Assembly: GCA_030746775.1 (NCBI GenBank)
Contig: JASLLZ010000002.1
Span: 1,663 to 65,662 of the forward strand
Origin: Rhodospirillales bacterium
GTDB taxonomy: Bacteria; Pseudomonadota; Alphaproteobacteria; Rhodospirillales; JASLLZ01
DNA: 64,000 bases
Direction: 5' to 3'
Shown: piece by piece, positions 1-64,000 of the stretch
Layout of the letters: every line of letters starts with the position of its first letter
How positions within the stretch are numbered: position 1 is the first letter of the stretch
The notes under the pieces: generated by a model
What the model was told of the DNA's origin: nothing
Databases searched by the model: none
Seen by the model: the letters and a program-made list of their open reading frames with translations, nothing else
Translations under genes and position numbers: made by a program

Positions 1-260
1 TCAAAGCTGAACAGTCGAAAGGCTCGATCGCCGTTGTAGTCGAGCACGCGCAGGTCGTCGCTCTCATGCAGGTCGCGAACCACGACGTTGAAGTGTCCCC
101 CATACCGGGTTTTGGCGACCTCCAAAGGAATTTCATAGGCGATGAACTTGTCGATTCCCTTCGCGGCGAGCTTCTCCAGCAGGGCCGGCGCCGTTACCGA
201 GTCGTATGAGGTGAGGATTACGAGAGGTCCGCTTCCGGTGAAAAGAATTAAGGCGATCAT
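1..260 (-). CDS. Conserved hypothetical small protein, truncated at window edge
   Basis: Hand translation: MIALILFTGSGPLVILTSYDSVTAPALLEKLAAKGIDKFIAYEIPLEVAKTRYGGHFNVVVRDLHESDDLRVLDYNGDRAFRLFSF, open to the edge; GAGGAG RBS upstream of ATG at 260; absent from the ORF track. Confidence 0.75.
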   Translation of the reverse strand, partial: MIALILFTGSGPLVILTSYDSVTAPALLEKLAAKGIDKFIAYEIPLEVAKTRYGGHFNVVVRDLHESDDLRVLDYNGDRAFRLFSF

Positions 261-507
261 GATCTGTCTCCTCTTTTCCGACATCTCCAATTTGAACCCG
301 ATTCAGGGCTCGATTGCGCCGTGGCGGCAGTCGGCGCGCGAAAAACAGATGTAGCCCGAGAGGGTTCCAACCTGCCGCCGATCAGCCGGCCGCCGGCATG
401 GATACCGCCTTCGCGCACGGCCGGCACATCGCCTCGAGGAAAGGCCGCGCGAAGGGGTCCGCCAAGACAGGCGGCCCGGGTCTAGCGAAGGGACTGACGG
501 TCGGCCG

Positions 508-786
508 TCACACTATTTCGTCCGCCATTTCCATCGTGGCTTCGTCGAACGCGGGCATGGACGATATCTTTCCGTACCCCTGCTTCGTGTACCACAGGCT
601 GAAACCGAGCATGACATAGGGGTCCGACACCTCGACGACGTCGATGAAATCGTGGACACCTTGGGTGTAGTAAACGTCCTCGATGGTGATCCCCAGTTCG
701 TCCGCCTTTGCGCGGACCGATTTCATCCTTTCCTTCTGGCGCCCGATCCAGTCCGGGCCCAGATTCCCCGCCAAGATATACTTCAT
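508..786 (-). CDS. GYD domain-containing protein
   Basis: MKYI start with AGGAGG RBS; YYTQGVHDFIDVVE resembles the GYD-family motif; about 92 aa. Confidence 0.75.
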   Translation of the reverse strand: MKYILAGNLGPDWIGRQKERMKSVRAKADELGITIEDVYYTQGVHDFIDVVEVSDPYVMLGFSLWYTKQGYGKISSMPAFDEATMEMADEIV

Positions 787-988
787 GACTGCCTCCTGAT
801 CGAGTTGCGGTATCGAAGGTTGCAAGCCAGACAACCATTTTATCACGTTGCCTCGGCATCGGCGACCGCGGCGAAACGGGCCCGAAGGCGATACGCAATG
901 CGACACGGCGGCCACCTTTCAGGGGTCGGCGTTGTGGCCGTAAGCAGACCCATGGTTTATATCTACACACCCTTGTGCCCCCGGAGGG

Positions 989-2353
989 ATGAAACGGGTG
1001 ACGGATTTGGGCGAGGCCTCAAAGCTGGGCAAGTTCGGCTGGGCGATGTTCGATTGGGCCAATCAGCCCTTCTTCACCCTTATCACCACATTTATCTTCG
1101 CGCCCTATTTCGTCTCGTTCGTGGTCGGCGACGCGGTGCGCGGCCAGGCGCTGTGGGGGTATACGCAAGGCATCGCCGGCGTCGCCGTCGCGCTTATGGC
1201 GCCGTTTCTGGGCTCCATCGCCGACGCCGGCGGCCGGCGCAAGCCATGGATCGGGGCTTTCACGGGGCTTGGCGCCGTCGCGTCGTGCGCCTTGTGGTTC
1301 GCCATCCCGGGCGCCGACGCGGGCGGCCTGGTCTTGACCATGGCGATGATCGTCGTCGCCACCATCGGCGTCGAGTTCGCCATCGTTTTCAACAACGCCA
1401 TGCTTCCCAGCCTGACCGGCGAGCGGAACATCGGCCTGCTGTCGGGGTTCGGCTGGGGCCTCGGCTACGTCGGCGGCCTCCTTGCCCTCATCGTCGTCCT
1501 GTTGGGGTTCAGCCTGCCCGAGGCGCCGCTCCTTGGCATCGACAAGGCGGCGCACGAACACGACCGGCTGGTCGGGCCGTTGTCGGGCCTGTGGTTGGCG
1601 CTGTTCGTCGTGCCCCTGTTCGTCTTCACCCCCGATGCCGAGAGCCGCGGGCTCCGGCCTCTGGCGGCGGTGCGCCAGGGCGTCGCCACCCTCGTGGAAA
1701 CGCTTCGCACGCTCGGGCGCTACCGCAACATCGCCCTCTATCTCGTGGCGCGCATGTTCTATTACGACGGCCAGTCGGCGATCTTCGCTTTCGGCGGCAT
1801 CTACGCCGCCGGCCTGTTCGGCTGGACGACGACCGAGCTTGGCCTGTTCGGCATCATCTTGATCGTCTTTGCCGCCGTCGGTGCCTTCGTCGGCGGCTGG
1901 CTCGACGACCGGCTGGGCTCGAAGCGGTTCATCACGCTCGCCGTCTTGGGCTTGATCCTCGGCACGCTGGGCGTGGTTTCGATTGCCGACGGCCGGGCGT
2001 TCTTTTTCATGGCCGTAGGCATGCCGACGGCGGCGACGGGGCTGTTCGCCTCCGAGGCCGAGCGCATTTTCCTCGCCGTCACGGTCGTGCTCGCCGTTTC
2101 GGGCGGCCCGGCCCAGGCCGCCAGCCGCACCCTGCTGGCGCGACTGGCGCCAAGCGCCATGATGGGCGAATTCTTCGGGCTCTATGCGTTGTCGGGCAAG
2201 GCGACGGCCTTCATGGCGCCCCTTTCCGTCGCCCTGTTGACCGAAGTCTTTCACAGCCAGCGCGCCGGCATTGCCGTGGTGCTTGTCTTTCTCGTCGTCG
2301 GCCTCGGATTGCTTCTATTCGTCAAGGAGGAACGCGCGCCGGCGCTCCACTAA
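989..2353 (+). CDS. MFS transporter (UMF1/ATG22-like)
   Basis: WAMFDWANQPF N-terminal motif, about 12 hydrophobic segments, GGWLDDRLGSKR loop. Confidence 0.9.
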   Translation: MKRVTDLGEASKLGKFGWAMFDWANQPFFTLITTFIFAPYFVSFVVGDAVRGQALWGYTQGIAGVAVALMAPFLGSIADAGGRRKPWIGAFTGLGAVASCALWFAIPGADAGGLVLTMAMIVVATIGVEFAIVFNNAMLPSLTGERNIGLLSGFGWGLGYVGGLLALIVVLLGFSLPEAPLLGIDKAAHEHDRLVGPLSGLWLALFVVPLFVFTPDAESRGLRPLAAVRQGVATLVETLRTLGRYRNIALYLVARMFYYDGQSAIFAFGGIYAAGLFGWTTTELGLFGIILIVFAAVGAFVGGWLDDRLGSKRFITLAVLGLILGTLGVVSIADGRAFFFMAVGMPTAATGLFASEAERIFLAVTVVLAVSGGPAQAASRTLLARLAPSAMMGEFFGLYALSGKATAFMAPLSVALLTEVFHSQRAGIAVVLVFLVVGLGLLLFVKEERAPALH

Positions 2354-2417
2354 ACGTTGAAACCTGGCCTCCGATGATCGACAATCGCCATCCCGGCCGC
2401 CAAGGAACCGACGCCCG

Positions 2418-3038
2418 ATGACCTTTCCCGACAAAAAGTTCGCCGACGTCGCCGCCTACTTCGATGCCTATGCCAAGCGTCTGGCCGCCGCCGCCGCGTC
2501 GGTCGACCGCTCCGCCCTGGCCCGGGCGGCGGCCATCCTGGACGACGCCTACGCGCGCCATGCCGGTGTTTTCGCCTGCGGCAACGGCGGCTCGGCGTCG
2601 ATCTCCAACCACCTGGTCTGCGACCACCTGAAAGGCGTTCAGACCGACACCGAGGTCAGGCCCCACGTCCATTCGCTCGCCACCAACATGGAACTCTTGA
2701 CCGCCATTGCCAACGACCTCAGCTACGATGATGTCTTCGTCTATCAGCTTCGCACCCTGGCCAAGGCGGGCGATGTTTTGATCACAATCTCGTCGTCGGG
2801 CGATTCCGAAAACGTGGTGCGGGCCGCGACGTGGGCGCAGGGCAACGGGCTCAAAGTGATCGCCTTCACCGGCTTCGACGGCGGCCGCACCGCCGGCCTG
2901 GCAACGGCCCATCTGCACGTCGCGGGCGACAACTACGGCGTCATCGAGGATGCCCACCAGTCCGTGATGCACGTCCTGGCCCAATACCTGCGCCAGGCGC
3001 GCATGAACGAAGGCCGGATCGCCCAGCGCAAGTTCTAG
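2418..3038 (+). CDS. SIS-domain phosphosugar isomerase (GmhA/DiaA-like)
   Basis: CGNGGS, TAIAND, ISSSGDSEN and EDAH motifs. Confidence 0.85.
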   Translation: MTFPDKKFADVAAYFDAYAKRLAAAAASVDRSALARAAAILDDAYARHAGVFACGNGGSASISNHLVCDHLKGVQTDTEVRPHVHSLATNMELLTAIANDLSYDDVFVYQLRTLAKAGDVLITISSSGDSENVVRAATWAQGNGLKVIAFTGFDGGRTAGLATAHLHVAGDNYGVIEDAHQSVMHVLAQYLRQARMNEGRIAQRKF

Positions 3039-3043
3039 GGTAG

Positions 3044-3082
3044 TTTATTTGTACGGCACCGGGCCGGTGCCGTATACAAAAA
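3044..3082. terminator. Bidirectional intrinsic terminator between convergent genes
   Basis: Stem TACGGCACCG (3052-3061) / CGGTGCCGTA (3065-3074), T-rich on the left and A-run on the right. Confidence 0.65.
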
Positions 3083-4654
3083 TCAGTGCCGGAAATGGCG
3101 CATGCCGGTTAGGACCATGGCGATGCCGGCGTCGTCGGCGGCGGCGATGACTTCGTCGTCGCGCATGCTGCCGCCGGGCTGAATGACCGCCGTGGCGCCG
3201 GCCTCGATGGCCGCCATCAGGCCGTCGGCGAAGGGGAAGAAGGCGTCCGACGCGGCCACCGACCCGACCGCCCGGCTTTCCGCCAGCCCCGCCGTCTCGG
3301 CGGCCTCGCTTGCTTTCCAGGCCGCGATGCGCGCCGAATCGACGCGGCTCATCTGGCCCGCCCCGACGCCGACCGTGGCGCCGTCCTTGGCGTAGACGAT
3401 GGCGTTCGACTTGACGTGCTTGGCGACCGTGAAGGCGAAGCGCAAGTCGGCCATCTCGGCGTCGTTTGGCGCGCGCTTGGTGACCACCTTCAAGGCCTCC
3501 GCGGTCAGCGCCGCGTCGCGTCCCTGAAGCAAGTAGCCGCCGGCGAGTGAGCGCAGCACCATCCCGGCGCCGCCCGCATCGGGCATGGCGCCGGTGACCA
3601 GCACGCGCAGGTTTTTCTTGGCCGCCAGGACGGCGCGGGCGTCGGCGTCGATCTCGGGCGCGATGACGACCTCGGCGAACAGCTTGGCGATTTCGCCGGC
3701 CGTGGCGCCGTCGAGGGCGCGGTTGACGGCGATGATGCCGCCAAACGCGCTCACCGGATCGCATGCCAGGGCCTTGGCATAGGCCTGGCCCAGGCTGTCG
3801 GCCATGGCCGTCCCACAGGGGTTGGCGTGTTTGATGATGGCGCAGGCCGGTGCCTCGAATTCGGCCACCAGTTCGAAGGCGGCGTCGGTGTCGCCCAGGT
3901 TGTTGAAGCTCAGTTCCTTGCCTTGGATCTGCTCGGCCGCCGCCACCCCGGGCCGGGCCTCGCCGCCGACGTAGAGCGCCGCGTCCTGGTGCGGGTTCTC
4001 GCCATAGCGCAGGCGCTGTTTCAAGGTGCCGGCGAAGGCCATGCGGCCGGGGAAAGGCTCGCCAAGGACGCCGTTGAACCAGGTCGCGATGGCGGCGTCG
4101 TAGGCCCCCGTTCGGGCATAGGCGGCGGCGGCCAGGCGGCGGCGGAACTCAAGGCTCGTGGCGCCGTCGCCCGCCGTCATCTCGTCGATCACGGATTGGT
4201 AGTCGCCGGGGTCGACGACCACCGTCACCCGGTCGTGGTTCTTGGCGGCGGCGCGGATCAGGGCCGGGCCGCCGATATCGATGTTTTCGATCGCGGTGGC
4301 GAAGTCGGCGCCGCCCGCCACCGTCGCCTCGAAGGGATAAAGATTGACCACCAGCAGGTCGATCGGCGCGATGGCGTGGGTTTTCATCGCCGCCGCGTGC
4401 TCGGCGTTGTCCTCGATGCCGAGAAGGCCGCCGTGGATCGCCGGGTGCAGGGTCTTGACCCGGCCATCCATGATTTCGGGGAAACCGGTGTGGTCGGAGA
4501 CCTCGGTCACCGGGACGCCGGCGTCGCTCAGGGCCTTGGCCGAGCCTCCGGTGGACAGAATCTCAACGGCATGCTGAGCCAAAAAGCGGCCGAACTCGGC
4601 AAGGCCGCTCTTGTCGGACACCGAGATCAGGGCACGGCGGATCTTATGGGACAT
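3083..4654 (-). CDS. purH: Bifunctional AICAR transformylase/IMP cyclohydrolase
   Basis: [40 protein letters not shown] and C-terminal RHFRH motifs. Confidence 0.98.
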
Positions 4655-4732
4655 GGGCGGGCGACCTCGATTTCATAAGCGGGAGCACAGAGGGGATATA
4701 GCAAACCCGGCCCCCGTCGGACCAGCGTCATT

Positions 4733-6646
4733 TCACTCCGATGCATCGGCTCGCCAGGGATCGTATTCCGGCACCAGGGCGCGCATCATCGCCGTGACGC
4801 GGTCGGGGTCGGGCCGGCGCGCGGCATCGGCCAGGTCGGCGATGGCGCGGGCCAGCTCGGCGCCGTCGGCGAGGCGCGGCGACGCCAACAAGATGCCCTT
4901 GCATTGAGTCGCCACCAGGGGCTCGCCGCCGTGGAACGTTTCCTCGGCCAGTTTTTCGCCCGGGCGCGCGCCGACGATGTCGATCTTGATGTCGATCCCG
5001 GGGCGCAGGCCGGCCAGGCGGATGACCTGCTTGGCAAGGTCCAGGATGCGCACCGGCTCGCCCATGTCGAGGACGAAAATCTTGCCCTCGTGGCGCGCCC
5101 CTTCGCCGCCCAGGGCCGAGGCCTGGAGGATCAGCTCCACGGCCTCCCTGACGGTCATGAAAAAGCGCGTCATGGCGGCATCGGTGACGGTCAGGGGCCC
5201 GCCCTGGGCAAGCTGCTTTTGAAACAAGGGCACCACCGAGCCGGTGGAGCCCAGGACATTGCCGAAGCGGACGGTGACGAAGCGCGTTCCGTCGCCGTTA
5301 CCCCGTTCGACATCCAAGGCCTGGCAGTAGGACTCGGCGATGCGCTTGGTGGCGCCCATGACGCTGGTCGGATTGACCGCCTTGTCGGTCGACACCATCA
5401 CCATCAGCGGCGTTGCCGCCTGGCGGCAGGCGTCGGCCACGTTGACGGTGCCGACGACGTTGGTCATGACCCCTTCGGCGGCATTGGTCTCGACCAGGGG
5501 CACGTGTTTCAGCGCCGCGGCGTGGAAGACGATGTCCGGCGCCGCATCGCCGATGAGCCGAATAAGGCGGTCGCGGTCGCGGACGTCGCCCAGTTGGGCA
5601 TGGCGTGAAATCCCGGGCCGGCGCCCGGCCAACTCCAGATCGATGGCATAGAGGTTGAACTCCGAGTTATCGAGGAGCGACAGGTGGGCCGGCGAGAAAT
5701 CCGCCACCTGGCGCACCAGCTCGCCGCCGATGCTGCCCCCGGCGCCGGTCACCAGGACGCGCCTGCCTTCGATCAGGCGCCCCATGGCGTCCCGGTCCAG
5801 AGGCGTCTGCGGGCGGCCCAGCAGGTCCTCGATGGCGACCGGCTTGACTTCCAGTTCGTCGGCGATGCCGCTCTTGAAGTCGGTCAGGCGCGGCAGCCGG
5901 GCCAGGGTCATGCCCAGAACCTCGGCGGTGTCCAAAAGTGCCGCCACCTTGGCCCCTTCGATGTCATCCTTGGTCAGGATCAGGCGTTGCGGGCGGGCGC
6001 CCCGTTCGTTCAACGACGCGACGACGCCCGGGATGGCGTCCAGGGTCCCCAGTACCTCGACGCCGTGGATGCGTTGGCCGACCCGGTTGTGGCGCTCGGA
6101 AACGATTCCGGCAATGGAGTAGTTGGCGCCGTGCTGGCGCGCCAGGGCGCGGATGAACAGTTCGGCGCCGTCTTCCGAGCCGACCAGAAGGACCGGGATG
6201 CGGCGCCGGCCTTCTTCCTCCAAACGCCATTCGAAGCGGCGGTCCTTGATCAAGCGATAGAGAAAGCGTGGCCCGCCCAGCATCGCCATCAAAACGAACC
6301 AGTTGATGACCAAGAGCGACCGGGGCAGCGCCTCGAGGCGCGTCCACAAGAACATGACAAGGAGGAAGAGGAGGACGGCGAGCGTCGTCGAGCGGGCGAT
6401 CGCCACCAGGTCGTTGAGCGACGCATAGCGCCACACGCCGCGGTAAAGGCCCATGAACCAAGAGACCGCGGCCGCGACCACGGTGAACAGGACGGTTCCC
6501 TGTACCAGGAGCGTCGGCGAGTAGATGTAAAGTTCGTCGCCAAGCCGAAGATAGAGCGACAGCGCGAACGAGCCCGCCGCCATCACGATGTCGTGGACGA
6601 AAGCCATCGAGGGGCGATTCAAACGCGGCAGCCATGACGGCATCAT
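4733..6646 (-). CDS. Membrane-bound UDP-GlcNAc 4,6-dehydratase (CapD/PglF/WbpM family)
   Basis: N-terminal TM helices; TGAGGSIG, HAAALKHVP, STDKAVNP, RFGNVLGSTGSV motifs. Confidence 0.93.
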   Translation of the reverse strand: MMPSWLPRLNRPSMAFVHDIVMAAGSFALSLYLRLGDELYIYSPTLLVQGTVLFTVVAAAVSWFMGLYRGVWRYASLNDLVAIARSTTLAVLLFLLVMFLWTRLEALPRSLLVINWFVLMAMLGGPRFLYRLIKDRRFEWRLEEEGRRRIPVLLVGSEDGAELFIRALARQHGANYSIAGIVSERHNRVGQRIHGVEVLGTLDAIPGVVASLNERGARPQRLILTKDDIEGAKVAALLDTAEVLGMTLARLPRLTDFKSGIADELEVKPVAIEDLLGRPQTPLDRDAMGRLIEGRRVLVTGAGGSIGGELVRQVADFSPAHLSLLDNSEFNLYAIDLELAGRRPGISRHAQLGDVRDRDRLIRLIGDAAPDIVFHAAALKHVPLVETNAAEGVMTNVVGTVNVADACRQAATPLMVMVSTDKAVNPTSVMGATKRIAESYCQALDVERGNGDGTRFVTVRFGNVLGSTGSVVPLFQKQLAQGGPLTVTDAAMTRFFMTVREAVELILQASALGGEGARHEGKIFVLDMGEPVRILDLAKQVIRLAGLRPGIDIKIDIVGARPGEKLAEETFHGGEPLVATQCKGILLASPRLADGAELARAIADLADAARRPDPDRVTAMMRALVPEYDPWRADASE

Positions 6647-7614
6647 TGAGACGTTTCTCCTTCCCCTCGCGCCTGGAACCAGGCCGCCGTCTCGCTCAGG
6701 CCCTGGGTCAGGGTAAACGGCGGCGTCCAGCCGAGCTGGCGGCGGATTTTTCCGTCATCGACCACCAGGCTGTCAAGCAAACGAGCGACTGTGGCCGATT
6801 TGCCGACGGCACTGCCGGCCAGCCTCAGGATACCCCCCGGCATGGAAAACAGCCGCGCCGGCCGGCCCAGGGCTTGGGCGGTGTGACGCACAAGCTCGGC
6901 CGTGGAAACATCCTCGCCGTCGCTGAGCAAATACGTCTCGCCGACGGCCGCCGGATGATCCAAGCAGCCCACGATGGCATCGGCCAGGTTGCCGACAAAG
7001 ATCAGGCTGCGCCGGTTGGCCGCCCCCGCCAAGGGCAAGGGCGTCCGGGCCTGGCAAACCTTGAGCAAGGCCAGAAAATTGCCCCCGACGCCGGGCCCGT
7101 ATACCAACGGCGGCCTCAAGATCACGGCCTCCAGGCCGGTGCGCCGGGCGATCGCGGCCAAGCCCGTCTCCGCTTCCGACTTGGAAACCGCGTAGGGGTC
7201 GGCGGGGGTCGGCGTATCGCTCTCGCGAAAGGGCGCCGCCGCCGTCCGTTCGCCGTTTACCTTGACGGTGCTGAGAAAGACAAAGCGTCCGACGCCGGCC
7301 GCCCCCGCCGCCTCGGCAAGGCGGAGCGTGCCTTCGGTATTGGCTTGGCGGTGCCGTTGGGCGGCGTCGGCGGTGTCGTCCATTACATGGACCCGTGCCG
7401 CCAGGTGGACCACCGCCTGGACGCCGCCAAGGGCCGGACGCCAGTCGGTCCGGGGGCCGAGGGGGCTGGTGACGTGGACGTCATCGACATCAAGGCCCTG
7501 CACCGCCGCCTTCTCGCGCGTCGTGATAGCGACCCGGTATCCGGCGGCGCGCAACACCGGGCATAGGGCGCGGCCGACAAATCCGCTAGCGCCGGTGACA
7601 AGGATGCTTTTCAT
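6643..7614 (-). CDS. NAD-dependent epimerase/reductase (WbpV/WbpK-like)
   Basis: TGASGFVG, HLAARVH, YAVSK, RPPLVYG motifs; ATGA overlaps with both neighbours. Confidence 0.88.
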   Translation of the reverse strand: MKSILVTGASGFVGRALCPVLRAAGYRVAITTREKAAVQGLDVDDVHVTSPLGPRTDWRPALGGVQAVVHLAARVHVMDDTADAAQRHRQANTEGTLRLAEAAGAAGVGRFVFLSTVKVNGERTAAAPFRESDTPTPADPYAVSKSEAETGLAAIARRTGLEAVILRPPLVYGPGVGGNFLALLKVCQARTPLPLAGAANRRSLIFVGNLADAIVGCLDHPAAVGETYLLSDGEDVSTAELVRHTAQALGRPARLFSMPGGILRLAGSAVGKSATVARLLDSLVVDDGKIRRQLGWTPPFTLTQGLSETAAWFQARGEGETSQ

Positions 7615-8867
7615 GACGGCTGAAGGGCCGCCACTTCGCCGCCCCGCCCCTGGGCCGCCAGGTCAAGGACCCCGATCATCTGGCGGGCCTGGCGTTCACG
7701 GGTGTGCAGCGGCGCGGCGGCCAGGCTGCGCTCGCCATAAGCGCGGCGCAAGGTGTCGTCTTCAAACAGTTTCATTGTGGCCCGGGCCAGGGCGTCCGGG
7801 TCCTCGGCGGGAACCCAGATGCCGGCCTGGTCGGTGGCCAGGATGCGGCTTGCCTCGCCGTCGGGCGAGGCCACCATCAGGGGCAGGCCCATGCCCATGG
7901 CCTCGAACATCTTGGACGGGATGACCTCACGGAAGACGGGTGAATTCCTTAAATGCACCAGCGCCACGTCGCACAGGCTCCACACCGCCGCGATATCGTC
8001 CTTCGGCTGCGGCGGCATGAAGATCACGTTGTCGAGTCTTCTTTGCCGGGCCTCGGTCATCAGCTTGGTGCGTTCGGCGCCCGATCCGACAAGTATGAAG
8101 CGCAGGCGCTCGACGTGGCGCATGCGGTCCGCCGCGTCAAGGACGCTGCCCAGCGCATGGGCCATGCCGTGGGTGCCGACGTAGCCGACCACGAAACACC
8201 CCTCCAGGCCCCACATTTCGGCCAGCCCCTTGTCGCGCGGACGCGGGCCATAACGCGACAGGTCGACACCGTTGACGACGACGGCGATCTTGGCGGGCGA
8301 GGTGCCGCGCGCCGTCAGGTTTTCCTTGAAGGCGCCGGTCAGCGCGACGACGCATTCCGAACGCCGGTAAAGATAAAGCTCGAGCTTCTCCATCATCCTC
8401 AGCGACAACCCTTCGTGCAGCGCGCCGACGGCGACGATCGACGCCGGCCACAGGTCGCCGAGTTCGAAAACGAAGGGGACATTGCGCGCCGCGCCAAGCC
8501 CCCAGCCCGCCACGGCGGCGAAGAACTGGGGCGAGGTGGCGACGATGACGTCGGGCCAGGACTCGCGTAGCCCGGCGGCGAAGCCGGTCGCCATAAAGCT
8601 GAGGAAATCGAGTGTCCTGAGAACCACCCCTTCGTTGCGGGTGATGAAGGTCTTGACCCGCACGACGCGGATGCCCGACATCTCCTCGCTCTGACGCCAC
8701 AGGTTTTCGTATCCGGGGAAGAGCTTGCCGCGCGGAAAGTTGGGGGCGCAGGTCACCACGGTGACGCGGTGACCCCAATCGACCCAAAAGCAGGCACGCT
8801 CGTAAACGCGGGTTGCGGCGGCGTTGGTTTCGGGCGGGAAATTCTCGGTCAGGAACAGGATGTGCAT
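7611..8867 (-). CDS. Glycosyltransferase family 4 (WbuB-like)
   Basis: True start taken at MHILFLTENFPPE; PSKMFEAMGMGLP motif. Confidence 0.9.
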   Translation of the reverse strand: MHILFLTENFPPETNAAATRVYERACFWVDWGHRVTVVTCAPNFPRGKLFPGYENLWRQSEEMSGIRVVRVKTFITRNEGVVLRTLDFLSFMATGFAAGLRESWPDVIVATSPQFFAAVAGWGLGAARNVPFVFELGDLWPASIVAVGALHEGLSLRMMEKLELYLYRRSECVVALTGAFKENLTARGTSPAKIAVVVNGVDLSRYGPRPRDKGLAEMWGLEGCFVVGYVGTHGMAHALGSVLDAADRMRHVERLRFILVGSGAERTKLMTEARQRRLDNVIFMPPQPKDDIAAVWSLCDVALVHLRNSPVFREVIPSKMFEAMGMGLPLMVASPDGEASRILATDQAGIWVPAEDPDALARATMKLFEDDTLRRAYGERSLAAAPLHTRERQARQMIGVLDLAAQGRGGEVAALQPS

Positions 8868-8869
8868 GG

Positions 8870-9898
8870 TTATCGCCGTTGGTCGGGATCCGGGGCCGCC
8901 GGCCCCTTCATGCCCGGCCCCAAGTGGAAAAGCAACGCCCAGACCACCGCCGCCGCGCCGCCAAGGGCGGGCCAGGGCCAGCCAAGGGCGGCCACGACGG
9001 CGAGGGCGATCAGGCCCAGGTTGGCGATTACGACGGCGCCGACGACGGCACCGTGGCGCCGGCCCCGTTGCACGGCGCGCTGGTAGAAATGCTCGCGATG
9101 GGCGCGCCACACGGCGGCGCCGCGCAGGCCCCGTCTGACCAGGGTGATCGACGCATCGGCCAGGTAGTAAAGGGGCAGAATCAGGGCCGGAGCCCAATAT
9201 CCCTGGGCCGCGAGATCAAGCAGAAGCCAGCCCAGCAGAAAGCCCAGGGGAACGCTGCCGACGTCGCCCAAGAAGATGCGCGCCGGCTGCCAGTTCCACC
9301 ACAAAAAACCAAGCGCCGCGGCGATGGCGGCCAGTCCATACAGCGCCGTGGCGTCGTCCATGCCGGCGATTACGGCAACCACCGCGACGCCGGCGCCGAG
9401 CGATGCGGTCTCGGCCCCGGCCAGGCCGTCGATGCCGTCCATGAAATTGAACAGATTGATGAACCAGAGCCACAACAGGCCGGCGGCGGCTCCATCCATG
9501 CCGGCCGGCAGAAGGCCGCCAAAATAGGCTCCGCCGCCCGGCGACGCCAACAGAACGGCGGCCACCGCGGCGGCCTGAAATGCCAGCCGCCCCGCCACCG
9601 GCAAACCCTTGAGATCGTCGATCCACGACACGACGCCAAGTCCGAGCGCGGCGCCGCACAGGACGAAGCCGGCGCGCGCCTGATCGGCGCCGGCGGCGGA
9701 CCCGATGGCGAGCCAGGCAAGGATCAGGACGGAGACGACGGCAAGGCCGCCGCCGCGCGGCGTCGCCACCCGGTGGCTGCTGCGTTCGTTGGGCAGATCG
9801 AGGATCGCCCGGCGCCGCAGAAGCCACAGGACAAGTCCCGTGCCGACGACAGAGGCGGCGAGCACGGCAAGGAAGAAAACGGCGGCGAACCAGCCCAT
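8870..9898 (-). CDS. Undecaprenyl-phosphate sugar-1-phosphate transferase (MraY/WecA/WbpL family)
   Basis: PNERSSH..TPRGGG, DD, NLFNFMDGIDG, IFLGDVGS, AHREHFYQR motifs. Confidence 0.92.
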   Translation of the reverse strand: MGWFAAVFFLAVLAASVVGTGLVLWLLRRRAILDLPNERSSHRVATPRGGGLAVVSVLILAWLAIGSAAGADQARAGFVLCGAALGLGVVSWIDDLKGLPVAGRLAFQAAAVAAVLLASPGGGAYFGGLLPAGMDGAAAGLLWLWFINLFNFMDGIDGLAGAETASLGAGVAVVAVIAGMDDATALYGLAAIAAALGFLWWNWQPARIFLGDVGSVPLGFLLGWLLLDLAAQGYWAPALILPLYYLADASITLVRRGLRGAAVWRAHREHFYQRAVQRGRRHGAVVGAVVIANLGLIALAVVAALGWPWPALGGAAAVVWALLFHLGPGMKGPAAPDPDQRR

Positions 9899-9904
9899 GA
9901 CGAG

Positions 9905-9910
9905 AGTCTA
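9905..9910 (-). promoter_or_regulatory. Putative -10 element of a leaderless promoter
   Basis: TAGACT followed by 6 nt and the ATG at 9898; no Shine-Dalgarno sequence. Confidence 0.4.
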
Positions 9911-9926
9911 CCCCGAACCCGGCAAC

Positions 9927-9950
9927 AAAAAAACCGCCCCGAAAGGCGGT
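9927..9950 (-). terminator. Intrinsic terminator
   Basis: Minus strand ACCGCC-TTTCGG-GGCGGT followed by a T-run (A7 at 9927-9933 on the plus strand). Confidence 0.8.
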
Positions 9951-10020
9951 GTAAGGCAATCGCATTCAGGCGCCGCCCCCATTCCGTCACCTTGGAAACC
10001 GCGCCCCGGAATAATGTGGA

Positions 10021-10151
10021 ACCACAGAGGCACAGAGGCACAGAGGCACGGAGGAGACAGGACACAAAAGCGAAAGCAGGCATTTTTTAGAATCCGGCGC
10101 GGAGCGCCATCCTTTCTCCTTTTATTCTCTGTGCCTCTGTGCCTCTGTGGT
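10021..10151. repeat. Perfect 25-bp inverted repeat built from CACAGAGG octamers, 81-bp spacer
   Basis: ACCACAGAGGCACAGAGGCACAGAG (10021-10045) and its exact reverse complement (10127-10151). Confidence 0.95.
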
Positions 10152-10184
10152 CAAAATAGAGCGTTCGGCCCTCGCGCGGCTCCC

Positions 10185-10224
10185 GGATTCCGGGTTCGCA
10201 CTGTCGCGCGCCCCGGAATGACGG
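10185..10224. repeat. REP-like palindromic element (single arm)
   Basis: GGATTCCGGGTTCGCA...GCGCGCCCCGGAATGACGG; ATTCCGGG (10187-10194) pairs with CCCGGAAT (10212-10219); resembles alphaproteobacterial intergenic repeats. Confidence 0.6.
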
Positions 10225-10264
10225 CGAATTTTATGGGGTTGTCCTGGGCTGGTGCCGCGCGTTG

Positions 10265-11929
10265 TCAAGAATTCGGTTGGCGGCGGAAATGCCATTTGAG
10301 GACGGTGTCGCCCGCCGCCAGGGGCTTTTCGACGACGATCTGGCGGCTCTGGTGCATTTCGCCGAAGTGGGGCGCATAGACGCTGTCGTCGAGGCGCGGA
10401 GCTTCGCCCGGGGCCTCGAACAGCCACGTCCCCATGCCCGGCGCCTCGAGGCTGAGGCCGCCGCCGGCGCCGAGCGCCACCCGGACATCGGGGTGCAGGT
10501 GAAAGCGCGCCGCCATGCGCCGTTGGTTGCCGCCGGCCTTGGTCCTTTGCACGCGATCCTCGCCGCTCAACCGTGCGCCGTCGCGGGTGAGCGACAGGCG
10601 GCGGTGATGGATCAGGCCCAGGCGCCGGTATCCGTCGTGGCGTCCGACGACGGAGATTTCGTCCGCGTCATCGCGGCGCCGGCCGTCGACGTCGCGGGGC
10701 CGGCGGCCGAGCCGGAAGACGCCGTAAACCTCGGCGCTGTCGAGGCCGTCGATGTCGACCGTCGAGTGGGCGGCGGTGCCGCGCAGGCGGTTGCGCCAGG
10801 CGGCGTCCTGATAGGCATAGGTGCCGCAGTTGACGACCAGGCGCTGGACGCCGACCGAGAACTCGAAGGCCAGGGTATCGGCGTGGGCATGGGCCGGAAG
10901 CGCGTCGGGACAACAGCGCCCGGTATCGACCACGGCCACGGCATCGCCGGCGGCCAGCCGGTGATAGCCGGCCTGGCCAAGGCTTTCGGGGGCCTTGGGC
11001 GGGTCGCCCACCAGCTTGTCGAGGCTGGCCAGGCGAGCCGGATCGCCGATGTCGCCGTCGTTGAACAAGGCCAACCCCCCATCGCCCAAACGGAAAAACG
11101 CAAGGGCCAGGGCCATGCGCCCGATGGCGTCGTCCAGCCACGGGGGGGTGCCGTCGGTCTCGGTCAGCAGGGCGCGAAGATCGATCAGGTCGCCTAGAAC
11201 CTGAAGGTGGTAAGCCGGCGAGCGTTCATAGTGGCAGCCGTCGGCCGGAACCTGGCCGGCCACGGCTCCGGCCAGGGCCTTGAGGGCGGCGGCGCCCAGT
11301 TCGGCCCGGCCGGCCAGGCAACGGCCGGCGGCGGCCAGGGCCTTGAGATTCTTGATCAGGTGGTTGCCGCCGATGTCGCGCTCGACGACGCGCCCAAGGT
11401 GGCGCGCCTGACGGTCGAGGGATTGAACGAAACGGTGCCGCCAGGCGTCGTCGGCGCCTTCAAGAACGAACGGCGCGTGGCACAGCCAGGCGTAGACGCG
11501 CAGCGACAGCGGATAGGGGTGCCAGGCAATGCCGCCGGGCCGCGGATGGGCGTCCATCCACTCGCCGATAAGGGCGCGGGCGTAAACGGCGCCCTCTTGC
11601 GCCTCCCGCAGGTCGGCCAGCCATTCGAAGTAATGCAGCGTAAAGCGCCACAGAAGCGACTGCTCCCGGGCCTGCCAGTCGACCGGCCGGGCGAAGGGAT
11701 GGTCGCGTCCGATGAGGCGGATTTGGCCGTCGCGGATGCGCTCGCCGTTGGCCGCCTGGCCCGGCCACAGGCGGGGGGGAGCGGCCGTGATCGCCGCCTC
11801 GCCGTCGGGTGCCAGACACCAGCGGTCGTAAAGGGACGAGGCGTACCAGGGCGCCAGCGCGCGGCGGCCGAGGCGGCGCCCGACCTGAACCGGGCGCAGA
11901 TAGCGGAGCGTGCGCAGAACCGGGGTCAT
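10265..11929 (-). CDS. Heparinase II/III family protein (copy 1)
   Basis: LWRFTLHYFEW, WHPYP, GNHLIKN, DGCHYERSPAYH, HAHAD, RGTAAHST; start at MTPV overlapping the asnB stop. Confidence 0.88.
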   Translation of the reverse strand: MTPVLRTLRYLRPVQVGRRLGRRALAPWYASSLYDRWCLAPDGEAAITAAPPRLWPGQAANGERIRDGQIRLIGRDHPFARPVDWQAREQSLLWRFTLHYFEWLADLREAQEGAVYARALIGEWMDAHPRPGGIAWHPYPLSLRVYAWLCHAPFVLEGADDAWRHRFVQSLDRQARHLGRVVERDIGGNHLIKNLKALAAAGRCLAGRAELGAAALKALAGAVAGQVPADGCHYERSPAYHLQVLGDLIDLRALLTETDGTPPWLDDAIGRMALALAFFRLGDGGLALFNDGDIGDPARLASLDKLVGDPPKAPESLGQAGYHRLAAGDAVAVVDTGRCCPDALPAHAHADTLAFEFSVGVQRLVVNCGTYAYQDAAWRNRLRGTAAHSTVDIDGLDSAEVYGVFRLGRRPRDVDGRRRDDADEISVVGRHDGYRRLGLIHHRRLSLTRDGARLSGEDRVQRTKAGGNQRRMAARFHLHPDVRVALGAGGGLSLEAPGMGTWLFEAPGEAPRLDDSVYAPHFGEMHQSRQIVVEKPLAAGDTVLKWHFRRQPNS

Positions 11930-13794
11930 TGGGCGGTGCGCCAGGCGTCGAGAACCAGCAAGGACCAGATCTTGAGCGAATGATCGCGCCGGCCGCGGCG
12001 CTGCTCGTCGAGGAGGCGTGCCACCGGCGCCCAGGCCAGGCCGGCGGCGGCCATGGTGTCCGGGGTCAGGCGTTGGGCGACAAGAGCGGCCAGGTCGCTT
12101 TTCAGCCACACCCCCATGGGCGGGTTGAACCCTTGCTTGGGCCGGTTAACCACGGCGTCCGGCAAAAGACGCCGCGCCACCGCCTTCAACAGGGTTTTCA
12201 TTCCGCGGTGGAAACGAAGTTCGGGGGACAGCCGTTGCACCGCCTCGATGACCCGGTGGTCGATGAGGGGCAGGCGCAACTCAAGACCGTGGCGCATGCT
12301 CATGGCATCGCCGTAGGCGAGCAGGTTGCCGGGCAGGAAGGACAGCACATCGGTCTGCTGCATGGCGTCGAGCGGCCGGTCGGACGGCGCCGTTTCGTAC
12401 AATTCGGCGATCGGGCGCCCGGGCACGCCGCCGTCGCGGCCGTCGCCGCCGAGCAGGGCGTGGCGCTCGGCGGGATCGAAATATTCGACCCAGGCGGCAT
12501 ACATTTCGCTGTTGCAATTATTGGCGCCGGCCAGGAACTGCCGCGCCCGGCGCAGCGAATGTCGGCCCCGGCTGCTTTCGGGGATGAAGCGCGACAGGGG
12601 CGCCACGACGCGGCCCCGCAGCCAGCCCGGCAGGCGACGGTAGCGCTCGGCCAGAAGCCCGCCGCGATAGCGCGGATAGCCGGCGAAGACCTCGTCGCCG
12701 CCGTCGCCGGCCAGGGCCACGGTGACGTGCTCGCGGGTCTTGCGCGACAGGTCGTGAATCAACAGCGCCGTCGGGTTGCCGAAGGGCTCGCCGAAGGCGG
12801 CGACGGTGTCGTCGAGAAGGTCCGTCAAACCGCTGCCGGCGGCCAATTCCGTGTGGTTGGTGCCCAGGTCGTCGGCGACCCGCCGGGCCCAGCGGCTTTC
12901 GTCATAGGCGGCTTCGGCGAAGGTCATGGTGAAGGTGTTGATGGGCCGGCCGCCCTGGCGGCGCGCGTTCTCCGCCATCAGGGCGGCGATTACCGAACTG
13001 TCGATGCCGCCCGACAGGAAGCAGCCGATGGGAACGTCGGCCACCATGCGGTCGACGACGGCCAGGCGGATTGCCGGCAAAAGCTCCTCGGTCGCCTCGG
13101 CGACGCCGATTTCGCGCCCGCCGGTAAACCGGGGCCGCCAATAGGGCTCGATTTTGAAGCTACCGTTGCGCCACCGCAACATATGTCCCGGCGCCAGCTT
13201 TCGGATGCCCCGGTGGATGGTCTTGGGGGCCGGAACGTAGAGGCAGGCAAGGTATTCCGACAAGGCCTGGCGGTCGATGCCCAGGTCGATGCCGGGGTGC
13301 GCCTTGAGCGCTTCGATCTCCGATGCGAAGGCCAGGTTTCCGCCGTTCAGCGGCGCGTAGACCAAGGGCTTGATGCCAAGCCGGTCGCGCACCAAAAGAA
13401 GTTCACTCGTCTCCCGGTCCCACAGCGCGAAGGCGAACATGCCGACCAGGCGGTCGAGCGCCCGGGTCCCCTCGCGACGCAACAAGATCAAGAGCACTTC
13501 GGTGTCGCTGGCCGAACGAAAGCGCTCGCCCTTGGCCTCCAATTGGGCACGCAGATCCGGGTAATTGTAGATTTCGCCGTTGAACGACAGGACGTAGCGC
13601 CCGCAATCCGACGTCATGGGCTGGGCGGCGGCCGGGCTAAGGTCGATGACGGCAAGGCGGGTATGGGCCAAACCGGGGCCGCCGTCGTCTTCTTGCCACA
13701 GGCCCATGCCGTCGGGACCGCGATGGCGCAAGCGGTCGCGCATGCGGGCCAAGACGGCCGCCGATGCCAAGGTGCTGCCGGCTATCCCGCACAT
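11926..13794 (-). CDS. asnB: Asparagine synthase-like amidotransferase (copy 1)
   Basis: MCGI N-terminus, RGPD, NGEIYN, LSGGIDSS, GDGGDE, PKQGF motifs; probably a glycan amidase/amidotransferase in this context. Confidence 0.92.
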   Translation of the reverse strand: MCGIAGSTLASAAVLARMRDRLRHRGPDGMGLWQEDDGGPGLAHTRLAVIDLSPAAAQPMTSDCGRYVLSFNGEIYNYPDLRAQLEAKGERFRSASDTEVLLILLRREGTRALDRLVGMFAFALWDRETSELLLVRDRLGIKPLVYAPLNGGNLAFASEIEALKAHPGIDLGIDRQALSEYLACLYVPAPKTIHRGIRKLAPGHMLRWRNGSFKIEPYWRPRFTGGREIGVAEATEELLPAIRLAVVDRMVADVPIGCFLSGGIDSSVIAALMAENARRQGGRPINTFTMTFAEAAYDESRWARRVADDLGTNHTELAAGSGLTDLLDDTVAAFGEPFGNPTALLIHDLSRKTREHVTVALAGDGGDEVFAGYPRYRGGLLAERYRRLPGWLRGRVVAPLSRFIPESSRGRHSLRRARQFLAGANNCNSEMYAAWVEYFDPAERHALLGGDGRDGGVPGRPIAELYETAPSDRPLDAMQQTDVLSFLPGNLLAYGDAMSMRHGLELRLPLIDHRVIEAVQRLSPELRFHRGMKTLLKAVARRLLPDAVVNRPKQGFNPPMGVWLKSDLAALVAQRLTPDTMAAAGLAWAPVARLLDEQRRGRRDHSLKIWSLLVLDAWRTAQ

Positions 13795-13821
13795 GGTTTG
13801 GATTGGCCGATAATGGGGGCC

Positions 13822-14526
13822 TCAGCGAGCCACGTTGTAACGCAAGATACACCAGATCGCCCTGAAGCCGTCCTTCCAGGTGATTTTCTTGCCGTCCTCG
13901 TAGGTCCGCCCGGCATAGCCGATGCCAACCTCGTAGATCCTGGGCCGCGGTTTGAGGTGGCTGATCTTGGCGGTGATTTCGGGCTCGAAACCAAATCGAT
14001 CCTCCTTGATAACGATGCCCTTGATAATGGGGCCGCGGAAAACCTTGTAGCAGGTCTCCATGTCGGTCAGGTTGAGATCGGTGAACATGTTCGACATCAA
14101 GGTCAGGAATTTGTTGCCCAGGCTGTGCCAGAAATAGAGCACACGGGCGCTCTCGCCGCCCTTGAAGCGCGACCCATAAACCACGTCGGCGCCGCCGTCG
14201 ACGATGGGTCTCAGCAACTTCGGGTATTCCGCCGGGTCGTATTCCAGGTCGGCGTCCTGAATCAAGACGATGTCGCCGCCGGCGACATCGAAGCCGCTGC
14301 GCAAGGCCGCCCCCTTGCCCCGGTTTGCTTCGTGGCAGAGGACGCTGACGCGATCGTCCTTGGCCGCCTGGGCCCGGGCGATGTCCGCCGAGCCGTCCGT
14401 CGAGGCGTCGTCGACGACGATGACTTCCAACGCCAAGCTCAAGGTGTCGGCGCCCAGCACCCGCTCGACGACCGTCTCCAGAGTCGCCGCTTCGTTGTAG
14501 CACGGGATGACGACGGAAAGTTTCAT
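13822..14526 (-). CDS. Glycosyltransferase family 2 (polyprenol-phosphate, DPM1-like)
   Basis: [43 protein letters not shown]. Confidence 0.92.
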
Positions 14527-14559
14527 GGCGCTCCGATTATCACGTTCAGGCGATCCCCA

Positions 14560-16461
14560 TCACCGAAAAGGACACCTTTGCGGCGTCACCGTCAAGATAT
14601 CGAAGGTCGCCACGCCGGCCGCCAGATCGGGCAAGGTGCGCGACGCGAAGGCGCGCGCCGTCACTATTTTCACCGGCGCGGCGCATCCCGACTGGCGAAG
14701 GGACCCGCTCAAGCGCTCGAACGTCGGTTGGTCCTTGGCGTCGTTGCCGGACCGGCGAACGGCCAAATGGGTAATGCCCAAGCGCCTGGCCTGAGCATAA
14801 AATCGTTGCGGCGCGGCGGTGGCCGGCGACAGGTCGAGCAAGGCCTGGTTGACGGGATGGGCAAAGTAAGCCGGGACGTCGAGCAAATAGAGCAATTGCC
14901 GGTCGCCAAGCGCCACGCGGTCGGTGGCCGAGAGGTTGGCGTTGAGCCACTTCGCCAGCCCGTATCGGGTGACGTTTTGTTCGAAAAACGCGTCGCGGCT
15001 GTCGCCGGCCAGCCAGTGGCGCGCATAGGCCATGGTGAATATCGCCTGTCCCGCCAGTTGCAGGGCGATGGTGAAGGCGAAAACGGCGATCATGGGCCGC
15101 CAAAAGGCGCTCCGGTCACGCATCGCCGCCGCCGCCGCCATGACGCATAACAAAAGCAACGGATAAAGGGGCAGCAAGTGGCGCACCCGTTGCGAAGAGC
15201 CGGTGAAGAACCACAAAGCGTAATGAAGGGCGACGAGAACGGCGATCGGGGCCAGGGCGCTTGATCCGAGTCGATGCCGCCTGGTCCACACACCGGCCAT
15301 GGCGAACGGCACCATCAGAAGGACGAACGGACCCAAACCGGTGCGCCCCGATTCCATCACCGCGTCGCCCATCAAGGTGGCCCGGAAGGGATAAAGCAGA
15401 AGCCACAGCGGATTGCGCGAGACCACCGTTTCCCGGCCAAAAAAGACGTCTTGCAGAAAATCGGCATGGGATTGATCCCAGTATCCGGGGCCGGTGTATT
15501 CGATCCACCCGAATAGCAGGGGAAACACGGGATCGCCGGAATGGACCCAGTTCCAGCCGTACCATTGGCTTCCCGCCAACACCGCGCCGGCGGAGAATAC
15601 CGCGCCACGCCGCAGCCAGCCGCGGCCGGCGAGGAGTGTCAATCCGGCCGCGACGACGAACACGCCGCCTAGATATTTCGATCCCATGTAGAAACCGGCC
15701 ATCACGCCGGCCAGCAAGGCATATCGGACAGGTCCTCCCCTGAGTGCCGTGGCGACCCCAAGGGCGGCGACAAGCACGAACATGGCCATGCGTGTCTCGA
15801 CCTGTCCGTTGCCGGCGCCGTAGAGAACGGTCGGTGTGGTGAGGAGGACGAGGGTCGCGGCCAATGACCAGGTCACACCAAGATAGCGCCGGCAAACGGT
15901 GTAAAACAGGGCCCCAGCCGCCCATCCGCTGACCATGGTCCATAGGGTCAAGGCGGTCTCGCCCCCCAGTCCGAGGGCCGGGATATAGGTCATTTGGACC
16001 AACAAGGGCACCGCGCCATCGACGGCGCGGGGGATGAATTCCAGGCGCCCGGCGGCGAGGAATTGCTTGGGCAGGGCGAAATGATAGGCCAGGGAATCGG
16101 CGTCGGCGGGAGGCGCCAGGCCTTCCATGAGGTCGAACGCCGCCACCGCGCACAGGACGGCCGCCAGCGACCAAAACACCGCGTCGCGGCCGACCTCGAG
16201 GGGTGCCACCAGGGGACGGCCAAGAAGCAACACGCCGAGCGCGCCGGCCACGAGAACGGTGAACAGAACCGGTTGGTTCAGGAGCCCCAGGGCGCCGATA
16301 AAGAAAACGATCCAGCCCAGCACGCCGAACCCGACGGCGAAGGACCAACACGCCCTTTCGCCGGGCTTGAGATCGGCCAGAATGCCCAGGCCCCTGAGCA
16401 AGGCTGCCCCGAGGCCGACACAACAGGCCCCTTCCAGCGCGACGACCAAGGCGGCGATCAT
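14560..16461 (-). CDS. Polytopic membrane protein, probable GT-C fold glycosyltransferase (ArnT/PMT-like)
   Basis: Many TM segments; PPADADSLAYHFALPK loop and GDPVFP motif. Confidence 0.7.
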   Translation of the reverse strand: MIAALVVALEGACCVGLGAALLRGLGILADLKPGERACWSFAVGFGVLGWIVFFIGALGLLNQPVLFTVLVAGALGVLLLGRPLVAPLEVGRDAVFWSLAAVLCAVAAFDLMEGLAPPADADSLAYHFALPKQFLAAGRLEFIPRAVDGAVPLLVQMTYIPALGLGGETALTLWTMVSGWAAGALFYTVCRRYLGVTWSLAATLVLLTTPTVLYGAGNGQVETRMAMFVLVAALGVATALRGGPVRYALLAGVMAGFYMGSKYLGGVFVVAAGLTLLAGRGWLRRGAVFSAGAVLAGSQWYGWNWVHSGDPVFPLLFGWIEYTGPGYWDQSHADFLQDVFFGRETVVSRNPLWLLLYPFRATLMGDAVMESGRTGLGPFVLLMVPFAMAGVWTRRHRLGSSALAPIAVLVALHYALWFFTGSSQRVRHLLPLYPLLLLCVMAAAAAMRDRSAFWRPMIAVFAFTIALQLAGQAIFTMAYARHWLAGDSRDAFFEQNVTRYGLAKWLNANLSATDRVALGDRQLLYLLDVPAYFAHPVNQALLDLSPATAAPQRFYAQARRLGITHLAVRRSGNDAKDQPTFERLSGSLRQSGCAAPVKIVTARAFASRTLPDLAAGVATFDILTVTPQRCPFR

Positions 16462-16583
16462 GACACCCCCAGAAGACGGGCGATGGGGCCGATCAGTCCC
16501 ACAAACTGGTAGAGGTAGGCCGCCCCGGCGGTCAGGACCCAAAGCCACAGAACCAAGGCGACGATCCTGGCGTCAGTCCACAT
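16458..16583 (-). CDS. Small membrane protein, 41 aa
   Basis: MWTDARIVALVLWLWVLTAGAAYLYQFVGLIGPIARLLGVS; overlaps the upstream gene end and has an ATGA overlap with the downstream gene. Confidence 0.65.
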   Translation of the reverse strand: MWTDARIVALVLWLWVLTAGAAYLYQFVGLIGPIARLLGVS

Positions 16584-16878
16584 TGACGAATTTCCGGCAC
16601 CGGTCCGCCAGGTCGCCCATCACGCGCTGATAGGTTTCGACGGGCCGGCGCTTGTCCTCGGCGGTGAAGTTTGCCTGGTGGTGCCAATAGACTTGCCGGC
16701 ACAGCTTTTTTTGCGATGACACGCAGCGGTCGAACAAGACCTTGTTGGTAATGCCCTCGGCCGAGCAGCGCTGTTGGCGTGCCGCCCTCAGTTCAGCCTC
16801 GGTCTCGCCGCAGGCGCCAAGGGCGGCGCCGACCAGCGCGATCATGGCCATCGCCATGCTTTGATATTTACCGGCCAT
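16573..16878 (-). CDS. Small putative lipoprotein
   Basis: Hydrophobic signal ending in lipobox LGAC; four further Cys residues. Confidence 0.6.
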   Translation of the reverse strand: MAGKYQSMAMAMIALVGAALGACGETEAELRAARQQRCSAEGITNKVLFDRCVSSQKKLCRQVYWHHQANFTAEDKRRPVETYQRVMGDLADRCRKFVNVD

Positions 16879-16881
16879 CGC

Positions 16882-18063
16882 TCAGTCCCCCGTCCGCGCC
16901 TTGGCGGCCGCCAACTCTATCCCCTTCGCCCAGGCCAGGGTCGTGAGGCAGCAAAGCGGCACCAATTGGCGACCCATTTCGTAATAAAGGCCGCTGAGGA
17001 AGAAACCGATCACCACCGTGCACATGAAGCCGATCCAAAGGGCGAGGGCGGACCAGAACTGGCGGCGAAGAGCGTCTCGGTTGCGGTTTTCGTCGGTGAA
17101 AGCGAAGGCCGCCAACAGGCCGAGAAGAATTCCCGTGGCCGAGGGATAGGCCAGGATTTCGACGAAGTTTTCGCGGATGTCATGAAATTCCTGGATGTTG
17201 ACGCGCCCGAAGGTGTCGAAGGCATGGCCGAAATAGCCCACGAGTCCGCCGCCGCCCCCGGCGCCGACTTGCTGAGCTGCATCGGCGTTCAAGGCTATCG
17301 CCAAATAGAGCATCCCGAGCGTGACGAGCGAAACCCCGGCCAGGCCAAGTAGGCGCTTTGCCGCCGCCCGGGCCCTGGGGCCGGGCGGCGCCTCGCGGTT
17401 GATGGCGAAGCCGTAAACGACGACCGCCACCCCGGTCACCATGCCCAGGTTCTCGAATATGAGCTGGCCGGCGACGAGCGCCGCCGCGGCGGCGAAAAAC
17501 GAGCGCATATAGCCGCCGCTGATGAGGACGAACAACACGAACAGAAACCCGATGGTCGAAAAATCAGACGCCCCCATGCCCTGTTCGACGAACAGGGGAC
17601 CGCTGCGCGCCCAGCCAAAGATGCTCATGAACACCGCCACCATCAGCAAAAGCCGAAGAATGGCGCCCCGGTAGGCAAAGAAGGCCGCGACCAGGACGGG
17701 AACGAATCCCAACATCCGGGTCACGACGACGCTGACGATGACGAGATAGCTTTCCTTGACCGGGATAGACAGGGCTTCGGGCCGGTGGCGGTCGGGAAGC
17801 ATGTCGAGGACCCGCGACGCCTGGACCAGGGTCTGTTCCAGGGCCAAGCCGACCCAGGCGTCGGCGACCCTAAGGCAAATCGGCAAGTGGCCGCACAGCC
17901 CGGCCCGTAGGCTGTACTGCGACGTCGTCACCGTCTTTCCCTGGCTGACCAACTCCACCACTTCGGTGTCGCGCAGGGCGAGGGCCAGGAGAACCAGGCA
18001 GACGAAAACAGAACCGAGGACGGAAACCTCGACAATGGAACGGGCATGGCCCTTGGTGTGCAT
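16882..18063 (-). CDS. Polytopic membrane protein of unknown function
   Basis: About 10 hydrophobic segments; start chosen at MHTKG (uncertain). Confidence 0.6.
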   Translation of the reverse strand: MHTKGHARSIVEVSVLGSVFVCLVLLALALRDTEVVELVSQGKTVTTSQYSLRAGLCGHLPICLRVADAWVGLALEQTLVQASRVLDMLPDRHRPEALSIPVKESYLVIVSVVVTRMLGFVPVLVAAFFAYRGAILRLLLMVAVFMSIFGWARSGPLFVEQGMGASDFSTIGFLFVLFVLISGGYMRSFFAAAAALVAGQLIFENLGMVTGVAVVVYGFAINREAPPGPRARAAAKRLLGLAGVSLVTLGMLYLAIALNADAAQQVGAGGGGGLVGYFGHAFDTFGRVNIQEFHDIRENFVEILAYPSATGILLGLLAAFAFTDENRNRDALRRQFWSALALWIGFMCTVVIGFFLSGLYYEMGRQLVPLCCLTTLAWAKGIELAAAKARTGD

Positions 18064-18374
18064 GGAAACGGACCCTTGATTGGCGAGACTGTGATTGACG
18101 CGCGTACTCCGAACGAAGCCAAAACTCAGCCTGGCTCGAAGCCGATTCCCCTTTCGGAATGAAGCGGTTGTAACATACGCATCAAGACGATCATAGAATG
18201 TCGGGTCCGCCGTCCGGGCAGATCCGAACGCCGCCGGCGCCGACATTTGGGCATTGGACTTCGGGACCGAAAATGTTAAAGCAACGCCGAGCCTGTGGCG
18301 GCGCGTCCTGACTTCTTCCCGGCCATCCTCTCGGCCGGCGCCCGGCGACCCCACGAGAATCGAGGATCGAGAGC

Positions 18375-19376
18375 GTGAAGATTTTCGTTACCGGCGTCGC
18401 CGGATTCCTGGGAAGCCACTTGGCCGACGTGTTTCTTGCCGACGGCCATCAGGTGGTCGGCGTCGACAACATGATCGGCGGACATTTGGACAATGTCCCG
18501 GACAAGGTCGATTTTCACCAGGTCGATTGCTGTCAGTACGACACCATGTCGCGTCTGACCGAGGGCTGCGACGTGGTCTATCACTGCGCCGCCACGGCCT
18601 ACGAGGGGCTTTCGATGTTCTCGCCCCACCTGGTGACGCGCAACATCGTCGATGCCTCGGTCGCGGTCGTCACGGCCGCCATCCACAACCGGGTCGGGCG
18701 GATCGTCTATTGCTCTTCGATGGCGCGCTACGGAAACAACAAGGTGCCGTTCCTCGAGACCTATGCCACCAAGCCCGAGGACCCCTATGGGATCGGCAAG
18801 GTGGCGGTAGAGGACATCCTCAAGAACCTGTGTTCGGTGCACGGCGTCGATTGGGTCATCGCGGTGCCCCACAACATCATCGGGCCGCGACAGAAATACG
18901 ACGATCCCTACCGCAACGTCGCCGCCATCATGATCAACCTGATGCTCCAGGGCCGCCAGCCCATCATTTACGGCGACGGGCGCCAGAAACGCTGTTTTTC
19001 GTTCATCGACGACTGCGTTTACTGTCTCAAGGAGATGGCCTTCCGCCCCTCGGTGGTCGGCCAGGTCATCAACATCGGCCCCGACGAAGAGTTCACCGAA
19101 ATCATCGAATTGTCCGAAATCATCGCCAATCTGGTCGGTTTCAATCTAAACCCCATCCACATGGCGGACCGGCCGCAAGAGGTGAAGATGGCGACGTGCT
19201 CGGCCGACAAGGCGCGCCGTCTTCTGGGCTATGAAACGACGGTGCCCCTGCGCGATGGCCTGCAACAGATGATCGATTACATCAAAAAGCGCGGGCCGAC
19301 GCCGTTCAAATATCATCTGGACCTTGAGATCATTAACGACAAGACTCCCAAGACCTGGTCCGAACGGCTGCTCTGA
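18375..19376 (+). CDS. NAD-dependent epimerase/dehydratase
   Basis: TGVAGFLG, HCAA, YGIGK motifs. Confidence 0.9.
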   Translation: MKIFVTGVAGFLGSHLADVFLADGHQVVGVDNMIGGHLDNVPDKVDFHQVDCCQYDTMSRLTEGCDVVYHCAATAYEGLSMFSPHLVTRNIVDASVAVVTAAIHNRVGRIVYCSSMARYGNNKVPFLETYATKPEDPYGIGKVAVEDILKNLCSVHGVDWVIAVPHNIIGPRQKYDDPYRNVAAIMINLMLQGRQPIIYGDGRQKRCFSFIDDCVYCLKEMAFRPSVVGQVINIGPDEEFTEIIELSEIIANLVGFNLNPIHMADRPQEVKMATCSADKARRLLGYETTVPLRDGLQQMIDYIKKRGPTPFKYHLDLEIINDKTPKTWSERLL

Positions 19377-19417
19377 GCGGCGCGGCCAAGGCACGAGACG
19401 CATGGAGACGAAGGAAG

Positions 19418-20185
19418 ATGTGGAACCGCCAAAGCGTCGGTGTCGTCTTCCCGGCCTATAACGAGGCCCAGAACATCGCCAGCGCCGTCGCCGAGTTTCG
19501 CGCCCTGGCCGGGGCCGACGGCTTGCCCCTCGTCGATGGCGTGGTCGTGGTCGACAACAATTCGACCGACGGCACCGGCGATCTGGCGCGCGATGCCGGC
19601 GCCGAGGTCGTCGTTGAAACCAAGCAAGGGTATGGAAACGCCCTTCAGAGGGGTCTCTCGGAGATCGATACCGACATCATCGTGTTGTGCGAACCGGACG
19701 GAACGTTTGCTTCCAGGGACATCGTCAAGCTGTTGGCCTATTCGGAGGATTTCGAGATGGTCTGCGGCACGCGGACCAATCCCGGCATGATCTGGGACGA
19801 GGCCAACATGAAATGGTTCTTGCGACTGGGAAACTACTTCGTCGCCAAGGGGCTTGAAATCCTTTACAAGACCCGCTCGCTATCGGACTGCGGCTGCACC
19901 TTCCGTCTTGTTCGCAAAGACGCGGCCCGGCGCATGCAGGGCGACTTGTTTGTCGGGGCGTCCCATTTTCTGCCCAACATGATCATTGCCGCCAAAATGA
20001 ACGGGGTCGATTTCATCGAAGTCCCGGTTTCCTACAAGGGCCGAACGGGGGAATCGAAAATCACCGGGTCCTGGCTTGGAATGTGGAAGACGGGGATTGC
20101 CATGATCTGGCTTATCTTGGCCTATTGGCCGAGATTTCTGTTCAGGGTCGCGGCGGCGCAACCGAAAGCGGCCGCCGAACGTTGA
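19418..20185 (+). CDS. Glycosyltransferase family 2 (DPM1-like)
   Basis: FPAYNE, VDNNSTDG, QGYG, EPD in place of DxD, GESKI. Confidence 0.88.
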   Translation: MWNRQSVGVVFPAYNEAQNIASAVAEFRALAGADGLPLVDGVVVVDNNSTDGTGDLARDAGAEVVVETKQGYGNALQRGLSEIDTDIIVLCEPDGTFASRDIVKLLAYSEDFEMVCGTRTNPGMIWDEANMKWFLRLGNYFVAKGLEILYKTRSLSDCGCTFRLVRKDAARRMQGDLFVGASHFLPNMIIAAKMNGVDFIEVPVSYKGRTGESKITGSWLGMWKTGIAMIWLILAYWPRFLFRVAAAQPKAAAER

Positions 20186-20212
20186 GGTTGAATTCCACTT
20201 GAAGCGACTGGA

Positions 20213-20878
20213 TTGGGTATCGAAAACCATCTGACAGCCGTCAACCGCCATTCCCTCGGCGACCAGTCCGATCGAACCATGGGCCCGGTGTGGCGTGTTC
20301 TTGTGGATGCCTTCTTCCACAAGTGGATCGGTCCGGACGACGCGGTCCTCGATGTCGGCGCGGGGCGCTGCAATTTCATCAATCGGGTCACGGCGCGGCG
20401 CAAGGTGGCGCTGGACGCCGATCCCGATGCCGCGACCTACGCCGCCGCCGACGTTACCTTCGTTCAGGCCTCGGGCCTCGAGGGTCTCGACCTGGGCGGA
20501 GCCTTCGACATCGCGTTTGTCAGCAATTTTCTGGAGCATCTGGAAAACCCCGACGCCGTCCTTAAATTCCTCGCCGATCTCAGGCCGCATCTGAAACCGG
20601 ACGGCCGGGTTCTGATCCTGCAGCCCAATTTCGCGCTCCTGGGGGCCAAGTATTTCGACGTCATCGACCACAAGACGATCCTCACCGACGATTCCCTGGT
20701 TCAGGCCCTGGAGGTCACGGGCTACGAAATAGAGTTCTTGAAAAAGCGCTTTCTGCCCTATTCGTCACGATCGCGGTTGCCCAAGGCGGCGTGGATGGTG
20801 CGCCTCTACCTCGCCGTGCCGCCGGCCCAGTTCTTTTTGGGAAAGCAGACCTTCGTCGTCGCCAGGCCCAGGTCGTGA
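20213..20878 (+). CDS. Class I SAM-dependent methyltransferase
   Basis: VLDVGAG, FD..SNFLEHL, LKPDG; start uncertain. Confidence 0.85.
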   Translation: MGIENHLTAVNRHSLGDQSDRTMGPVWRVLVDAFFHKWIGPDDAVLDVGAGRCNFINRVTARRKVALDADPDAATYAAADVTFVQASGLEGLDLGGAFDIAFVSNFLEHLENPDAVLKFLADLRPHLKPDGRVLILQPNFALLGAKYFDVIDHKTILTDDSLVQALEVTGYEIEFLKKRFLPYSSRSRLPKAAWMVRLYLAVPPAQFFLGKQTFVVARPRS

Positions 20879-20885
20879 GCGGTTA

Positions 20886-21902
20886 ATGGATTATCGGCCC
20901 CGTCTCGCCCTTGAGGCGATCGGCCTTGATAGCGCTGTGAGCTCGCGCCGCCATGCATGGCGGCGGCGGCGCTGGGAGATGGAGGAAAGCGGCCGCCTGC
21001 AATCGGTCGTCGGCCCGCGATCCAGATTGACGATTTTTCTGAAAAGGCACCTTTTTCGCCTGTTCCACCTGGGCTCCCCGCCGATCCGCTTGCAGCGGCT
21101 TCACGACGCCTGGTCGGCGCGGGCCAAAGAGATCGATTTCGTTCACCACCGGATCTTCGATCCCGGGCTTCCCAAGGCGTTCGACGGATATCGGATCATC
21201 CACCTCAGCGATCCCCACTTCGACGCCCTACCCGGTATCGAGGAACGGATTTCCGAACGGCTGGCCGGCACGCCCGCGGACGCCTTCGTGGTGACCGGAG
21301 ATTTCGCCGACCGTCACGGCGCCCCGCCCGGCGACGTGATCGAACCCCTCAGCCGCGTGCTCTCCTCGATTCGGCCGACCGACGGCGTCTTCGCCACCCT
21401 CGGCAACCATGACAGTTGGGGTCACGCCGAGGTCTTGCAATCCCTCGGCATGACCGTCTTGGTCAATGAATCGTTCGTCATCCGGCGCGGCGCCGACTCG
21501 TTGGTCTTCACCGGAACCGACGATCCTTCGTATTTCTTCACCGAGGCCGCGCCGGCGGCGCTTCGCGCCGCGCCCGACGGTTTCAAGGTCGCCCTTGTCC
21601 ACTCGGCCGACATGGCGGACGTCGCGGCCGAAAGCGGATTCTCGCTCTACCTTGCGGGGCATACCCACGGCGGGCAAATTTGTCTTCCCAGTGGCCGGCC
21701 CCTATATATCGACTTGAAAAGATTTGTAGAATATGGCCAAGGAATTTGGTTTCATGACGACATGGTGGGGCTGACCAACGTCGGCGCGGGCGCGTCACTG
21801 CTGCCCTATCGGTTTTTCAGCACCGGTGAGGTGGTGTTGCTCACTCTTAGGCGGGGACCACGAGGCACGGATCGGGTCCCGACGCCGGGCCGCGATCAAT
21901 GA
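20886..21902 (+). CDS. Calcineurin-like metallophosphoesterase
   Basis: SDPH, TGDFAD, GNHD, AGHTHGGQ motifs. Confidence 0.9.
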   Translation: MDYRPRLALEAIGLDSAVSSRRHAWRRRRWEMEESGRLQSVVGPRSRLTIFLKRHLFRLFHLGSPPIRLQRLHDAWSARAKEIDFVHHRIFDPGLPKAFDGYRIIHLSDPHFDALPGIEERISERLAGTPADAFVVTGDFADRHGAPPGDVIEPLSRVLSSIRPTDGVFATLGNHDSWGHAEVLQSLGMTVLVNESFVIRRGADSLVFTGTDDPSYFFTEAAPAALRAAPDGFKVALVHSADMADVAAESGFSLYLAGHTHGGQICLPSGRPLYIDLKRFVEYGQGIWFHDDMVGLTNVGAGASLLPYRFFSTGEVVLLTLRRGPRGTDRVPTPGRDQ

Positions 21903-21923
21903 AAGCGTGAAATAAGGGATGGC

Positions 21924-23570
21924 ATGAACCACATAACGCCGATGGCGGATCAGACGCGGAAAAAGTCAGTGCGCTTGGTTCGAGATACGGACGATCGTCG
22001 TCTCTCGGATATATACGAGATGTTTGCGGCTCCGGAGGGAGCGACGGGAAAAGTAACGCTTGTTCGGCCTTTTTCGGTGCTCTCCAAATCGACCTACAGC
22101 GCCGCCATCCTTCCCCCCCTCGGACTGGCTTACCTGGCTTCCGTTCTGCGCGGCGCGGGCTACGACGTCGGCATCGTCGACGCCCAGGGCGCCGACATCT
22201 TCAATATCCGCCATTCGGATTGCGGGCGCTACTATCTTCAGGGACTTGGCATCGACGAACTGGTCGAGAAGATCGACCCGGCGACGACGATCGTCGGGGT
22301 CTCGCTGATGTTCTCCCAGGAATGGTTGCCGCAAAGGGATTTCATTCAAGCGGTCCGGGCGCGCTATCCGGACATGGTCATCGTCGTCGGCGGCGAGCAT
22401 CCGACGGCTTTTCCCGAATACGTGCTGCGCGATTGCCCCGAGATCGACTACGCCATTTCCGGGGAAGCCGAGATTACTTTCCTTGAACTCGTCCATCGGA
22501 TATTCCACGCCAAGGAGACGTTGGATTCCCCGGGCGTCGCCTGTATCGATGAAAAGGGTTCCCTGGTCAGTAACGGCTTCAGCGACCGCATCACCCATAT
22601 CGACGACCTGCCCCGGCCGGCCTGGGACCTGTGCGAGGTCGAGAACTATTTCCAGCCCAACTGGGCCATGGGCATCGGCATGGGGCGCCACATGCCGGTC
22701 CTGGCGACCCGCGGGTGTCCCTACCAATGCACGTTTTGCTCCAACCCGCTGATGTGGACGACGCGCTACAAGATGCGCGACCCCAAGGACGTGGTGGACG
22801 AGATCGCCTACCTGGTCCGCCAATACAAGGTCGACAGCATCGATTTTTTCGACCTGACGGCGATCGTGAAAAAGGAATGGACCCTGGCGTTCTGCGCCGA
22901 GCTGAAACGCCGCAACGTGTCGGTCACCTGGCAACTGCCGTCGGGCACGCGGTCCGAGGCGCTGGATTTCGAGACCCTGACCGCCATCTACGAGACCGGC
23001 TGCCGGCTCATCACCTATGCGCCCGAAAGCGGATCGGAAAGGACCCTCAAGGCGATCAAGAAAATGCTCAAGCTGGAGCGCATCATCGATAGCATTCGGA
23101 CAGCCAAGCGGATCGGTCACACGGCCAAGGTCAATCTTGTCATCGGCTTTCCCGATGAACGCCATGGCGATATTCTCAAGACGCTGTGGCTCAGCTTCAA
23201 GTTGGCGCTGTATGGCGCCGATGACTGCAACATCTCGATCTTCTCGCCCTATCCCGGTTCGGAACTCTATGAGCGGTTGCGAGGGGAAGGCAAGATTCCC
23301 GAGCCCGACGACGATTACATCATTTCGTTGCTGGTGTATTTCGACCTGACGAAAACGGCGTCCTATTGCGAAGGGGTGAGCGGCCGATCCCTGGCGTTCT
23401 ATCGTCTGGTCGTCTATCTGGTCTTTTACTCGACCGCCTATCTCGTCTATCCGAAGCGCCTCCTTCGCGTCGTCAAGAGTATCATGAGCGCCACATTCAA
23501 GCCCGCCAACGTCATCGAGCAGCGCCTTTACGATATCTATGCCCGAAGGACCCGCAGCCGAAGTGCGTGA
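21924..23570 (+). CDS. Cobalamin-binding radical SAM protein
   Basis: PPLGLAYLAS, GGEHPT, RGCPYQCTFC (CxxxCxxC), ESGS, PYPGS. Confidence 0.92.
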   Translation: MNHITPMADQTRKKSVRLVRDTDDRRLSDIYEMFAAPEGATGKVTLVRPFSVLSKSTYSAAILPPLGLAYLASVLRGAGYDVGIVDAQGADIFNIRHSDCGRYYLQGLGIDELVEKIDPATTIVGVSLMFSQEWLPQRDFIQAVRARYPDMVIVVGGEHPTAFPEYVLRDCPEIDYAISGEAEITFLELVHRIFHAKETLDSPGVACIDEKGSLVSNGFSDRITHIDDLPRPAWDLCEVENYFQPNWAMGIGMGRHMPVLATRGCPYQCTFCSNPLMWTTRYKMRDPKDVVDEIAYLVRQYKVDSIDFFDLTAIVKKEWTLAFCAELKRRNVSVTWQLPSGTRSEALDFETLTAIYETGCRLITYAPESGSERTLKAIKKMLKLERIIDSIRTAKRIGHTAKVNLVIGFPDERHGDILKTLWLSFKLALYGADDCNISIFSPYPGSELYERLRGEGKIPEPDDDYIISLLVYFDLTKTASYCEGVSGRSLAFYRLVVYLVFYSTAYLVYPKRLLRVVKSIMSATFKPANVIEQRLYDIYARRTRSRSA

Positions 23571-25431
23571 GCGGGCCAGGGTAATTTCGGTGTTGCTAGG
23601 TTACGGCACCAAGGAGGGACGCATTGTCCTTCTGTGCATCATTTTGTGTTCAGTTTTTCTGAGCATCAAATACTTCTCCGGCATCGAAAACACGTTCTAT
23701 TACGCCGGGTTCGTCATGAAGGCGATCCATCCTGAACTGTTGACGACGGACCCCATCGTCGGTAACGACCTTACGTCGACCACTTCGCCCTATAAACTGA
23801 CGCTCTATTACCTGTTGCCCAAGCTGGTGGGGGAAATCTGGCTCGACGACCGCTTGATCGCGGTCCTTTACATCCTGACCGTCGCGGCCGCATTTCTTGC
23901 CGCCGACCGAATTGCCGTCACCCTTGGGGCAAGCGGGGTTTGGGAGCGGATTGCCATCCTTCTTCTTTTCCTCAGGGACCACAAGATCCTTGAGAACGAT
24001 GTCAATTTTGCCAATCACGCGGATTTTCATCACTCCGCCGTGGCCCTGCCGATCGGCCTTTTTCTTCTTTTGGCTGGTATCAAGGGAAAAAACTTGTGGG
24101 CCGTCCTCGGCCTCACCATGCTCCTCGCCCTGGTCTCTATTCATGTCGCTCCCTTCACGGCCGGTATGGCGTTGATCGCGTTTTGGACGGTTGGATCGCT
24201 CCGGGATCGCCGCATCATCGGTCTTCTCTTCGCCCTCGGGGTCGCGGCCGCCGTCTGGGGTCTGTTTTTTCACATCGAGGTCCCCGACGACCATCGCGCC
24301 CCGATCTGGGATATGTTCGTCAATCATTGGTACGAGGGAATGGTGGTACCGTTCGATCCCCGGTTCAACGGGCTTCCCTTTACCGTCTTTGGCAACCTTG
24401 TCTTCGTTTTGGTGTTCGGCGCCGTCCTGCTTTGGCCCCACAAGGCGGCCGTTCCGATCACCGCTACCCGTGCCGTCGCCGCTGTCGCACTCCTTTCATG
24501 GCTGGTTCTCGGTCTCTACGGTCAATTCGCGCCGCCAGCGCTGCAGTATCCTCAGCTCCTTCTGTTCTCGGTTACGCGGCAGCTTCAATACCCGCAGATT
24601 CTGGCCTATGTCGCCTTGATGGTGTTTATCTTTCGCTGGACCGATGCCAAGACCGACGCGGTTCGGGTGATGACGGCGCTCCTCGTCATGTTTGTCTTGG
24701 CCGTCAGCGGGCCCGGCAATCTAGATCGTTGGGCCGGCCTTTTCGTGCTCGCCTTGGCGACATCGCTTGCCATCCATTGGTATCTCACGGCCAGGAAAGC
24801 GTCTAATTCGTGGGTCGGCACGCGGGGTGCGACGGATGTCTTGATGGATTCCTATAAGACGGTCGTGGCACTGACGTTCGTGATTACCATGGGGGTCGCC
24901 ATGGCGGCCGCGTCCTGGCAAAAGCTGCCGGCCTGGCACCATCTGCTGAAAAGCGGCGTTCACGGCGCTTCCGAGTCGGCCGTTTGGGTCGGCGTCGATA
25001 CATACATTCGCCGCAATACGCCGCCGGAAGCGGTCATCCTGCCCCTCCAGTACGCCTTTGGACGATACCTTCGCCCCGGCGAGGAATACGGCCATCGCCT
25101 CTTGTTCCGGCGCAATCTGGTGTCCCGGTCGGCGCGGGCGGTGCCGTTCCCGATGATGCTCTCGAAAGGCCTGAACCTGGAACACTTTCATTTTGCCCTG
25201 GCCCAGAAGGACATCATCCGCGCCCTTCCCGATGCGTGGATGAGGGGAGACGTCGGCGCCTTCATGACCGGTGTCGGGAAATTGCGCCCGGTACCCGATA
25301 CCATCGTCGTGCCGACGCCCGAGTCAACGCGTCTCAGCGGGCCAGAGTTTCCTTTCGAGGTTCAAGGTGAAATCCGTGGTTATACCGTTCTCCGCCGCAA
25401 ACCGCCGTCGAAGGCAACGGGCAAGCAATGA
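23539..25431 (+). CDS. Polytopic membrane protein with C-terminal soluble domain (possible GT-C)
   Basis: Long hydrophobic ORF; C-terminal YIRRNTPPEAVIL; ATGA overlap with the next gene; start uncertain. Confidence 0.65.
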   Translation: MPEGPAAEVRERARVISVLLGYGTKEGRIVLLCIILCSVFLSIKYFSGIENTFYYAGFVMKAIHPELLTTDPIVGNDLTSTTSPYKLTLYYLLPKLVGEIWLDDRLIAVLYILTVAAAFLAADRIAVTLGASGVWERIAILLLFLRDHKILENDVNFANHADFHHSAVALPIGLFLLLAGIKGKNLWAVLGLTMLLALVSIHVAPFTAGMALIAFWTVGSLRDRRIIGLLFALGVAAAVWGLFFHIEVPDDHRAPIWDMFVNHWYEGMVVPFDPRFNGLPFTVFGNLVFVLVFGAVLLWPHKAAVPITATRAVAAVALLSWLVLGLYGQFAPPALQYPQLLLFSVTRQLQYPQILAYVALMVFIFRWTDAKTDAVRVMTALLVMFVLAVSGPGNLDRWAGLFVLALATSLAIHWYLTARKASNSWVGTRGATDVLMDSYKTVVALTFVITMGVAMAAASWQKLPAWHHLLKSGVHGASESAVWVGVDTYIRRNTPPEAVILPLQYAFGRYLRPGEEYGHRLLFRRNLVSRSARAVPFPMMLSKGLNLEHFHFALAQKDIIRALPDAWMRGDVGAFMTGVGKLRPVPDTIVVPTPESTRLSGPEFPFEVQGEIRGYTVLRRKPPSKATGKQ

Positions 25432-26102
25432 CCGAGCTTTCAAGAGCGGACCTTTCACGACTGGCGCGGAGCCTGTTTCGCCAGGGCAATTGGGCCTTGC
25501 GCTTAATCCAGGGTTATCGGCCCTTGCTCTGTCCCTTCGAAGAACTGATCAAGGTCGTTCCCGGCCAGGCACGGGTTCTCGACGTCGGCTGCGGCGGTGG
25601 GCTGTTCCTGGCCCTCCTGGCGGCCACGGGAAGGATCTCCGAAGGCGTCGGCTTCGACGCCTCTGGGACGGCCATCGAGGTCGCCCGACTCCTGGGCCCC
25701 AACCTTCCCGACGGGCACGGACTTCGCTTCGAACACCGCGGCGTGGACGAGCCTTGGCCGGACGATATGTTCGATGTGGTTTCCATCGTCGATTTGATGC
25801 ATCACGTGCCCCCGGCGCAACAGGAAAGCCTGATTCTAAAGGCGGCCCGTCACGTTGCGCCCGGCGGCATGCTCTTATACAAAGACGTATCCGTGGGTCC
25901 CGTGTGGCGGGCCTGGGCAAGCCGGCTGCATGACCTCGTCATGGCGCGCCAATGGATCCACATCGTTCCCTTCGCCAGCATCGTCCGTTGGGCCGAGGCG
26001 GCGGGACTGGCAACCGAACGGCACGCCCGCATCGATGTTTTGTGGTACGGCCACGAGTTGGGAATATTCCGCCGCCCGGCCGACGATCATCAATCGGTTT
26101 GA
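25428..26102 (+). CDS. Class I SAM-dependent methyltransferase
   Basis: RVLDVGCGGG, FDVV..DLMHH, APGG. Confidence 0.88.
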   Translation: MTELSRADLSRLARSLFRQGNWALRLIQGYRPLLCPFEELIKVVPGQARVLDVGCGGGLFLALLAATGRISEGVGFDASGTAIEVARLLGPNLPDGHGLRFEHRGVDEPWPDDMFDVVSIVDLMHHVPPAQQESLILKAARHVAPGGMLLYKDVSVGPVWRAWASRLHDLVMARQWIHIVPFASIVRWAEAAGLATERHARIDVLWYGHELGIFRRPADDHQSV

Positions 26103-26104
26103 CC

Positions 26105-27364
26105 ATGAGCTTAATTCCAACGTTGCGATTGCCGGGCTGGGCCTTCGCCGTCGTCGCGGTGGCGATTTTGCCGCTGGCTTTGGTTGCCCCGCGCACACCG
26201 ACCGCCCTGATCATCGCGGCGGCGGTCATCTCGCTCGCCGCCTTTTGGCGCCACGGCCGCCGGATCACGGTTTTCGACACCGGCATTGCCAGCCTCCTCG
26301 TGATTCTCGTCGGCTGGGTGGCGGTCTCCGCGCTGTGGTCCCTGGACACCTACTTCGCCGTCAGGGGGGCCTTGAAGCTGGCCGGGAATATTGTCGTCGG
26401 GGGGTGTCTTTTCTCGATCGCGCTTAGGCTGGCGGCGGACGAACGCACCTTGATCGAACGCGCCCTGGCGGGCGGGTTCTGGCTTACCGTGGCGGTGCTC
26501 GCCATCGAAGCCCTGTTCGATGCGCCGCTGTCCAGACTGTGGGAGTACGGGTTGGGGCCTCCCGAGAAGCTCTATTATGAAAAATTAAGCGACTACGGCA
26601 TCTTCTGGCTCAAACCCGCGACCAGCCTGGTCGCCATTTTCGTGTGGCCGGTTGCCCTGTCCCTGAGCAGGAAAAGGGGATGGTTGGCGGCGCTTCTGGC
26701 CGTCTTGACGGTCGTCGCGGTGGCCTACGGGTTGAGGAACCAGACCGCCTTATTCGGCCTCTTGTGCGGTCTGGTGCTGGGCGGTCTGGTGCTCATCTTT
26801 CGGCGCCGGGCCGGCATTGCCGCCGCCACCATCGTCGCGGCCGGCATTCTGATCGCGCCGCTCCTGCCGGCCACCGTGTTGCAGCCAGATCGCCTCAGTC
26901 CGAAGACAAGCTTTGTCTCGCACGCCTTGTTGCATCGCCTCTACATATGGGAGTTTACGGCCGAAAACATCGCCCAACACCCGCTCAGGGGATGGGGCAT
27001 GAACGCGGCCCGGGTTCTGCCGGGAGGCAAGGACCTGCTGTTCGACAAAACCCGCCAACGCGACCTGGGCCATGTCATGCCGCTTCACCCCCACAACCTG
27101 GCGCTTCAGATGTGGCTCGAACTGGGACTTCCCGGCGCCCTTTTCCTGAGCACGCTGGTCGCGATGCTTCTCATGCGCTTGACCCGTCCCGACCTCGACC
27201 GCAATCTATCGGCCATGGCCTGCGGCCAGTTCGCCGCCGGTTTCGTGATATCGAGTTTCAGTTTCGGCGCCTGGCAAAGCTGGTGGCTGATGTCCTTGTG
27301 GTTTGCCGCTTCCCTGACCGCGATCCACAGTCAAGCCAAAATGCCAGCCGACCTAAACCATTAA
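26105..27364 (+). CDS. O-antigen ligase/Wzy family protein
   Basis: HRLYIW, HPLRGWG, LHPHNLALQMWLELG motifs; start at MSLIP. Confidence 0.88.
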   Translation: MSLIPTLRLPGWAFAVVAVAILPLALVAPRTPTALIIAAAVISLAAFWRHGRRITVFDTGIASLLVILVGWVAVSALWSLDTYFAVRGALKLAGNIVVGGCLFSIALRLAADERTLIERALAGGFWLTVAVLAIEALFDAPLSRLWEYGLGPPEKLYYEKLSDYGIFWLKPATSLVAIFVWPVALSLSRKRGWLAALLAVLTVVAVAYGLRNQTALFGLLCGLVLGGLVLIFRRRAGIAAATIVAAGILIAPLLPATVLQPDRLSPKTSFVSHALLHRLYIWEFTAENIAQHPLRGWGMNAARVLPGGKDLLFDKTRQRDLGHVMPLHPHNLALQMWLELGLPGALFLSTLVAMLLMRLTRPDLDRNLSAMACGQFAAGFVISSFSFGAWQSWWLMSLWFAASLTAIHSQAKMPADLNH

Positions 27365-27386
27365 CCGATTTGGCCCGGACGACGGC

Positions 27387-28307
27387 ATGGCGAACAAATA
27401 TACAAAAAAACTGGGGCTGACGATCAGCCGGTGGATCGCAAATAGTCTTTCCCAAGATGCCGCCCTCGACCTCTTTGCCCACCTGAGCCGCCGGCTTGGT
27501 ATTTCAAGCGTCGTGGCGAGCGGTAAGGCGGGCCGCATCGAGGGCCATCCCGGCGACCTCGTTTTCCAGTATTACGTGCGTGAGAAGGACACCTACCCCG
27601 AACTGCAACGCCTGATCGAAAGGGGCCTGGGGGACGGCCCCGGGGTCTATTTCGACATCGGCGCCAACATCGGCCTGACCCTGGTTCCCGTCGCCCGGCT
27701 GGGCGGTGTCGTGTGCTATGGGTTCGAGCCCGAACTCGAGAATTTCGCCCTGCTCGAGGCCAACATCCGGGCCAATGTTCCGGATGCCGATGTGAGGCTT
27801 TTCAACCTCGCCCTGGCAACCGAAAGGGCGCCCCTTGAGTTTGAGCTCAACGAGGACAACAGGGGCGATCACCGGGTGCGGGGCGACAGCTTGATCGAGA
27901 AGGAAAAGTTCGGTGAAAGCGGGCGTCGGACCATCACCGTCGAGGGCGCGCCCCTCGATCAGGTTATCGATGCCGAAGGACTGGCCGGGAAATGCGTCAT
28001 CAAGATCGACACCCAGGGCAGCGAGGTCAACGTCTTTCGCGGCGGTGAAAAGGTCTTCCAGCGCGCCGACGTGGTGATCGCCGAGTTCTGCCCCTACCTG
28101 CTCTTGCGCATGGGAACGCCGGTCGAGGAATACTTATCCTTCATGCGGCGCTTTCCCTTCGGCGCCGTCATGCCCGACGTCGTCACCGACCCGCTCGTGC
28201 TATCGCCGATGGAAGACGTTATCGCCGGGTTGGAAAGCCGCGTGCCGTTCGATGGTTCGGCCGCCAAGTACCTGGACCTGATCCTGGCCCGTCAAGGGAC
28301 TCTCTAA
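27387..28307 (+). CDS. FkbM family methyltransferase
   Basis: FDIGANIG, FEP, IKIDTQGSE. Confidence 0.9.
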   Translation: MANKYTKKLGLTISRWIANSLSQDAALDLFAHLSRRLGISSVVASGKAGRIEGHPGDLVFQYYVREKDTYPELQRLIERGLGDGPGVYFDIGANIGLTLVPVARLGGVVCYGFEPELENFALLEANIRANVPDADVRLFNLALATERAPLEFELNEDNRGDHRVRGDSLIEKEKFGESGRRTITVEGAPLDQVIDAEGLAGKCVIKIDTQGSEVNVFRGGEKVFQRADVVIAEFCPYLLLRMGTPVEEYLSFMRRFPFGAVMPDVVTDPLVLSPMEDVIAGLESRVPFDGSAAKYLDLILARQGTL

Positions 28308-29203
28308 CGCGCCCCCTTCCACCATGCGCCGGTGCGGACCAGGGTGAAGGGAAGGGCGAGAGCCGTGCGCGCCAGTGCCCCGAACCGCCCTCTTTTCCTG
28401 TAGGCCGCCATGGCCTCGGCGTGCAGGGCCAGCACCCGGTAGGCGAGGCTGACCAGGACCGAGCCGGGGCGGCGGCAGAGATCGGGCGCATAGCGCCGGG
28501 CGATTATCAGGCAGCATGCCAGGCGGCGCTCGGTGTGGCCCATGATCCCGCCATCGCCGGCGTGATAGCGCACCAAGGGCTCATCGAAGACTTCGAACGG
28601 CGTTCCCGGCTCGCGCACCATCTTCAGCCACAGATCGAAGTCCTGCGCGTTGGGCAGGTCCTCGTCGAAGCCACCGGCGGCATCGATGGCGGCGCGCCGG
28701 GCGACGACGCTGCAGGTGTCGATGTATCCCTTGCGGTAAAGCTGGACAAACGGATCGGCGCCCTCGCGGAAGCGCCGGGCGCAGGCATTGAGGGTTTCTT
28801 GGCCGTCGCCGACGATCCAGCCGTCGTGGGCGACAAGGACGTTATCCGTGCCGAGGAGGTGCGCCATGGAGCGTTCCAGCTTGGCCGCCAGCCATTCGTC
28901 GTCGGCGTCGAGGAAGGCGACGTAGGTCCCCCGTGCCTCGGCCAAGGCCCGGTTGCGGGCCGCCCCGGCACCCCGGTTGGGCTGGCTGAAGACCTTGAGT
29001 TCAATGCCCTCCATGAGATCGGTACAGGCCTTGGCTGCGTCCGAGGTGGCGTCGTCGGAGCCGTCGTCGACGACGATCACTTCGGACGGTTTCACGGTCT
29101 GGGCGGCAACGCTTTCCAATGCCCGGCGGATGGTGGCGGCGGCCCGGTAGGCGGGGATGATGACGCTGACGTCGGCGCTGCGGCTGTCGTTCTCAGGCGG
29201 CAT
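28304..29203 (-). CDS. Glycosyltransferase family 2
   Basis: VIIPAY, VDDGSDD, GAARN, FLDADD, QDFDLW. Confidence 0.92.
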   Translation of the reverse strand: MPPENDSRSADVSVIIPAYRAAATIRRALESVAAQTVKPSEVIVVDDGSDDATSDAAKACTDLMEGIELKVFSQPNRGAGAARNRALAEARGTYVAFLDADDEWLAAKLERSMAHLLGTDNVLVAHDGWIVGDGQETLNACARRFREGADPFVQLYRKGYIDTCSVVARRAAIDAAGGFDEDLPNAQDFDLWLKMVREPGTPFEVFDEPLVRYHAGDGGIMGHTERRLACCLIIARRYAPDLCRRPGSVLVSLAYRVLALHAEAMAAYRKRGRFGALARTALALPFTLVRTGAWWKGAR

Positions 29204-31085
29204 CGGCCAGGGCCTCCAGGGAGTCGTCCGGCGGCGTCGCGCTGGCCGGACCCTCGACGTGGACGCGCAGCGCCAGCTCCAGCATCAAAAGCGTATAGAC
29301 GCGAAACCCGTGCACCTGGGGCCGGGCCAGCAGGCGCTCGATCCCCGCCGCCGTCCACCAGCCGCGCTCCAGAGTTTCCCGCCGGGTCAGGATGCGCCGC
29401 GCCAGGGGTTCCAGCCCGGCGGTCAGCCAGGCCGGGACCGGCGATGCAAAGCCCTGCTTGGGCGCCTTCAGCACGGCGGCGGGCAGCAGCGGGCGGGCGA
29501 TGGCGCGCTGCAATCCCTTTTGCCGCCCCCCCGGCGTGCGAATTTCGGGCGGCACCGCCAGGGCCGCTTCGACCAGGCGGTGGTCGAGGAAGGGAACCCG
29601 GCCCTCGACGCTCGCCGCCATCGACGTGCGGTCAAGGAGCGTCAACAGGTCGTCGGGCAGATAGGTGTTCAAGTCGGTGGCGAGGGCAGCCGTCCGGCCC
29701 GGCCCCCGGAACGCATCATGGGGCTCGGCTTGCGCCGGTTCGGGCGGCGTCATTCGGTTGCCAACGAGGCGCCGCATGGGGGGCGGGAAGTGGGTTGAGT
29801 GGTCGTGCAAATAGGCCCCCCCGTCACGGTCCATCTTGGCGGCGCGGCGCAGTTTCCACGCCGTCATCGGCGCGACCAGGTCCATGGCGGGTTCGACCGC
29901 GCCACGCCTGAGCCAACCCGGTATTCGCAGGTAGCGCCGCTCGACGGGCAGGCGGAAATAGCGTCCATAGCCGGCGAACAGCTCGTCGCCGCCGGTGCCG
30001 TTGAGCGCCACCTTGACGTGACCGCCAAGCTCGCCTTCGATAAGGTAATTGGGCAGCAGCGCCGCGTCGTTGAGCGGCTCCTCGCAATACCAGGCCAGTT
30101 TGGGCAACAGCTCGGCGATGCGGTCCGCCTCCACATCCAAGACCGTGTGCCGGGTGCCATAGCGTTCGGCGACGGCGCCGGCAAGCGGTGCCTCATCGAC
30201 GGCGGCGCCGGCAAAACGCACGGTGTAGGTGTTGATGGGCTTGTCGGTCAGTTGCGCCGCCAGGGCCACCATGAGCCCCGAATCGAGGCCGCCCGACAAC
30301 AACGCGCCGAGGGGCACGTCGGAGCGCAGTTGCAGACGCAGGCTGTCACGCAGCAGATCGCGCAGGTGGTCTTCGATCTCAATGGGGTCTTGCGGAAGGT
30401 CGTCGGCCATGGCGGCGCGCCAATAGCGCTCGACGGCGATGGCGCCGCCGTCGTCGATCCTGAGCATGGAGCCCGGCGCCAGCTTGTTGACGCCCCGGAA
30501 CAAGGTATCGGGGGCCGGCACGTAGCCATGCGCCAGATAGGACGAGACGGCCCCCTCGTCGATCGCCGGCGAGATCAACCCGGACGCGAATAGCGCCTTG
30601 ATTTCAGAGGCAAAGAGGACGCCGCCGCCGGCCAGGCGGGCCCAGTAGAGCGGCTTGACCCCAAGCCGGTCGCGGACCAGCATCAGGCGGTGGTGCTCGG
30701 CGTCGTAAAGGGCCAGGGCATACATGCCGTTGAGACGGTGGACGAAGTCGTCGCCCAGGCGGGCGGCCAAGGGCAGCACCACCTCCATGTCGCCCTGGGT
30801 CTTGAAGGGATAGTCGCGGGCCTCGCGGCGCAGTTCGACGTAGTTATAAATCTCGCCGTTGCCCATCAGGACCCGGTTGCCGTCCGCCGCCTCGATGGGC
30901 TGGCCGCCGGTGTCGAGATCGATGATGGCAAGGCGGGTGAAAACGCCCTGATAGCGCCGGTTCGGGCTGACGAAGCGTCCCCGGCCGTCGGGGCCGCGGT
31001 GGTCCATAACGGCTGCCATGGCGTCGAGGTCGGCCTCGGCCGGGGGCGCCGCCCCAGGCAGATAGAGGCCCCCGATGCCGCACAT
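29193..31085 (-). CDS. asnB: Asparagine synthase-like amidotransferase (copy 2)
   Basis: MCGI, HRGPD, NGEIYN, LSGGLDS, GTGGDE, PKQGF. Confidence 0.92.
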   Translation of the reverse strand: MCGIGGLYLPGAAPPAEADLDAMAAVMDHRGPDGRGRFVSPNRRYQGVFTRLAIIDLDTGGQPIEAADGNRVLMGNGEIYNYVELRREARDYPFKTQGDMEVVLPLAARLGDDFVHRLNGMYALALYDAEHHRLMLVRDRLGVKPLYWARLAGGGVLFASEIKALFASGLISPAIDEGAVSSYLAHGYVPAPDTLFRGVNKLAPGSMLRIDDGGAIAVERYWRAAMADDLPQDPIEIEDHLRDLLRDSLRLQLRSDVPLGALLSGGLDSGLMVALAAQLTDKPINTYTVRFAGAAVDEAPLAGAVAERYGTRHTVLDVEADRIAELLPKLAWYCEEPLNDAALLPNYLIEGELGGHVKVALNGTGGDELFAGYGRYFRLPVERRYLRIPGWLRRGAVEPAMDLVAPMTAWKLRRAAKMDRDGGAYLHDHSTHFPPPMRRLVGNRMTPPEPAQAEPHDAFRGPGRTAALATDLNTYLPDDLLTLLDRTSMAASVEGRVPFLDHRLVEAALAVPPEIRTPGGRQKGLQRAIARPLLPAAVLKAPKQGFASPVPAWLTAGLEPLARRILTRRETLERGWWTAAGIERLLARPQVHGFRVYTLLMLELALRVHVEGPASATPPDDSLEALADAA

Positions 31086-32798
31086 TTATTCGACCTCCAC
31101 GGTGAGGACGCCCTGCCAGGGCAGCCGGGCGGCAATCGTCACGTCGATGGCGGTGGCCGGCCCGCCCCTTCCATAGGCGCCCCAAAACGTGGCCGGCTCA
31201 ATGGTTACGGGGCCGTCGGCGCGGATTCGAAAGCGCGCCTCCCGACCCGTGAAAAGGGCGCCGTCGGCCGTCCGTTCGACGGCCAAGGTGGTGTGCAGAC
31301 GCCTGCTCACGCAGTGGCGCCCGCTTCCGTCGACGCCATCGTCGATCCGCATTTGCGAGGCCGAAAAGGACCACCGGCGGCTGAGCGCCCCGACACCGCC
31401 GAGCCGCGCATATCCGTGGTGGTGAAGGGTCAGTGCGTTGAGGTAGCGCTGGAGTTTGGGTAGCGGGCCGCCGATACGGCTTCGAAACGCATCGTCGTAA
31501 TAGGGTTTGTTGGGGGGATAGGGGTCGCGGCCATCGACGACAAGGGTGTTGTGGGCCAGGGCCGAGCGATAAAACGCCGCATCGCCGCTCTCACCGTAAG
31601 CTCCCCGTCCGAGATCGCGAAAGACGACATCGGCGCCGTGATGAATCTCGAAACCGCCGATATCTTGGTGGCCGTGTCCCGGCATCGCCGACCAGCCCGC
31701 CGGCGGCGCGTGCCACAGCCCCGACCAGGCGCCGAAATCGGCGCGCCGCCATCCGTCTGCGGCCAGGGTGTCGGCATCGGCGGGCGTCACGCCATCGCGC
31801 AGTTCGGCGAATACGGTGCGCTCGTCCGAGTCCAGCCCGCCCACCCAGCCTTCATCCCCGGCCGCCAGGCCGTTTAGAAATTCGGGCGGGCAGTCCGGCG
31901 ATACGTCGCCGACGAGGGGCATCCCGCCGGGCAGCATCAGGCGGGGAATGACCGCCAGGGTCTTTTCCGTGATTTGGCCAAGGGCTTCGGCCTCCGGGCG
32001 TCCGTGACGGCGCGCCGCCAGCCAGGCCTCGGCATAGACGCGGGTCAAAAGCAGGTGGTAGTGGCTCGATCCCTCACGCAGGATGCCGGACGGGGAGAAG
32101 ATGCGCCGCGCCTCCTCGATCAGGATACGCCCGCCCATATCAGCCGCGCGCTCCAGGCCGAGCGCCAAGCCCAAGACGAACAAGCCGCGCCCGTTATTGG
32201 CCAGGTGGTTCGAGGTGTGGTGGTCGCCGAAGTATTCGAGGCCCGACGCAATTGCCGGGGCGTGTTCGGCCAATACCGCCAGGGTCTCGGCGCGCGGGCC
32301 GGGCAGGCCCTGGCGGCGGGCGAAATGCACGATGTTGATGGCGCGCTCGGCAGCCGTGTAAGGGTGCCAGGCCGGGCCGTCGTCGGGGGTGCCATGGCCC
32401 TCGCACCAGGCGCGCCACAGAACGTCGACACAGGCCGGATCGATCCTGCCGGCGACAAGCGGCAGCCAGGCGAAGCGGTGGACGGCGATGGCGGTTTCTT
32501 CGTCGGCGAAGGCGCGGCGATAGAGATCGTCCGCGCCGCCCGGCTCGACCCGCGCCGTCACGCCGGGCAACGGCAAGTCGATAGGCGACTCGGGTGATGC
32601 CGGCGACAGCTCGGCCAAGTCCGCGGTCGGGGTTTCCCCTGTTAGCGGCAGCATCCCCTCCAGATAGGGGGGGCGATGGGCGGTGAACCGGGGCTCACCC
32701 GGCGTCCGGCCGAAGGCTCGGCGGACGATCCAGTGGCGCAAAACAGGATCCGTGGCCGTCTGACGGGCCTTGCGCACCAAAGACCCTAGCATCGGCAT
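31086..32798 (-). CDS. Heparinase II/III family protein (copy 2)
   Basis: WHPY, SNHLANN, EGSSHYH, HGHQD, RSALAHNT. Confidence 0.85.
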   Translation of the reverse strand: MPMLGSLVRKARQTATDPVLRHWIVRRAFGRTPGEPRFTAHRPPYLEGMLPLTGETPTADLAELSPASPESPIDLPLPGVTARVEPGGADDLYRRAFADEETAIAVHRFAWLPLVAGRIDPACVDVLWRAWCEGHGTPDDGPAWHPYTAAERAINIVHFARRQGLPGPRAETLAVLAEHAPAIASGLEYFGDHHTSNHLANNGRGLFVLGLALGLERAADMGGRILIEEARRIFSPSGILREGSSHYHLLLTRVYAEAWLAARRHGRPEAEALGQITEKTLAVIPRLMLPGGMPLVGDVSPDCPPEFLNGLAAGDEGWVGGLDSDERTVFAELRDGVTPADADTLAADGWRRADFGAWSGLWHAPPAGWSAMPGHGHQDIGGFEIHHGADVVFRDLGRGAYGESGDAAFYRSALAHNTLVVDGRDPYPPNKPYYDDAFRSRIGGPLPKLQRYLNALTLHHHGYARLGGVGALSRRWSFSASQMRIDDGVDGSGRHCVSRRLHTTLAVERTADGALFTGREARFRIRADGPVTIEPATFWGAYGRGGPATAIDVTIAARLPWQGVLTVEVE

Positions 32799-32849
32799 GA
32801 CGCGATCAGTGACAACAGATGGGGCAGTTTTGCGGTACCGGACCCAACA

Positions 32850-33815
32850 CTAGGAAACCGGCGCAGGCGGCGCCGGGGCCGGCCAGTCGGCGGTGGGCAG
32901 GCGGGCGGTTTCCAGGCCCTCGATGGCGGCGCGGCCCATGGCCAGGACCGCTTCCTCGGCGTTGCCTCCGATGTGGGGGGTGGCGAGGAAGTTGGGGAGC
33001 GCCAGAAGCTCCCCATCGTCGGGCGGTTCGGTGGCGAATACGTCGAAGGCGGCGCCGGCCATGCGCCCGTCGGCCAGCAGGGCTTTGAGCGCCGCCTCGT
33101 CGACCAAACCGCCGCGCGCCGTATTGATCAGCACGGCGTCGGGTTTCATCAGCCCCAGGCGCCCAGCGGAAAGTATGTTGCGCGTCGTTTCGTCCAGGGG
33201 CACGTGGAGCGTGACGATATCGGCGGTGGCCAGAAGTGTTTCCAGGTCCACCGGTTCGACGTCGTGGGTTCGGTAGAACGCGGCGTAATCCCGAATGTCG
33301 TTGGCCAGCACCTTGCAACCGAAGGCCTTGAGAAGGACCGTGACCTCCTTGCCGATGTGGCCGCAACCGATGATGCCGACGGTCTTGCCGCTCAGTTGGC
33401 GCCCGACGTGGCGGCGCCATTCACCGGCCCGGACCTCGCGGTCGCAGACCGCCACGTGGCGCAGGGCCGCGATGGCGAAGGCGATGACCAACTCGGCAAC
33501 CGAACGCCTGTTCAGGCCCCCCGTCCAGCCCAGCTTGATGCCGCGCCGCGCCATGGCGTTCAGGTCCACCATGTCGAAGCCGACGCCGTACTTCGACACC
33601 ACCTTGAGTTCGGGCAGGGCGGCGAAAAGCGCCTCGTCCAATCGTTCCAGGCTGGTGATGATCTTTTCGTGGCCCTTGAGGAAATCAATAAGCTCGGTGC
33701 CCCGCATGGAGAGGCCGGCCTCGTTGAAGGTGACCTCGGCGTGGCGCGCCTCAAGCTCGGCGCGCAGCACCGGATGGCGCGAAAAGGACCGCGAACAGAC
33801 GGCGATGCGGCTCAC
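32850..33815 (-). CDS. D-isomer-specific 2-hydroxyacid dehydrogenase (SerA-like)
   Basis: GIIGCGHIG, LHVP, INTARG, DVF..EP, TPHIGG; GTG start overlapping the upstream stop. Confidence 0.88.
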   Translation of the reverse strand: MSRIAVCSRSFSRHPVLRAELEARHAEVTFNEAGLSMRGTELIDFLKGHEKIITSLERLDEALFAALPELKVVSKYGVGFDMVDLNAMARRGIKLGWTGGLNRRSVAELVIAFAIAALRHVAVCDREVRAGEWRRHVGRQLSGKTVGIIGCGHIGKEVTVLLKAFGCKVLANDIRDYAAFYRTHDVEPVDLETLLATADIVTLHVPLDETTRNILSAGRLGLMKPDAVLINTARGGLVDEAALKALLADGRMAGAAFDVFATEPPDDGELLALPNFLATPHIGGNAEEAVLAMGRAAIEGLETARLPTADWPAPAPPAPVS

Positions 33816-34486
33816 GCGCGGGCCAACTCGTCGAGGGCATCGGGCAGATCGCTGAAGCGGTCGATCAGCACGTCGGCCCCAAGGTCGGCCACCGCAACAT
33901 GGGCGTAGCCGTATGTCACGGCGATGACGGGCAGGCCGGCGTCCTTGCCGGCGGCAACGTCGGTCTCGCTGTCGCCCACCATCGCGGCGTTGGCGTGATG
34001 TCCCCCCATCAAGTCGAGGGTATGAGTGACGTGGCGGCCGTCGGGCTTGCGGTGCGGCACGTTGTCGCCGCCGGTGACGGCGTCGAAGTAATGATCGAGA
34101 CCCAGGGTTTCCAGGACCAGCTTGGTCATGACGTAGGGCTTGTTGGAGCAAATCGCCATGCGCACGCCCCGCGCCGCGAGCGAGTCCAGCACCTCGACGA
34201 CGCCGGGATAGATGGTGGTGAGATCGGCGGGATGGCGGCGGTAGAACCCGATGTAGGTCTCGACCATGCGGTCGAGGGCATCGGCCGGCGGCGCCTCGCC
34301 GCCCAAGGACATGGCCTGTTCCATCATCACCCGGGCGCCCTGGCCGACCAGGGACAGGGTTTGGTCGAGGGTAATCTCGGCCCGCCCTTCGCTGACCAAC
34401 AGGCGATTGATGGCGGCGCGCACGTCGGGCACGCTGTTGATCAAGGTGCCGTCCAGGTCGAAGGCGATGGCGTCGACAGCCGTCAC
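33812..34486 (-). CDS. HAD phosphatase (phosphoglycolate phosphatase-like)
   Basis: FDLDGTL, SNKP, KPD, VGDSETD. Confidence 0.88.
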   Translation of the reverse strand: MTAVDAIAFDLDGTLINSVPDVRAAINRLLVSEGRAEITLDQTLSLVGQGARVMMEQAMSLGGEAPPADALDRMVETYIGFYRRHPADLTTIYPGVVEVLDSLAARGVRMAICSNKPYVMTKLVLETLGLDHYFDAVTGGDNVPHRKPDGRHVTHTLDLMGGHHANAAMVGDSETDVAAGKDAGLPVIAVTYGYAHVAVADLGADVLIDRFSDLPDALDELARA

Positions 34487-35251
34487 TTAATAGGTTCCCC
34501 ACAGGGGGTCATCGGCCAAGGCCGCCTCGACCAGGGCCACGTCCTCGGGGCTGTCGACGGAGAAGTAGGGGCGGTAGGGGACGGGCGCGATGTGCTGGTG
34601 GTGGCCGTAATCCAAGAAGCGGTTGCTGTCGCACGATTCCTTGATCTCCAGGGGCGATTCGGCAAGGGCCGTGAAGGCCTTCAGAAAGTGCCAGCGAAAG
34701 CCGAAGATACCGCCGACGCGCATGGCGCCGAGCTCGGGCGTGAAGGTCTCGCAGTAGGGCACCGGGCTGCGCGAGGTATAGAGAACCTTGCCCTTCGGGT
34801 CATGAATGATTTTTACGATATCGGGGTTGCGGTAGAGCGCTTCGTCGATGATGGGGACGCCCAGCATGGTGCCCTTGACCTGCGCATCGTCATCGAAGGG
34901 CTTGACCACCGCTTCCAGGACGTCGGGACCCAGGAGCGGCTCGTCGCCCTGCACGCAGACCACGATGTCATCGTCGGCGACGTCCAGGGGGCACTTCTCG
35001 ACCGCTTCGGCGACCCGGTCGAGGGCACGGGTATGGCGATCGGACGTCATGATGACGGGGAAGTCCCGGGATTCCCCGAAGGTGCGGATCTCCTCGTCGC
35101 AAGTGGCAAGGTAGAGCGCGTCCCAGCGCCCATAGGCCCGGGCGCGCAGGAAGCAGTGCTCGACCATGGGCCGTCCGGCGATGGGGTGCAAGGGCTTGCC
35201 GGGGAACCGGCTTGATCCCATGCGGGCGGGAACGACACCGATAATTTTCAT
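34487..35251 (-). CDS. KdsB-family cytidylyltransferase
   Basis: PARMGSSRFPGKPL, VQGDEP, SVDSPED. Confidence 0.85.
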   Translation of the reverse strand: MKIIGVVPARMGSSRFPGKPLHPIAGRPMVEHCFLRARAYGRWDALYLATCDEEIRTFGESRDFPVIMTSDRHTRALDRVAEAVEKCPLDVADDDIVVCVQGDEPLLGPDVLEAVVKPFDDDAQVKGTMLGVPIIDEALYRNPDIVKIIHDPKGKVLYTSRSPVPYCETFTPELGAMRVGGIFGFRWHFLKAFTALAESPLEIKESCDSNRFLDYGHHQHIAPVPYRPYFSVDSPEDVALVEAALADDPLWGTY

Positions 35252-35467
35252 GGTTGCGGCATTGGTTCAAGCAGGGGCATCGGCCTTACCATCACAAGAG
35301 CCTCGGACATCCATCAAACCATACAGGCAAACGGCAGAATTCCGAAGCCGCGTGACGGCGTTTAGAAATCAAGAGCTGCGATGACTTGGGGAGCTCGGCG
35401 ATACGTCGTCGCCCGTCAGGTCGGCGGAACCTGTTTTTCTTATGATCACTTTTCGGGCTCTTTGGTA

Positions 35468-36904
35468 TTAGAACTGAAAGTATATGAACGGGCGTTCCTG
35501 GAAATCCCCGAACGCCAGCATCAGGGTTCCCAACAGGGCAAGAAAGGCGTAACGGGCAAAGGCCGGCAGCCGCAACACGACCAAGGTGTCGTCGTGGCGG
35601 TGCTGGAAGACCTGGACGACGAACAGGATGGCGACGAAGACCCCGATTTCGGTAGCCGTCTGCGAAAGCATGAGCTCTGGCAGGACGCGGAAGTTGAACA
35701 CCAGGCTCTGGAACATCTCGGCGGCCTGTCCCATCGACGTGGCGCGGAAGATCAACCACCCCCCGCAGGCCAGATGAAAGGTCAGGATCATCTGCACGAA
35801 TACGTGCATCCGGTCCCAGTGTTTCCGGATGGTGTAATAGGCCCAAATCATGAGGGCGTGATAGATGCCGAAAAAGCCGAAGTTCCATGCCGCCCCGTGC
35901 CACATTCCGAGCAGAAACTCGACCACCACGAGGGTGACGAAGAACGCCACCCCATGGCGCACCTTCATGGGCAGCCGGCTGAACATCGGGCTGCGCTCCA
36001 TGTAGATGTAATAGGGCGAGAAGACGTAATCGCGGAACCAGCTTGACAGCGAAATGTGCCAGCGCCGCCAGAAATCGGCGATGCTTTTCGAGAAATAAGG
36101 GCGGCGGAAGTTCTCCATCAGATCGATGCCCATGGCGAGGCCCAACCCGATGGCCATGAACGAATAGCCGGCGAAATCGCAGTAAATCTGGATGCTGAAG
36201 GCATAGACGGCGAGAAGCACGCTGGCCCCTTCGTAGGGACCGGCGGCGGCGAAGACCGGATCGACGATCTTGGCCATGTTGTCGGCGATGAAGACCTTGA
36301 GGAACATGCCCCAGAAGAACAGGTACGCGCCGCGGTACACCTTTTCCGGGGTCAGGGTTCTGGGCTTGAGGATCTGGGGCAAAAGCCGGGTGCCGCGTTC
36401 GATGGGCCCGGCGATCAATTGGGGGAAGAAAGAAACGTAAAGGGCGAAATCGAAGAAGTTTCTCTCCGCCACCACCTTTCCGCGAAAGGTGTCGATGGTA
36501 TAGCTCAGGGTCTGGAAGGTATAGAACGAGATGCCGATGGGCAGCGCCACGTTGAGGAAATAGGGGTGCACGGCCAAGCCGAACGCACCCATGAAATCTT
36601 GGAAGCTGGTGGCGAAGAAATCGTAATACTTGAACACGCCGAGCATGGACAGGTTGACCACCAGACTGACCGTAACCAGCGCCTTGCGTTTTCGATTATC
36701 TTCGCTCGCGGCGATGCCCAGGCCGCAGAGATAGTCGGTCACCGTGGAGACGAGGATCAGGCCCAGGTAGCGCCAGTCCCAGGCGCCGTAAAAGACGTAG
36801 CTGGCGACCAGCAGCATGCGGTTCTGCAATTTGTGGGGAAGGACAAGGTAGAGGCCGTAGACGATGGGAAAGAAGACGGCAAACTGTAACGAATGAAAAA
36901 GCAC
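35468..36904 (-). CDS. MBOAT O-acetyltransferase (AlgI/PatA-like)
   Basis: LPIGISFYTFQ, FFPQLIAGPI, YCDFAGY, FWRRWHISLS, GMWHG, FIYFQF. Confidence 0.95.
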   Translation of the reverse strand: MLFHSLQFAVFFPIVYGLYLVLPHKLQNRMLLVASYVFYGAWDWRYLGLILVSTVTDYLCGLGIAASEDNRKRKALVTVSLVVNLSMLGVFKYYDFFATSFQDFMGAFGLAVHPYFLNVALPIGISFYTFQTLSYTIDTFRGKVVAERNFFDFALYVSFFPQLIAGPIERGTRLLPQILKPRTLTPEKVYRGAYLFFWGMFLKVFIADNMAKIVDPVFAAAGPYEGASVLLAVYAFSIQIYCDFAGYSFMAIGLGLAMGIDLMENFRRPYFSKSIADFWRRWHISLSSWFRDYVFSPYYIYMERSPMFSRLPMKVRHGVAFFVTLVVVEFLLGMWHGAAWNFGFFGIYHALMIWAYYTIRKHWDRMHVFVQMILTFHLACGGWLIFRATSMGQAAEMFQSLVFNFRVLPELMLSQTATEIGVFVAILFVVQVFQHRHDDTLVVLRLPAFARYAFLALLGTLMLAFGDFQERPFIYFQF

Positions 36905-37310
36905 GTTTAGCGCACCTCGTAAGTATGGCCGCGGCTAGTGGGGTTCGACGGTCTGGACAAGCCGGGCGGCCTAGTGTCTTGGATCCGTGGCTGTCAACGG
37001 AGCGGCGAGGGAGCCGACCACCAACAAAGCGGTTGAAATGACGGAATTGATCTTCATGGAGTGGTGCATTGCCGGCGCAAACGAAATCCCGTGCTCTTGG
37101 ACCAAGCGGTTTCGCCGGCCAGCGATGGGGCACGGGGGGCGTATTTCGCACGCTTTCATCGATGGCCTCATGTTTGTCTTCCCGGTGTCATCGCGGTTCC
37201 CCGTTTAGGTTCAGGGCCTTGGGTGTCATCTCGGCGACCGGCCCGTGTCCGGCAACGTTGTAATGCCCGCTACGTCGAAAGGGAAACGGTGATCGCCTTC
37301 GGTCATTCGT

Positions 37311-38390
37311 CTATTGGCCGCCCGCCGCTTCCTTGACCCAGCGCGCCGCCAGACCGCCGGCGATTTTGTGGCCGAGCGGTGACCAATGGCCGTCATGGGC
37401 AAAATGAGTAGGCCGGAAACCAGCCGCCTTGAATGCTTCAACAGGGTCGATGACGGCAATTCCCTGGTTCCCGATTTCTCGCGTCACGGTCTCGCGAAGC
37501 TGGCGGTAGAAGGGGTCCCCATCGCGAACCTCGAAACGCGCCGCGATCAGTACGACGGCGAAGGGCGTTCCCTGGGCGAACATGGCGCGGAGATTTGCCA
37601 ACTCCCGCGCCGTGCGTCGCGCCGCGGCCGCGATATGGTCGCGGGCGAACGGACGCTTATAGCTATGTTCCCTGGCGACCATGCCAATGGCGATCAGGGC
37701 CTGGTTGACGATGTCGACCTTCTTCACGGTGACCGCGAGGAAGTTGTAAAGCGCCGAGTAGTGGACAAAGAACCTTTTCAGCCCTGTCAGGGAGAGGTTC
37801 GCCGCCGGGTTGGAATCGGAGGGCGATTTCCGCTGGAGCGCGGCGTCCCGGGCGCGACAATCATAGGCCTGGACGTCGTTCTCCAAGGACAGACCCACGA
37901 TCACCGCCCGTGGTCCAAGACCGGAAGGCATGCGGGCAACCAGAGCCTGGTAACCGCAAACATCCGTCCCCGGGCTGGCGACGTTGTAGCTCTTCAATCC
38001 CGCCTGTCGGGCGATGACGGAGGAAATCATCTCGTCGCTCCTTACCCCCCAACCGAAGGTAAACGAATCCCCGATTACCCAAATGCGTGCGTTGGCCGCC
38101 GTCACGGGGTCGGCGTTGCGGAGGCCGAAGTCGTTGAGGGTGATGCGAACGCGAAAGTCGCCGTTGTTTTGGGAAAAGTATCCATCGAACCCGGGGCGCC
38201 CCACAGTCACGCGGCCGTGGCGTGGTACAGATTCCAAGGTCATGAAGCGTCCGCTGAAGAACTCTCTCCATTGCGGCATGAGGGCGCGGCTTATCACCTC
38301 GATCAGCATTAGGCCCACCACAACGGCGGCCGCAAGCAGGGCGAGGTTTTTGGCCAATTCCGTTCTTGTGGACACGAGCCTTGCGCTCAT
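37311..38390 (-). CDS. SGNH/GDSL-fold protein (AlgJ/AlgX-like acetylation partner)
   Basis: N-terminal TM; GDSFTFG, END, DGHWSPLGH. Confidence 0.8.
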   Translation of the reverse strand: MSARLVSTRTELAKNLALLAAAVVVGLMLIEVISRALMPQWREFFSGRFMTLESVPRHGRVTVGRPGFDGYFSQNNGDFRVRITLNDFGLRNADPVTAANARIWVIGDSFTFGWGVRSDEMISSVIARQAGLKSYNVASPGTDVCGYQALVARMPSGLGPRAVIVGLSLENDVQAYDCRARDAALQRKSPSDSNPAANLSLTGLKRFFVHYSALYNFLAVTVKKVDIVNQALIAIGMVAREHSYKRPFARDHIAAAARRTARELANLRAMFAQGTPFAVVLIAARFEVRDGDPFYRQLRETVTREIGNQGIAVIDPVEAFKAAGFRPTHFAHDGHWSPLGHKIAGGLAARWVKEAAGGQ

Positions 38391-39436
38391 TCGCCGACCG
38401 GCGGCAATTCGTCGCTCAGCTTCCACCGCGCCTTCCACTCATGATCGGCGCAATAGATGCGGTAGACCAGTTCCATGGTCTTCAACGCTTCTTCCGACGA
38501 GCCGTTGACGATCGGTTTGTCGGCGGTGACGGCGTCGGCGAACTCGGCGATCTCGTCGGCCCACGACGGATCGCGGTCGTAATGCGTCGTCTCCTCCTTG
38601 GGATCGCCGGCGTCGTGCTCGGTTGCCCGGGCCACGGTCAGGGTCTCGACACCGTAGCTCTTGGAGCCGGTCAACAGCCCGGCCAGGATGATGGTGCCCT
38701 TTTCCAGCGCGATCTCCAGATTGAAGCGGTGGCGCCACTGGGTGGCCGAGGAATGAAGCATGGCGACGATGCCGTCGGCGGTCCGCATCAGGGCATAGGC
38801 GTTGTCCTCCACGTCGTGGTGCCAGAAATCGTTGGAGACGACGGCGTGGATGTCGCTGAACTCGCCGGCAAACAGGCGCAGCAGATCGACCATGTGGATG
38901 CCCTGGTCGAGCAAGATGCCGCCGCCGGCCTGGGCCCGTTTGGTGCGCCAGTCGGATTCGAAGTTGATGATCGCCGATTTGCCGTAGACGCCGCGCAGGT
39001 TGATGATCCGGCCCAGCTCGCCCGAGCGCACCAGGGCCAGGGCATCGCGCACCGAATCGTGATAGCGGTGGTTGAAGCCGTACTTCAATTTCAGTCCCGG
39101 ATGCCTTTTTTCGGTGGCAATAACGCGCGCGATGTCGTCGAGGTCGCGCCCCGGCGGCTTTTCGCAGAAGACGTGCAGGCCGCGCTCCAGGCCGCCGATG
39201 GTGGCGGCCGGCGCCACCTCGTTGGGCAGGCAGACGAACAGCACGTCGAGGTCGTCGTCGAGTAGCTTTGTATAGTCATCGGCGTATCGAACCCCGTCCT
39301 CGAAATGGCCGTCGCCGTCCAGGCGGATGTCGCTTACCGCCACGGTCTTGAAGGCCGGGTGGGCGTCGATGACGGCGCGGCGGCGCTTGCCGACGACGCC
39401 GTAACCGGCGATGCCGACTTTGAGTTTGCCGCTCAC
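38387..39436 (-). CDS. Gfo/Idh/MocA oxidoreductase
   Basis: GIAGYG, CEKP, GFNHRY, GGILLDQGIH. Confidence 0.9.
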   Translation of the reverse strand: MSGKLKVGIAGYGVVGKRRRAVIDAHPAFKTVAVSDIRLDGDGHFEDGVRYADDYTKLLDDDLDVLFVCLPNEVAPAATIGGLERGLHVFCEKPPGRDLDDIARVIATEKRHPGLKLKYGFNHRYHDSVRDALALVRSGELGRIINLRGVYGKSAIINFESDWRTKRAQAGGGILLDQGIHMVDLLRLFAGEFSDIHAVVSNDFWHHDVEDNAYALMRTADGIVAMLHSSATQWRHRFNLEIALEKGTIILAGLLTGSKSYGVETLTVARATEHDAGDPKEETTHYDRDPSWADEIAEFADAVTADKPIVNGSSEEALKTMELVYRIYCADHEWKARWKLSDELPPVGE

Positions 39437-40545
39437 GACGCCTCATCCTGGGGCGGAGGCGTGCGGTAGAGGTCCGAGATCGCCTCGTTGGGGCGGCCCA
39501 GACGCGCCGACGCGGCGCCGGTGGCGACATCCACCCAGCCGCCGTCCTCGTCGGAGCGATAGAAGGCGTGGAGCAGCTTGAGGGTGTTCAGGCAGTCGTC
39601 CCGGCTCACGGGATAGGGAGTGCCTTGTCGGGCGAAAGCCAGAATGTCTTCGTACATCTGGCGGTGGCCGTAGCCATAGACGGCGCCCTGGCCCTTGATG
39701 CCCAAAAAGTCCTCGCTGTTGTCGGCGCAGGCGTCGGGCTCGGGGGTAAAGACCTGCAATTCGTTGACGCCGATGCCGCCGATCTGGGCCAGGCCCAGCG
39801 ATCCGACGATGGAAAGCGAGGCCTCGAAGTCGTCGGGCCGGGCCGCGGTGGTCGCCTCCAGGCTGCCCACGGCGCCGCTTTGGTAGGTAAAGGTGGCGAC
39901 GGCGGTGTCCTCGGCCTCGATCTCGGACCCGAGCGTGCGCATGGTGGCGTTGACGCGGCTCACCTCGCCGCCCAGGTGGCGCAGCAGATCGACGTGGTGG
40001 ATGGACTGGTTGGTCAGGGCGCCGCCGTCGTGGGACAGGGTGCCGCGCCACGCGGCCAGGTCGTAATAGCGCTGCGGCCGGCACCACCTGACGCGCACGT
40101 TCATCACCCGGATGTCGCCCAGCTCGCCTCCTTGCAGCGCCCTCCGCACCCGCCCGACGGCCTTGTTGTGGCGGTTCTGAAAGACCGGGAAGATGGCGAC
40201 GCCGTGGCGCTCCGCCGCCTCGTAGGCCGTGATGAGTTGTTCGGGACGCATGAAGGTCGGCTTCTCGACGATGACGTTCTTGGCGTAGCGTTCGATGATG
40301 TCCAAGGCGTGCTCGGAATGCATGCCCGATGGCGTGATCACGGCGACGGTGTCGATCTCGGGATGGGCTTGCATCATGGCGTGATAGTCGGTGAACCAGG
40401 GCACGGCGAACTCGTCGCCGAAGGCCTTGGCCTTTTCCGCCACCAGGTCGCAGACGGCGATCAAGGAAACACCATCCAGCGCCTTGACAAAGGTGCAGTG
40501 GTGACCGGCAACCCGCCCGCAGCCGATGACAGCGACGTTCAACAT
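39433..40545 (-). CDS. Gfo/Idh/MocA oxidoreductase (WlbA/WbpB-like sugar dehydrogenase)
   Basis: IGCGRV, TPSGMH, VEKP, FQNR, WRGT..DGG.LTNQSIH. Confidence 0.88.
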   Translation of the reverse strand: MLNVAVIGCGRVAGHHCTFVKALDGVSLIAVCDLVAEKAKAFGDEFAVPWFTDYHAMMQAHPEIDTVAVITPSGMHSEHALDIIERYAKNVIVEKPTFMRPEQLITAYEAAERHGVAIFPVFQNRHNKAVGRVRRALQGGELGDIRVMNVRVRWCRPQRYYDLAAWRGTLSHDGGALTNQSIHHVDLLRHLGGEVSRVNATMRTLGSEIEAEDTAVATFTYQSGAVGSLEATTAARPDDFEASLSIVGSLGLAQIGGIGVNELQVFTPEPDACADNSEDFLGIKGQGAVYGYGHRQMYEDILAFARQGTPYPVSRDDCLNTLKLLHAFYRSDEDGGWVDVATGAASARLGRPNEAISDLYRTPPPQDEAS

Positions 40546-42149
40546 GATGGTTCGTTTCCCCCGGCCATGAGATACCGCCGCCATACCGCCAAATCAACCG
40601 CCGCCATGACTCCCCCCCGGTCCATGGTCTGCGGCGGCCGGGCGGTCGCCAGGGCCTCTTCCAGGGACTCCGCATCGACCGGGACGGCGGCGACGCCGTC
40701 GGGCAGGATGTCGATGGCGATGCGTCCCTCGGGGCGAAAGCGAAACGTCGGCAGTCCGGCCAAGAGGGCCTCCAGGCCGACGGTCCCGGTGGAATAGAGA
40801 ACGCCCGACAGCGCCCGGTGCCGGGGCAGCACGCGGGTTGTGCGCCGCAGGGTCTCTGTTTCGGCGAATTCGAAGGGGTACATGGGATGGTCTTTGACCA
40901 CGAAGCGCCGTTTCGTGGGACCGAGGGCCCTGACAGCGGCCATCATCTGGGCCGAGATGTCGGTGTCGCTCGACAAGGCCACGAAGACGGGGGCCTGGAC
41001 GTCGTGGACGATATCCTGATTCGCCAAGCGAAAGGCTCCCCCCACCGCCAAACGGTCCGCCGGGACGCCCCAGGCTTCCAACTGACGGCGATAGGCCGGC
41101 CCGTTGCAGACGATGACGTCGGGCAGGCCGGCAAGCCCGTCGGGGTTCGACGCCGGGCTCTGGTTGTACATGTGACGCCCGATGACCGTATGTTGATAAC
41201 CCACCGTGGCGATGCCCAGGCGTCTGGCTGTGCGCACCAGGGCGCGCTCCCAGGGGTGGTTTTCCCACGGCCAGGCGACGACCGGCGGCCGCCGAGCCTT
41301 GAGCCAGGCTTCCTGGCACCCGATCTGCCAGCGCGTCGCCGCCGCCGCCGCCCGGCCGCCCTCCAAAACCGCCGCCCGGCGCACCAGCCAGCCAAGCGGG
41401 CCCGCGGCATCATTGGCGGAAGGCCGCCACCGGGTGAAGGGCAATGCAAGGAGGTGGGCCGGTTCACCCCAGGGGTGAAGACTGGAAGCGCGCCCGCCGG
41501 CGGACAGGTGGCGCGCCCGGCCGCCGCGGCAATCGGTGTGCAATAGCCGGTTGAGGCCGGAAAGCCTGTCCATCAGGTCGCCGAAATAGGCATCCCAGCC
41601 ATCCGCCCGGCTTGCCGGATGGCCATAGACGACCAATGTCGGGGCAGCCGTGGGAACGCGCCGGCGATGACCGCGCAGTACGAGGTTGGTCCCCAACAAG
41701 TGCACCGCTAGCCTCCCCCGGGCAGCGATGCCGCGCAACGCATGACCGATCCGTTTCGGCCACAGGGCGGGAGCCTGCCCCGCCTCGATGCCCGGCCGCC
41801 CGGCCAGGTGGCGAAACAGCCACGGGTCGTCGCAGACCATGAGGACGTCGCCGGCGCTTTTCCCCAAATCATCAGCCAGACGCGTCCAGGCCAGCATGAT
41901 GCCCAAATCCGAGCCATAGCTGGCGCAGGTCGGGGCGTGGGCCCACTCGGCGCTTGGCGTGGCGCCAAGGGCCTTGCCAAGCCCCCACCATTCGTCGCGG
42001 ATGGCATCGAAGGCTTGTTCCAGGAGGCGCGGGGCATCGGCGAGCTTGGCGCCGCGCCCGGCGGGCGGCGCCGTGCCGGTGACGGCGATCCACGGAATGT
42101 CGGCGGCGATGCCGCCAAGGTCGGACGACGCGCGTAGCTGAACGGTCAC
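40539..42149 (-). CDS. Hypothetical protein (possibly glycosyltransferase-like)
   Basis: 536-aa ORF filling the operon gap; GYQH and TVGLEALLAGLP segments resemble GT-B-like capsule proteins. Confidence 0.6.
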   Translation of the reverse strand: MTVQLRASSDLGGIAADIPWIAVTGTAPPAGRGAKLADAPRLLEQAFDAIRDEWWGLGKALGATPSAEWAHAPTCASYGSDLGIMLAWTRLADDLGKSAGDVLMVCDDPWLFRHLAGRPGIEAGQAPALWPKRIGHALRGIAARGRLAVHLLGTNLVLRGHRRRVPTAAPTLVVYGHPASRADGWDAYFGDLMDRLSGLNRLLHTDCRGGRARHLSAGGRASSLHPWGEPAHLLALPFTRWRPSANDAAGPLGWLVRRAAVLEGGRAAAAATRWQIGCQEAWLKARRPPVVAWPWENHPWERALVRTARRLGIATVGYQHTVIGRHMYNQSPASNPDGLAGLPDVIVCNGPAYRRQLEAWGVPADRLAVGGAFRLANQDIVHDVQAPVFVALSSDTDISAQMMAAVRALGPTKRRFVVKDHPMYPFEFAETETLRRTTRVLPRHRALSGVLYSTGTVGLEALLAGLPTFRFRPEGRIAIDILPDGVAAVPVDAESLEEALATARPPQTMDRGGVMAAVDLAVWRRYLMAGGNEPSC

Positions 42150-42155
42150 GCCGGG

Positions 42156-42941
42156 CTAGAGCCAGTCGCCGCCGGTCAGGGCGATCATCTGGCCGGTCAT
42201 GAAACGGCTCCACCCCGACAGCAAAAAGACGATCAAGGCCGCCGCCTCTTGTGGGTCGCCGCCGCGTTTGAGGGGGACCAGGCGGGCCCGTTCGGCCATC
42301 TGTTCCTCGTTTCGCCCCGACCAGCGCTGGTGGAAGCCGCTGGCGATGAAGCCAAGGCGTACGCCGTTGACCAATATCCCGTCCGGCGCGCCGTCGCGGG
42401 CCAGGCCCTGGACCAGGGCCTCGGTGCCGCGCTTGGCGACGGCGTAGGGAAACGACTGGGGAGAGCCGCCGTGGAGCGCCGATTCGGTGCCGTTGAGGAC
42501 GATGCGCCCGCCCGAACCCTGGGCCTTCATGCGGCGAAGGGCTGCGCGGGCGGCGAAAAACGGAATGTTGAGGTTGAGGTGGATGTCGGCCTGCCACTCG
42601 GCGGCGCTTAAACCATCCCAGTGGTCGGTAGGGCTCAGACGGCCGGCCAGCATGACCAGGGCGTCGATACCGCCCGCCGCCTCGTAAAACCGCTCGATCA
42701 CGTCGATGCAGTCGGCCTCGCTCTCCAGGCTTGCCTGGAGCGGCAAGACGCGGTCATCGCCGACGCCGTCGTAAAGGTTGGTATTGCCATGGGCGCCGAT
42801 GGTGCAGTCCGATCCCTGGCGCAGCATGTCGACGACGGCCCGGCCCAGGCCGCCGCTGGCGCCAAGGACCAAGATCCGTGCCCCGGGTTCAGAGGCGGGC
42901 AGCCAATCGGGGCGGATGAAGGGGCTCGGCGATTTGCTCAT
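42156..42941 (-). CDS. SDR family oxidoreductase
   Basis: GASGGLG, YAVAK, TGQMIALTGG; ATGA overlap at the start. Confidence 0.85.
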   Translation of the reverse strand: MSKSPSPFIRPDWLPASEPGARILVLGASGGLGRAVVDMLRQGSDCTIGAHGNTNLYDGVGDDRVLPLQASLESEADCIDVIERFYEAAGGIDALVMLAGRLSPTDHWDGLSAAEWQADIHLNLNIPFFAARAALRRMKAQGSGGRIVLNGTESALHGGSPQSFPYAVAKRGTEALVQGLARDGAPDGILVNGVRLGFIASGFHQRWSGRNEEQMAERARLVPLKRGGDPQEAAALIVFLLSGWSRFMTGQMIALTGGDWL

Positions 42942-43750
42942 CGGTAACACTCCTTGAGGACTCGGGCGCTCGCCGCCACGTCGGCCAGGGGATCGTCGGC
43001 GTCGAGCATGCGTTGTTCGATCGAAACGAAGTCCTGGTAGCCGATGTCGCGCAAAAACCCGCCGAGCGCCGCGTGATCGACGGCACCGCTGCTGCCCAAG
43101 ACGCCGAGATCGGGCTCGTTGGCGTGGAAATGGACCAGATGGGGGGCGGCGGCCCGGAAGGGCTCGCTCGTCGCCTCCGCGTTGGCGACCAGGGCCTTTG
43201 CGTCCAGTTGCATGCGCAGGCCCGGATGGCTGACGGCCTCGACGATGGCCAGGGCATCGAAGGCCGAGTTGATGAAGTCGGTCTCGTCGGGACCCAGGGG
43301 CTCGAAGCAAAAGCACGTCCCATGACCTTCGGTGCGTTGGCCGAGTTCGGCCATGAAGGCCAGGGCTTCGGTCAGGGCCGCCGCCTCGGCAACGTCGCCG
43401 CGCCGCCGCCCGCCGCCCCAAATGAGTGTCCGCCCGCCGAGATCGCGGCACACGGCCGACAGATGGACTAAGAAATCGAGCGTTTCCGCCCTCGTTTCCG
43501 CCTCCCGGAAGAGGCCAAGTTCGGGGTGGTCGTAGAACAGCGAATGAAGGCCGACGACCGACAGGCCGGCGGCCTCGACGTCGCGGCGGTAGGCCCGGAC
43601 CTTCTCGGGGGTCAGGCCGCGCCAGGTATCGCGCCACACCCGGCTCGGCGCCACCTCGACGCCGGCGAGGCCAAGCTCGGTCAGGCGCCCAAGCTCGGCG
43701 GCGTGGCCGTAGGCGCTCAGCGCGATATTGGAGACGGCGAGTTTGGGCAA
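42938..43750 (-). CDS. Sugar-phosphate isomerase/epimerase (xylose isomerase-like TIM barrel)
   Basis: KLAVSNIA, EVAP, FEP, HFHANEP, VSIEQ; TTG start inferred. Confidence 0.8.
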   Translation of the reverse strand: MPKLAVSNIALSAYGHAAELGRLTELGLAGVEVAPSRVWRDTWRGLTPEKVRAYRRDVEAAGLSVVGLHSLFYDHPELGLFREAETRAETLDFLVHLSAVCRDLGGRTLIWGGGRRRGDVAEAAALTEALAFMAELGQRTEGHGTCFCFEPLGPDETDFINSAFDALAIVEAVSHPGLRMQLDAKALVANAEATSEPFRAAAPHLVHFHANEPDLGVLGSSGAVDHAALGGFLRDIGYQDFVSIEQRMLDADDPLADVAASARVLKECYR

Positions 43751-43754
43751 GGCG

Positions 43755-45539
43755 CTAGTCGCAACCCGCCGCCACGGCTTCGTCGGCGGCGGTTGCCTGC
43801 TGGGCGTCCGCCGCGATCTCGGGACCGAACAGACCGATGATGCGCTCGTTCGTGATTGCCGGTAGCTCGGCAAGTCGCCGGGCAATCACCGCATTGAAAC
43901 CAGGAACTAGGGGATGGTCGGGCCGGTATATATTGTTCAACTCGCCGGGGTCGGTGCTGACGTCGTAAAGTTCGTTGCCCTCGGGGCTGAGGTTGTCGCG
44001 GGGGTCGCGATATTCCTTCCACAGGTAGTGATGGTCGCGGGTGCGAACCCCGAAATAGAGCGGCCGGTGGTCGAACAGGCAATTGCCGGCGAAAAAGGTC
44101 TCCATCAGCACATGCGGCTGTTGTGCCTGCGCCGCGTCGGTCAGGGCCGTGCCTTCCCATCCAGGCGCCGGCTCGATGCCGGCCAGTGCCGCCGTCGTCG
44201 GGGCGATATCCATGATGGTGGACAGCCCGTCGTACCGTTGCGCCCCAAGTCCGGGCCGATGAAACAAGGTCGGAACTCGGGCGTTATGCTCATAGAGCAG
44301 GAAATAGTGGCCAAAGTCTCCGTGGTCGCCCAGTTCCTCGCCGTGGTCACCGCTGATCACGACCAAGGTGTCATCTCGCAGGCCAAGCCGGTCCAGGGCG
44401 TCGACGATGCGCCCAATCTCCGCGTCGGTGGATCGAAGCGCCGCGTCGTAAAGGGCCGAAAAGACGGCTTCGTCTTCCTTGTTGTTTGGTTTTTCACCGA
44501 AGGTCACCGATGGGTTGAAGTCTCGCGGGTAACCAAGGGCGGCAAGGTGGTCTGCGGTTTGCTCGTACCATTTTAGGCCGTGGCCCGAGACGTAGGGTTC
44601 ATGGGTGTCCATGAAATGGGTCCAAATGAAAAACGGCCGCGTGGAATCCCGATTGTCTAATAAAGAGATGACCTTGTCGGCCAGCGACCGCGCGTCGGGA
44701 TAGTTCTTGTATCGCGTGCTTCGGCATTGCGCCAAGCCAGGGCGCACCGTGCCGAGCAACCGGTTGCCGGCGCGGAACAGCCCTTCGCTCAGAAGTTTGG
44801 TCAACTTGCGGCAAAAATACCATTCCTTGGGCAGCCAACGCCCCCCCCAAGCGTCCATGGTCGCGGCGTTCCACAGGTGCTTGTCCACGTAGGCCAATTT
44901 GTCGGCCAGATATTCCTGCCGGTGGCGGTCGATGAGTTTTCGTACCTTGATGAAATCGTAACGCGCATTGACCAGGCCCGAATGGGGGAAGTCGGCCCTC
45001 AGTTCCTCCTGTCGTTGCAAGTGAAGGGCGCAATACTCAAGGGTGTTGTCGAACATCTTGAGGAGCACCGGATCGACCGCTTCCAACATGGCGTCCGGGG
45101 AGATGTCCTTGGATTGGTAGCCGGCGAGAGAACTTCGGATCATTGCCAGCGCCACTCCGGGAAGCGTGTTCAGCCCGAAGAGTTGGTACTCCTCGTCGAT
45201 GCCATCGCCATAACCGAAAAAGCGGTTGACCCAGTGGAGCGTGCTAAGACAGGTGGTGTGATAGCCGGCGTCGTGAAAGCACTTGAAGATCGTCGGCGGG
45301 CGTCCCCGGGCGCCGTAATCGTATCCGCCGTATGACAGCGGCCTGCTTGAGGTCAGGAATTGAACGCAAGCGGTTTGGGTAAAGGTGCCCATGGTGTACG
45401 AGCGTTCGCACACGATGGCGTCCCGGGCCAGGCGCTCCAGAGTCGGGGTCGTCGGGCGCGCATAGCCGTGCAGACTCGCGCGGTCGGCGCGAAAGGCGTC
45501 GATCGTCAAAACGATCACGTTCGGTTGGCTCGACGACAT
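43755..45539 (-). CDS. Sulfatase/alkaline-phosphatase superfamily hydrolase or transferase
   Basis: PNVIVLTIDAFRAD, HFMDTHEPY, SGDHGEE, ELYD..DPGE; canonical C/SxPxR motif missing. Confidence 0.85.
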   Translation of the reverse strand: MSSSQPNVIVLTIDAFRADRASLHGYARPTTPTLERLARDAIVCERSYTMGTFTQTACVQFLTSSRPLSYGGYDYGARGRPPTIFKCFHDAGYHTTCLSTLHWVNRFFGYGDGIDEEYQLFGLNTLPGVALAMIRSSLAGYQSKDISPDAMLEAVDPVLLKMFDNTLEYCALHLQRQEELRADFPHSGLVNARYDFIKVRKLIDRHRQEYLADKLAYVDKHLWNAATMDAWGGRWLPKEWYFCRKLTKLLSEGLFRAGNRLLGTVRPGLAQCRSTRYKNYPDARSLADKVISLLDNRDSTRPFFIWTHFMDTHEPYVSGHGLKWYEQTADHLAALGYPRDFNPSVTFGEKPNNKEDEAVFSALYDAALRSTDAEIGRIVDALDRLGLRDDTLVVISGDHGEELGDHGDFGHYFLLYEHNARVPTLFHRPGLGAQRYDGLSTIMDIAPTTAALAGIEPAPGWEGTALTDAAQAQQPHVLMETFFAGNCLFDHRPLYFGVRTRDHHYLWKEYRDPRDNLSPEGNELYDVSTDPGELNNIYRPDHPLVPGFNAVIARRLAELPAITNERIIGLFGPEIAADAQQATAADEAVAAGCD

Positions 45540-45581
45540 GGATTTCTTTGAAGGGAGGGTGTGGCTACCCGTAAGTCCCGT

Positions 45582-46379
45582 TTAAGGACGGCAAAGGAAT
45601 AGGGGTGATCGCTTGGGAATCCCAAAGTATCCCTTTTCGTCCATCTCAGCCTGCACCACGGTGGCGTAACGCTCGAAGAAGTCGTCGGCCACCGACATGT
45701 CGCGCGGCTTCACACCCGAGGCGACGTAATCGAGCATGAACTGGATGTCGGTAACTTCCAGCATGTCCTCCTGGACGTGTTTTTCGATGTTGCCGAAAAA
45801 TTGGGGCAGCATCTTGTCTGCGATTTCCTCGGTGAAACTGTCGATGATCCGATCGGTGGGAAAATTCGCATCAAGGCGGCGACCGATCTCGTAGACATTG
45901 AACATGTGGATCTCGCTGTTCGTCGTGATGGTGACGAACCCGTCAGGACGCAGGACCCTCTTAATCTCGGAAAATGCGCGGGCTTTGTCCTGGGTGTGAT
46001 AGATGATGTGATGGGCGTTGACGAGGTCGAAACTGTCGTCGTCGTAGGGAAGATTCTCGACGTCGGCGGTTTCCACTTTCGCCTCCGTGTCGCCCAGGTT
46101 GGCCAGGGTCTTTTCCACCATGGCTTGCGAGAAGTCGGTCAGGGTCAAGGTGGAGCCGGCGGGCAAGCGGGACTGATTTTCCCGCCAGAAGATTCCCGTG
46201 CCGCATCCCACCTCCAAAACATCGACCGGCTTGGTCAGCGGCAAATGGCTGCCAATCCAGGCATGAAACGATTCCGGATTGGTGCTGAACAACTGGTGTA
46301 TCTTGATCCTGGCGTCGAGATTTGCCGTCGTGCCGTACTGCAGGTTTTTCAGATATTCCTTGGTGATCGCGGTATCCAT
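45582..46379 (-). CDS. Class I SAM-dependent methyltransferase
   Basis: VLEVGCGTG, LPYDDDSFD, RVLRPDG. Confidence 0.9.
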   Translation of the reverse strand: MDTAITKEYLKNLQYGTTANLDARIKIHQLFSTNPESFHAWIGSHLPLTKPVDVLEVGCGTGIFWRENQSRLPAGSTLTLTDFSQAMVEKTLANLGDTEAKVETADVENLPYDDDSFDLVNAHHIIYHTQDKARAFSEIKRVLRPDGFVTITTNSEIHMFNVYEIGRRLDANFPTDRIIDSFTEEIADKMLPQFFGNIEKHVQEDMLEVTDIQFMLDYVASGVKPRDMSVADDFFERYATVVQAEMDEKGYFGIPKRSPLFLCRP

Positions 46380-46404
46380 TGATCATATTCCCCTGCTTCG
46401 CGAA

Positions 46405-46992
46405 TTAACCCTTGATCCTAAACGCTTCTATTCCCTCGCAGCCAATATGTTCGACGACGGCTGCGCCCGACGCCGGAACGTCGATGCGAAAAATATCGGG
46501 CATGGTGATGGCCAGCCACTCCTCGTAACCAAAGCTGGGATCGTAGGTGTTGAGAATCAATCCCATCAAGGTGCCGTGGCTAACCACGGCAACGGCTTCG
46601 TCAGGGTGGTCCTTCTGAATCTTCCTCAATGCGCTGGTGGCGCGAACTTGCGCCTCGGCATTGGTCTCGCCACCGGGGAGGCGAAAGTCAAAGTCCTCCC
46701 ACATCCTTTGCCGCGCCGCCTTGAGGTCGGCGATGGGCTCGTCGGACATGGTCTTTTCCCTGAATTCGTCAGCGACGGTCACGCTGAGGCCGAGGCGTTT
46801 GGCCAGGGGTTCCATGGTCAGTCCGGCCCGCCGGAACGGGCTGGTATAGAGCGCCTTGACGGGAGGCGTCGCGGCCACCAGGCGCTCGGCAATCTGCTCC
46901 GCGTGCACCTGCCCTTCGGGTTCCAGTCCGCGTTCCGCGTCGGCCCCCCCCAGTTCCGATTTTCCGTGGCGTATCAGGTATACGGAATGCAT
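46405..46992 (-). CDS. Histidine phosphatase family protein
   Basis: LIRHG, SPFRRA, GGE, VSHG. Confidence 0.9.
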   Translation of the reverse strand: MHSVYLIRHGKSELGGADAERGLEPEGQVHAEQIAERLVAATPPVKALYTSPFRRAGLTMEPLAKRLGLSVTVADEFREKTMSDEPIADLKAARQRMWEDFDFRLPGGETNAEAQVRATSALRKIQKDHPDEAVAVVSHGTLMGLILNTYDPSFGYEEWLAITMPDIFRIDVPASGAAVVEHIGCEGIEAFRIKG

Positions 46993-47020
46993 AAACTTAT
47001 CTCCCAATTAGTGCACGTTC

Positions 47021-47554
47021 TTAGGTGAATCTAGGAAGCGCCTTGATGATGCGATCGACCAATTGCGTGATGTCTTCGAGCGCCTGATTGTTGTCGATGG
47101 TGAAATCCGCATTGCCTGGTGGAACGAAGGGAATGTCCACGCCGACAACGTCCTTCTTCTCGCCGGCAAGGGCCGGTTTGTATATGTTCTTTACGTCGCG
47201 GGCAAGCAGGGTTTCGAGCGACACATCCACAAATATCTCGAAATACTGATCGAAAGTCTCGCGATTCCAGCGCAACCACTCGGGATAATTGGACAGCACC
47301 GCGCAGATCATGTGAATGCCCTGCCGGTCGAGAAAAGCGCAGAGGTGGGAAAATCGACGTGCGTTCGTCTGCCGATCCTCGTAGCTATACCCCAGGTCGT
47401 GTCCCATGACTTGGCGAAACTCATCGCCGTCGAGGAAGACCAAGTTGGTGTGCCGGCCCTTGAGGCGCTCATAAAGCGCGCGGCCGATCGTCGTCTTTCC
47501 CGAACCGGAAAGTCCGGCGAGCCAAATGATCATCGCCAATACAGTCTCTGACAA
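47021..47554 (-). CDS. Adenylylsulfate kinase-family protein (Cj1415-like CDP-amidate 3'-kinase candidate)
   Basis: GLSGSGKTT P-loop, LDGD, RDVKNIY, VVGVDIPF. Confidence 0.85.
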   Translation of the reverse strand: MSETVLAMIIWLAGLSGSGKTTIGRALYERLKGRHTNLVFLDGDEFRQVMGHDLGYSYEDRQTNARRFSHLCAFLDRQGIHMICAVLSNYPEWLRWNRETFDQYFEIFVDVSLETLLARDVKNIYKPALAGEKKDVVGVDIPFVPPGNADFTIDNNQALEDITQLVDRIIKALPRFT

Positions 47555-47588
47555 GGATCTGTGTTGTCGGGCAGGGGGAGACCCCAGG

Positions 47589-48674
47589 TCATTCGTACAC
47601 GTGCCCCCATTCGTGGCTGTCCGAGTAATCGTATCCGAGGTCGTGGATCAACTCACGCTGCAAGCGTCCCAAAATATGTTTTTTCCGCGATTCCGAGATG
47701 ACGCCACGTTCCTTGCGGTACGAGACCCGGGAATTCGTCGCGTGTTCGTCTTTGGGGACCTTGTCCGCCATCGCCTTCTTGCTTGTCCTTTTGAGGGCTT
47801 CTTCAAGGCATTCCAGCGGGATGTCCAGTTTCCAAAAGTCGGTCATCGCTTTCAGCGTGCCGACCTGATCCGCCTTCAGTTCATGGTATCTCACGATCAG
47901 GCATCTTGGGTGCCAGGTGGCGACATCCCCCCAGCTATTGTAAAACTCAATGTCGTCGTCGAGGTAACGATCCCAATTGAAACTATCCTCGTCGTCCAGG
48001 GTAACCTCGGGCCAAAAAGAGCTGTTCCCGACCTTGAAGAAGTTGCCTTCCAGGCTTTCGAGGATGGATCGCACGACAACCACCACGTTCATATTCTTTA
48101 CCTTGCGACAGCGCAGGCGGTAATAGGGATGATGGGTGTGATAGAGCACGGGCTCGGTGATCAGCCCGAGCAGATCGTCGTTCATGGTACCCGCCGGCAC
48201 CCGCCAGTCCAGTTTTGTGTAACGAACGCCGCCGCTGGGATGCCACCAGTTGTCGATGTAGGCATAATCCCCTTTGCCGCCGGCGGCGAGGTCCATGGCA
48301 AGCGCGATGGCCAGCGAATACCACCCATATCCTGACCGCGACAGGGTGGCGCAAACGTTATCGATTTTACCGCCGTCGAAATAGAAACCGAGGCAGTTGA
48401 GTTTCTGACGGAAGTCGAAATCAGGACGGAGGAACAACTGGCCCAACGATAACGCGTCCCAAATGTCCTTGGCTGGAAACCTGTTGAGGACGATATCGCG
48501 TGCGCGGACCGGTAGAAGAGTGCGTTCCAGAAAACTCCACACACGGGCGGTGGCGGTGTCATTCGATTGGTAGAGGAGCATCCCGCTCTTGCTGAGGACG
48601 GGTTTGCGTCGCCCAAAAAATTCCCCCCGCGTATTCTCGGCCAGCTCCTCGGTCACGTCTTCCATGCCTGTCAT
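47589..48674 (-). CDS. Divergent sulfotransferase-fold protein
   Basis: SRSGYGW (5'-PSB-like), HTH, VVVRSILESL (3'-PB-like), LIVRYHELKAD; start uncertain (ORF extends to 48764). Confidence 0.7.
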   Translation of the reverse strand: MTGMEDVTEELAENTRGEFFGRRKPVLSKSGMLLYQSNDTATARVWSFLERTLLPVRARDIVLNRFPAKDIWDALSLGQLFLRPDFDFRQKLNCLGFYFDGGKIDNVCATLSRSGYGWYSLAIALAMDLAAGGKGDYAYIDNWWHPSGGVRYTKLDWRVPAGTMNDDLLGLITEPVLYHTHHPYYRLRCRKVKNMNVVVVVRSILESLEGNFFKVGNSSFWPEVTLDDEDSFNWDRYLDDDIEFYNSWGDVATWHPRCLIVRYHELKADQVGTLKAMTDFWKLDIPLECLEEALKRTSKKAMADKVPKDEHATNSRVSYRKERGVISESRKKHILGRLQRELIHDLGYDYSDSHEWGHVYE

Positions 48675-48711
48675 CGGATACCGTTTTTTCCCTTGTATCG
48701 TCGCATTACGC

Positions 48712-49527
48712 TCATCCGTTGACCGTTTCCGCATCGGAGTCGAAAAAACGGGTGATCGAGCCATCGGCCATCATGGCAACGGCCTTTTCATAATCCTTCG
48801 CCGTATCGATCTCAAGCCAGCCGCCGGCGACCGGCACTGCGTGAACCGCGACGCCGGAAAGAATTACCTCCATCAAAAGATCGGTCATGTAGGCACCCGT
48901 CAAGGGCCGCTTTTCCATCCATGGGCGGGGCACCGCCCCGAGCCCGGCACGGGCGGCCCGCAAAGCGTCGATGCCTCCGTTCCTGAACCGCATCAAGCCA
49001 ATGTACTGAGCCTCGATTTCATCAATGTCCGTGACCTTGTTCCCGACATCGGTAATGCAGCCGCGGGCGTCCATGCGCAGGCTTTCGGCGTCGCTTAGGG
49101 GATCTTCGAAGCGGTGCTCCCAATAGGTCCGCCAGTTGCGATCGACGACGATGGAGATCTCTTCAGGGCTGTTGAGCAGGGCAGCGAGGACGCGTGGTTC
49201 ATAGACGATGTCGCTGTAAGAGACAATCAGGTCGCGACCGAACTCGGCCGCCGTGCAAAACAGGGATTCCACCATGTTCGTGGTCTCCCAATGAGGGTTC
49301 AGAATCTGGCGCGTCCCGGGAAGGTTCAACATCTCGCCCCGGTACCCGGTGGCGATGACGATGTCCTTGATGCCAGCGCCTCCGAGGGTGGCGATCTGGC
49401 GTCCGATCAGGGTTTGGCCGCCAAGTTCGGCCAGGCATTTCGGACGGTCCTTGGTATAAGCGTCGAGGCGACTGCCGCGTCCAGCGGCCAGAATGATCGC
49501 CCTCGGGCGAGACCGATCCCCGATCAT
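48712..49527 (-). CDS. LicC-family nucleotidyltransferase (Cj1416-like)
   Basis: AIILAAGRGSRL..PKCL, TNMVESL, SYSDIVY, AQYIGL, WLEIDT. Confidence 0.88.
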   Translation of the reverse strand: MIGDRSRPRAIILAAGRGSRLDAYTKDRPKCLAELGGQTLIGRQIATLGGAGIKDIVIATGYRGEMLNLPGTRQILNPHWETTNMVESLFCTAAEFGRDLIVSYSDIVYEPRVLAALLNSPEEISIVVDRNWRTYWEHRFEDPLSDAESLRMDARGCITDVGNKVTDIDEIEAQYIGLMRFRNGGIDALRAARAGLGAVPRPWMEKRPLTGAYMTDLLMEVILSGVAVHAVPVAGGWLEIDTAKDYEKAVAMMADGSITRFFDSDAETVNG

Positions 49528-50315
49528 TTGGCGCGCGCGATAATCACGGCGGCGTTACAGAAGGCCGGCAAGAAGAGCCCGATCAACGTCTTCTGCACGG
49601 CGTTGCCAAGCAAGGACAGACGGTAGCCCTCCGCCCTCCCCTTGGTTTCATCGAAGGTCTTGTGGGACGCCGCCCGGAAAGGCCGGAACTTGTAGACGAA
49701 AGGCATATTCTCGACGAAATAGATGTCTTCAATGGCAAATCCGTTGCGCGAGAAGACGTCCTTCAATTCCTGTTGCGTGTGGTTGATTTTGTGGAACCGC
49801 CGCTCGCCGCCGGATTGTTTTCGGTCGGTCAGCCAATCGATCATGCGGTTTTGGATGTTATCGAGTCGCATCGCCGCGCAGAGATGACCCCCGGTCTTCA
49901 AGACGCGGCGGGTTTCGCGGACCGCGTCGGCGATCCCTTGTTCCAAATTGTGATAGAGACCGAAAGCCAGGACACAAGAGAGACACTCATCGGCAAAAGG
50001 AAGTTTTTCCACGTCGGCGGCGGTCAATGGGATGGCGGGGACCGCTTGTTTGATCTTTTGGACCGCCGTCGGGATGAAATCCATGCCGATGATGTCGCGT
50101 CCCTGTTGGTGGTAGAAGCGCACGACCCTTCCGGCACCGCAACCGGCCTCGAGGATGGGGCCGCTGACCGTAAGTCGACGCAGGGTGTCTTCGGCGAATT
50201 TCCCGGGGTAGCGTTTCAGGTTGAGCTTGCCGGTATCGGCATCGACGTCGTCCCACCGGGCCTGCCAGTAGGCCCGGCTGCCGCCATGAGAACGATAGGT
50301 GATTCGTGCCATCAA
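49524..50315 (-). CDS. Class I SAM-dependent methyltransferase
   Basis: ILEAGCGAG, LPFAD, RVLKTGG. Confidence 0.88.
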   Translation of the reverse strand: MMARITYRSHGGSRAYWQARWDDVDADTGKLNLKRYPGKFAEDTLRRLTVSGPILEAGCGAGRVVRFYHQQGRDIIGMDFIPTAVQKIKQAVPAIPLTAADVEKLPFADECLSCVLAFGLYHNLEQGIADAVRETRRVLKTGGHLCAAMRLDNIQNRMIDWLTDRKQSGGERRFHKINHTQQELKDVFSRNGFAIEDIYFVENMPFVYKFRPFRAASHKTFDETKGRAEGYRLSLLGNAVQKTLIGLFLPAFCNAAVIIARAK

Positions 50316-50347
50316 TCAAGTCCCCGGGAGCAGAATGCAAGGATTTT

Positions 50348-50974
50348 TCATGGTGACGACGGCCCGCCGATCAGGCTTTCAAGCAACTTGCGGTCGCCGC
50401 CCGGGGCGCCGCGCCGTTCCGCATGCCACATGATCGCCGCAATCGGCAGGGTTTGGTGAAAAAAGGCCTCGACGTTACCGTCTCCATCGTGTGCCGCCCC
50501 AACCAGGCCGCCGCCCAGCCCATCCGCCGGCACCGCCTGGGTATGAAAGGAATTAACCATCGTTTCAGAGTCGTAATAATCCCGCCATGACGCGCCCACG
50601 CTGACCGCGTGCGGACGCGCCACATGGCCGTCGACGGGGACCAGGCGGCCACCGAAGTGAAGGTTTATGAGCTGCATGCCGCGGCAAACGCCAAGGACGG
50701 CGAGGCCGCTTCCAATGGCATGCTCCAACAGCCTGTTTTCCGATGCGTCGCGTTCAGGCGTGGCGCCAAGATCGTCGCCCCCCGTAAGGACCAATAAATC
50801 GGCGCCCAGGCCGTCCAGGTAGCTCTCGGGAGCACTCAGGTGATTGGGCACCAGCAGTGGCGTCATGTCCCATTCGCCGAGCCGCGTCAGCCAGTCATGA
50901 CTGATGGAATCGCGGGGCTCCACGTATTCCGACGCCTGGGTCACGCGCATGGTCAGGGCCACCCTGGGTGTCAT
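50348..50974 (-). CDS. Type 1 glutamine amidotransferase/peptidase C26 (Cj1417-like gamma-glutamyl hydrolase)
   Basis: TGGDD, GVCRGMQ, VNSFH, MWHAER; Y.E.RD N-terminal motif. Confidence 0.88.
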   Translation of the reverse strand: MTPRVALTMRVTQASEYVEPRDSISHDWLTRLGEWDMTPLLVPNHLSAPESYLDGLGADLLVLTGGDDLGATPERDASENRLLEHAIGSGLAVLGVCRGMQLINLHFGGRLVPVDGHVARPHAVSVGASWRDYYDSETMVNSFHTQAVPADGLGGGLVGAAHDGDGNVEAFFHQTLPIAAIMWHAERRGAPGGDRKLLESLIGGPSSP

Positions 50975-50977
50975 CTT

Positions 50978-53323
50978 CTAATGCCCGGTGATGCGGCGCG
51001 CCGCCGCGTTGAGTTCGATGACCGCCGCCGCTGCCAGGGATTCGTACAGGCGCTCGCCGCAGCCGATGGCGGCGGGCAGGCCGAACTCGGCGCAGCGCAC
51101 GGCCATGTGGGAGTTGGCGCCGCCGTACTTGGTCACCAGGCCGGCGATGGCGTGGGAGAAGATCCAGTCGAACCCCGGATCGGCGCTTTCGATGAGGACG
51201 ATGCCGCCGTCGATGTCCGGCGCCCCCTCGACGTCCAAGCGCCGCGCCGGGGCGGTCACCGATTGTCCGGTGATGAAGGTCGGATGGCCGAGCGGCAGGC
51301 GCACCACGTCGATATCCTTGGTCTCGCAGATCAGGTGGGGCAGGCGGATGGCGCGCGTCACTTCGTAGGCCTCGCGCTGGCTGGCGATGCGCTCGCGCAA
51401 GGCGGCGCCGTCACGGTCTTCCAATATATCCCCGATGGTGAGAAACGAGAGATCGTCGCGCTCGAGGCCCAGGGCGGCGCCCCATTGGACCAGGATCGAG
51501 AGCGTCTCGCTGATCGAATGCGTGAAGGCGAACTTGGCCTCCTCGCGCAGGCGCACGGCATCGGCGATGTAGGCCAAAAGGGCATCGGGGTCCAAGGCGT
51601 AACCGAACTCTCCGAGAAGGGTGGCGATGGCGGTGCGCTGGCCGGGGCTTGGCGCGAAGGGCTCGGCCGCGGCCGGCGCCGCGAGCCCGCTATGGCCGAT
51701 AAACAACTCGGGGCGTTCGTCATAGCGCCACGACGTGATGTCGTAGGTGCCGGGACGAAGGTGGCCATAGCGGGCCAGGAACGCCGCCTGGTCCATGACC
51801 CCGGCGCCGACGGCGTGCATGTCGTGGACCAGATCGGCGGCCACCGTGTGGATGGAGCGCATGAAGCGATCCACGTCGTCGGTGGTGAAAACGCCCCGCG
51901 TCACAAGGGAGCGCAGGAAAGCGACGCCAATGAATCCATGGCGCGCCAGCATGGAAAACGGCAGGGTGCCGTTCGTCTTGCAGCCGTCGAGGAGCGACCG
52001 CGCGCGGTCCAGCGACGGGGCGCCGGAATCCCCTGCGCCGTCCGCCAACAGCCCCCGTGCCTGGCGGGCCAGGGCTTCCAGGCCGCCATCGTGTTGGGCA
52101 AGGGCGTTTGCGGTGACTTGACCGAGCGCCCCTTCGAAGGCATCGGCCTCATCCGATGTCATGACGCCGGCGCCGATGCGCGCCCGGTCGTCGGCGAAGG
52201 CAAAATGACGGCAGGTGGCGGCGACCTCGAACTCGATCTTGTCGTGCAGGTCGGGCTGTTCGGCAAGCCGCGCCAACTGATCGTCGACCAGCCTTTGTGC
52301 CACGCCATGATCGAGGTCGGCGGGGAGGAAGGAGTTGAAGCTGAGTCTGACGTCGATATAGGGGCGGCCGTGGAAGTCGATCAGCAGCGGCGCCTCGACG
52401 CGGCGGTATCCCATGGCCGCCCGTGCCTCGGCCCAGACCCGGTCGGTGATCAGGTGTTTGTACAGCGACAGTGCCAGCGGCCGGGGCGCGTTGCCGATCA
52501 TCTCGGCCGGGTTCCAGTCCGGCATCTCGCCGAAGATGGTGCGCCCGCCGGCCAGTCCGGAACGCGGCGCCATACTTTCGCCGATGGTGGCGCGGATGGT
52601 ATCGATGGCGGCGTCGATCACCGGGTCGGGGACGGCGCGCCAGCGCCGCCGCGCCGCCAGGGGGCGGACCTGGAGGATATAGACCTGATCGTCGGCGGTG
52701 GTGCAGAACTCGATATCCAGGTGCTGGGTGGCGGTGACGCGTTCGATCTCGATGACGGCGTCGATCAGGGCCGCCATGCGCGGCGATTTGAGCGCCTCGG
52801 GCCGCGAACGGTGGACAAGGACGGTCTTGCTTTGGGCGCCGCCGGTAACGGTGTCCGTGCGGCCCGAAAAATCGTCGTAGTTGACCACGTAGTAGGGGCC
52901 GCCCGTATCCAACTCGCGGGTCAAGACGACGCCTGACAGCACCGTATTCTCGACCATGGGCTGGATCAGAACCTGGTCGCCGGCGGCCGGCGCGCGGTAG
53001 CTCTCGAAGACGGCGTCGATGGCGCGGGCAAGGTCCGGCGCGCGGGCCTCGACGTCGATCAGGCTGAGATGGGCGCCGGCGTGGGAGGCATCCCAGCCGT
53101 CCTCGCCGGCGGCGGACGATCGTACGGCGAGAAGCCCGGGCGCGAAGCGCCCGACAATGCGTTCGACGACCCGTTCCGGGCTTTGCCGCCACTCGTCCAC
53201 GGCGACCGTGATCTGCGGGCACAGCTTGGCTCCCGCGACTTGGGGGCCCAATTGTTCCAGCGTCTTTGCCTTGGTATTGAACGTGAAGGCTGCTGGCGCG
53301 GTGGCGGCGGATTCTACGCCTAT
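50978..53323 (-). CDS. PEP-utilizing/PPDK-like enzyme (Cj1418-like L-glutamine kinase)
   Basis: AVRSS, QPM, LQVRP, MPDWNPAEMIG, HDKIEF, YGHLRPGTYDI, GGANSHMA phospho-His domain; frame is open upstream of the TTG at 53251, start uncertain. Confidence 0.88.
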   Translation of the reverse strand: MGVESAATAPAAFTFNTKAKTLEQLGPQVAGAKLCPQITVAVDEWRQSPERVVERIVGRFAPGLLAVRSSAAGEDGWDASHAGAHLSLIDVEARAPDLARAIDAVFESYRAPAAGDQVLIQPMVENTVLSGVVLTRELDTGGPYYVVNYDDFSGRTDTVTGGAQSKTVLVHRSRPEALKSPRMAALIDAVIEIERVTATQHLDIEFCTTADDQVYILQVRPLAARRRWRAVPDPVIDAAIDTIRATIGESMAPRSGLAGGRTIFGEMPDWNPAEMIGNAPRPLALSLYKHLITDRVWAEARAAMGYRRVEAPLLIDFHGRPYIDVRLSFNSFLPADLDHGVAQRLVDDQLARLAEQPDLHDKIEFEVAATCRHFAFADDRARIGAGVMTSDEADAFEGALGQVTANALAQHDGGLEALARQARGLLADGAGDSGAPSLDRARSLLDGCKTNGTLPFSMLARHGFIGVAFLRSLVTRGVFTTDDVDRFMRSIHTVAADLVHDMHAVGAGVMDQAAFLARYGHLRPGTYDITSWRYDERPELFIGHSGLAAPAAAEPFAPSPGQRTAIATLLGEFGYALDPDALLAYIADAVRLREEAKFAFTHSISETLSILVQWGAALGLERDDLSFLTIGDILEDRDGAALRERIASQREAYEVTRAIRLPHLICETKDIDVVRLPLGHPTFITGQSVTAPARRLDVEGAPDIDGGIVLIESADPGFDWIFSHAIAGLVTKYGGANSHMAVRCAEFGLPAAIGCGERLYESLAAAAVIELNAAARRITGH

Positions 53324-53340
53324 GGGAGGAGACCTGGTGA

Positions 53341-54909
53341 TTATAGGACTTTCTTGCGGATCGCCGAGGACACCATGTCGATGACGAAGATGGTGGCGAA
53401 TATGATGAAGATGATTGCCGACACCCGGGGATATTCGAACATCCTGAACGACGACTGCAACTCATAGCCGATGCCGCCGGCGCCGACGATGCCCAGCATG
53501 GTCGCCATGCGGACGTTGCGGTCCAGGATGTAAAGGTTGTTGCCGACGAACGACGGCATGATCTGAGGCACCACGGCAAAGGCCAGAACCTGAAGCCGCG
53601 AGGCACCCATGGACCCGAGCGCCTCGATGGGACCGACGCTAACGTGCTCCATGTCCTCGGCGTAGAATTTGGCGAGGAACCCCATGGTGTGGAGCCCCAA
53701 CGCGATGACCCCCGGCATGGCGCCGAAGCCGACGGCGATAACCAAGATCATGGCCATGATGAACTCGGGCACGGCGCGAAAGAAGATGGTGATCGTGCGC
53801 GCCACCATGTAGAGGCCGACGTTGGGAGCGATGTTACGGGCCGAGAAAAGACCCGTCGGAATGGACAGAAGGATGGCCAGGAGTGTGCCCAGAACAGCGA
53901 TCTCGATGGTTTCCAGCATGGACAGCAAAAGGGTTCCGAGGTCGGAGAAATCGGGCGGCCACATCCTGGCACCGACGTCGGCGAAATAGGCCGATGCGTC
54001 CCTGAAGAGCGCCAGGGGATTGAATTCCAAGTCGACCATGATAAGGCCGATGACGGCGGCGGCGAGTAATACGCAGAGGCCGCTACGCCAGCCCCACTGG
54101 GGCCTGAGATAGGATTCGAGAAGCTTGCGCCGGGCCACCGCCGGGTCCAGGTAGCGCTCCATGGCGCCGCCGTATCCGCCGACATCGATGAATTCGTGGG
54201 CGTGCAGGATCAAGTCCTTGAGCTTCTCTCGCATCGAGTCATCGAGACTTCGCGAGCACACCAGCGGCGCGCCCGGAATGTCCTGGGAGCGGTGGATGAC
54301 GCGCAGGGCGCCGGGCGTCACGATGCCTTGGCGCTGGGCCTCCTCCATGTTTACCGAGCTTAGCGCGGCGACGTCGACCTGGCCGTCGAGGACGGCGCGC
54401 AGCGCCTCGTCATGGTTGGCGACGGAAATGACGCCGGCGAATTCGCCTTCGTTGTCGAGGTTGATCCCGGCATCGGCCAACTCGCGCTGGGGCACCATGA
54501 AGCCGCTCGTCGAGTGGCGTCCGCTAACGGCGATCCTTTTCGCCTTCACGTCTTTGAGGGCATGGATGGGAGAGGCGGCTTGGGTGACGAAGACGGATCG
54601 ATAATTGGGCGAGGTTTTGCCTTTGGGCACACCGACGGCCAACGCCTCGACCTGACCGTCGCGTGCCGCTTCGAGATAGGCGAAGGGGCCCAGCCACCCG
54701 ATCTCGGCGGTGCCCTCCGTAAGAGCCTCGATCGCCTCTTCGTAGCTTTTGCAGTAGACGAGTTCGATGGCGATGCCCGAGCGCTCCGCCAGATGACGCA
54801 CCAGGCCCCGAAGGTCCAACCCCTCGGCGTGGTCGCTGGCCGGAGCGACGACCAGTGTCAGGCCGTCGGTGCCGCCCTCGCGGTGTGATATGTCTCTTGT
54901 CTGGGTCAA
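53341..54909 (-). CDS. phnE: Fusion of PhnD-like binding domain and PhnE permease
   Basis: N-terminal WLGPFAY, STSG, NHD; C-terminal RAVPE, GPIEALGSMGA, LGIVGAGGIG. Confidence 0.85.
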   Translation of the reverse strand: MTQTRDISHREGGTDGLTLVVAPASDHAEGLDLRGLVRHLAERSGIAIELVYCKSYEEAIEALTEGTAEIGWLGPFAYLEAARDGQVEALAVGVPKGKTSPNYRSVFVTQAASPIHALKDVKAKRIAVSGRHSTSGFMVPQRELADAGINLDNEGEFAGVISVANHDEALRAVLDGQVDVAALSSVNMEEAQRQGIVTPGALRVIHRSQDIPGAPLVCSRSLDDSMREKLKDLILHAHEFIDVGGYGGAMERYLDPAVARRKLLESYLRPQWGWRSGLCVLLAAAVIGLIMVDLEFNPLALFRDASAYFADVGARMWPPDFSDLGTLLLSMLETIEIAVLGTLLAILLSIPTGLFSARNIAPNVGLYMVARTITIFFRAVPEFIMAMILVIAVGFGAMPGVIALGLHTMGFLAKFYAEDMEHVSVGPIEALGSMGASRLQVLAFAVVPQIMPSFVGNNLYILDRNVRMATMLGIVGAGGIGYELQSSFRMFEYPRVSAIIFIIFATIFVIDMVSSAIRKKVL

Positions 54910-54930
54910 GGTGGTTTTCCTTGGGCGCGG

Positions 54931-55728
54931 TCAGGCCGTGAAGCGCAAATCCTCTTCGGGGCGCGCCTGATCGGCACCTGGACCAAAGAACAGTCCTTGG
55001 TCGTGGCCCCGGTAAATATCTTGGATATATCCTTCGTCGACCTCGTCCGTAGGTCGGTCCATGACGATCCCGCCACCCGCCAGGCCGACGATGCGGTCGG
55101 CGAAGCGCAGTGCGAAATCAACCTGATGGAGGTTGCACACCACGGTAATGCCATGCGTCCGGTTGATGTCTTTGAGGAGCGACAGAATGTTAAAGGCGAT
55201 CAATGGATCCAGACTCGCCACCGGTTCATCGGCGAGCAGCACGGCGGGCTTCTTGATGATCGCCCGGGCGATTCCGACGCGCTGCTGCTGGCCGCCCGAC
55301 AGCCGGTCGGCCCGCGTATAGGCCTTGGCCAGGATGCCGACGCGGTCGAGGCATTCGAGCGCCCACAGCTTGTGCTCCTTGTTGAACAGATAGAGCAACG
55401 ACGCCATCGTCGCGGTGCGGTCAAGGACGCCGGTCAGGACGTTGTTGAGGGCGGTCAAGTTGCCGACCAGGTTGAAGTCCTGAAAAATCATGCCAATGCG
55501 CCCGCGGACTTGGCGCAGGGAGTCCTTCGCGACACGCCGACCTTCGAGTTCGACGGTGCCGGTGCTCGGCGTTACCAGGCCGTTGATACAGCGTAGAAGC
55601 GTCGTCTTTCCCGAACCGCTGGGGCCTAAGACGACGACGAATTCGCCCTTGCCGACCTCGAGGGACACGTCGGAAAGGGCCCGCGTTCCGTCCTCGAAGG
55701 TCTTACCCAGGTGGGCGATGCTCAGCAT
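54931..55728 (-). CDS. phnC: Phosphonate/phosphite ABC transporter ATP-binding protein
   Basis: GPSGSGKTT, LSGGQQQRVGIARA, ADEPVASLDP, NLHQV; start at MLSI. Confidence 0.92.
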   Translation of the reverse strand: MLSIAHLGKTFEDGTRALSDVSLEVGKGEFVVVLGPSGSGKTTLLRCINGLVTPSTGTVELEGRRVAKDSLRQVRGRIGMIFQDFNLVGNLTALNNVLTGVLDRTATMASLLYLFNKEHKLWALECLDRVGILAKAYTRADRLSGGQQQRVGIARAIIKKPAVLLADEPVASLDPLIAFNILSLLKDINRTHGITVVCNLHQVDFALRFADRIVGLAGGGIVMDRPTDEVDEGYIQDIYRGHDQGLFFGPGADQARPEEDLRFTA

Positions 55729-55741
55729 GGCCGAGGGATCG

Positions 55742-56623
55742 TCACTTTTTCTTCGATTGGCGCAGCAAGCGGTCGACCGCGCGCAGTGTGTCGTAGTCGG
55801 AATCCTTGACTTCCACATAGCGCTCCATCTCGCCGCCGTAGCCGCCGATACGGCCATGCTTGTGGGCCTCCAGCGTGGCGCGCTTGATGGCGTCGCGTAC
55901 CTCTTGGGGCAACCGCTTGGAATAGGCCAAGGGCGGCGGCGGCACGGGAGGTGAGGTGTGGATGATGCGCACCTCGGCCCGCTTGAAGGTGCCGTCGGCA
56001 AGGCGGGCGTCGAAATTGCGCGAACTCATGCCGCAAACGTCGGCGTGTTTGTTGAGCACGGCAAGCAGGCAGGCGTCGTGGCTGCCGGCGTAGACGACCC
56101 GTTTGAAGTGTTCGCGATTGGTCGTCGAGAGGCCGACCTTTCTGAGCTCCACCTGGGGGATGAGATCCCCCGATGTAGAGCCGATGGTGTTGAGGGCCAA
56201 AGTCTTGCCACTTACATCTGTGAGGGTCTTGAGGGGACTGTCGGCCGGGACGACGAAGTGGGCAAAATAGCCGGCCGTAGTGTCACCCTTACGGATGCCG
56301 GCGGCAAAAGCTTCGGCATCGGCGATCTCGGCGGCCATGATGTAAGTCTTGCCGCCGTACCAGGCGATCTCGGCGCGTCCGGCCCGCATGGCCTCGACGG
56401 CGGCGTTGTAGTCGGTGATTTTAATGGGCTTGATCTCATAGCCGGTCAGGTCGCCGATGATCTTGATCAGGTTGACGTAGTCCTTTTCGTCGCCTTTCTC
56501 GCTGGCCGGAACGAAGACCATGTTGAGCTTAAGCGCGGCGGCTTGGGAAGGCGCCGGACTCAAGGACAAACCGGCGGCCAGGGTCACGGCGACGATCAGT
56601 ATTCTTGCGTATGATTTATTCAT
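55742..56623 (-). CDS. phnD: Phosphate/phosphite/phosphonate ABC substrate-binding protein
   Basis: Signal peptide; DYNAAVEAM, STSG, AGSHDA, DSDYD. Confidence 0.88.
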   Translation of the reverse strand: MNKSYARILIVAVTLAAGLSLSPAPSQAAALKLNMVFVPASEKGDEKDYVNLIKIIGDLTGYEIKPIKITDYNAAVEAMRAGRAEIAWYGGKTYIMAAEIADAEAFAAGIRKGDTTAGYFAHFVVPADSPLKTLTDVSGKTLALNTIGSTSGDLIPQVELRKVGLSTTNREHFKRVVYAGSHDACLLAVLNKHADVCGMSSRNFDARLADGTFKRAEVRIIHTSPPVPPPPLAYSKRLPQEVRDAIKRATLEAHKHGRIGGYGGEMERYVEVKDSDYDTLRAVDRLLRQSKKK

Positions 56624-56670
56624 TGCTTTTCTCTCTTCGTTGCGTGCCGGTTTTATCCTCCGGCGTCGTG

Positions 56671-57786
56671 TCACTCCTCGAACTCCAAGAGCGCTTTTTC
56701 GTAGTCCTCGACGGTGTCGATTTCCTTCCAGCCGCGTTCGATGATGACGCAGTGGACGGGAACGCCAAGGTCGGCCATCTCCTGGATCATGTCGGTGAGA
56801 TAGGCCTTCTCGAAGGTCTCCGCCCTCTGAAACGGCTTGCCCCAGTAGAGGGCCTTGGCACGATGGAAGTGGCGCTTGAAGATTTCCGCCCCTCTCGGGG
56901 TCAGCTTCATCATGCCGATGAACTCGCCGTGGACGTCACGCTTGTCGGTCAGAATCTTGCCGATATTCACGACGTTGTTGTTGGCGTCGAAGATGACGTT
57001 CTCGGCCTCGTCGATGGGGTGCTGCTTGCGCCCGACGTAGGTGCCCTTCCAGTCAATGTCGACGACGATGGAGATGTCGTGCTCGGAATCGAGCAATCGG
57101 CGTACCACGTGGTCTTCGAACAAGATGTCGGAATAGGCGACGATGACGTGGCCGTTGATCTCGTCCTCGGCGCAGAAGATAGAATTGAGGATGTTGTTGT
57201 TCTCAAAGTTCGGGTTCTCGTGATAGCGGATGCCCTTGTATTTGATCTTGTCCTTCTTGTAGCCGCGCACCAGGGCGATGTCCTTGGCCCCGCAGGCCTT
57301 GTAGACGCTGAGCTGGCGCTGCAACAACGTCTTGCCGCCGAAGTCGAGCAGGCACTTGGGCTTGTTTTCGGTGTAAGACCTCATTCGGCTGCCCAATCCC
57401 GCCGCGATGATGAGAACACGCGTATTGGATGCCATCATGGTCTCCTTGATCCGCCTTATCTCGGCACCGTTAAGGCCGTAGTCGGCGATGGCGCGCAAAA
57501 GCCCGACAATGTCGGGGTTGTCCAGGACAAGCTCCCCGACGTCCGGCGGAATGGCGTTGCGCGACCGCCCTGCCAGGTCGAAGATGCGTTCGGCGTCGGC
57601 CTCCAGGATATCGGCCATGGCCCTGACCAGTTCGGGCCTGGGCGCGACGCGCTTGTCCTTCTCGATGTCGTTGAGATAGGACGGCGAGACGTCGAGGGCG
57701 CGCGCCAGTTCGCGCTGGCCCATTCCCTTTTCAGAACGCAGGCGGCGAACGTGTCCGCCGAACGTCGTCGTGCCGGGACGCGGCAT
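56671..57786 (-). CDS. XRE-family HTH fused to LicC/PntC-like nucleotidyltransferase
   Basis: N-terminal QRELARALDVSPSYLNDIEK; then IIAAGLGSRM..PKCL, YSDI, GEFIG, WKEIDT; AGGAGG RBS. Confidence 0.88.
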   Translation of the reverse strand: MPRPGTTTFGGHVRRLRSEKGMGQRELARALDVSPSYLNDIEKDKRVAPRPELVRAMADILEADAERIFDLAGRSRNAIPPDVGELVLDNPDIVGLLRAIADYGLNGAEIRRIKETMMASNTRVLIIAAGLGSRMRSYTENKPKCLLDFGGKTLLQRQLSVYKACGAKDIALVRGYKKDKIKYKGIRYHENPNFENNNILNSIFCAEDEINGHVIVAYSDILFEDHVVRRLLDSEHDISIVVDIDWKGTYVGRKQHPIDEAENVIFDANNNVVNIGKILTDKRDVHGEFIGMMKLTPRGAEIFKRHFHRAKALYWGKPFQRAETFEKAYLTDMIQEMADLGVPVHCVIIERGWKEIDTVEDYEKALLEFEE

Positions 57787-57892
57787 GGATCAGACCTCCT
57801 CATTGGCCGCCGGAGGGCGCCGGCCGTCCGATCCCTCGACGGAGGACAAGGTGGAGCGATGCGTGCGCAAGTGAGCCATGGGCCGCCATAAG

Positions 57893-57941
57893 TGTTTACG
57901 TGTTCGCAAACAAGTTAACACGTATGAGTGCGTCCAGACAA
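57893..57941 (-). promoter_or_regulatory. Putative promoter with overlapping inverted repeats (operator candidate)
   Basis: TACGTGTT-N12-AACACGTA (57897-57924) and TGTTTACG-N4-CGCAAACA (57893-57912); minus-strand TTGTCT-N18-TAACTT. Confidence 0.5.
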
Positions 57942-57970
57942 GTAAATTTTTTCCGGCGCGGTCAAAGGAC

Positions 57971-59758
57971 TCAGGAGAACTGGCTTTCGTGAAGTTCCGA
58001 AAATCGTCCTTTTCTCGCCACAAGTTCGTCGAAGGAGCCCGATTCCACGACCTGGCCCCCTTCCATGACGAAGATGGTGTCGGCCTTGCGCACGGTGGCC
58101 AGGCGATGGGCGACGACGATGATGGTCAGCCGGTGGGAGATCGATCCGAGGGCCTCTTGGATCAGGGTCTCGGACTCGTTGTCGAGCGCGCTGGTCGCTT
58201 CGTCGAGAAGCAACAGCTGGGGATTGCCGATCAACGCCCGGGCCAGGGCCAGGCGCTGCTTCTGTCCGCCCGAAAGCCTGACCCCGCCTTCGCCCAACAC
58301 CGTATCCAGGCCGTCGGGCAACGCCTCAATAATGTCGCCGAGACGGGTCAACTCCACGACCTGATCGATGTCCGCCTCGGTGACTTCCGGATGGGCGAAG
58401 ACGAGGTTGTTGCGCACCGTGTCGTTGAAGATGATCACGTCTTGGGTGACGTAGCCGATACGCTTGCGCCACGACAACAGGTCGATCCGCCTGAGATCGA
58501 CGCCATCGATTTCGATGCGCCCGGCATCGGGGATCCGCAGCCCGGCGATCAGGTCGATCACCGATGACTTGCCGGCGCCCGAGCGGCCGACGATGGCAAT
58601 CGTGTTGTTACGCGGTATAGGCATGGTAACCGCCGATACCGCCCCCATGGTCTCGTTTTCGTAGTGGAAGGTGACGTCATGCAGTTCCACGCCGTGCTCC
58701 AGCGCCTCGAAGGGCTTGCCGCCGACGCCGCGTTCCTCAGTCTGTTCGCGGGCTGCCGCGATGGCGGCGTCGACCACGGGCAATGTCGCCGCGTAGCCTG
58801 CGTATCCTTGGTAATACTGCTGCAACTGGATGAGCCGTGGCACCATGCGCGCCATGATGATGAGGAACGTGAAAAGCACCGCGGTCGGGACCCCGAGTCC
58901 TTGGCGGGAAACGGCAATGATACCGGCAAGGATGGCGACCGCCAGGGTTTGGACCAGGAAAAAAGTGAAGACGCGGATCACTTCTGAAGAGAGAGAAGTA
59001 TTGACGGCGGTCCGATTGAGCTCCCCCAAGCGCTCGATCACCCGCTGTTCGGAGCCGGTGACGCGTATCAGCCGCGCACCCTTCAAATAGTCGACGATAT
59101 GAACACCATAATTCCGATTGGCCTTGATAATCGCGTCGCCAATGTTTCTGGATCGTGCGTGCAGAGGCCGGATCATCCAGCCCACCAGTGCCGCCAGGGC
59201 AATGGTCAGCGCCAGAAGTCGCCACGACAGCAATGAACTGATGACCGCGAATATGGCGATGTGAATGATCGTGGCGACGACCATCACCTGGAGGATCAGT
59301 CCGGCGGCGCTGCGGTGACATTCGACCAGGAGCTTGTTGACCACATCGCCCGACGACTGCCCCGACAGGTGGTGCCAGCGCGAAAGGAACAAGTTTTCGC
59401 CAAGCGCCTTGCGTAGCGCTTCCATGTGGCCATGCCGGGCCCGTTCGAGCATCCGGTCCTTGGCGAACGTGATGGCGAACGACCCGCCCACCAGCACGAC
59501 GATTAACGCAAGCATGGTGAACAGGTTCATGGGAAGGTGAACGGTATCCAATACCGTCTTGAGAATAACACCGCCCTTGCCCAGCTCCTTGCCTCCGCCG
59601 TCCAGGGTTTCCAGCAAGGGAATGAACAAGGTAAGTCCCAGACCCTCGCAAAGTCCCGCCGTGACGGTCACCGCCAAGGCGAGCCAAGTCCCCGGAAGCC
59701 GGCCCAAGGTGGACAGGAACTTGGTTCGCGGTTCGAGGACCGTCCCCGTTTTGGTCAT
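57971..59758 (-). CDS. ABC exporter, fused permease/ATPase (MsbA/PglK-like glycan flippase)
   Basis: TM domain plus GRSGAGKS, LSGGQKQR, DEATSALD, AHRL. Confidence 0.9.
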   Translation of the reverse strand: MTKTGTVLEPRTKFLSTLGRLPGTWLALAVTVTAGLCEGLGLTLFIPLLETLDGGGKELGKGGVILKTVLDTVHLPMNLFTMLALIVVLVGGSFAITFAKDRMLERARHGHMEALRKALGENLFLSRWHHLSGQSSGDVVNKLLVECHRSAAGLILQVMVVATIIHIAIFAVISSLLSWRLLALTIALAALVGWMIRPLHARSRNIGDAIIKANRNYGVHIVDYLKGARLIRVTGSEQRVIERLGELNRTAVNTSLSSEVIRVFTFFLVQTLAVAILAGIIAVSRQGLGVPTAVLFTFLIIMARMVPRLIQLQQYYQGYAGYAATLPVVDAAIAAAREQTEERGVGGKPFEALEHGVELHDVTFHYENETMGAVSAVTMPIPRNNTIAIVGRSGAGKSSVIDLIAGLRIPDAGRIEIDGVDLRRIDLLSWRKRIGYVTQDVIIFNDTVRNNLVFAHPEVTEADIDQVVELTRLGDIIEALPDGLDTVLGEGGVRLSGGQKQRLALARALIGNPQLLLLDEATSALDNESETLIQEALGSISHRLTIIVVAHRLATVRKADTIFVMEGGQVVESGSFDELVARKGRFSELHESQFS

Positions 59759-59879
59759 CGGGACAAGTATCCGTTTGCGAGAGGCGTGGAATGACGGGTC
59801 AGTGGGGTCAAAAGCAACACCCAATGACCGGCGACGGCGAGGCCGAAAAGGATAGGTCTTTCATCGGAGCCGCGGCGCT

Positions 59880-60683
59880 TCAAAGGGTATCCACATCGTA
59901 GGTGGGCTCGTTGTATTGGTGGTGGTCGAAATCATGAAACGTGAAAATCTTCTCGTTCCAGACTTGCCGGCGTTCGGCGAACAGTCCGTACGGTTTGGCG
60001 AATTTTTTCTTCGGGTGGGCATCGTTGAACTCCTTGATCGCCTTCAGTTCCCCGATGAATTCATTGGTACCCAGGATATCGTCGAAAACGCAGAAAACCC
60101 TGGGCAGGTAATTCTCCGCATCACGGAAGAGTTCGAAAGAATCCCTGGTCGATGAATAGTAATCGAGATCAAAAAACACAGCCCCGATCGGGGCGGCGTC
60201 CGGATAAACATCAAAAAAAGTCTTGCTAGTTTCTTTTACATCGCCAAGTACGAGTTTCGTGTGTTTTAGTTCTTTCTTTAAACTGTCCGGATTCATCTCA
60301 TAGCCGCCCTCCCACCATTTGAAAGGCATATCCTGATAATCCTCCGGTTTCGGCAGCCCCTCCTCTAAACCGAACCCGAATACGTCGAAATCCAAATCGA
60401 ACTCGCGTTTGATGTTATCGATATGTTTTTCGATGCTCCTAAGTCCTTGGCCCTTGGCCACGCCGAGTTCGACAATGCTGATCCTCGAATGATTGAGGCT
60501 TTTGGCCAGCATGGCGGCCTTGTAGATGCAGTAGCCGTACTCGGGTCTCTCGACCTCGTTGAAAACGGTTCGGTAGTAGTAGTGGGAACGGGAGTATTTG
60601 TTCCTCAACCTTCGCAACCCCCGGAAAAGAGCCACTCTCAGGGGGTAGGGATAGGCGAGGATGTCCTTAAGCAGACGAACCAC
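59880..60683 (-). CDS. Hypothetical protein with TylF/MycF-like O-methyltransferase motifs
   Basis: VELGVAKG, GF..EGLP, LVLGDV, FFDLDYYSS, FDD; visibly AT-richer than neighbours. Confidence 0.6.
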   Translation of the reverse strand: MVRLLKDILAYPYPLRVALFRGLRRLRNKYSRSHYYYRTVFNEVERPEYGYCIYKAAMLAKSLNHSRISIVELGVAKGQGLRSIEKHIDNIKREFDLDFDVFGFGLEEGLPKPEDYQDMPFKWWEGGYEMNPDSLKKELKHTKLVLGDVKETSKTFFDVYPDAAPIGAVFFDLDYYSSTRDSFELFRDAENYLPRVFCVFDDILGTNEFIGELKAIKEFNDAHPKKKFAKPYGLFAERRQVWNEKIFTFHDFDHHQYNEPTYDVDTL

Positions 60684-60757
60684 TATTCACTCCCAAGACG
60701 TTGAGACAATTATCGACGGGGCGGCGAGCCGAATTCGGATAGAGGCATGGACGGAAA

Positions 60758-62716
60758 TCAAGAGGCCGAGGATCCGACAAGACCGCTTGGCGATGTTTGG
60801 CCCTCGCCGCCATGGGCGCCTTCCCCGGCAGCCAAATCTCCCGGCAGGCCTTCTTCCATGACCTCCCAGAAACGCTGGCACGGATTGGGGATTTCATCGC
60901 GTGCACAGAGGTCGTTGAGCGCCCGGTCGCCACTCACGGAGCGGCCCTCTTCGAGCGCCGGCCCCAATTGGGCCAGGTCGGTGAGCACGTCCAGGTGGCG
61001 GTAGTAACCGGGATCCATGGATGTGGGCGGTATCCAGAACCCGAAATATCGCTTGTCCGCCGCAAGGGCCTCGGCCATGGCGCCGGAATGCACCGGGCCG
61101 ATGACGAATTCCGCCGCTGGCAGAAGTTCTCTCAACGGCCGATACTTGATGATTTCGCAATCGATTCCAAAATAAGCGGCGATCGCGTCGTAGTATTCCT
61201 TGCGCGGCGGGCCAGGGTGAACCTTGAAGATCGCGTCCTTGTCGCCCTTTGTCTTCAGGAGTCGCATGACGGTTACAAAATAGGAATACTTGGTCGCGTT
61301 GACGGCGCCGAGGTCGAGCCCGAGGGCGCTATGTTCGATAACGAGGACGCGACCCACCTTCCCCGTCGGGGGTGGCGGGCTTGCTCGGCGGTAGGCCTCG
61401 CCGAGAGGATAGCCGACGCGAACGCGCTGGCACACGGCTCCGATGGCGTTCAACCACTCGTCGTTGGTGTTGCCCCAACTTAGTTGCCGGCTGACCAGGG
61501 GTGGGCACCTGGGGTCGCCACCCAAGGCATCGACCTTGAGCCGTTCCGGTACGTAGGGGCTGTGCCAGATGTAATCCACGGGGATGCCGTTTTCATGGGC
61601 CAGCTCGACATATGTCCGGTAGGGAGGATTCTTGACGCCGTCGACGACGAGACGGGACGGGGAAAAGACCCTCAACACCCGCTCGGCCTTTTTCACTTCC
61701 CTGGCCAGGGCGAACAAGGTGTCTTCGTTCAAGAAGCATTTTCGGGCATAGCGGCGCGCCAGTTCCTCGACCAGCGGCGCCGGCTTCATCCACGCCCCCT
61801 CCAGGGTCGCAATTATGTCCCTGACGGCCTTTTTTTCCGTCGCCGTCAGACGACAAGGTAGCGTGGCGATCAAGAGCGCACCCTTTTTAATGCACGACCA
61901 CACGAAGCTAGGTTTCTTGGACTGGTTTGCCGACAAGAGGACGGGGCGAACGGCGCCCCCGGCATAGGATTCCATGAGGGGCACGGACAGTGACGTGTTG
62001 AGCATGATCAACACGTTGCGCCGGCGCCGAGAAAGACCATGGACGACGCGGCTGTAGGCGTGGAAAATGCCGCCGAACACCATCACCAGGGCTCGTCTCG
62101 ACAGCCCGCTTCCGCTCCCTTCGGTCGGGGCGTTGAAGTCTTCCGCCACCATGGGAAGGCCGGGGTCGTTGGCGTCTACCGGGTCGCTTCGGTCGCGGAC
62201 CGTCACGCCCTGGCCATCCGCCACCGTCAAGGCGATGAAACGCCGGCTTTCCGCGTCCAAGGTGTTGGATTCGGCGCGGAAGTCGAAAAAAACCAGTTCC
62301 TTGGGGCAAAACGTCTCGATCAACGCGCTCAGCGCCCGTTCCATGCGCACCCCGGCCGCCAGAACCCGCACCGTGACGAACTGCTTGCCGAGCGATGCGC
62401 CGCGAAAGAGAGTCGCATCGCGGCCGTCCACGTAGACCCATTCATTGGCCCGAATACGAAGGTCGGTGTGCAGGGTATCGGAACCTTGCCATGCAAGGAT
62501 GCCCCACTCGGCGGGAATGCAGTGCCATCCCTCGGCCGCCGCCTTTTGCCATAGCAGCCAGTCGGATGAGACGATGAGCGTGTCGGTGTCGCCACGGTCC
62601 AGTTGCGCCAGGTGCCTCTCATGGGTGACCAGGGCCAGGCGGACGTAACGGTCCTTCAACCCGTCGCGGGCCGCCTCGACGGCGATCGGTTGGCGGTGCG
62701 CCGGCGCTTCGTTCAC
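60758..62716 (-). CDS. Hypothetical capsule-biosynthesis-like protein
   Basis: 652-aa ORF; FKVHP and SGAMAEAL segments resemble GT-B-like capsule polymerases or transferases. Confidence 0.6.
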   Translation of the reverse strand: MNEAPAHRQPIAVEAARDGLKDRYVRLALVTHERHLAQLDRGDTDTLIVSSDWLLWQKAAAEGWHCIPAEWGILAWQGSDTLHTDLRIRANEWVYVDGRDATLFRGASLGKQFVTVRVLAAGVRMERALSALIETFCPKELVFFDFRAESNTLDAESRRFIALTVADGQGVTVRDRSDPVDANDPGLPMVAEDFNAPTEGSGSGLSRRALVMVFGGIFHAYSRVVHGLSRRRRNVLIMLNTSLSVPLMESYAGGAVRPVLLSANQSKKPSFVWSCIKKGALLIATLPCRLTATEKKAVRDIIATLEGAWMKPAPLVEELARRYARKCFLNEDTLFALAREVKKAERVLRVFSPSRLVVDGVKNPPYRTYVELAHENGIPVDYIWHSPYVPERLKVDALGGDPRCPPLVSRQLSWGNTNDEWLNAIGAVCQRVRVGYPLGEAYRRASPPPPTGKVGRVLVIEHSALGLDLGAVNATKYSYFVTVMRLLKTKGDKDAIFKVHPGPPRKEYYDAIAAYFGIDCEIIKYRPLRELLPAAEFVIGPVHSGAMAEALAADKRYFGFWIPPTSMDPGYYRHLDVLTDLAQLGPALEEGRSVSGDRALNDLCARDEIPNPCQRFWEVMEEGLPGDLAAGEGAHGGEGQTSPSGLVGSSAS

Positions 62717-63999
62717 CGGCGCACCTTCTTGAAGCGTTCGCTACGCTGTTCCTCGTTGTCGATGACGACGAAACGCATGGGGACTTTGTACTTTGCCAGG
62801 CTTTCGCGGCAGTGACGGCGCAGCCGGGCCGTCATCGCCTTTTTGTCCTCGGGGTGTCGCAGGGAGACCCGCGCGCAGGGCGCTTGGCCGAGCACGACAT
62901 GGGGGGTTCCGAAGACCGTCGCCTCGCTGACGTTGTCATCTTCCAGCAAGACGGTTTCGACCTCGACCGGAAAGACCTTTTGGCCGCCGACGTTGATGAT
63001 CTCGGATTTTCTCCCGACGAAGCGAATCATGTCGCCCCGAACCTCGACCTCGTCGCCGGTACACATCCAGCCGTCGTCGTCGAAGGGATTTGGGGCATTG
63101 AGGTAGCCGACCATGTTGGATTCGGAACGCACCCACAAGATGCCGTCGACGATCTTGACCTCGAACCCGTCGCCGCCGACCTTGAGCCAGGTGTTGTGGC
63201 CTTCCTCGGATTTGGAACGCAGAACGCCCAGTTCCGACAGACCGTAGGTCTGCTTGACGGCGGCATCGGGAAACAGCTCCGCGACCCGTGCCAGCGTCGT
63301 TTCTGGCATGACCTCGGTGCCGTAAGTGATCATCTTGACCGAAGTCAGGTCGAAGCGCTTCCAAGCCCCCGAAGCGATCATCAGGTTGAGAAACGTGGGC
63401 GTCGTCGGAAGCAAGGTGGCGCCGGCTTCGGCGATGGCCCGACAGACGGTCTCGGGCAGGCGGTCGGCGAGGCAGACGGCCACGCCCCCATAAGCGAAGG
63501 CGCCCAAAAGGGTATTGAAGCCGCCGAAATGATCCATCATGAGGAACAGAACCGTGCTCCAACCCCGGCGTTCGGGGACGAACTTTCGCATGACCCGTTC
63601 GCAGTCGTGCAAGATCGCCTTGGGTTCGCCGGTCGAGCCCGAAGTGAAGACGATCAGGCCCGGCGTGCCGCGCTCCAAAAACGCCGCGACAAGCGGGTCC
63701 TTGGGCACGTCGGTGAAGGCCTCGAACGTCCAGGTATCGTCGGCCTTGAAGCGGACCATGCATTCGACGCCGGCGATCTCGGCAAAGCGCTCCATCTCCG
63801 TCTCGCCGACGACGGTGAACGGTACGATGATCGCATTGAGACGCATGAGGGCAAAAAAGAGCGACGTGGTGGCCGGAGAGTAATCCCCGAATACGCCGCA
63901 AACCGTGCCCGCCCCGACCCCGTGCCGGGCAAGGTGATCAAGCCAGTCGTCGATGCGCGCGAAGAACTCATCGTAGCTCACGTCGGCGCCCCGCCAGTG
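62713..63999 (-). CDS. ANL-family adenylate-forming enzyme (acyl-CoA/ACP ligase), 5'-truncated
   Basis: FTSGSTGEPK, TYGLSE, TGD, GRK..IINVGG; frame open to the window edge. Confidence 0.88.
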   Translation of the reverse strand, partial: HWRGADVSYDEFFARIDDWLDHLARHGVGAGTVCGVFGDYSPATTSLFFALMRLNAIIVPFTVVGETEMERFAEIAGVECMVRFKADDTWTFEAFTDVPKDPLVAAFLERGTPGLIVFTSGSTGEPKAILHDCERVMRKFVPERRGWSTVLFLMMDHFGGFNTLLGAFAYGGVAVCLADRLPETVCRAIAEAGATLLPTTPTFLNLMIASGAWKRFDLTSVKMITYGTEVMPETTLARVAELFPDAAVKQTYGLSELGVLRSKSEEGHNTWLKVGGDGFEVKIVDGILWVRSESNMVGYLNAPNPFDDDGWMCTGDEVEVRGDMIRFVGRKSEIINVGGQKVFPVEVETVLLEDDNVSEATVFGTPHVVLGQAPCARVSLRHPEDKKAMTARLRRHCRESLAKYKVPMRFVVIDNEEQRSERFKKVRR

Positions 64000-64000
64000 C

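Follow-up and report, generated by a model that had tools for sequence, protein, structure and literature searches.

The question raised by this locus is whether an uncultured, G+C-rich marine bacterium, whose genome is 97.6% complete, carries a Campylobacter-type phosphoramidate pathway among genes for a surface glycan. In C. jejuni, Cj1415 to Cj1418 convert glutamine, ATP, and CTP to CDP-phosphoramidate 3'-phosphate, the likely donor (PMC11800397). We analyzed a window of 64,000 nucleotides (the whole stretch of DNA under study), in which such a pathway had been proposed on the basis of six gene types. All six were present between positions 45582 and 53323, co-directional on the minus strand; two further genes within that interval, encoding the sulfotransferase-fold protein ST and a histidine phosphatase, had been overlooked. 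A linked sulfatase-fold gene just outside the interval, AP594, had also escaped notice. The genes of the region are listed below from upstream to downstream.

56671-57786, minus strand: HTH-LicC-type nucleotidyltransferase, upstream and co-directional
55742-56674, minus strand: PhnD, upstream and co-directional
about 54931-55740, minus strand: PhnC, upstream and co-directional
53341-54909, minus strand: PhnD-PhnE fusion, directly upstream of the kinase and co-directional
50978-53323, minus strand: L-glutamine-kinase-type enzyme (Cj1418 type); Pfam PPDK_N and PEP-utilizers, NF004508
50348-50974, minus strand: class-I GATase/peptidase C26, predicted gamma-glutamyl-CDP-amidate hydrolase (Cj1417 type); NF045546
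49524-50315, minus strand: class-I SAM methyltransferase MT1, cassette-associated; Methyltransf_11, 62.9 bits
48712-49527, minus strand: LicC/MobA-type nucleotidyltransferase (NTase), predicted CTP:phosphoglutamine cytidylyltransferase (Cj1416 type); NTP_transf_3, 58.9 bits
47589-48674, minus strand: sulfotransferase-fold protein ST, 361 aa; Sulfotransfer_1, 25 bits
47021-47554, minus strand: divergent member of the APS kinase family, predicted to act as a cytidine diphosphoramidate 3'-kinase (Cj1415 type); NF004041
46405-47007, minus strand: branch 1 histidine phosphatase with an RHG motif; His_Phos_1, 89.4 bits
45582-46379, minus strand: class-I SAM methyltransferase MT2; Methyltransf_11, 77.4 bits
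43755-45539, minus strand: AP594, alkaline-phosphatase-superfamily (sulfatase-fold) protein; Pfam Sulfatase, 146.7 bits

Spacing from the kinase to MT2, calculated from the coordinates, is operon-like (3, 32, -4, 37, 34, 13, and 25 nt). The block continues unbroken beyond 45582-53323, into AP594 on one side and into the phnCDE-like genes upstream, where the HTH-LicC-type nucleotidyltransferase gene and phnD overlap by 4 nt and the phnE stop lies 17 nt from the ATA at the 5' end of the kinase gene. Phn homologues were found in none of the 80 loci fetched via the kinase alone or the 43 fetched via ST, and whether the phnCDE-like and HTH-LicC-type genes belong to the phosphoramidate system is uncertain. 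The surroundings encode glycosyltransferases, Wzy_C, a flippase-type ABC exporter, and sugar-modifying enzymes. We consider it probable that 43755-53323 is an operon-like unit of a surface-glycan locus and that it makes a Campylobacter-type donor for placing a phosphoramidate on the glycan of that locus.

The kinase scored 840.8 bits (861.5 in a second run) against NF004508, a model that we take to contain Cj1418 (cut-off, 501), and covered profile positions 24 to 786 of 789. An alignment of 13 sequences extending down to 52% identity had 213 invariant columns, and the swivel-domain residue His739, within GGANSHM, was invariant in all 13. The codon at the 5' end of the gene, position 53323, is ATA and aligns with the initiator methionine of the closest homologues. 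The nearest relatives of the kinase are from Rhodospirillaceae MAGs. The first ATG, GTG, or TTG in frame is the TTG at 53251, and invariant residues F13, F15, K18, and L22 lie upstream of it; the product measures 781 aa from the ATA or 757 aa from the TTG.

For the GATase, NF045546 (gamma-glutamyl-CDP-amidate hydrolase) was by far the best NCBIfam model (E-value, 2.3e-24; next family, 5e-10), at 86.6 bits, far under its Campylobacter-based equivalog cut-off of 250. Among 69 homologues encoded next to a kinase, 93% or more kept the catalytic triad C97, H184, and E186. The NTase had its best PDB sequence matches in a phosphonate cytidylyltransferase (6pd1) and LicC (1jyk), and 93% or more of the 81 sequences compared kept its G-x-G-x-R...K signature (G16, G18, R20, and K30); no specific profile model exists for the cytidylyltransferase, and this role is predicted. 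Among the 80 kinase loci, the GATase was present in 73, the nucleotidyltransferase in 72, and the APS-kinase-like gene in 54, mostly in the core order kinase-GATase-NTase. Since these partners recur in loci found by the kinase, the arrangement is not a product of chance.

MT1 had a tblastn match in 14 of the 80 kinase loci, and all 12 loci with an MT1-like cluster also had the APS-kinase-like gene. MT2 yielded only partial, weak matches, in 4/80 kinase loci and 6/43 ST loci. The original prediction cited Cj1419 and Cj1420 as established associated methyltransferases; PMC11800397 states that neither has been assigned a function, even in Campylobacter.

The four core genes (kinase, GATase, NTase, and APS-kinase-like) most likely make 3'-phospho-CDP-amidate, as judged from their sequences. 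[quoted passage not shown] The phosphoramidate would then pass from this donor, perhaps by way of AP594, to the glycan built by the surrounding genes and would probably be methylated by MT1 and/or MT2. ST may add sulfate from PAPS to the same glycan, and the histidine phosphatase may strip the 3'-phosphate from the spent nucleotide. What the sequences show directly is family membership by models, conserved catalytic residues, a conserved neighborhood, and a distinct 3'-kinase clade; the chemistry throughout, the acceptor, and what ST, AP594, and the histidine phosphatase do are inferred.

In C. jejuni, the O-methyl phosphoramidate (MeOPN) set comprises the L-glutamine kinase Cj1418, the hydrolase Cj1417, the cytidylyltransferase Cj1416, and the 3'-kinase Cj1415, along with Cj1419 and Cj1420 and the transferases Cj1421 and Cj1422. 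The window has the same four enzyme families, together with SAM methyltransferases, in a surface-polysaccharide locus, and transcribes them as kinase, hydrolase, nucleotidyltransferase, and 3'-kinase, which we take from the gene numbering to be the Campylobacter order as well (Cj1418, Cj1417, Cj1416, Cj1415). It differs in its G+C-rich marine host, in the phnCDE-like genes directly upstream, and in three extra interleaved genes, namely, ST, the histidine phosphatase, and the threonine-type AP594. The proposed likeness of the core set to Cj1418/Cj1417/Cj1416/Cj1415 within a glycan locus thus agrees with the family models, catalytic residues, and gene neighborhood, and the putative orthology draws on synteny, matches to NCBIfam models, and the names used by JGI. 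Calling the pathway complete was an overstatement, because no gene was identified as a transferase equivalent to Cj1421/Cj1422; the best candidates for that step are among the overlooked genes.

An APS-kinase-family gene beside a sulfotransferase fold invites another explanation, in which the APS-kinase-like gene, ST, the "sulfatase," and the histidine phosphatase constitute a sulfation module that uses PAPS and the product of the kinase, GATase, and NTase is separate from or irrelevant to the glycan. The PAPS system (ATP sulfurylase, APS kinase, sulfotransferase, and PAP 3'-phosphatase) relies on the same principle, a nucleotide donor whose 3' position is phosphorylated by an enzyme of the APS kinase family, and the window likewise has a sulfotransferase-fold gene and a phosphatase beside such a kinase, with Pfam labels APS_kinase and Sulfatase on the neighbors. 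Unlike the PAPS system, the window has no ATP sulfurylase; the genome encodes one on a different contig. The APS-kinase-like gene scored 182.1 bits against NF004041, which we take to contain Cj1415 (cut-off, 127), and 136.9 bits against TIGR00455 apsK (cut-off, 138.7). The genome encodes a separate canonical APS kinase elsewhere (PF01583, 220 bits, versus 126 for the cassette gene), and the two are 30% identical.

By its sequence, the APS-kinase-like gene of the window is placed in a clade distinct from canonical APS kinases. A branch with SH-aLRT support of 97 in an IQ-TREE quick tree, for which FastTree support at the corresponding node was only 0.265, separated 68 rows, including the window's APS-kinase-like gene, from 22 rows that hold the canonical and sulfurylase-linked kinases. 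Of the 68 rows, 59 were kinase-adjacent sequences, 2 were KS, 3 came from an unknown context, and 4 were copies fetched a second time; four kinase-adjacent APS kinases (two from Cohnella, L004_5642, and L011_933) fell exceptionally on the canonical side. The proline of the canonical I-S-P motif was present in all 18 APS kinases of the canonical type (100%) and in none of the 68 of the cassette type (0%). In L113 and L115, an APS-kinase-like gene of the cassette type adjoins ATP sulfurylase on a contig that carries no other APS kinase, so this type may also act on APS.

ST carries the strongest points for a sulfation module. Its AlphaFold model (pLDDT, 84.7) found PAP(S)-bound cytosolic sulfotransferases as top Foldseek matches (E-value, 3e-7; probability, 1.0), and the family conserves the PAPS-binding-type motifs RSGxxW and VVVRSILESLES. 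ST-family members adjoin a PK-PUA-ATP-sulfurylase fusion in 15/46 loci, most of which also have a canonical-type APS kinase; in three loci with sulfurylase context (L132, L136, and L148), the 16-21 kb covered contain no glutamine kinase, and cassette and sulfurylase contexts are intermixed in the ST tree. Because the family so often lies beside ATP sulfurylase, ST is probably a true PAPS-dependent sulfotransferase that sulfates the same glycan; we regard a role as the phosphoramidyl transferase as rather unlikely. Against a sulfation module stand the tree position and divergence of the window's kinase and the co-occurrence of its type with the glutamine kinase in 54 loci, only 2 of which carry ST.

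AP594 also argues against it. The formylglycine motif C/S-x-P-x-R of sulfatases is replaced by T54-Q-T-A-C, with threonine at the nucleophile position in 21/21 family sequences, and the metal ligand D14 and the D398-H399 motif are retained. The AP594 gene is located within the cassette in L002, L003, L004, and L030 and is missing from 5/5 long sulfation-only loci. It was present in 16/43 ST-found loci, 13 of which also had cassette genes and the other 3 of which were short contigs; these counts are small and the loci interrelated, and in the five kinase-found loci with AP594 the cassette is present by construction. In the class sample, it occurred in 1 of 401 genomes (G000). Taken with the APS-kinase-like gene of the window, this leaves a sulfation module improbable as the account of the locus.

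For the phosphoramidate reading, AP594 is tentatively the best candidate for the transfer enzyme, by inference from its fold and residues. EptA/MCR phosphoethanolamine transferases, LtaS, and nucleotide pyrophosphatases share its sulfatase/alkaline phosphatase fold and threonine, and EptA/MCR/LtaS-type families carry out covalent-transfer chemistry with a threonine nucleophile. AP594 matched the NCBIfam EptA/MCR/LtaS models weakly (18-26 bits); unlike that group, it is soluble, as Pfam matched no membrane domain at its N terminus, and its best sequence matches are sulfatases. It never shared a locus with TagF-like genes, which occurred in 19/80 kinase loci; one TagF-like cluster was found in 11/80, all 11 without an APS-kinase-like gene. 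This TagF-like (PF04464) variant shares its core of kinase, GATase, and NTase with the window, which differs in having the 3'-kinase; PF04464 had no match anywhere in the host genome. The histidine phosphatase, which had no homologue in the 80 kinase loci or 43 ST loci, may be a 3'-phosphatase acting on the 3',5'-bisphosphonucleotide by-product.

The P-N donor might instead serve another target, such as LPS core, lipid A, or a small soluble metabolite; non-methylated phosphoramide has reportedly been observed on LPS core or lipid A in Xanthomonas campestris and Shewanella. No acceptor-specific transferase was identified in the window, the G+C content of the cassette is 0.57-0.58 against 0.65-0.68 in the flanks, and one seawater contig may join both flanks without the cassette; the cassette may thus be a mobile insert with no functional tie to its neighbors. 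However, the genes of the block are closely spaced, run in a single direction, and have glycan genes to either side. Related cassettes, too, are surrounded by genes for sugar nucleotides and nonulosonic acids (of the 80 loci, 22 had DegT, 10 had NeuB, and 11 had CTP_transf_3), and we hold another target to be a slim prospect. That the kinase phosphorylates a substrate other than L-glutamine, giving an end product that is not a phosphoramidate, is very unlikely: cross-phylum homologues are only 33-61% identical and the GATase is beneath its equivalog cut-off, but the kinase matches one equivalog model full-length and well over cut-off, its invariant columns are many, and a steady gamma-glutamyl-type C26 hydrolase partner is sensible only if a glutamyl group needs removal.

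The original prediction expected misleading annotation. Rarity outside Campylobacter is not supported: the kinase family was counted in at least 590 species genomes, and the kinase-centered cassette, with the usual partners alongside, is widespread and not rare. The forecast on naming was borne out in part: NCBIfam models would give "hypothetical protein" and "adenylyl-sulfate kinase," and NCBI records name kinase homologues "pyruvate phosphate dikinase," whereas JGI already uses "glutamine kinase" for 11 of the 120 homologues listed. The cassette is thus a known and widespread one, and the window holds a variant of it joined to unusual extra genes.

All six gene types of what the original prediction had read as a complete (methyl)phosphoramidate pathway at 45582-53323 were found there on the minus strand. 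Two further genes inside this interval, encoding a sulfotransferase-fold protein (ST) and a histidine phosphatase, had been overlooked, and the block continues unbroken past the gene for the second SAM methyltransferase (MT2) into one for a 594-aa sulfatase-fold protein (AP594). Intergenic gaps within the block range from -4 to 42 nt.

Genes of the block, with positions in the window
50978-53323, minus strand: kinase with PPDK_N and PEP-utilizers domains (Pfam), 781 aa
50348-50974, minus strand: class-I glutamine amidotransferase (GATase), C26
49524-50315, minus strand: SAM methyltransferase MT1, Methyltransf_11
48712-49527, minus strand: nucleotidyltransferase, NTP_transf_3
47589-48674, minus strand: ST, sulfotransferase fold, 361 aa
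47021-47554, minus strand: APS-kinase-family protein (putative 3'-kinase)
46405-47007, minus strand: histidine phosphatase, His_Phos_1
45582-46379, minus strand: SAM methyltransferase MT2, Methyltransf_11
43755-45539: AP594, sulfatase fold, 594 aa, 42 nt past MT2

The kinase is one of four core proteins (kinase, GATase, nucleotidyltransferase, and APS-kinase-like 3'-kinase; hereafter the cassette). It scored 840.8 bits against the L-glutamine kinase (Cj1418-type) model NF004508/PRK05849 (861.5 bits in a second search), with a cut-off of 501 that none of 14 control genomes reached, and the match spanned profile positions 24-786 of 789. An N-terminal PPDK_N domain is joined to a C-terminal PEP-utilizers phosphohistidine swivel domain, in which H739 within the motif GGANSHM is invariant in all 13 aligned sequences. 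Among the 120 kinase homologues listed, 11 were named 'glutamine kinase' by JGI; NCBI records of the listed homologues read 'pyruvate phosphate dikinase' or 'hypothetical protein'. At 53321-53323 the window has ATA at the codon where the closest homologues have the initiator Met. The first canonical start (ATG, GTG, or TTG) is a TTG at 53251, with four invariant residues upstream of it, and the gene caller behind the protein database took this TTG, giving a 757-aa product. The ATA is either a rare start codon or a base error; four seawater runs showed no other letter at this codon, cover of the exact place being certain for only some of them. Contig depth also rose about threefold in four seawater runs over a conserved kinase stretch at 51805-52126 (38 versus ~11 in run X2), probably through contigs of other organisms carrying the same family.

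For the GATase, the best NCBIfam match was NF045546, gamma-glutamyl-CDP-amidate hydrolase (E = 2.3e-24), 14 orders of magnitude ahead of the next family. Since its 86.6 bits fall below the equivalog cut-off of 250, we describe the protein as working like Campylobacter jejuni Cj1417 and do not file it as a member of the equivalog. The triad C97, H184, and E186 is conserved in at least 93% of 69 sequences. The nucleotidyltransferase is of the LicC/MobA type, with the G-x-G-x-R...K signature conserved as G16, G18, R20, and K30, and among solved structures those nearest to it in sequence are LicC and a phosphonate cytidylyltransferase. The libraries searched contained no specific family model for a CTP:phosphoglutamine cytidylyltransferase.

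The APS-kinase-family protein passed NF004041 (PRK05541 subfamily), which we take to include Cj1415, with 182.1 bits (cut-off, 127), and narrowly failed the canonical apsK model TIGR00455 with 136.9 bits (cut-off, 138.7). A canonical APS kinase and an ATP sulfurylase are encoded in the same genome on contigs other than the window's; this canonical APS kinase scored 105.1 bits against NF004041, under the cut-off, and shares 30% identity with the window's protein. In a quick IQ-TREE tree of the APS-kinase family (90 rows), a branch with SH-aLRT support of 97 separated 68 rows, including the window's gene, from 22. The larger side comprised 59 genes adjoining a glutamine kinase, two in loci that also carry ATP sulfurylase, three of unknown context, and four re-fetched copies. 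On the smaller side were eight canonical genes from genome-wide searches, seven genes beside ATP sulfurylase, two second kinases of mixed loci, and five others, four of which were kinase-adjacent exceptions. FastTree support at the corresponding node was only 0.265. The proline of the canonical I-S-P motif was present in 100% of 18 canonical-type rows and in 0% of 68 cassette-type rows. By sequence, we assign the window's putative 3'-kinase to a cassette-linked APS-kinase subfamily apart from canonical APS kinase. In two related loci, L113 and L115, a cassette-type 3'-kinase may have a dual role, acting on both CDP-amidate and APS.

Because of these family matches and the synteny, we read the four genes as a route of the Campylobacter type. 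They most likely specify the same steps as Cj1415-Cj1418, leading to 3'-phospho-CDP-amidate, although we infer every chemical step. PDB sequence searches with four of the window's proteins returned no Campylobacter pathway enzymes. In a paper on the Campylobacter pathway (PMC11800397), CDP-phosphoramidate 3'-phosphate, the product of Cj1415-Cj1418 from glutamine, ATP, and CTP, is given as the likely donor, and Cj1419 and Cj1420, which the original prediction had cited as established methyltransferases, stand without functional assignment. The donor pathway proposed for this DNA held up, whereas its completeness, the part of the methyltransferases, and its rarity had been overstated. The locus is a variant of a known system.

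To assess how widely the kinase occurs, we used an alignment of kinase sequences to scan a single genome from each species; at least 600 stretches were returned, of which at least 590 were confirmed relatives. With relatives in at least 590 species genomes from many phyla, the system is not rare outside Campylobacter. The best 80 of these relatives, selected by the kinase alone, were searched with the window's proteins by tblastn. These best 80 loci came from Rhodospirillaceae, other Alphaproteobacteria, Pseudomonas, Aeromonas, Alteromonas, Legionella, Cohnella, and Desulfovibrio, as well as from Planctomycetota, Verrucomicrobiota, Chloroflexota, Acidobacteriota, Acidimicrobiia, a CPR bacterium, and DPANN archaea; none of the best 80 was from Campylobacter. 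Cultured strains that carry the four-gene cassette include Thalassobaculum fulvum KCTC 42651 (L042), Rubricella aquisinus DSM 103377 (L037), and Methyloversatilis universalis EHg5 (L038). GATase was detected next to the kinase in 73 loci, the nucleotidyltransferase in 72, and the APS-kinase-like gene in 54, and the commonest gene order was kinase, GATase, nucleotidyltransferase. The accessory genes were far less frequent: MT1 in 14, the sulfatase-fold gene in five, MT2 in four (partial matches), and ST in two of the 80, with the histidine phosphatase and the Phn proteins encoded upstream of the cassette in none.

Closer to the window's organism, distribution of the kinase was patchy. Among 40 other genomes from the order, five had a full-length kinase, whereas the one genome of the same genus (94% complete) had none. 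When 401 genomes of the class were sampled, 15, the window's own included, exceeded the kinase cut-off. The stretch itself was found in seawater and marine metagenome runs from nine coded studies, some possibly its source, and no RNA dataset was among the listed holders. In run X5, one contig of low depth (2.1; shorter side, 31 nt) joins 45541 to 53345, omitting exactly the 7.8-kb block from MT2 through the kinase; no direct repeat was found at these two edges. This joint hints weakly at a haplotype that lacks the cassette or carries a diverged version of it, and was not used as evidence. Nor was a segment without cover in run X7 (44399-44720). Atlas look-ups returned generic family names only.

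The remainder of the window forms a glycan locus, which encodes glycosyltransferases of families 2 and 4, Wzy_C, PMT_2, a Polysacc_synt_2 dehydratase, epimerases, two AsnB-type amidotransferases, a CMP-sugar-type cytidylyltransferase, an MBOAT protein, and an MsbA/PglK-type ABC exporter. G+C content is mostly 0.63-0.69 across the window and 0.57-0.58 at 46-50 kb. A B12-binding radical-SAM protein is encoded within the glycan locus at 21924-23570, and a similar one adjoins an ST-family gene in locus L125 (6687-8210). Directly upstream of the cassette and in the same direction, 53341-57786 holds genes for an HTH-fused LicC-type nucleotidyltransferase, PhnD and PhnC, and an unusual PhnD-PhnE fusion. 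The fusion lies 17 nt upstream of the kinase, with PhnC, PhnD, and the HTH-fused nucleotidyltransferase further upstream; the end of the last overlaps phnD by 4 nt, and the gene is translationally coupled to phnD-phnC and the fusion. Its best solved relative is CTP:phosphocholine cytidylyltransferase. These genes may serve to import a phosphonate or a similar head group and to activate it with CMP for the same glycan. The HTH-fused nucleotidyltransferase has orthologues (60-85% identity) near ST in loci L123/L124, L146, and L147, and Phn genes were found in none of the 123 related loci, 80 of them fetched with the kinase and 43 with ST.

Among the other accessory genes, the MT1 cluster was linked to cassettes that carry the 3'-kinase: all 12 loci of the cluster also had that gene. 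This co-occurrence fits a putative role of MT1 in O-methylation of the phosphoramidate. The histidine phosphatase has an RHG motif and no counterpart in related loci; our guess is that it could dephosphorylate the spent nucleotide at the 3' position. In 22 of the 80 kinase loci (L002, L005, L013, L015, L022, L023, and others), all with a cassette-type 3'-kinase, this kinase is always followed by a 195-aa protein that matches neither Pfam nor NCBIfam. An all-against-all comparison clustered the 3'-kinases of 50 cassettes, and these 22 are among them. The 195-aa protein is usually adjoined by a 249-aa formyltransferase-like protein, and in the same comparison neither protein clustered with any gene type of the window. 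The idea that the histidine phosphatase is this 195-aa protein in diverged form was rejected, the two having no similarity (BLASTP E = 0.16).

Beyond the donor, the phosphoramidate would have to be transferred to the glycan. In C. jejuni, MeOPN is lost on deletion of Cj1421 or Cj1422, according to PMC11800397. Three gene types were weighed for this step in the window: AP594, ST, and the TagF-like (PF04464) transferase candidates of other cassettes. AP594 is the leading candidate. Its family is rare, being found in one of 401 genomes of the class, the window's own (E <= 1e-40). AP594 matches Pfam Sulfatase with 146.7 bits, but where a solved sulfatase has the formylglycine motif C/S-x-P-x-R, AP594 reads T-Q-T-A-C. 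Thr occupies the formylglycine position in 21 of 21 family sequences, none of which has the P or the R of the motif. With Thr in place of this residue, AP594 is not a formylglycine sulfatase and was not filed as a sulfatase. In the alkaline-phosphatase superfamily, to which AP594 belongs, members with a Thr nucleophile act through a covalent Thr intermediate.

Gene context also links AP594 to the cassette. It lies between cassette genes in loci L002, L003, L004, and L030. Of 16 ST loci with AP594, 10 hold the kinase or GATase, three a cassette-type nucleotidyltransferase or 3'-kinase, and three are short contigs; AP594 was found in none of five long sulfation-only loci. Among the 80 kinase loci it never shares a locus with TagF-like genes, which occur in 19 of them, one TagF-like cluster being present in 11 loci that all lack the 3'-kinase. 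We tentatively regard AP594 as a candidate phosphoramidyl transfer enzyme, a possibility that falls short of even odds and is drawn by analogy with these Thr-nucleophile members; the counts are small and come from related loci. If so, the soluble protein would form a covalent Thr intermediate as it takes over the P-N group of (3'-phospho-)CDP-amidate, and would replace both Cj1421/Cj1422 and the TagF-like enzymes found in other cassettes.

ST looked like the missing transferase because 3'-phospho-CDP-amidate resembles PAPS, the sulfotransferase donor. Among 5.8 billion proteins, a word-based search detected no more than 42 relatives. Its AlphaFold model (pLDDT, 84.7) matched PAP(S)-bound cytosolic sulfotransferases with a Foldseek probability of 1.0 and E of about 3e-7. 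The motifs R113-S-G-x-x-W118 and R202-S-I-L-E-S-L-E, which are presumably the 5'-phosphosulfate-loop and 3'-phosphate-binding PAPS sites, were found, and R113, G115, W118, and R202 are invariant across all 22 sequences.

ST context was analyzed in 43 loci from a metagenome scan, many of them short contigs and two of them (L123 and L124) identical. ST was accompanied by an APS-kinase-like gene in 23 loci, by the sulfatase-fold gene in 16, by the nucleotidyltransferase in 15, by the glutamine kinase in 13, and by GATase in 11. With L008, L010, and the window added (46 ST loci), 15 carried a fusion of a pyruvate-kinase barrel, PUA, and ATP sulfurylase, mostly with a canonical-type APS kinase adjoining ST. 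Three fusion-bearing loci were contigs of 16-21 kb without the glutamine kinase, and four ST loci held the sulfurylase module and the cassette together. ATP sulfurylase was not found in the window itself. On the ST tree, cassette and sulfurylase contexts were intermixed. A role for ST as the general transferase of the cassette was rejected: the family HMM found it in only two of the 80 kinase loci, plus one match with E of 0.009, its relatives adjoin ATP sulfurylase, and the contexts are mixed on the tree. Given the sulfurylase neighbors and the mixed tree, the family is best read as true sulfotransferases that often lie beside or inside the cassette. The window's ST is itself probably a PAPS-dependent sulfotransferase that adds sulfate, and may draw PAPS from the housekeeping genes; that it is a phosphoramidyl transferase we consider unlikely. 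The three-part fusion (pyruvate-kinase barrel, PUA_2, and ATP sulfurylase; ~718 aa) adjoins the APS kinase and the ST family in L136, L132, L138, L008, L113, L114, and others, in loci for nonulosonic-acid-type sugars, and apparently serves to supply PAPS specifically for the sulfation of glycans. A TagF-like transferase was dismissed for this organism, its genome (97.6% complete) having no PF04464 match.

With sulfation as the preferred reading of ST, the embedded ST would act after AP594 and sulfate the same glycan, or even the amide nitrogen. The full scheme, in which AP594 represents a new class of phosphoramidyl transferase and ST sulfation would yield a combined sulfo/methyl-phosphoramidate surface decoration, is doubtful as a whole.

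In two reviews, the modified sugars are described as known only from Campylobacter (2019; PMC6429109) and the kinase as specific to C. jejuni (2022; PMC9561416). A 2014 paper (PMC3907429) reports that the LPS of Xanthomonas campestris and Shewanella carries phosphoramidate without methylation, and a 2024 preprint describes a similar cluster in Borg elements. A search of the full-text literature, whose coverage mostly excludes subscription journals, found no paper that describes this variant or how widely the cassette is distributed. The reviews treat P-N sugar decoration and the glutamine kinase as confined to Campylobacter, yet the genes span many phyla. The marine variant offers two concrete, assayable candidates for what follows donor synthesis, with the caution that the sulfotransferase-shaped genes belong to a family often accompanied by its own PAPS-making genes. 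If AP594 does not prove to be a transferase, the locus only adds another copy of a cassette that is common but little studied; if it does, it would represent a new enzyme class for P-N chemistry. Sulfation and phosphoramidate modules are repeatedly paired in marine bacteria.

What the first reader, a model, noticed from the sequence alone, without database searches (positions are those of the whole stretch)
53341..57786. XRE-HTH/cytidylyltransferase fusion heading a phnD-phnC-phnDE importer, placed directly before the phosphoramidate genes
Seen: one continuous 371-aa ORF joins an XRE DNA-binding domain to a full LicC/PntC-like nucleotidyltransferase. A PhnDCE-type transporter follows, ending 17 nt before the probable start of the glutamine-kinase gene. 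No C-P lyase, phosphonatase or PEP mutase is in the window. Established: LicC and PntC enzymes CMP-activate phosphocholine or aminoethylphosphonate for surface decoration. Inference: this is a self-regulating import-and-activate (salvage) module for a phosphonate, phosphite or phosphoramidate compound. It would feed glycan decoration rather than catabolism, with the enzyme domain doubling as the regulator's ligand sensor.
Basis: partly seen in the sequence, partly recalled or inferred. Interest (0 to 1): 0.8.

Follow-up and report, generated by a model that had tools for sequence, protein, structure and literature searches.

The report
Repressor-fused phosphonate activator with importer
A gene that joins a DNA-binding repressor to a nucleotide-activating enzyme heads a phosphonate-type import operon inside a surface-sugar gene cluster, and it probably lets this marine bacterium take up a small phosphorus compound, prepare it for attachment to its coat, and control its own supply.

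Summary
A 371-aa ORF (56671-57786, minus strand) fuses an XRE HTH to a complete LicC/PntC-type nucleotidyltransferase. PhnD, PhnC and a PhnD-PhnE fusion follow on the same strand.

The fusion is not an artefact. 118 of the 120 best homologues share the architecture, and contigs from other seawater metagenomes match the junctions.

- **Conservation:** the four-gene cassette recurs in SAR11, Rhodospirillales, Planctomycetia and others (PhnD follows in 50 of 80 loci).
- **Operator:** a 30-bp near-palindrome overlaps the promoter of the fusion gene or of phnD in 35 of 80 loci. It occurs once in this 3.6-Mb genome, at 57892-57921.
- **Link to phosphonates:** where the importer is missing, the same protein sits beside methylphosphonate synthase, PEP mutase and Fe-ADH genes. 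In SAR11 it is 92% identical between the two contexts.
- **Phosphoramidate genes:** their adjacency is not conserved (0 of 80 loci). Relatives do share a chassis of ABC exporter, sulfotransferase-like, APS-kinase-like and sulfatase-like genes, fed by interchangeable supply modules.

Best reading: a BirA/NadR-like enzyme-repressor that activates an imported phosphonate (methylphosphonate or 2-hydroxyethylphosphonate) for glycan decoration.

Everything rests on comparative inference. No biochemical assay or transcript data were available. This scan reached the same reading for this family on other DNA.

The parts
57892..57921 (.). 30-bp near-palindromic candidate operator of the HTH domain
   Evidence: Scores 45.1 bits on the minus strand and 32.5 on the plus strand with a matrix built from 19 sites of other loci. 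It is the only hit in the 64-kb window and the only strong hit in the 3.63-Mb genome (45.4 bits, next best 19.2). The repeat finder gives 8-nt perfect arms 12 nt apart.
57936..57941 (-). -35-like hexamer (4 of 6 to TTGACA), 17 nt before position 4 of the operator, so the operator's left arm would be the -10 region
   Evidence: In 13 of 25 strong sites the equivalent hexamer matches TTGACA in at least 5 of 6 positions (8 perfect). The strict promoter scan found no site here.
56671..57786 (-). HTH(XRE)-linker-nucleotidyltransferase fusion, 371 aa; ATG preceded by a strong Shine-Dalgarno sequence 8 nt upstream
55742..56674 (-). PhnD-family periplasmic binding protein with signal peptide (probable start at the internal ATG near 56623)
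54931..55701 (-). PhnC ATPase
   Evidence: TIGR02315 297.1 bits, cut-off 266.1
53341..54909 (-). Signal-less PhnD-like domain (aa about 17-260, predicted cytoplasmic) fused to PhnE permease (aa 278-521)
50978..53323 (-). Neighbour: glutamine-kinase homologue (Cj1418-like); start codon unresolved between 53296 and 53341
   Evidence: NF004508 840.8 bits, or 861.9 with the extension
50348..50974 (-). Neighbour: class-I amidotransferase, weak match to gamma-glutamyl-CDP-amidate hydrolase
   Evidence: NF045546 86.6 bits, below the cut-off of 250
48712..49527 (-). Neighbour: second LicC-like nucleotidyltransferase (NT2), 37% identical to the fused domain; the one that travels with the glutamine kinase in relatives
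47589..48764 (-). Chassis: sulfotransferase-like protein
   Evidence: PF00685 E 1.8e-5; homologues in L001, L079 and L089
47021..47554 (-). Chassis: APS-kinase-like kinase (Cj1415-like candidate)
   Evidence: PF01583 E 1.7e-36. NF004041 182 bits is above its cut-off and TIGR00455 is below its cut-off. Homologues lie near the fusion gene in 13 of 80 loci.
46405..47007 (-). Chassis: histidine-phosphatase family protein
   Evidence: PF00300 E 3e-25
43755..45539 (-). Chassis: soluble sulfatase/alkaline-phosphatase-superfamily protein
   Evidence: PF00884 E 1e-42; homologues in L001, L002, L004, L064, L079 and L089
57971..59824 (-). Chassis: HepA/MsbA-type ABC exporter directly upstream of the operator
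   Evidence: homologues directly upstream in L001, L002, L079 and L089

Best explanation
The fusion protein is a bifunctional enzyme-repressor that works like BirA or NadR.

**Regulation.** Its XRE domain, probably as a dimer or pair of dimers, binds the 30-bp palindrome at 57892-57921, which overlaps the -10/+1 region of its own promoter. From there it throttles transcription of a same-strand gene string that begins with itself and the importer. In this genome the string may run on through 13 genes to 43755, with all gaps at most about 45 nt.

**Import and activation.** PhnD (periplasmic), PhnC and PhnE import a small phosphonate. The nucleotidyltransferase domain condenses it with CTP to a CMP-phosphonate. 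The most likely cargo is methylphosphonate or its precursor 2-hydroxyethylphosphonate.

**Transfer.** That nucleotide is handed to the shared downstream chassis, by analogy with CDP-amidate in the Campylobacter O-methyl-phosphoramidate pathway. The APS-kinase-like enzyme would 3'-phosphorylate it. A sulfotransferase-like transferase (TagF-like or CDP-alcohol-type in other lineages) would move the phosphonyl group to a surface glycan. The histidine phosphatase would recycle the nucleotide by-product.

**Feedback.** The substrate or product bound in the enzyme domain would set DNA affinity, so import matches demand.

**Two supply lines.** In this window the phosphoramidate genes (glutamine kinase, amidotransferase, NT2) are a second, de novo supply line feeding the same chassis.

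**Shown by sequence:** domain integrity, cassette conservation, operator conservation and position, the context swap with MpnS/PepM genes, and the modular chassis.

**Inferred:** DNA binding, catalysis, cargo identity, the effector, and every step after activation.
For: **Architecture**
- The fusion is widespread: 118 of the 120 best homologues share it.
- Catalytic residues are invariant: GxGxR-x8-PK, the YSD aspartate and the C-terminal acidic motif. Their roles are as described for PntC in passages of PMC6697681.
- Top fold matches are PntC and LicC.
- Stand-alone orthologues without the HTH (256-290 aa, 57-72% identical) exist. They still sit with PhnD/PhnC/PhnDE (L071) or MFS plus porin (L061). 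So the enzyme part has a role of its own.

**Cassette**
- PhnD follows in 50 of 80 loci. An MFS transporter is present in 8 of 80.

**Operator**
- 38 hits in 35 of 80 loci: 28 before the fusion gene, 8 before phnD, 2 elsewhere.
- 17 of the 36 well-placed hits were not used to build the matrix.
- Resampled sequence gives 2, 1 and 1 hits.
- The genome holds one strong site.
- 13 of 25 strong sites have a near-consensus -35 box 15-17 nt upstream.

**Phosphonate link**
- L033 (SAR11) reads PepM fusion, Ppd, Fe-ADH, fusion gene, MpnS homologue (E 1.7e-108 to PDB 6b9s).
- L002 reads fusion gene, MpnS homologue (E 6.6e-81), Fe-ADH, APS-kinase-like.
- 10 of 80 loci carry such biosynthesis genes.
- The L033 protein is 92% identical to SAR11 copies that have the importer instead. 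L039 has both, and its copy is 97% identical to an importer-only one.

**Not an amino-phosphonate**
- All 49 cassette PhnDs keep the phosphonate-head residues.
- They have Arg where E. coli PhnD has Glu177, and a Pro-rich loop where PtxB and marine PhnD have the capping Tyr and E. coli has Asp205 (residue roles from passages of PMC12718374).
- The NTase has an invariant Tyr where PntC has Glu104 and LicC has Asp105.

**Decoration context**
- The window is a glycan locus.
- TagF-like genes lie in 27 of 80 loci, APS-kinase-like in 13 of 80, and CDP-alcohol transferases in L017, L019, L020 and L051.

**Chassis with swapped supply modules**
- L001: importer only.
- L002 and L079: MpnS plus Fe-ADH.
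- L089: glutamine kinase, amidotransferase and NT2, without the fusion gene.
- Window: importer plus glutamine-kinase block.

**Genome content**
- No C-P lyase and no PEP-mutase-family gene.

**Pathway analogy**
- Cj1415-Cj1418 make CDP-phosphoramidate 3'-phosphate, the likely donor (PMC11800397, passages).
Against: - No experiment of any kind supports the reading, and no RNA data were available.
- The cargo is unknown.
  - The cassette PhnD lacks the aromatic cap that phosphite- and methylphosphonate-binding relatives use.
  - It carries an Arg like the glycerol-phosphate binder GpxB. A hydroxylated or anionic tail, or a phosphate ester, may fit better than methylphosphonate.
- In the biosynthetic loci a second cytidylyltransferase is fused to PepM (L033, L060). 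The fusion protein's catalysis may therefore be redundant there.
- The strict promoter scan found no sigma-70 site in the window, and the window's -35 box is weak (4 of 6).
- In the window the operator lies about 105 nt upstream of the start codon, further than in most loci.
- The matrix was built from sites chosen by position, so the 19 seed hits are circular.
- One of 5 cassette genomes checked has a C-P lyase, and this genome has a PhnX fragment. Some phosphonate catabolism therefore coexists.
- Homodimer prediction could not be run.
Confidence: 0.5

Rival explanations
1. The cargo is a phosphate ester rather than a phosphonate, for example glycerol-1/3-phosphate or a related hydroxylated phosphoester. 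The enzyme makes a CDP-alcohol that TagF-like glycerophosphotransferases polymerise or attach, giving a teichoic-acid-like decoration. The regulatory logic is unchanged.
For: - A TagF-like PF04464 gene is the commonest non-transporter partner, in 27 of 80 loci.
- All 49 cassette PhnDs have Arg at the position where GpxB uses Arg223 to hold the glycerol hydroxyls, and they lack the aromatic cap.
- An inositol-1-phosphate CTP transferase is among the top fold matches.
- CDP-alcohol transferases lie nearby in 4 loci.
Against: - The same protein (92-97% identical) sits inside MpnS/PepM/Ppd/Fe-ADH clusters.
- The match to GpxB is weak (E 2.3e-8, against 5e-25 for PtxB), and the GpxB Thr247 position is Pro.
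- Cells make glycerol phosphate themselves, so a dedicated importer plus repressor is hard to justify.
Confidence: 0.15
2. The nucleotidyltransferase domain is only a ligand sensor, catalytically idle in vivo, for a conventional XRE repressor of a phosphonate importer. Activation for transfer is done by other enzymes.
For: - A second cytidylyltransferase is fused to PepM in the biosynthetic loci, and NT2 is present in this window.
- Enzyme-derived sensor domains are common in regulators (general knowledge).
Against: - Every catalytic residue is invariant across phyla.
- Stand-alone orthologues without any DNA-binding domain keep the same transporter context.
- In most cassette loci it is the only nucleotidyltransferase in view.
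Confidence: 0.12
3. The cassette is a nutritional phosphorus-scavenging importer for phosphonate, phosphite or phosphate. It happens to lie in a glycan island, and the fusion protein is its local regulator.
For: - The PhnC and PhnE equivalog models are met.
- The closest solved binding proteins are phosphite and phosphonate binders.
- One of 5 cassette genomes has PhnJ, and this genome has a PhnX fragment.
Against: - No C-P lyase, PhnA or PEP-mutase-family gene is found in this genome.
- No oxidising or cleaving enzyme is ever in the cassette.
- The partner genes are transferases, kinases and phosphonate biosynthesis genes, not catabolic ones.
- The binding pocket differs from the characterised scavenging PhnD and PtxB at the specificity positions.
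Confidence: 0.1
4. In this genome the importer brings in a P-N compound (phosphoramidate or a relative). The fused enzyme turns it directly into CDP-amidate, a salvage shortcut into the O-methyl-phosphoramidate pathway next door.
For: - The cassette lies immediately next to, and is probably co-transcribed with, the glutamine kinase, amidotransferase and NT2 genes and an APS-kinase-like gene.
- The fused domain is 37% identical to NT2.
- CDP-amidate and CMP-methylphosphonate differ only by NH2 versus CH3 (chemistry).
Against: - The adjacency is found in 0 of 80 related loci. None of the 5 relatives with a glutamine-kinase homologue has the cassette beside it.
- The invariant PhnD pocket across all contexts argues for one cargo, and elsewhere that cargo tracks MpnS-pathway genes.
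- Free phosphoramidate is not a known seawater solute (recalled).
Confidence: 0.08

Closest known systems
PntC, phosphonate-specific cytidylyltransferase (Tde1415 of Treponema denticola, PDB 6PD1/6PD2; Rice et al. 2019, PMC6697681)
   Same: - Same fold and same GxG(T/S)R-x4-8-PK signature.
- Top Foldseek hit (E 3.4e-16) and a sequence hit.
- Relatives of the window protein lie in PEP-mutase clusters, like PntC.
   Different: - It carries an N-terminal XRE HTH plus a conserved 3-helix linker.
- It has Tyr in place of the amine-binding Glu104.
- It is paired with an importer instead of (or as well as) PEP mutase.
- It is about 21% identical in the structural alignment.
- PMC6697681 holds no occurrence of HTH, transport, salvage or MpnS.
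LicC, CTP:phosphocholine cytidylyltransferase (PDB 1JYK/1JYL), and the lic import-activate-attach logic
   Same: - Best sequence hit in the PDB (E 2.9e-12), with TM 0.80-0.84 on the target.
- The lic pathway also imports a head group, CMP-activates it and attaches it to glycans (PMC6697681 passages).
   Different: - No choline kinase step and no aromatic or acidic choline pocket (Tyr at the Asp105 position).
- The importer is a PhnCDE-type ABC system.
- The enzyme carries its own repressor domain.
BirA and NadR, bifunctional enzyme-repressors (recalled from general knowledge, no call)
   Same: A nucleotidyl-transferring enzyme is fused to an HTH and represses genes of its own substrate's supply. 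In those proteins the enzyme-bound adenylate or nucleotide sets DNA binding.
   Different: The folds and HTH classes are unrelated, and the effector logic here is untested. It works like them but is not a member.
Methylphosphonate clusters of Nitrosopumilus and SAR11 (MpnS, PDB 6B9S; neighbourhood remarks in Lockwood et al. 2022, PMC9381506)
   Same: Relatives of the window protein lie next to MpnS, PepM, Ppd and Fe-ADH. PMC9381506 notes 'choline kinase', adenylyltransferase, LicD-type and arylsulfatase genes around mpnS as hints of phosphonate esters (passages).
   Different: This genome has no mpnS, ppd or PEP-mutase-family gene, and an importer stands in their place. The HTH fusion and its operator are not mentioned in the passages I saw.
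Campylobacter jejuni O-methyl-phosphoramidate pathway, Cj1415-Cj1418 (PMC11800397, passages)
   Same: The window holds homologues of all four: glutamine kinase, amidotransferase, LicC-like NT2 and an APS-kinase-like kinase. The fused enzyme is 37% identical to NT2.
   Different: The fusion gene and importer are not part of that pathway and do not travel with it in relatives.
PhnCDE / PtxABC / GpxABCD transporters (TC 3.A.1.9)
   Same: The PhnC and PhnE equivalogs are met. PhnD keeps the phosphonate-head residues.
   Different: - PhnD is below the PhnD equivalog cut-off (208 against 261 bits).
- The specificity positions differ from every characterised member.
- PhnE carries an extra signal-less, predicted cytoplasmic, PhnD-like domain in 15 sequences (14 loci and the window).

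Membership tests
LicC/PntC-type cytidylyltransferase (PF12804 clade) | GxG(T/S)R-x4-8-PK pyrophosphate/alpha-phosphate loop | tested here: met
   Present at aa 130-144 and invariant in 22 of 22 aligned homologues. The motif definition comes from PMC6697681 passages.
LicC/PntC-type cytidylyltransferase (PF12804 clade) | Fold of the solved members | tested here: met
   The AF2 model (pLDDT 84.3) has top hits 6pd2, 4jd0 and 1jyl/1jyk.
LicC/PntC-type cytidylyltransferase (PF12804 clade) | Acidic residue that holds the ammonium group of AEP or choline (PntC Glu104 / LicC Asp105) | tested here: not met
   The aligned position is an invariant Tyr218. This argues against AEP or phosphocholine as substrate. 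It does not argue against the fold or the chemistry.
LicC/PntC-type cytidylyltransferase (PF12804 clade) | CTP-dependent formation of a CMP conjugate | not testable with these tools
   Needs an enzyme assay.
XRE-family HTH repressor | HTH_3/HTH_31 domain above the Pfam cut-off | tested here: met
   PF13560 52.3 bits (cut-off 27) and PF01381 39.1 bits (cut-off 23). The model shows a five-helix bundle.
XRE-family HTH repressor | Palindromic operator at the regulated promoter | tested here: met
   A candidate is found by conservation and position only. Binding is not shown.
XRE-family HTH repressor | Dimerisation | not tested
   The complex-prediction job was never accepted because the queue was full.
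PhnCDE phosphonate ABC importer | PhnC and PhnE equivalog models above the cut-off | tested here: met
   TIGR02315 297.1 bits (cut-off 266.1); TIGR01097 267.1 bits (cut-off 216.7).
PhnCDE phosphonate ABC importer | PhnD equivalog model above the cut-off | tested here: not met
   TIGR03431 208.1 bits (cut-off 261.1). The broader subfamily TIGR01098 is met at 179.5 bits (cut-off 112).
PhnCDE phosphonate ABC importer | Residues that bind the PO3 head (Tyr, Tyr, Ser-Thr-Ser, His of E. coli PhnD) | tested here: met
   Kept in 49 of 49 cassette PhnDs. Kept in 15 of 15 fused PhnD-like domains, except that Thr varies.
O-methyl-phosphoramidate pathway (Cj1415-Cj1418) | The fusion gene and importer co-occur with a glutamine kinase | tested here: not met
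   0 of 80 loci have a glutamine-kinase hit. 0 of 5 relatives with a glutamine-kinase homologue have the cassette in the fetched stretches.
Methylphosphonate/phosphonate tailoring clusters | Co-location with PepM, Ppd, Fe-ADH or MpnS | tested here: inconclusive
   Met in 10 of 80 relatives. Not met in this genome, which has none of these genes.

The most novel reading that the evidence does not exclude
Many marine bacteria, including a large share of SAR11, may import free methylphosphonate or 2-hydroxyethylphosphonate to re-use it intact, not to eat it. They would convert it to a PAPS-like 3'-phospho-CMP-phosphonate donor and hang it on surface glycans.

Two controls would act on the pathway. 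A BirA-like enzyme-repressor would set transcription. A cytoplasmic PhnD-like domain on the permease would shut the pump when the pool is full.

The same donor chemistry and chassis would serve phosphonate (P-C) and phosphoramidate (P-N) decorations interchangeably. This genome would run both.

If so, a good part of the phnD signal in ocean metagenomes reports coat decoration rather than phosphorus nutrition.
Probability: 0.3. Interest if true: 0.85.

Novelty: new variant of a known kind. Interest (0 to 1): 0.68.

Why it matters
- **Ecology.** phnD-type genes are widely read as markers of phosphonate use as a phosphorus source in the sea. This cassette suggests a different fate for imported phosphonate, at least for the SAR11 and Rhodospirillales copies found here: salvage into the cell coat.
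- **Enzymology.** It offers a directly testable candidate for how phosphonates are activated for attachment. That step is still open in the marine phosphonate cycle.
- **Regulation.** It is a compact example of an enzyme that regulates its own substrate supply, with a defined operator.
- **Modularity.** The chassis links two rare phosphorus decorations, P-C and P-N, to one transfer machinery.
- **Transport.** The signal-less binding-protein domain on PhnE is a possible new kind of trans-inhibition device in ABC importers.

I found no paper on the fusion, its operator or the salvage idea. The searches were made, plus a term search inside PMC6697681. Paper supplements were closed and may hold neighbourhood tables that I could not see.

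Tried and rejected
- **Expression.** No RNA holder was listed for 52900-58100, so co-transcription could not be examined.
- **Dimer test.** There is no verdict.
- **Promoter scan.** The strict sigma-70 scan of 53000-58200 found 0 sites (shuffles averaged 1.0). It found 4 terminator-like sites (shuffles averaged 4.5), all inside genes.
- **N-terminal module search.** Searching the 120-aa module against 1.84 billion representatives gave 3045 hits at E up to 0.001 (134 at 1e-10). Most are 100-170-aa proteins or fragments. This gives no usable family size for the fused form.
- **PF13714 as a PepM marker.** It is not specific, ringing in 11 of 14 control genomes. Its hits in 4 of 5 other cassette genomes say little; only the blank in the own genome is informative.
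- **RNA-structure reading of the palindrome.** Rejected because the arms are conserved in sequence rather than covarying (by eye only).
- **2-AEP and phosphocholine as cargo.** Rejected on the PhnD and NTase specificity positions.
- **Phosphite as cargo.** Made less likely by the missing aromatic cap and the absence of any oxidising partner.
- **Primary papers.** PMC5938747 and PMC5938751 on Cj1415 and Cj1416/1417 are not held. I cite the pathway from passages of PMC11800397 and PMC6429109 instead.
- **L001 gene calls.** ORF calling in the high-GC locus L001 was unreliable, so its gene order rests on tblastn.
- **First matrix script.** The matrix was then derived inside the script.

Full report
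**What is there**

On the minus strand of the window, 13 genes run head to tail from 57786 to 43755, with gaps of at most about 45 nt. In order they are:

| Gene | Coordinates or note |
|---|---|
| HTH-nucleotidyltransferase fusion | 56671-57786 |
| PhnD with signal peptide | 55742-56674 |
| PhnC | about 54931-55701 |
| PhnD-domain/PhnE fusion | 53341-54909 |
| Glutamine-kinase homologue | NF004508, 841 bits |
| Class-I amidotransferase | 50348-50974 |
| Methyltransferase | 49524-50315 |
| Second LicC-like nucleotidyltransferase, NT2 | 37% identical to the fused domain |
| Sulfotransferase-like protein | 47589-48764 |
| APS-kinase-like protein | 47021-47554 |
| Histidine phosphatase | 46405-47007 |
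| Methyltransferase | 45582-46379 |
| Soluble sulfatase-family protein | 43755-45539 |

A HepA/MsbA-type ABC exporter lies upstream, separated by 184 nt. The rest of the window (1-43.7 kb) is a surface-glycan locus. It holds glycosyltransferases, a Wzy-type ligase/polymerase, epimerases, FkbM methyltransferases, a B12-radical-SAM enzyme, a CMP-sugar synthetase and MBOAT. The genome is a 3.63-Mb, 203-contig assembly, 97.6% complete with 6.55% contamination. DNA holders of this stretch are seawater metagenomes.

- The fusion ORF has both domains above the Pfam cut-offs.
- 118 of the 120 best database homologues (63-92% identical, full length) have the same two-domain layout.
- Short contigs from other seawater metagenomes match the HTH region, the NTase/PhnD junction and the PhnDE/kinase junction with no differences.

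The one detail to correct is the '17 nt' gap. No canonical start codon lies there. Extending the kinase frame upstream does improve the family match and recovers about 18 profile positions. The gene therefore starts at a non-canonical codon within about 45 nt of the PhnDE stop.

**The cassette is a conserved unit**

A pattern scan of one genome per GTDB species found 189 relatives, and the best 80 loci were kept.

| Feature | Count |
|---|---|
| PhnD, PhnC and PhnE follow the fusion gene on the same strand | 50 of 80 loci |
| Same, among loci with at least 3.5 kb of downstream DNA | 42 of 62 |
| Of those 62, MFS transporter (often with a phosphate-type porin) in place of PhnD | 6 |
| Of those 62, phosphonate biosynthesis genes | 9 |
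| Of those 62, none of these | 8 |

Hosts include Pelagibacteraceae (most loci), Rhodospirillales, Thalassospiraceae, Planctomycetia, Omnitrophota, Aminicenantes and gammaproteobacteria. PhnE is plain in SAR11. It carries the extra PhnD-like domain in 14 loci and the window. No locus has a glutamine-kinase or amidotransferase hit (0 of 80).

**A conserved operator**

The fusion genes are preceded by a 30-bp near-palindrome. I first saw it by eye. A matrix built from 19 sites was then scanned over all 80 loci (1.17 Mb, both strands).

- It gives 38 hits of at least 13 bits in 35 loci.
- 28 hits lie 34-113 nt before the matched start of the fusion gene (one lies at 334 nt).
- 8 hits lie 30-166 nt before phnD, all in SAR11.
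- 2 hits lie elsewhere.
- 17 of the 36 well-placed hits were not among the seeds.
- Markov-resampled loci give 2, 1 and 1 hits.

In the window the site is at 57892-57921 and scores on both strands. In the whole genome it is the only strong site (45.4 bits, next best 19.2).

In 13 of 25 strong sites a near-consensus -35 box lies 15-17 nt before position 4 of the site. The left arm of the palindrome therefore coincides with the -10 region. The window's box is weaker, at 4 of 6.

The fusion protein is the only DNA-binding protein that always travels with this site. Autorepression by promoter occlusion is therefore the simplest reading. In SAR11 the site sits on the phnD promoter, which suggests direct control of the importer.

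**The link to phosphonates**

Loci without the importer are informative.

- L033 (SAR11) reads: cytidylyltransferase-PEP mutase fusion, phosphonopyruvate decarboxylase, Fe-alcohol dehydrogenase, the fusion gene, then a 435-aa protein. That protein matches methylphosphonate synthase 6b9s at E 1.7e-108.
- L002 (Rhodospirillales) reads: ABC exporter, sulfatase, fusion gene, MpnS homologue (E 6.6e-81), Fe-ADH, APS-kinase-like.
- L079 is similar, with a stand-alone NTase.
- L060, L062, L066 and L076 carry a PEP-mutase-NTase fusion and an HTH-cupin protein next to the fusion gene; L060, L062 and L076 also carry Fe-ADH.

In SAR11 the L033 protein is 92% identical to copies that have the importer instead. 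L039 has both the importer and PepM/Ppd/ADH, and its copy is 97% identical to an importer-only one. The same enzyme-repressor is thus served either by de novo synthesis or by import. This is what one expects if the imported molecule is the pathway's product (methylphosphonate) or its last intermediate (2-hydroxyethylphosphonate).

The own genome has none of mpnS, ppd or a PEP-mutase-family gene, and no PhnJ or PhnA. A PhnX fragment lies on another contig.

**What the binding pockets say**

All 49 cassette PhnDs keep the Tyr, Tyr, Ser-Thr-Ser and His residues that hold the PO3 head in E. coli PhnD. At the specificity positions they are invariant in a different way:

- Arg stands where E. coli has Glu177.
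- A Pro-rich loop stands where PtxB and marine PhnD have the capping Tyr and E. coli has Asp205.

The residue roles are taken from passages of PMC12718374.

The NTase has an invariant Tyr where PntC has Glu104 and LicC has Asp105, the residues that face the ammonium group (PMC6697681 passages). Both proteins therefore argue against 2-AEP or phosphocholine.

The missing aromatic cap and the Arg, which GpxB uses for glycerol hydroxyls, leave the exact cargo open. They fit 2-HEP somewhat better than methylphosphonate, and they keep a phosphate-ester rival alive.

**Enzyme or sensor?**

- The catalytic loop, the metal-binding Asp and the C-terminal acidic motif are invariant across phyla.
- The model's best structural matches are PntC and LicC.
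- Orthologues without any HTH (256-290 aa, 57-72% identical) keep the transporter context: L071 with PhnD/PhnC/PhnDE, L061 with MFS and porin.
- One gammaproteobacterial copy (L068) has a different DNA-binding domain, of the Arm type, in front of the same enzyme and importer. This is a single case.

I therefore take the enzyme to be active and the HTH to be an added control. The arrangement works like BirA or NadR; that comparison is recalled, not tested.

**Where the product goes**

The commonest partners after the transporter are:

- TagF-like phosphotransferases, in 27 of 80 loci.
- APS-kinase-like proteins, in 13 of 80 loci plus the window.
- ManC-like enzymes and SMR pumps.
- Sulfatase-family proteins.
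- CDP-alcohol transferases, in four loci.

The APS-kinase-like proteins of the window, L002 and L022 all fall in NF004041, above its cut-off. All fall below the true CysC model's cut-off.

In Campylobacter the APS-kinase homologue Cj1415 3'-phosphorylates CDP-amidate to give the likely donor of the phosphoramidate group (PMC11800397 passages). CMP-methylphosphonate differs from CDP-amidate only by CH3 for NH2. A parallel route is therefore chemically natural, but it is inferred.

**The phosphoramidate genes: neighbours, not partners by descent**

Glutamine-kinase homologues occur in 5 of 40 relatives searched, and not in the same-genus genome. None of the five has the cassette beside it.

Gene orders line up as one chassis: ABC exporter, sulfotransferase-like, APS-kinase-like and sulfatase-like. 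Different supply modules plug into it.

| Locus | Supply module |
|---|---|
| L001 | fusion gene + importer |
| L002, L079 | (HTH-)NTase + MpnS + Fe-ADH |
| L089 | glutamine kinase + amidotransferase + NT2 |
| this window | fusion gene + importer, and the glutamine-kinase block |

Each supply module brings its own LicC-like NTase. It still makes functional sense as two feeders of one transfer machinery, possibly under one operator.

**The second PhnD domain**

- All 15 PhnD-PhnE fusions lack any N-terminal hydrophobic segment.
- TM1 (278-296 in the window protein) is preceded by five Arg/Lys residues and followed by an acidic loop.
- The C-terminus is basic.

By the positive-inside rule the PhnD-like domain is cytoplasmic. 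It keeps the PO3-binding residues. A cytoplasmic substrate sensor that trans-inhibits the pump is my guess, and it is untested.

**Prior notes and literature**

After I had found the operator and the MpnS link, a look-up showed that this scan had reached the same reading for this family on other DNA (e1-5451873 and e1-2316130). It had also described MpnS modules without entry enzymes in Rhodospirillales (e1-3957889). These are AI notes, not independent evidence.

In the held literature I found no description of the fusion, its operator or a phosphonate-salvage route. Lockwood et al. 2022 mention 'choline kinase', adenylyltransferase and arylsulfatase genes around mpnS. Supplements were closed.

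**Verdict**

The link to the phosphoramidate genes is modular rather than ancestral. Overall confidence in the full mechanism is 0.5. The weakest links are the cargo identity and the steps after activation.

Noticed in passing
window 53341-54909 (-); also L003, L004, L005, L007, L008, L010, L014, L017, L040, L047, L051, L068, L071, L001: PhnE carries an N-terminal PhnD-like domain with no signal peptide. The domain is predicted cytoplasmic by the positive-inside rule and keeps the PO3-binding residues. It may be a trans-inhibition sensor of the importer.
   Followed up: partly
window 53296-53341 (-): The glutamine-kinase homologue has no ATG, GTG or TTG where its conserved N-terminus begins. 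Extending the frame from 53323 raises the family score (861.9 against 840.8 bits), so the start codon is non-canonical. Independent metagenome contigs show no difference here.
   Followed up: partly
window 43755-59824; L001, L002, L079, L089: A shared chassis of ABC exporter, sulfotransferase-like, APS-kinase-like and sulfatase-like genes is combined in related genomes with three interchangeable supply modules: importer, MpnS + Fe-ADH, or glutamine kinase + amidotransferase + NT2.
   Followed up: partly
window 47021-47554 (-): A 177-aa APS-kinase-like gene sits between the sulfotransferase-like and histidine-phosphatase genes, and is easy to miss. It completes a full Cj1415-Cj1418-like set in the window. 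It falls in NF004041 rather than true CysC.
   Followed up: partly
L068:9653-10783: In one gammaproteobacterial genome the same nucleotidyltransferase, still followed by PhnD/PhnC/PhnDE, carries an Arm-type (integrase-like) DNA-binding domain instead of the XRE HTH. This may be a second, independent fusion or a recombination scar.
   Followed up: no
L060, L062, L066, L069, L076, L077: A separate subclade of the fusion protein (70-74% identical among its members) has a variant operator. It lies next to a 240-aa HTH-cupin protein (HppE-like layout) and a PEP-mutase-NTase fusion. It may make a different phosphonate.
   Followed up: no
window 21924-23570 (+); L004:6255-7721, L051 (two), L055, L071 (two): B12-binding radical-SAM enzymes recur near the cassette. 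Fom3 of fosfomycin synthesis methylates CMP-2-HEP (recalled), so a CMP-phosphonate may be modified further.
   Followed up: no
G000:C52:1-468: A phosphonoacetaldehyde hydrolase (PhnX) fragment, 203.6 bits over profile positions 1-156, is cut by the contig end. The genome, or a contaminant contig, may catabolise 2-AEP separately.
   Followed up: no
window 59880-60683 and 60758-62716 (-): Two ORFs upstream of the ABC exporter have no Pfam or NCBIfam match. The 652-aa one has a 33%-identical homologue in the same relative position in L089.
   Followed up: no
G000:C126:87999-89117 (outside the window): A TagF-like phosphotransferase, 37.5% identical to the one beside the fusion gene in L060, lies about 22 kb beyond the window's end on the same contig.
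   Followed up: no
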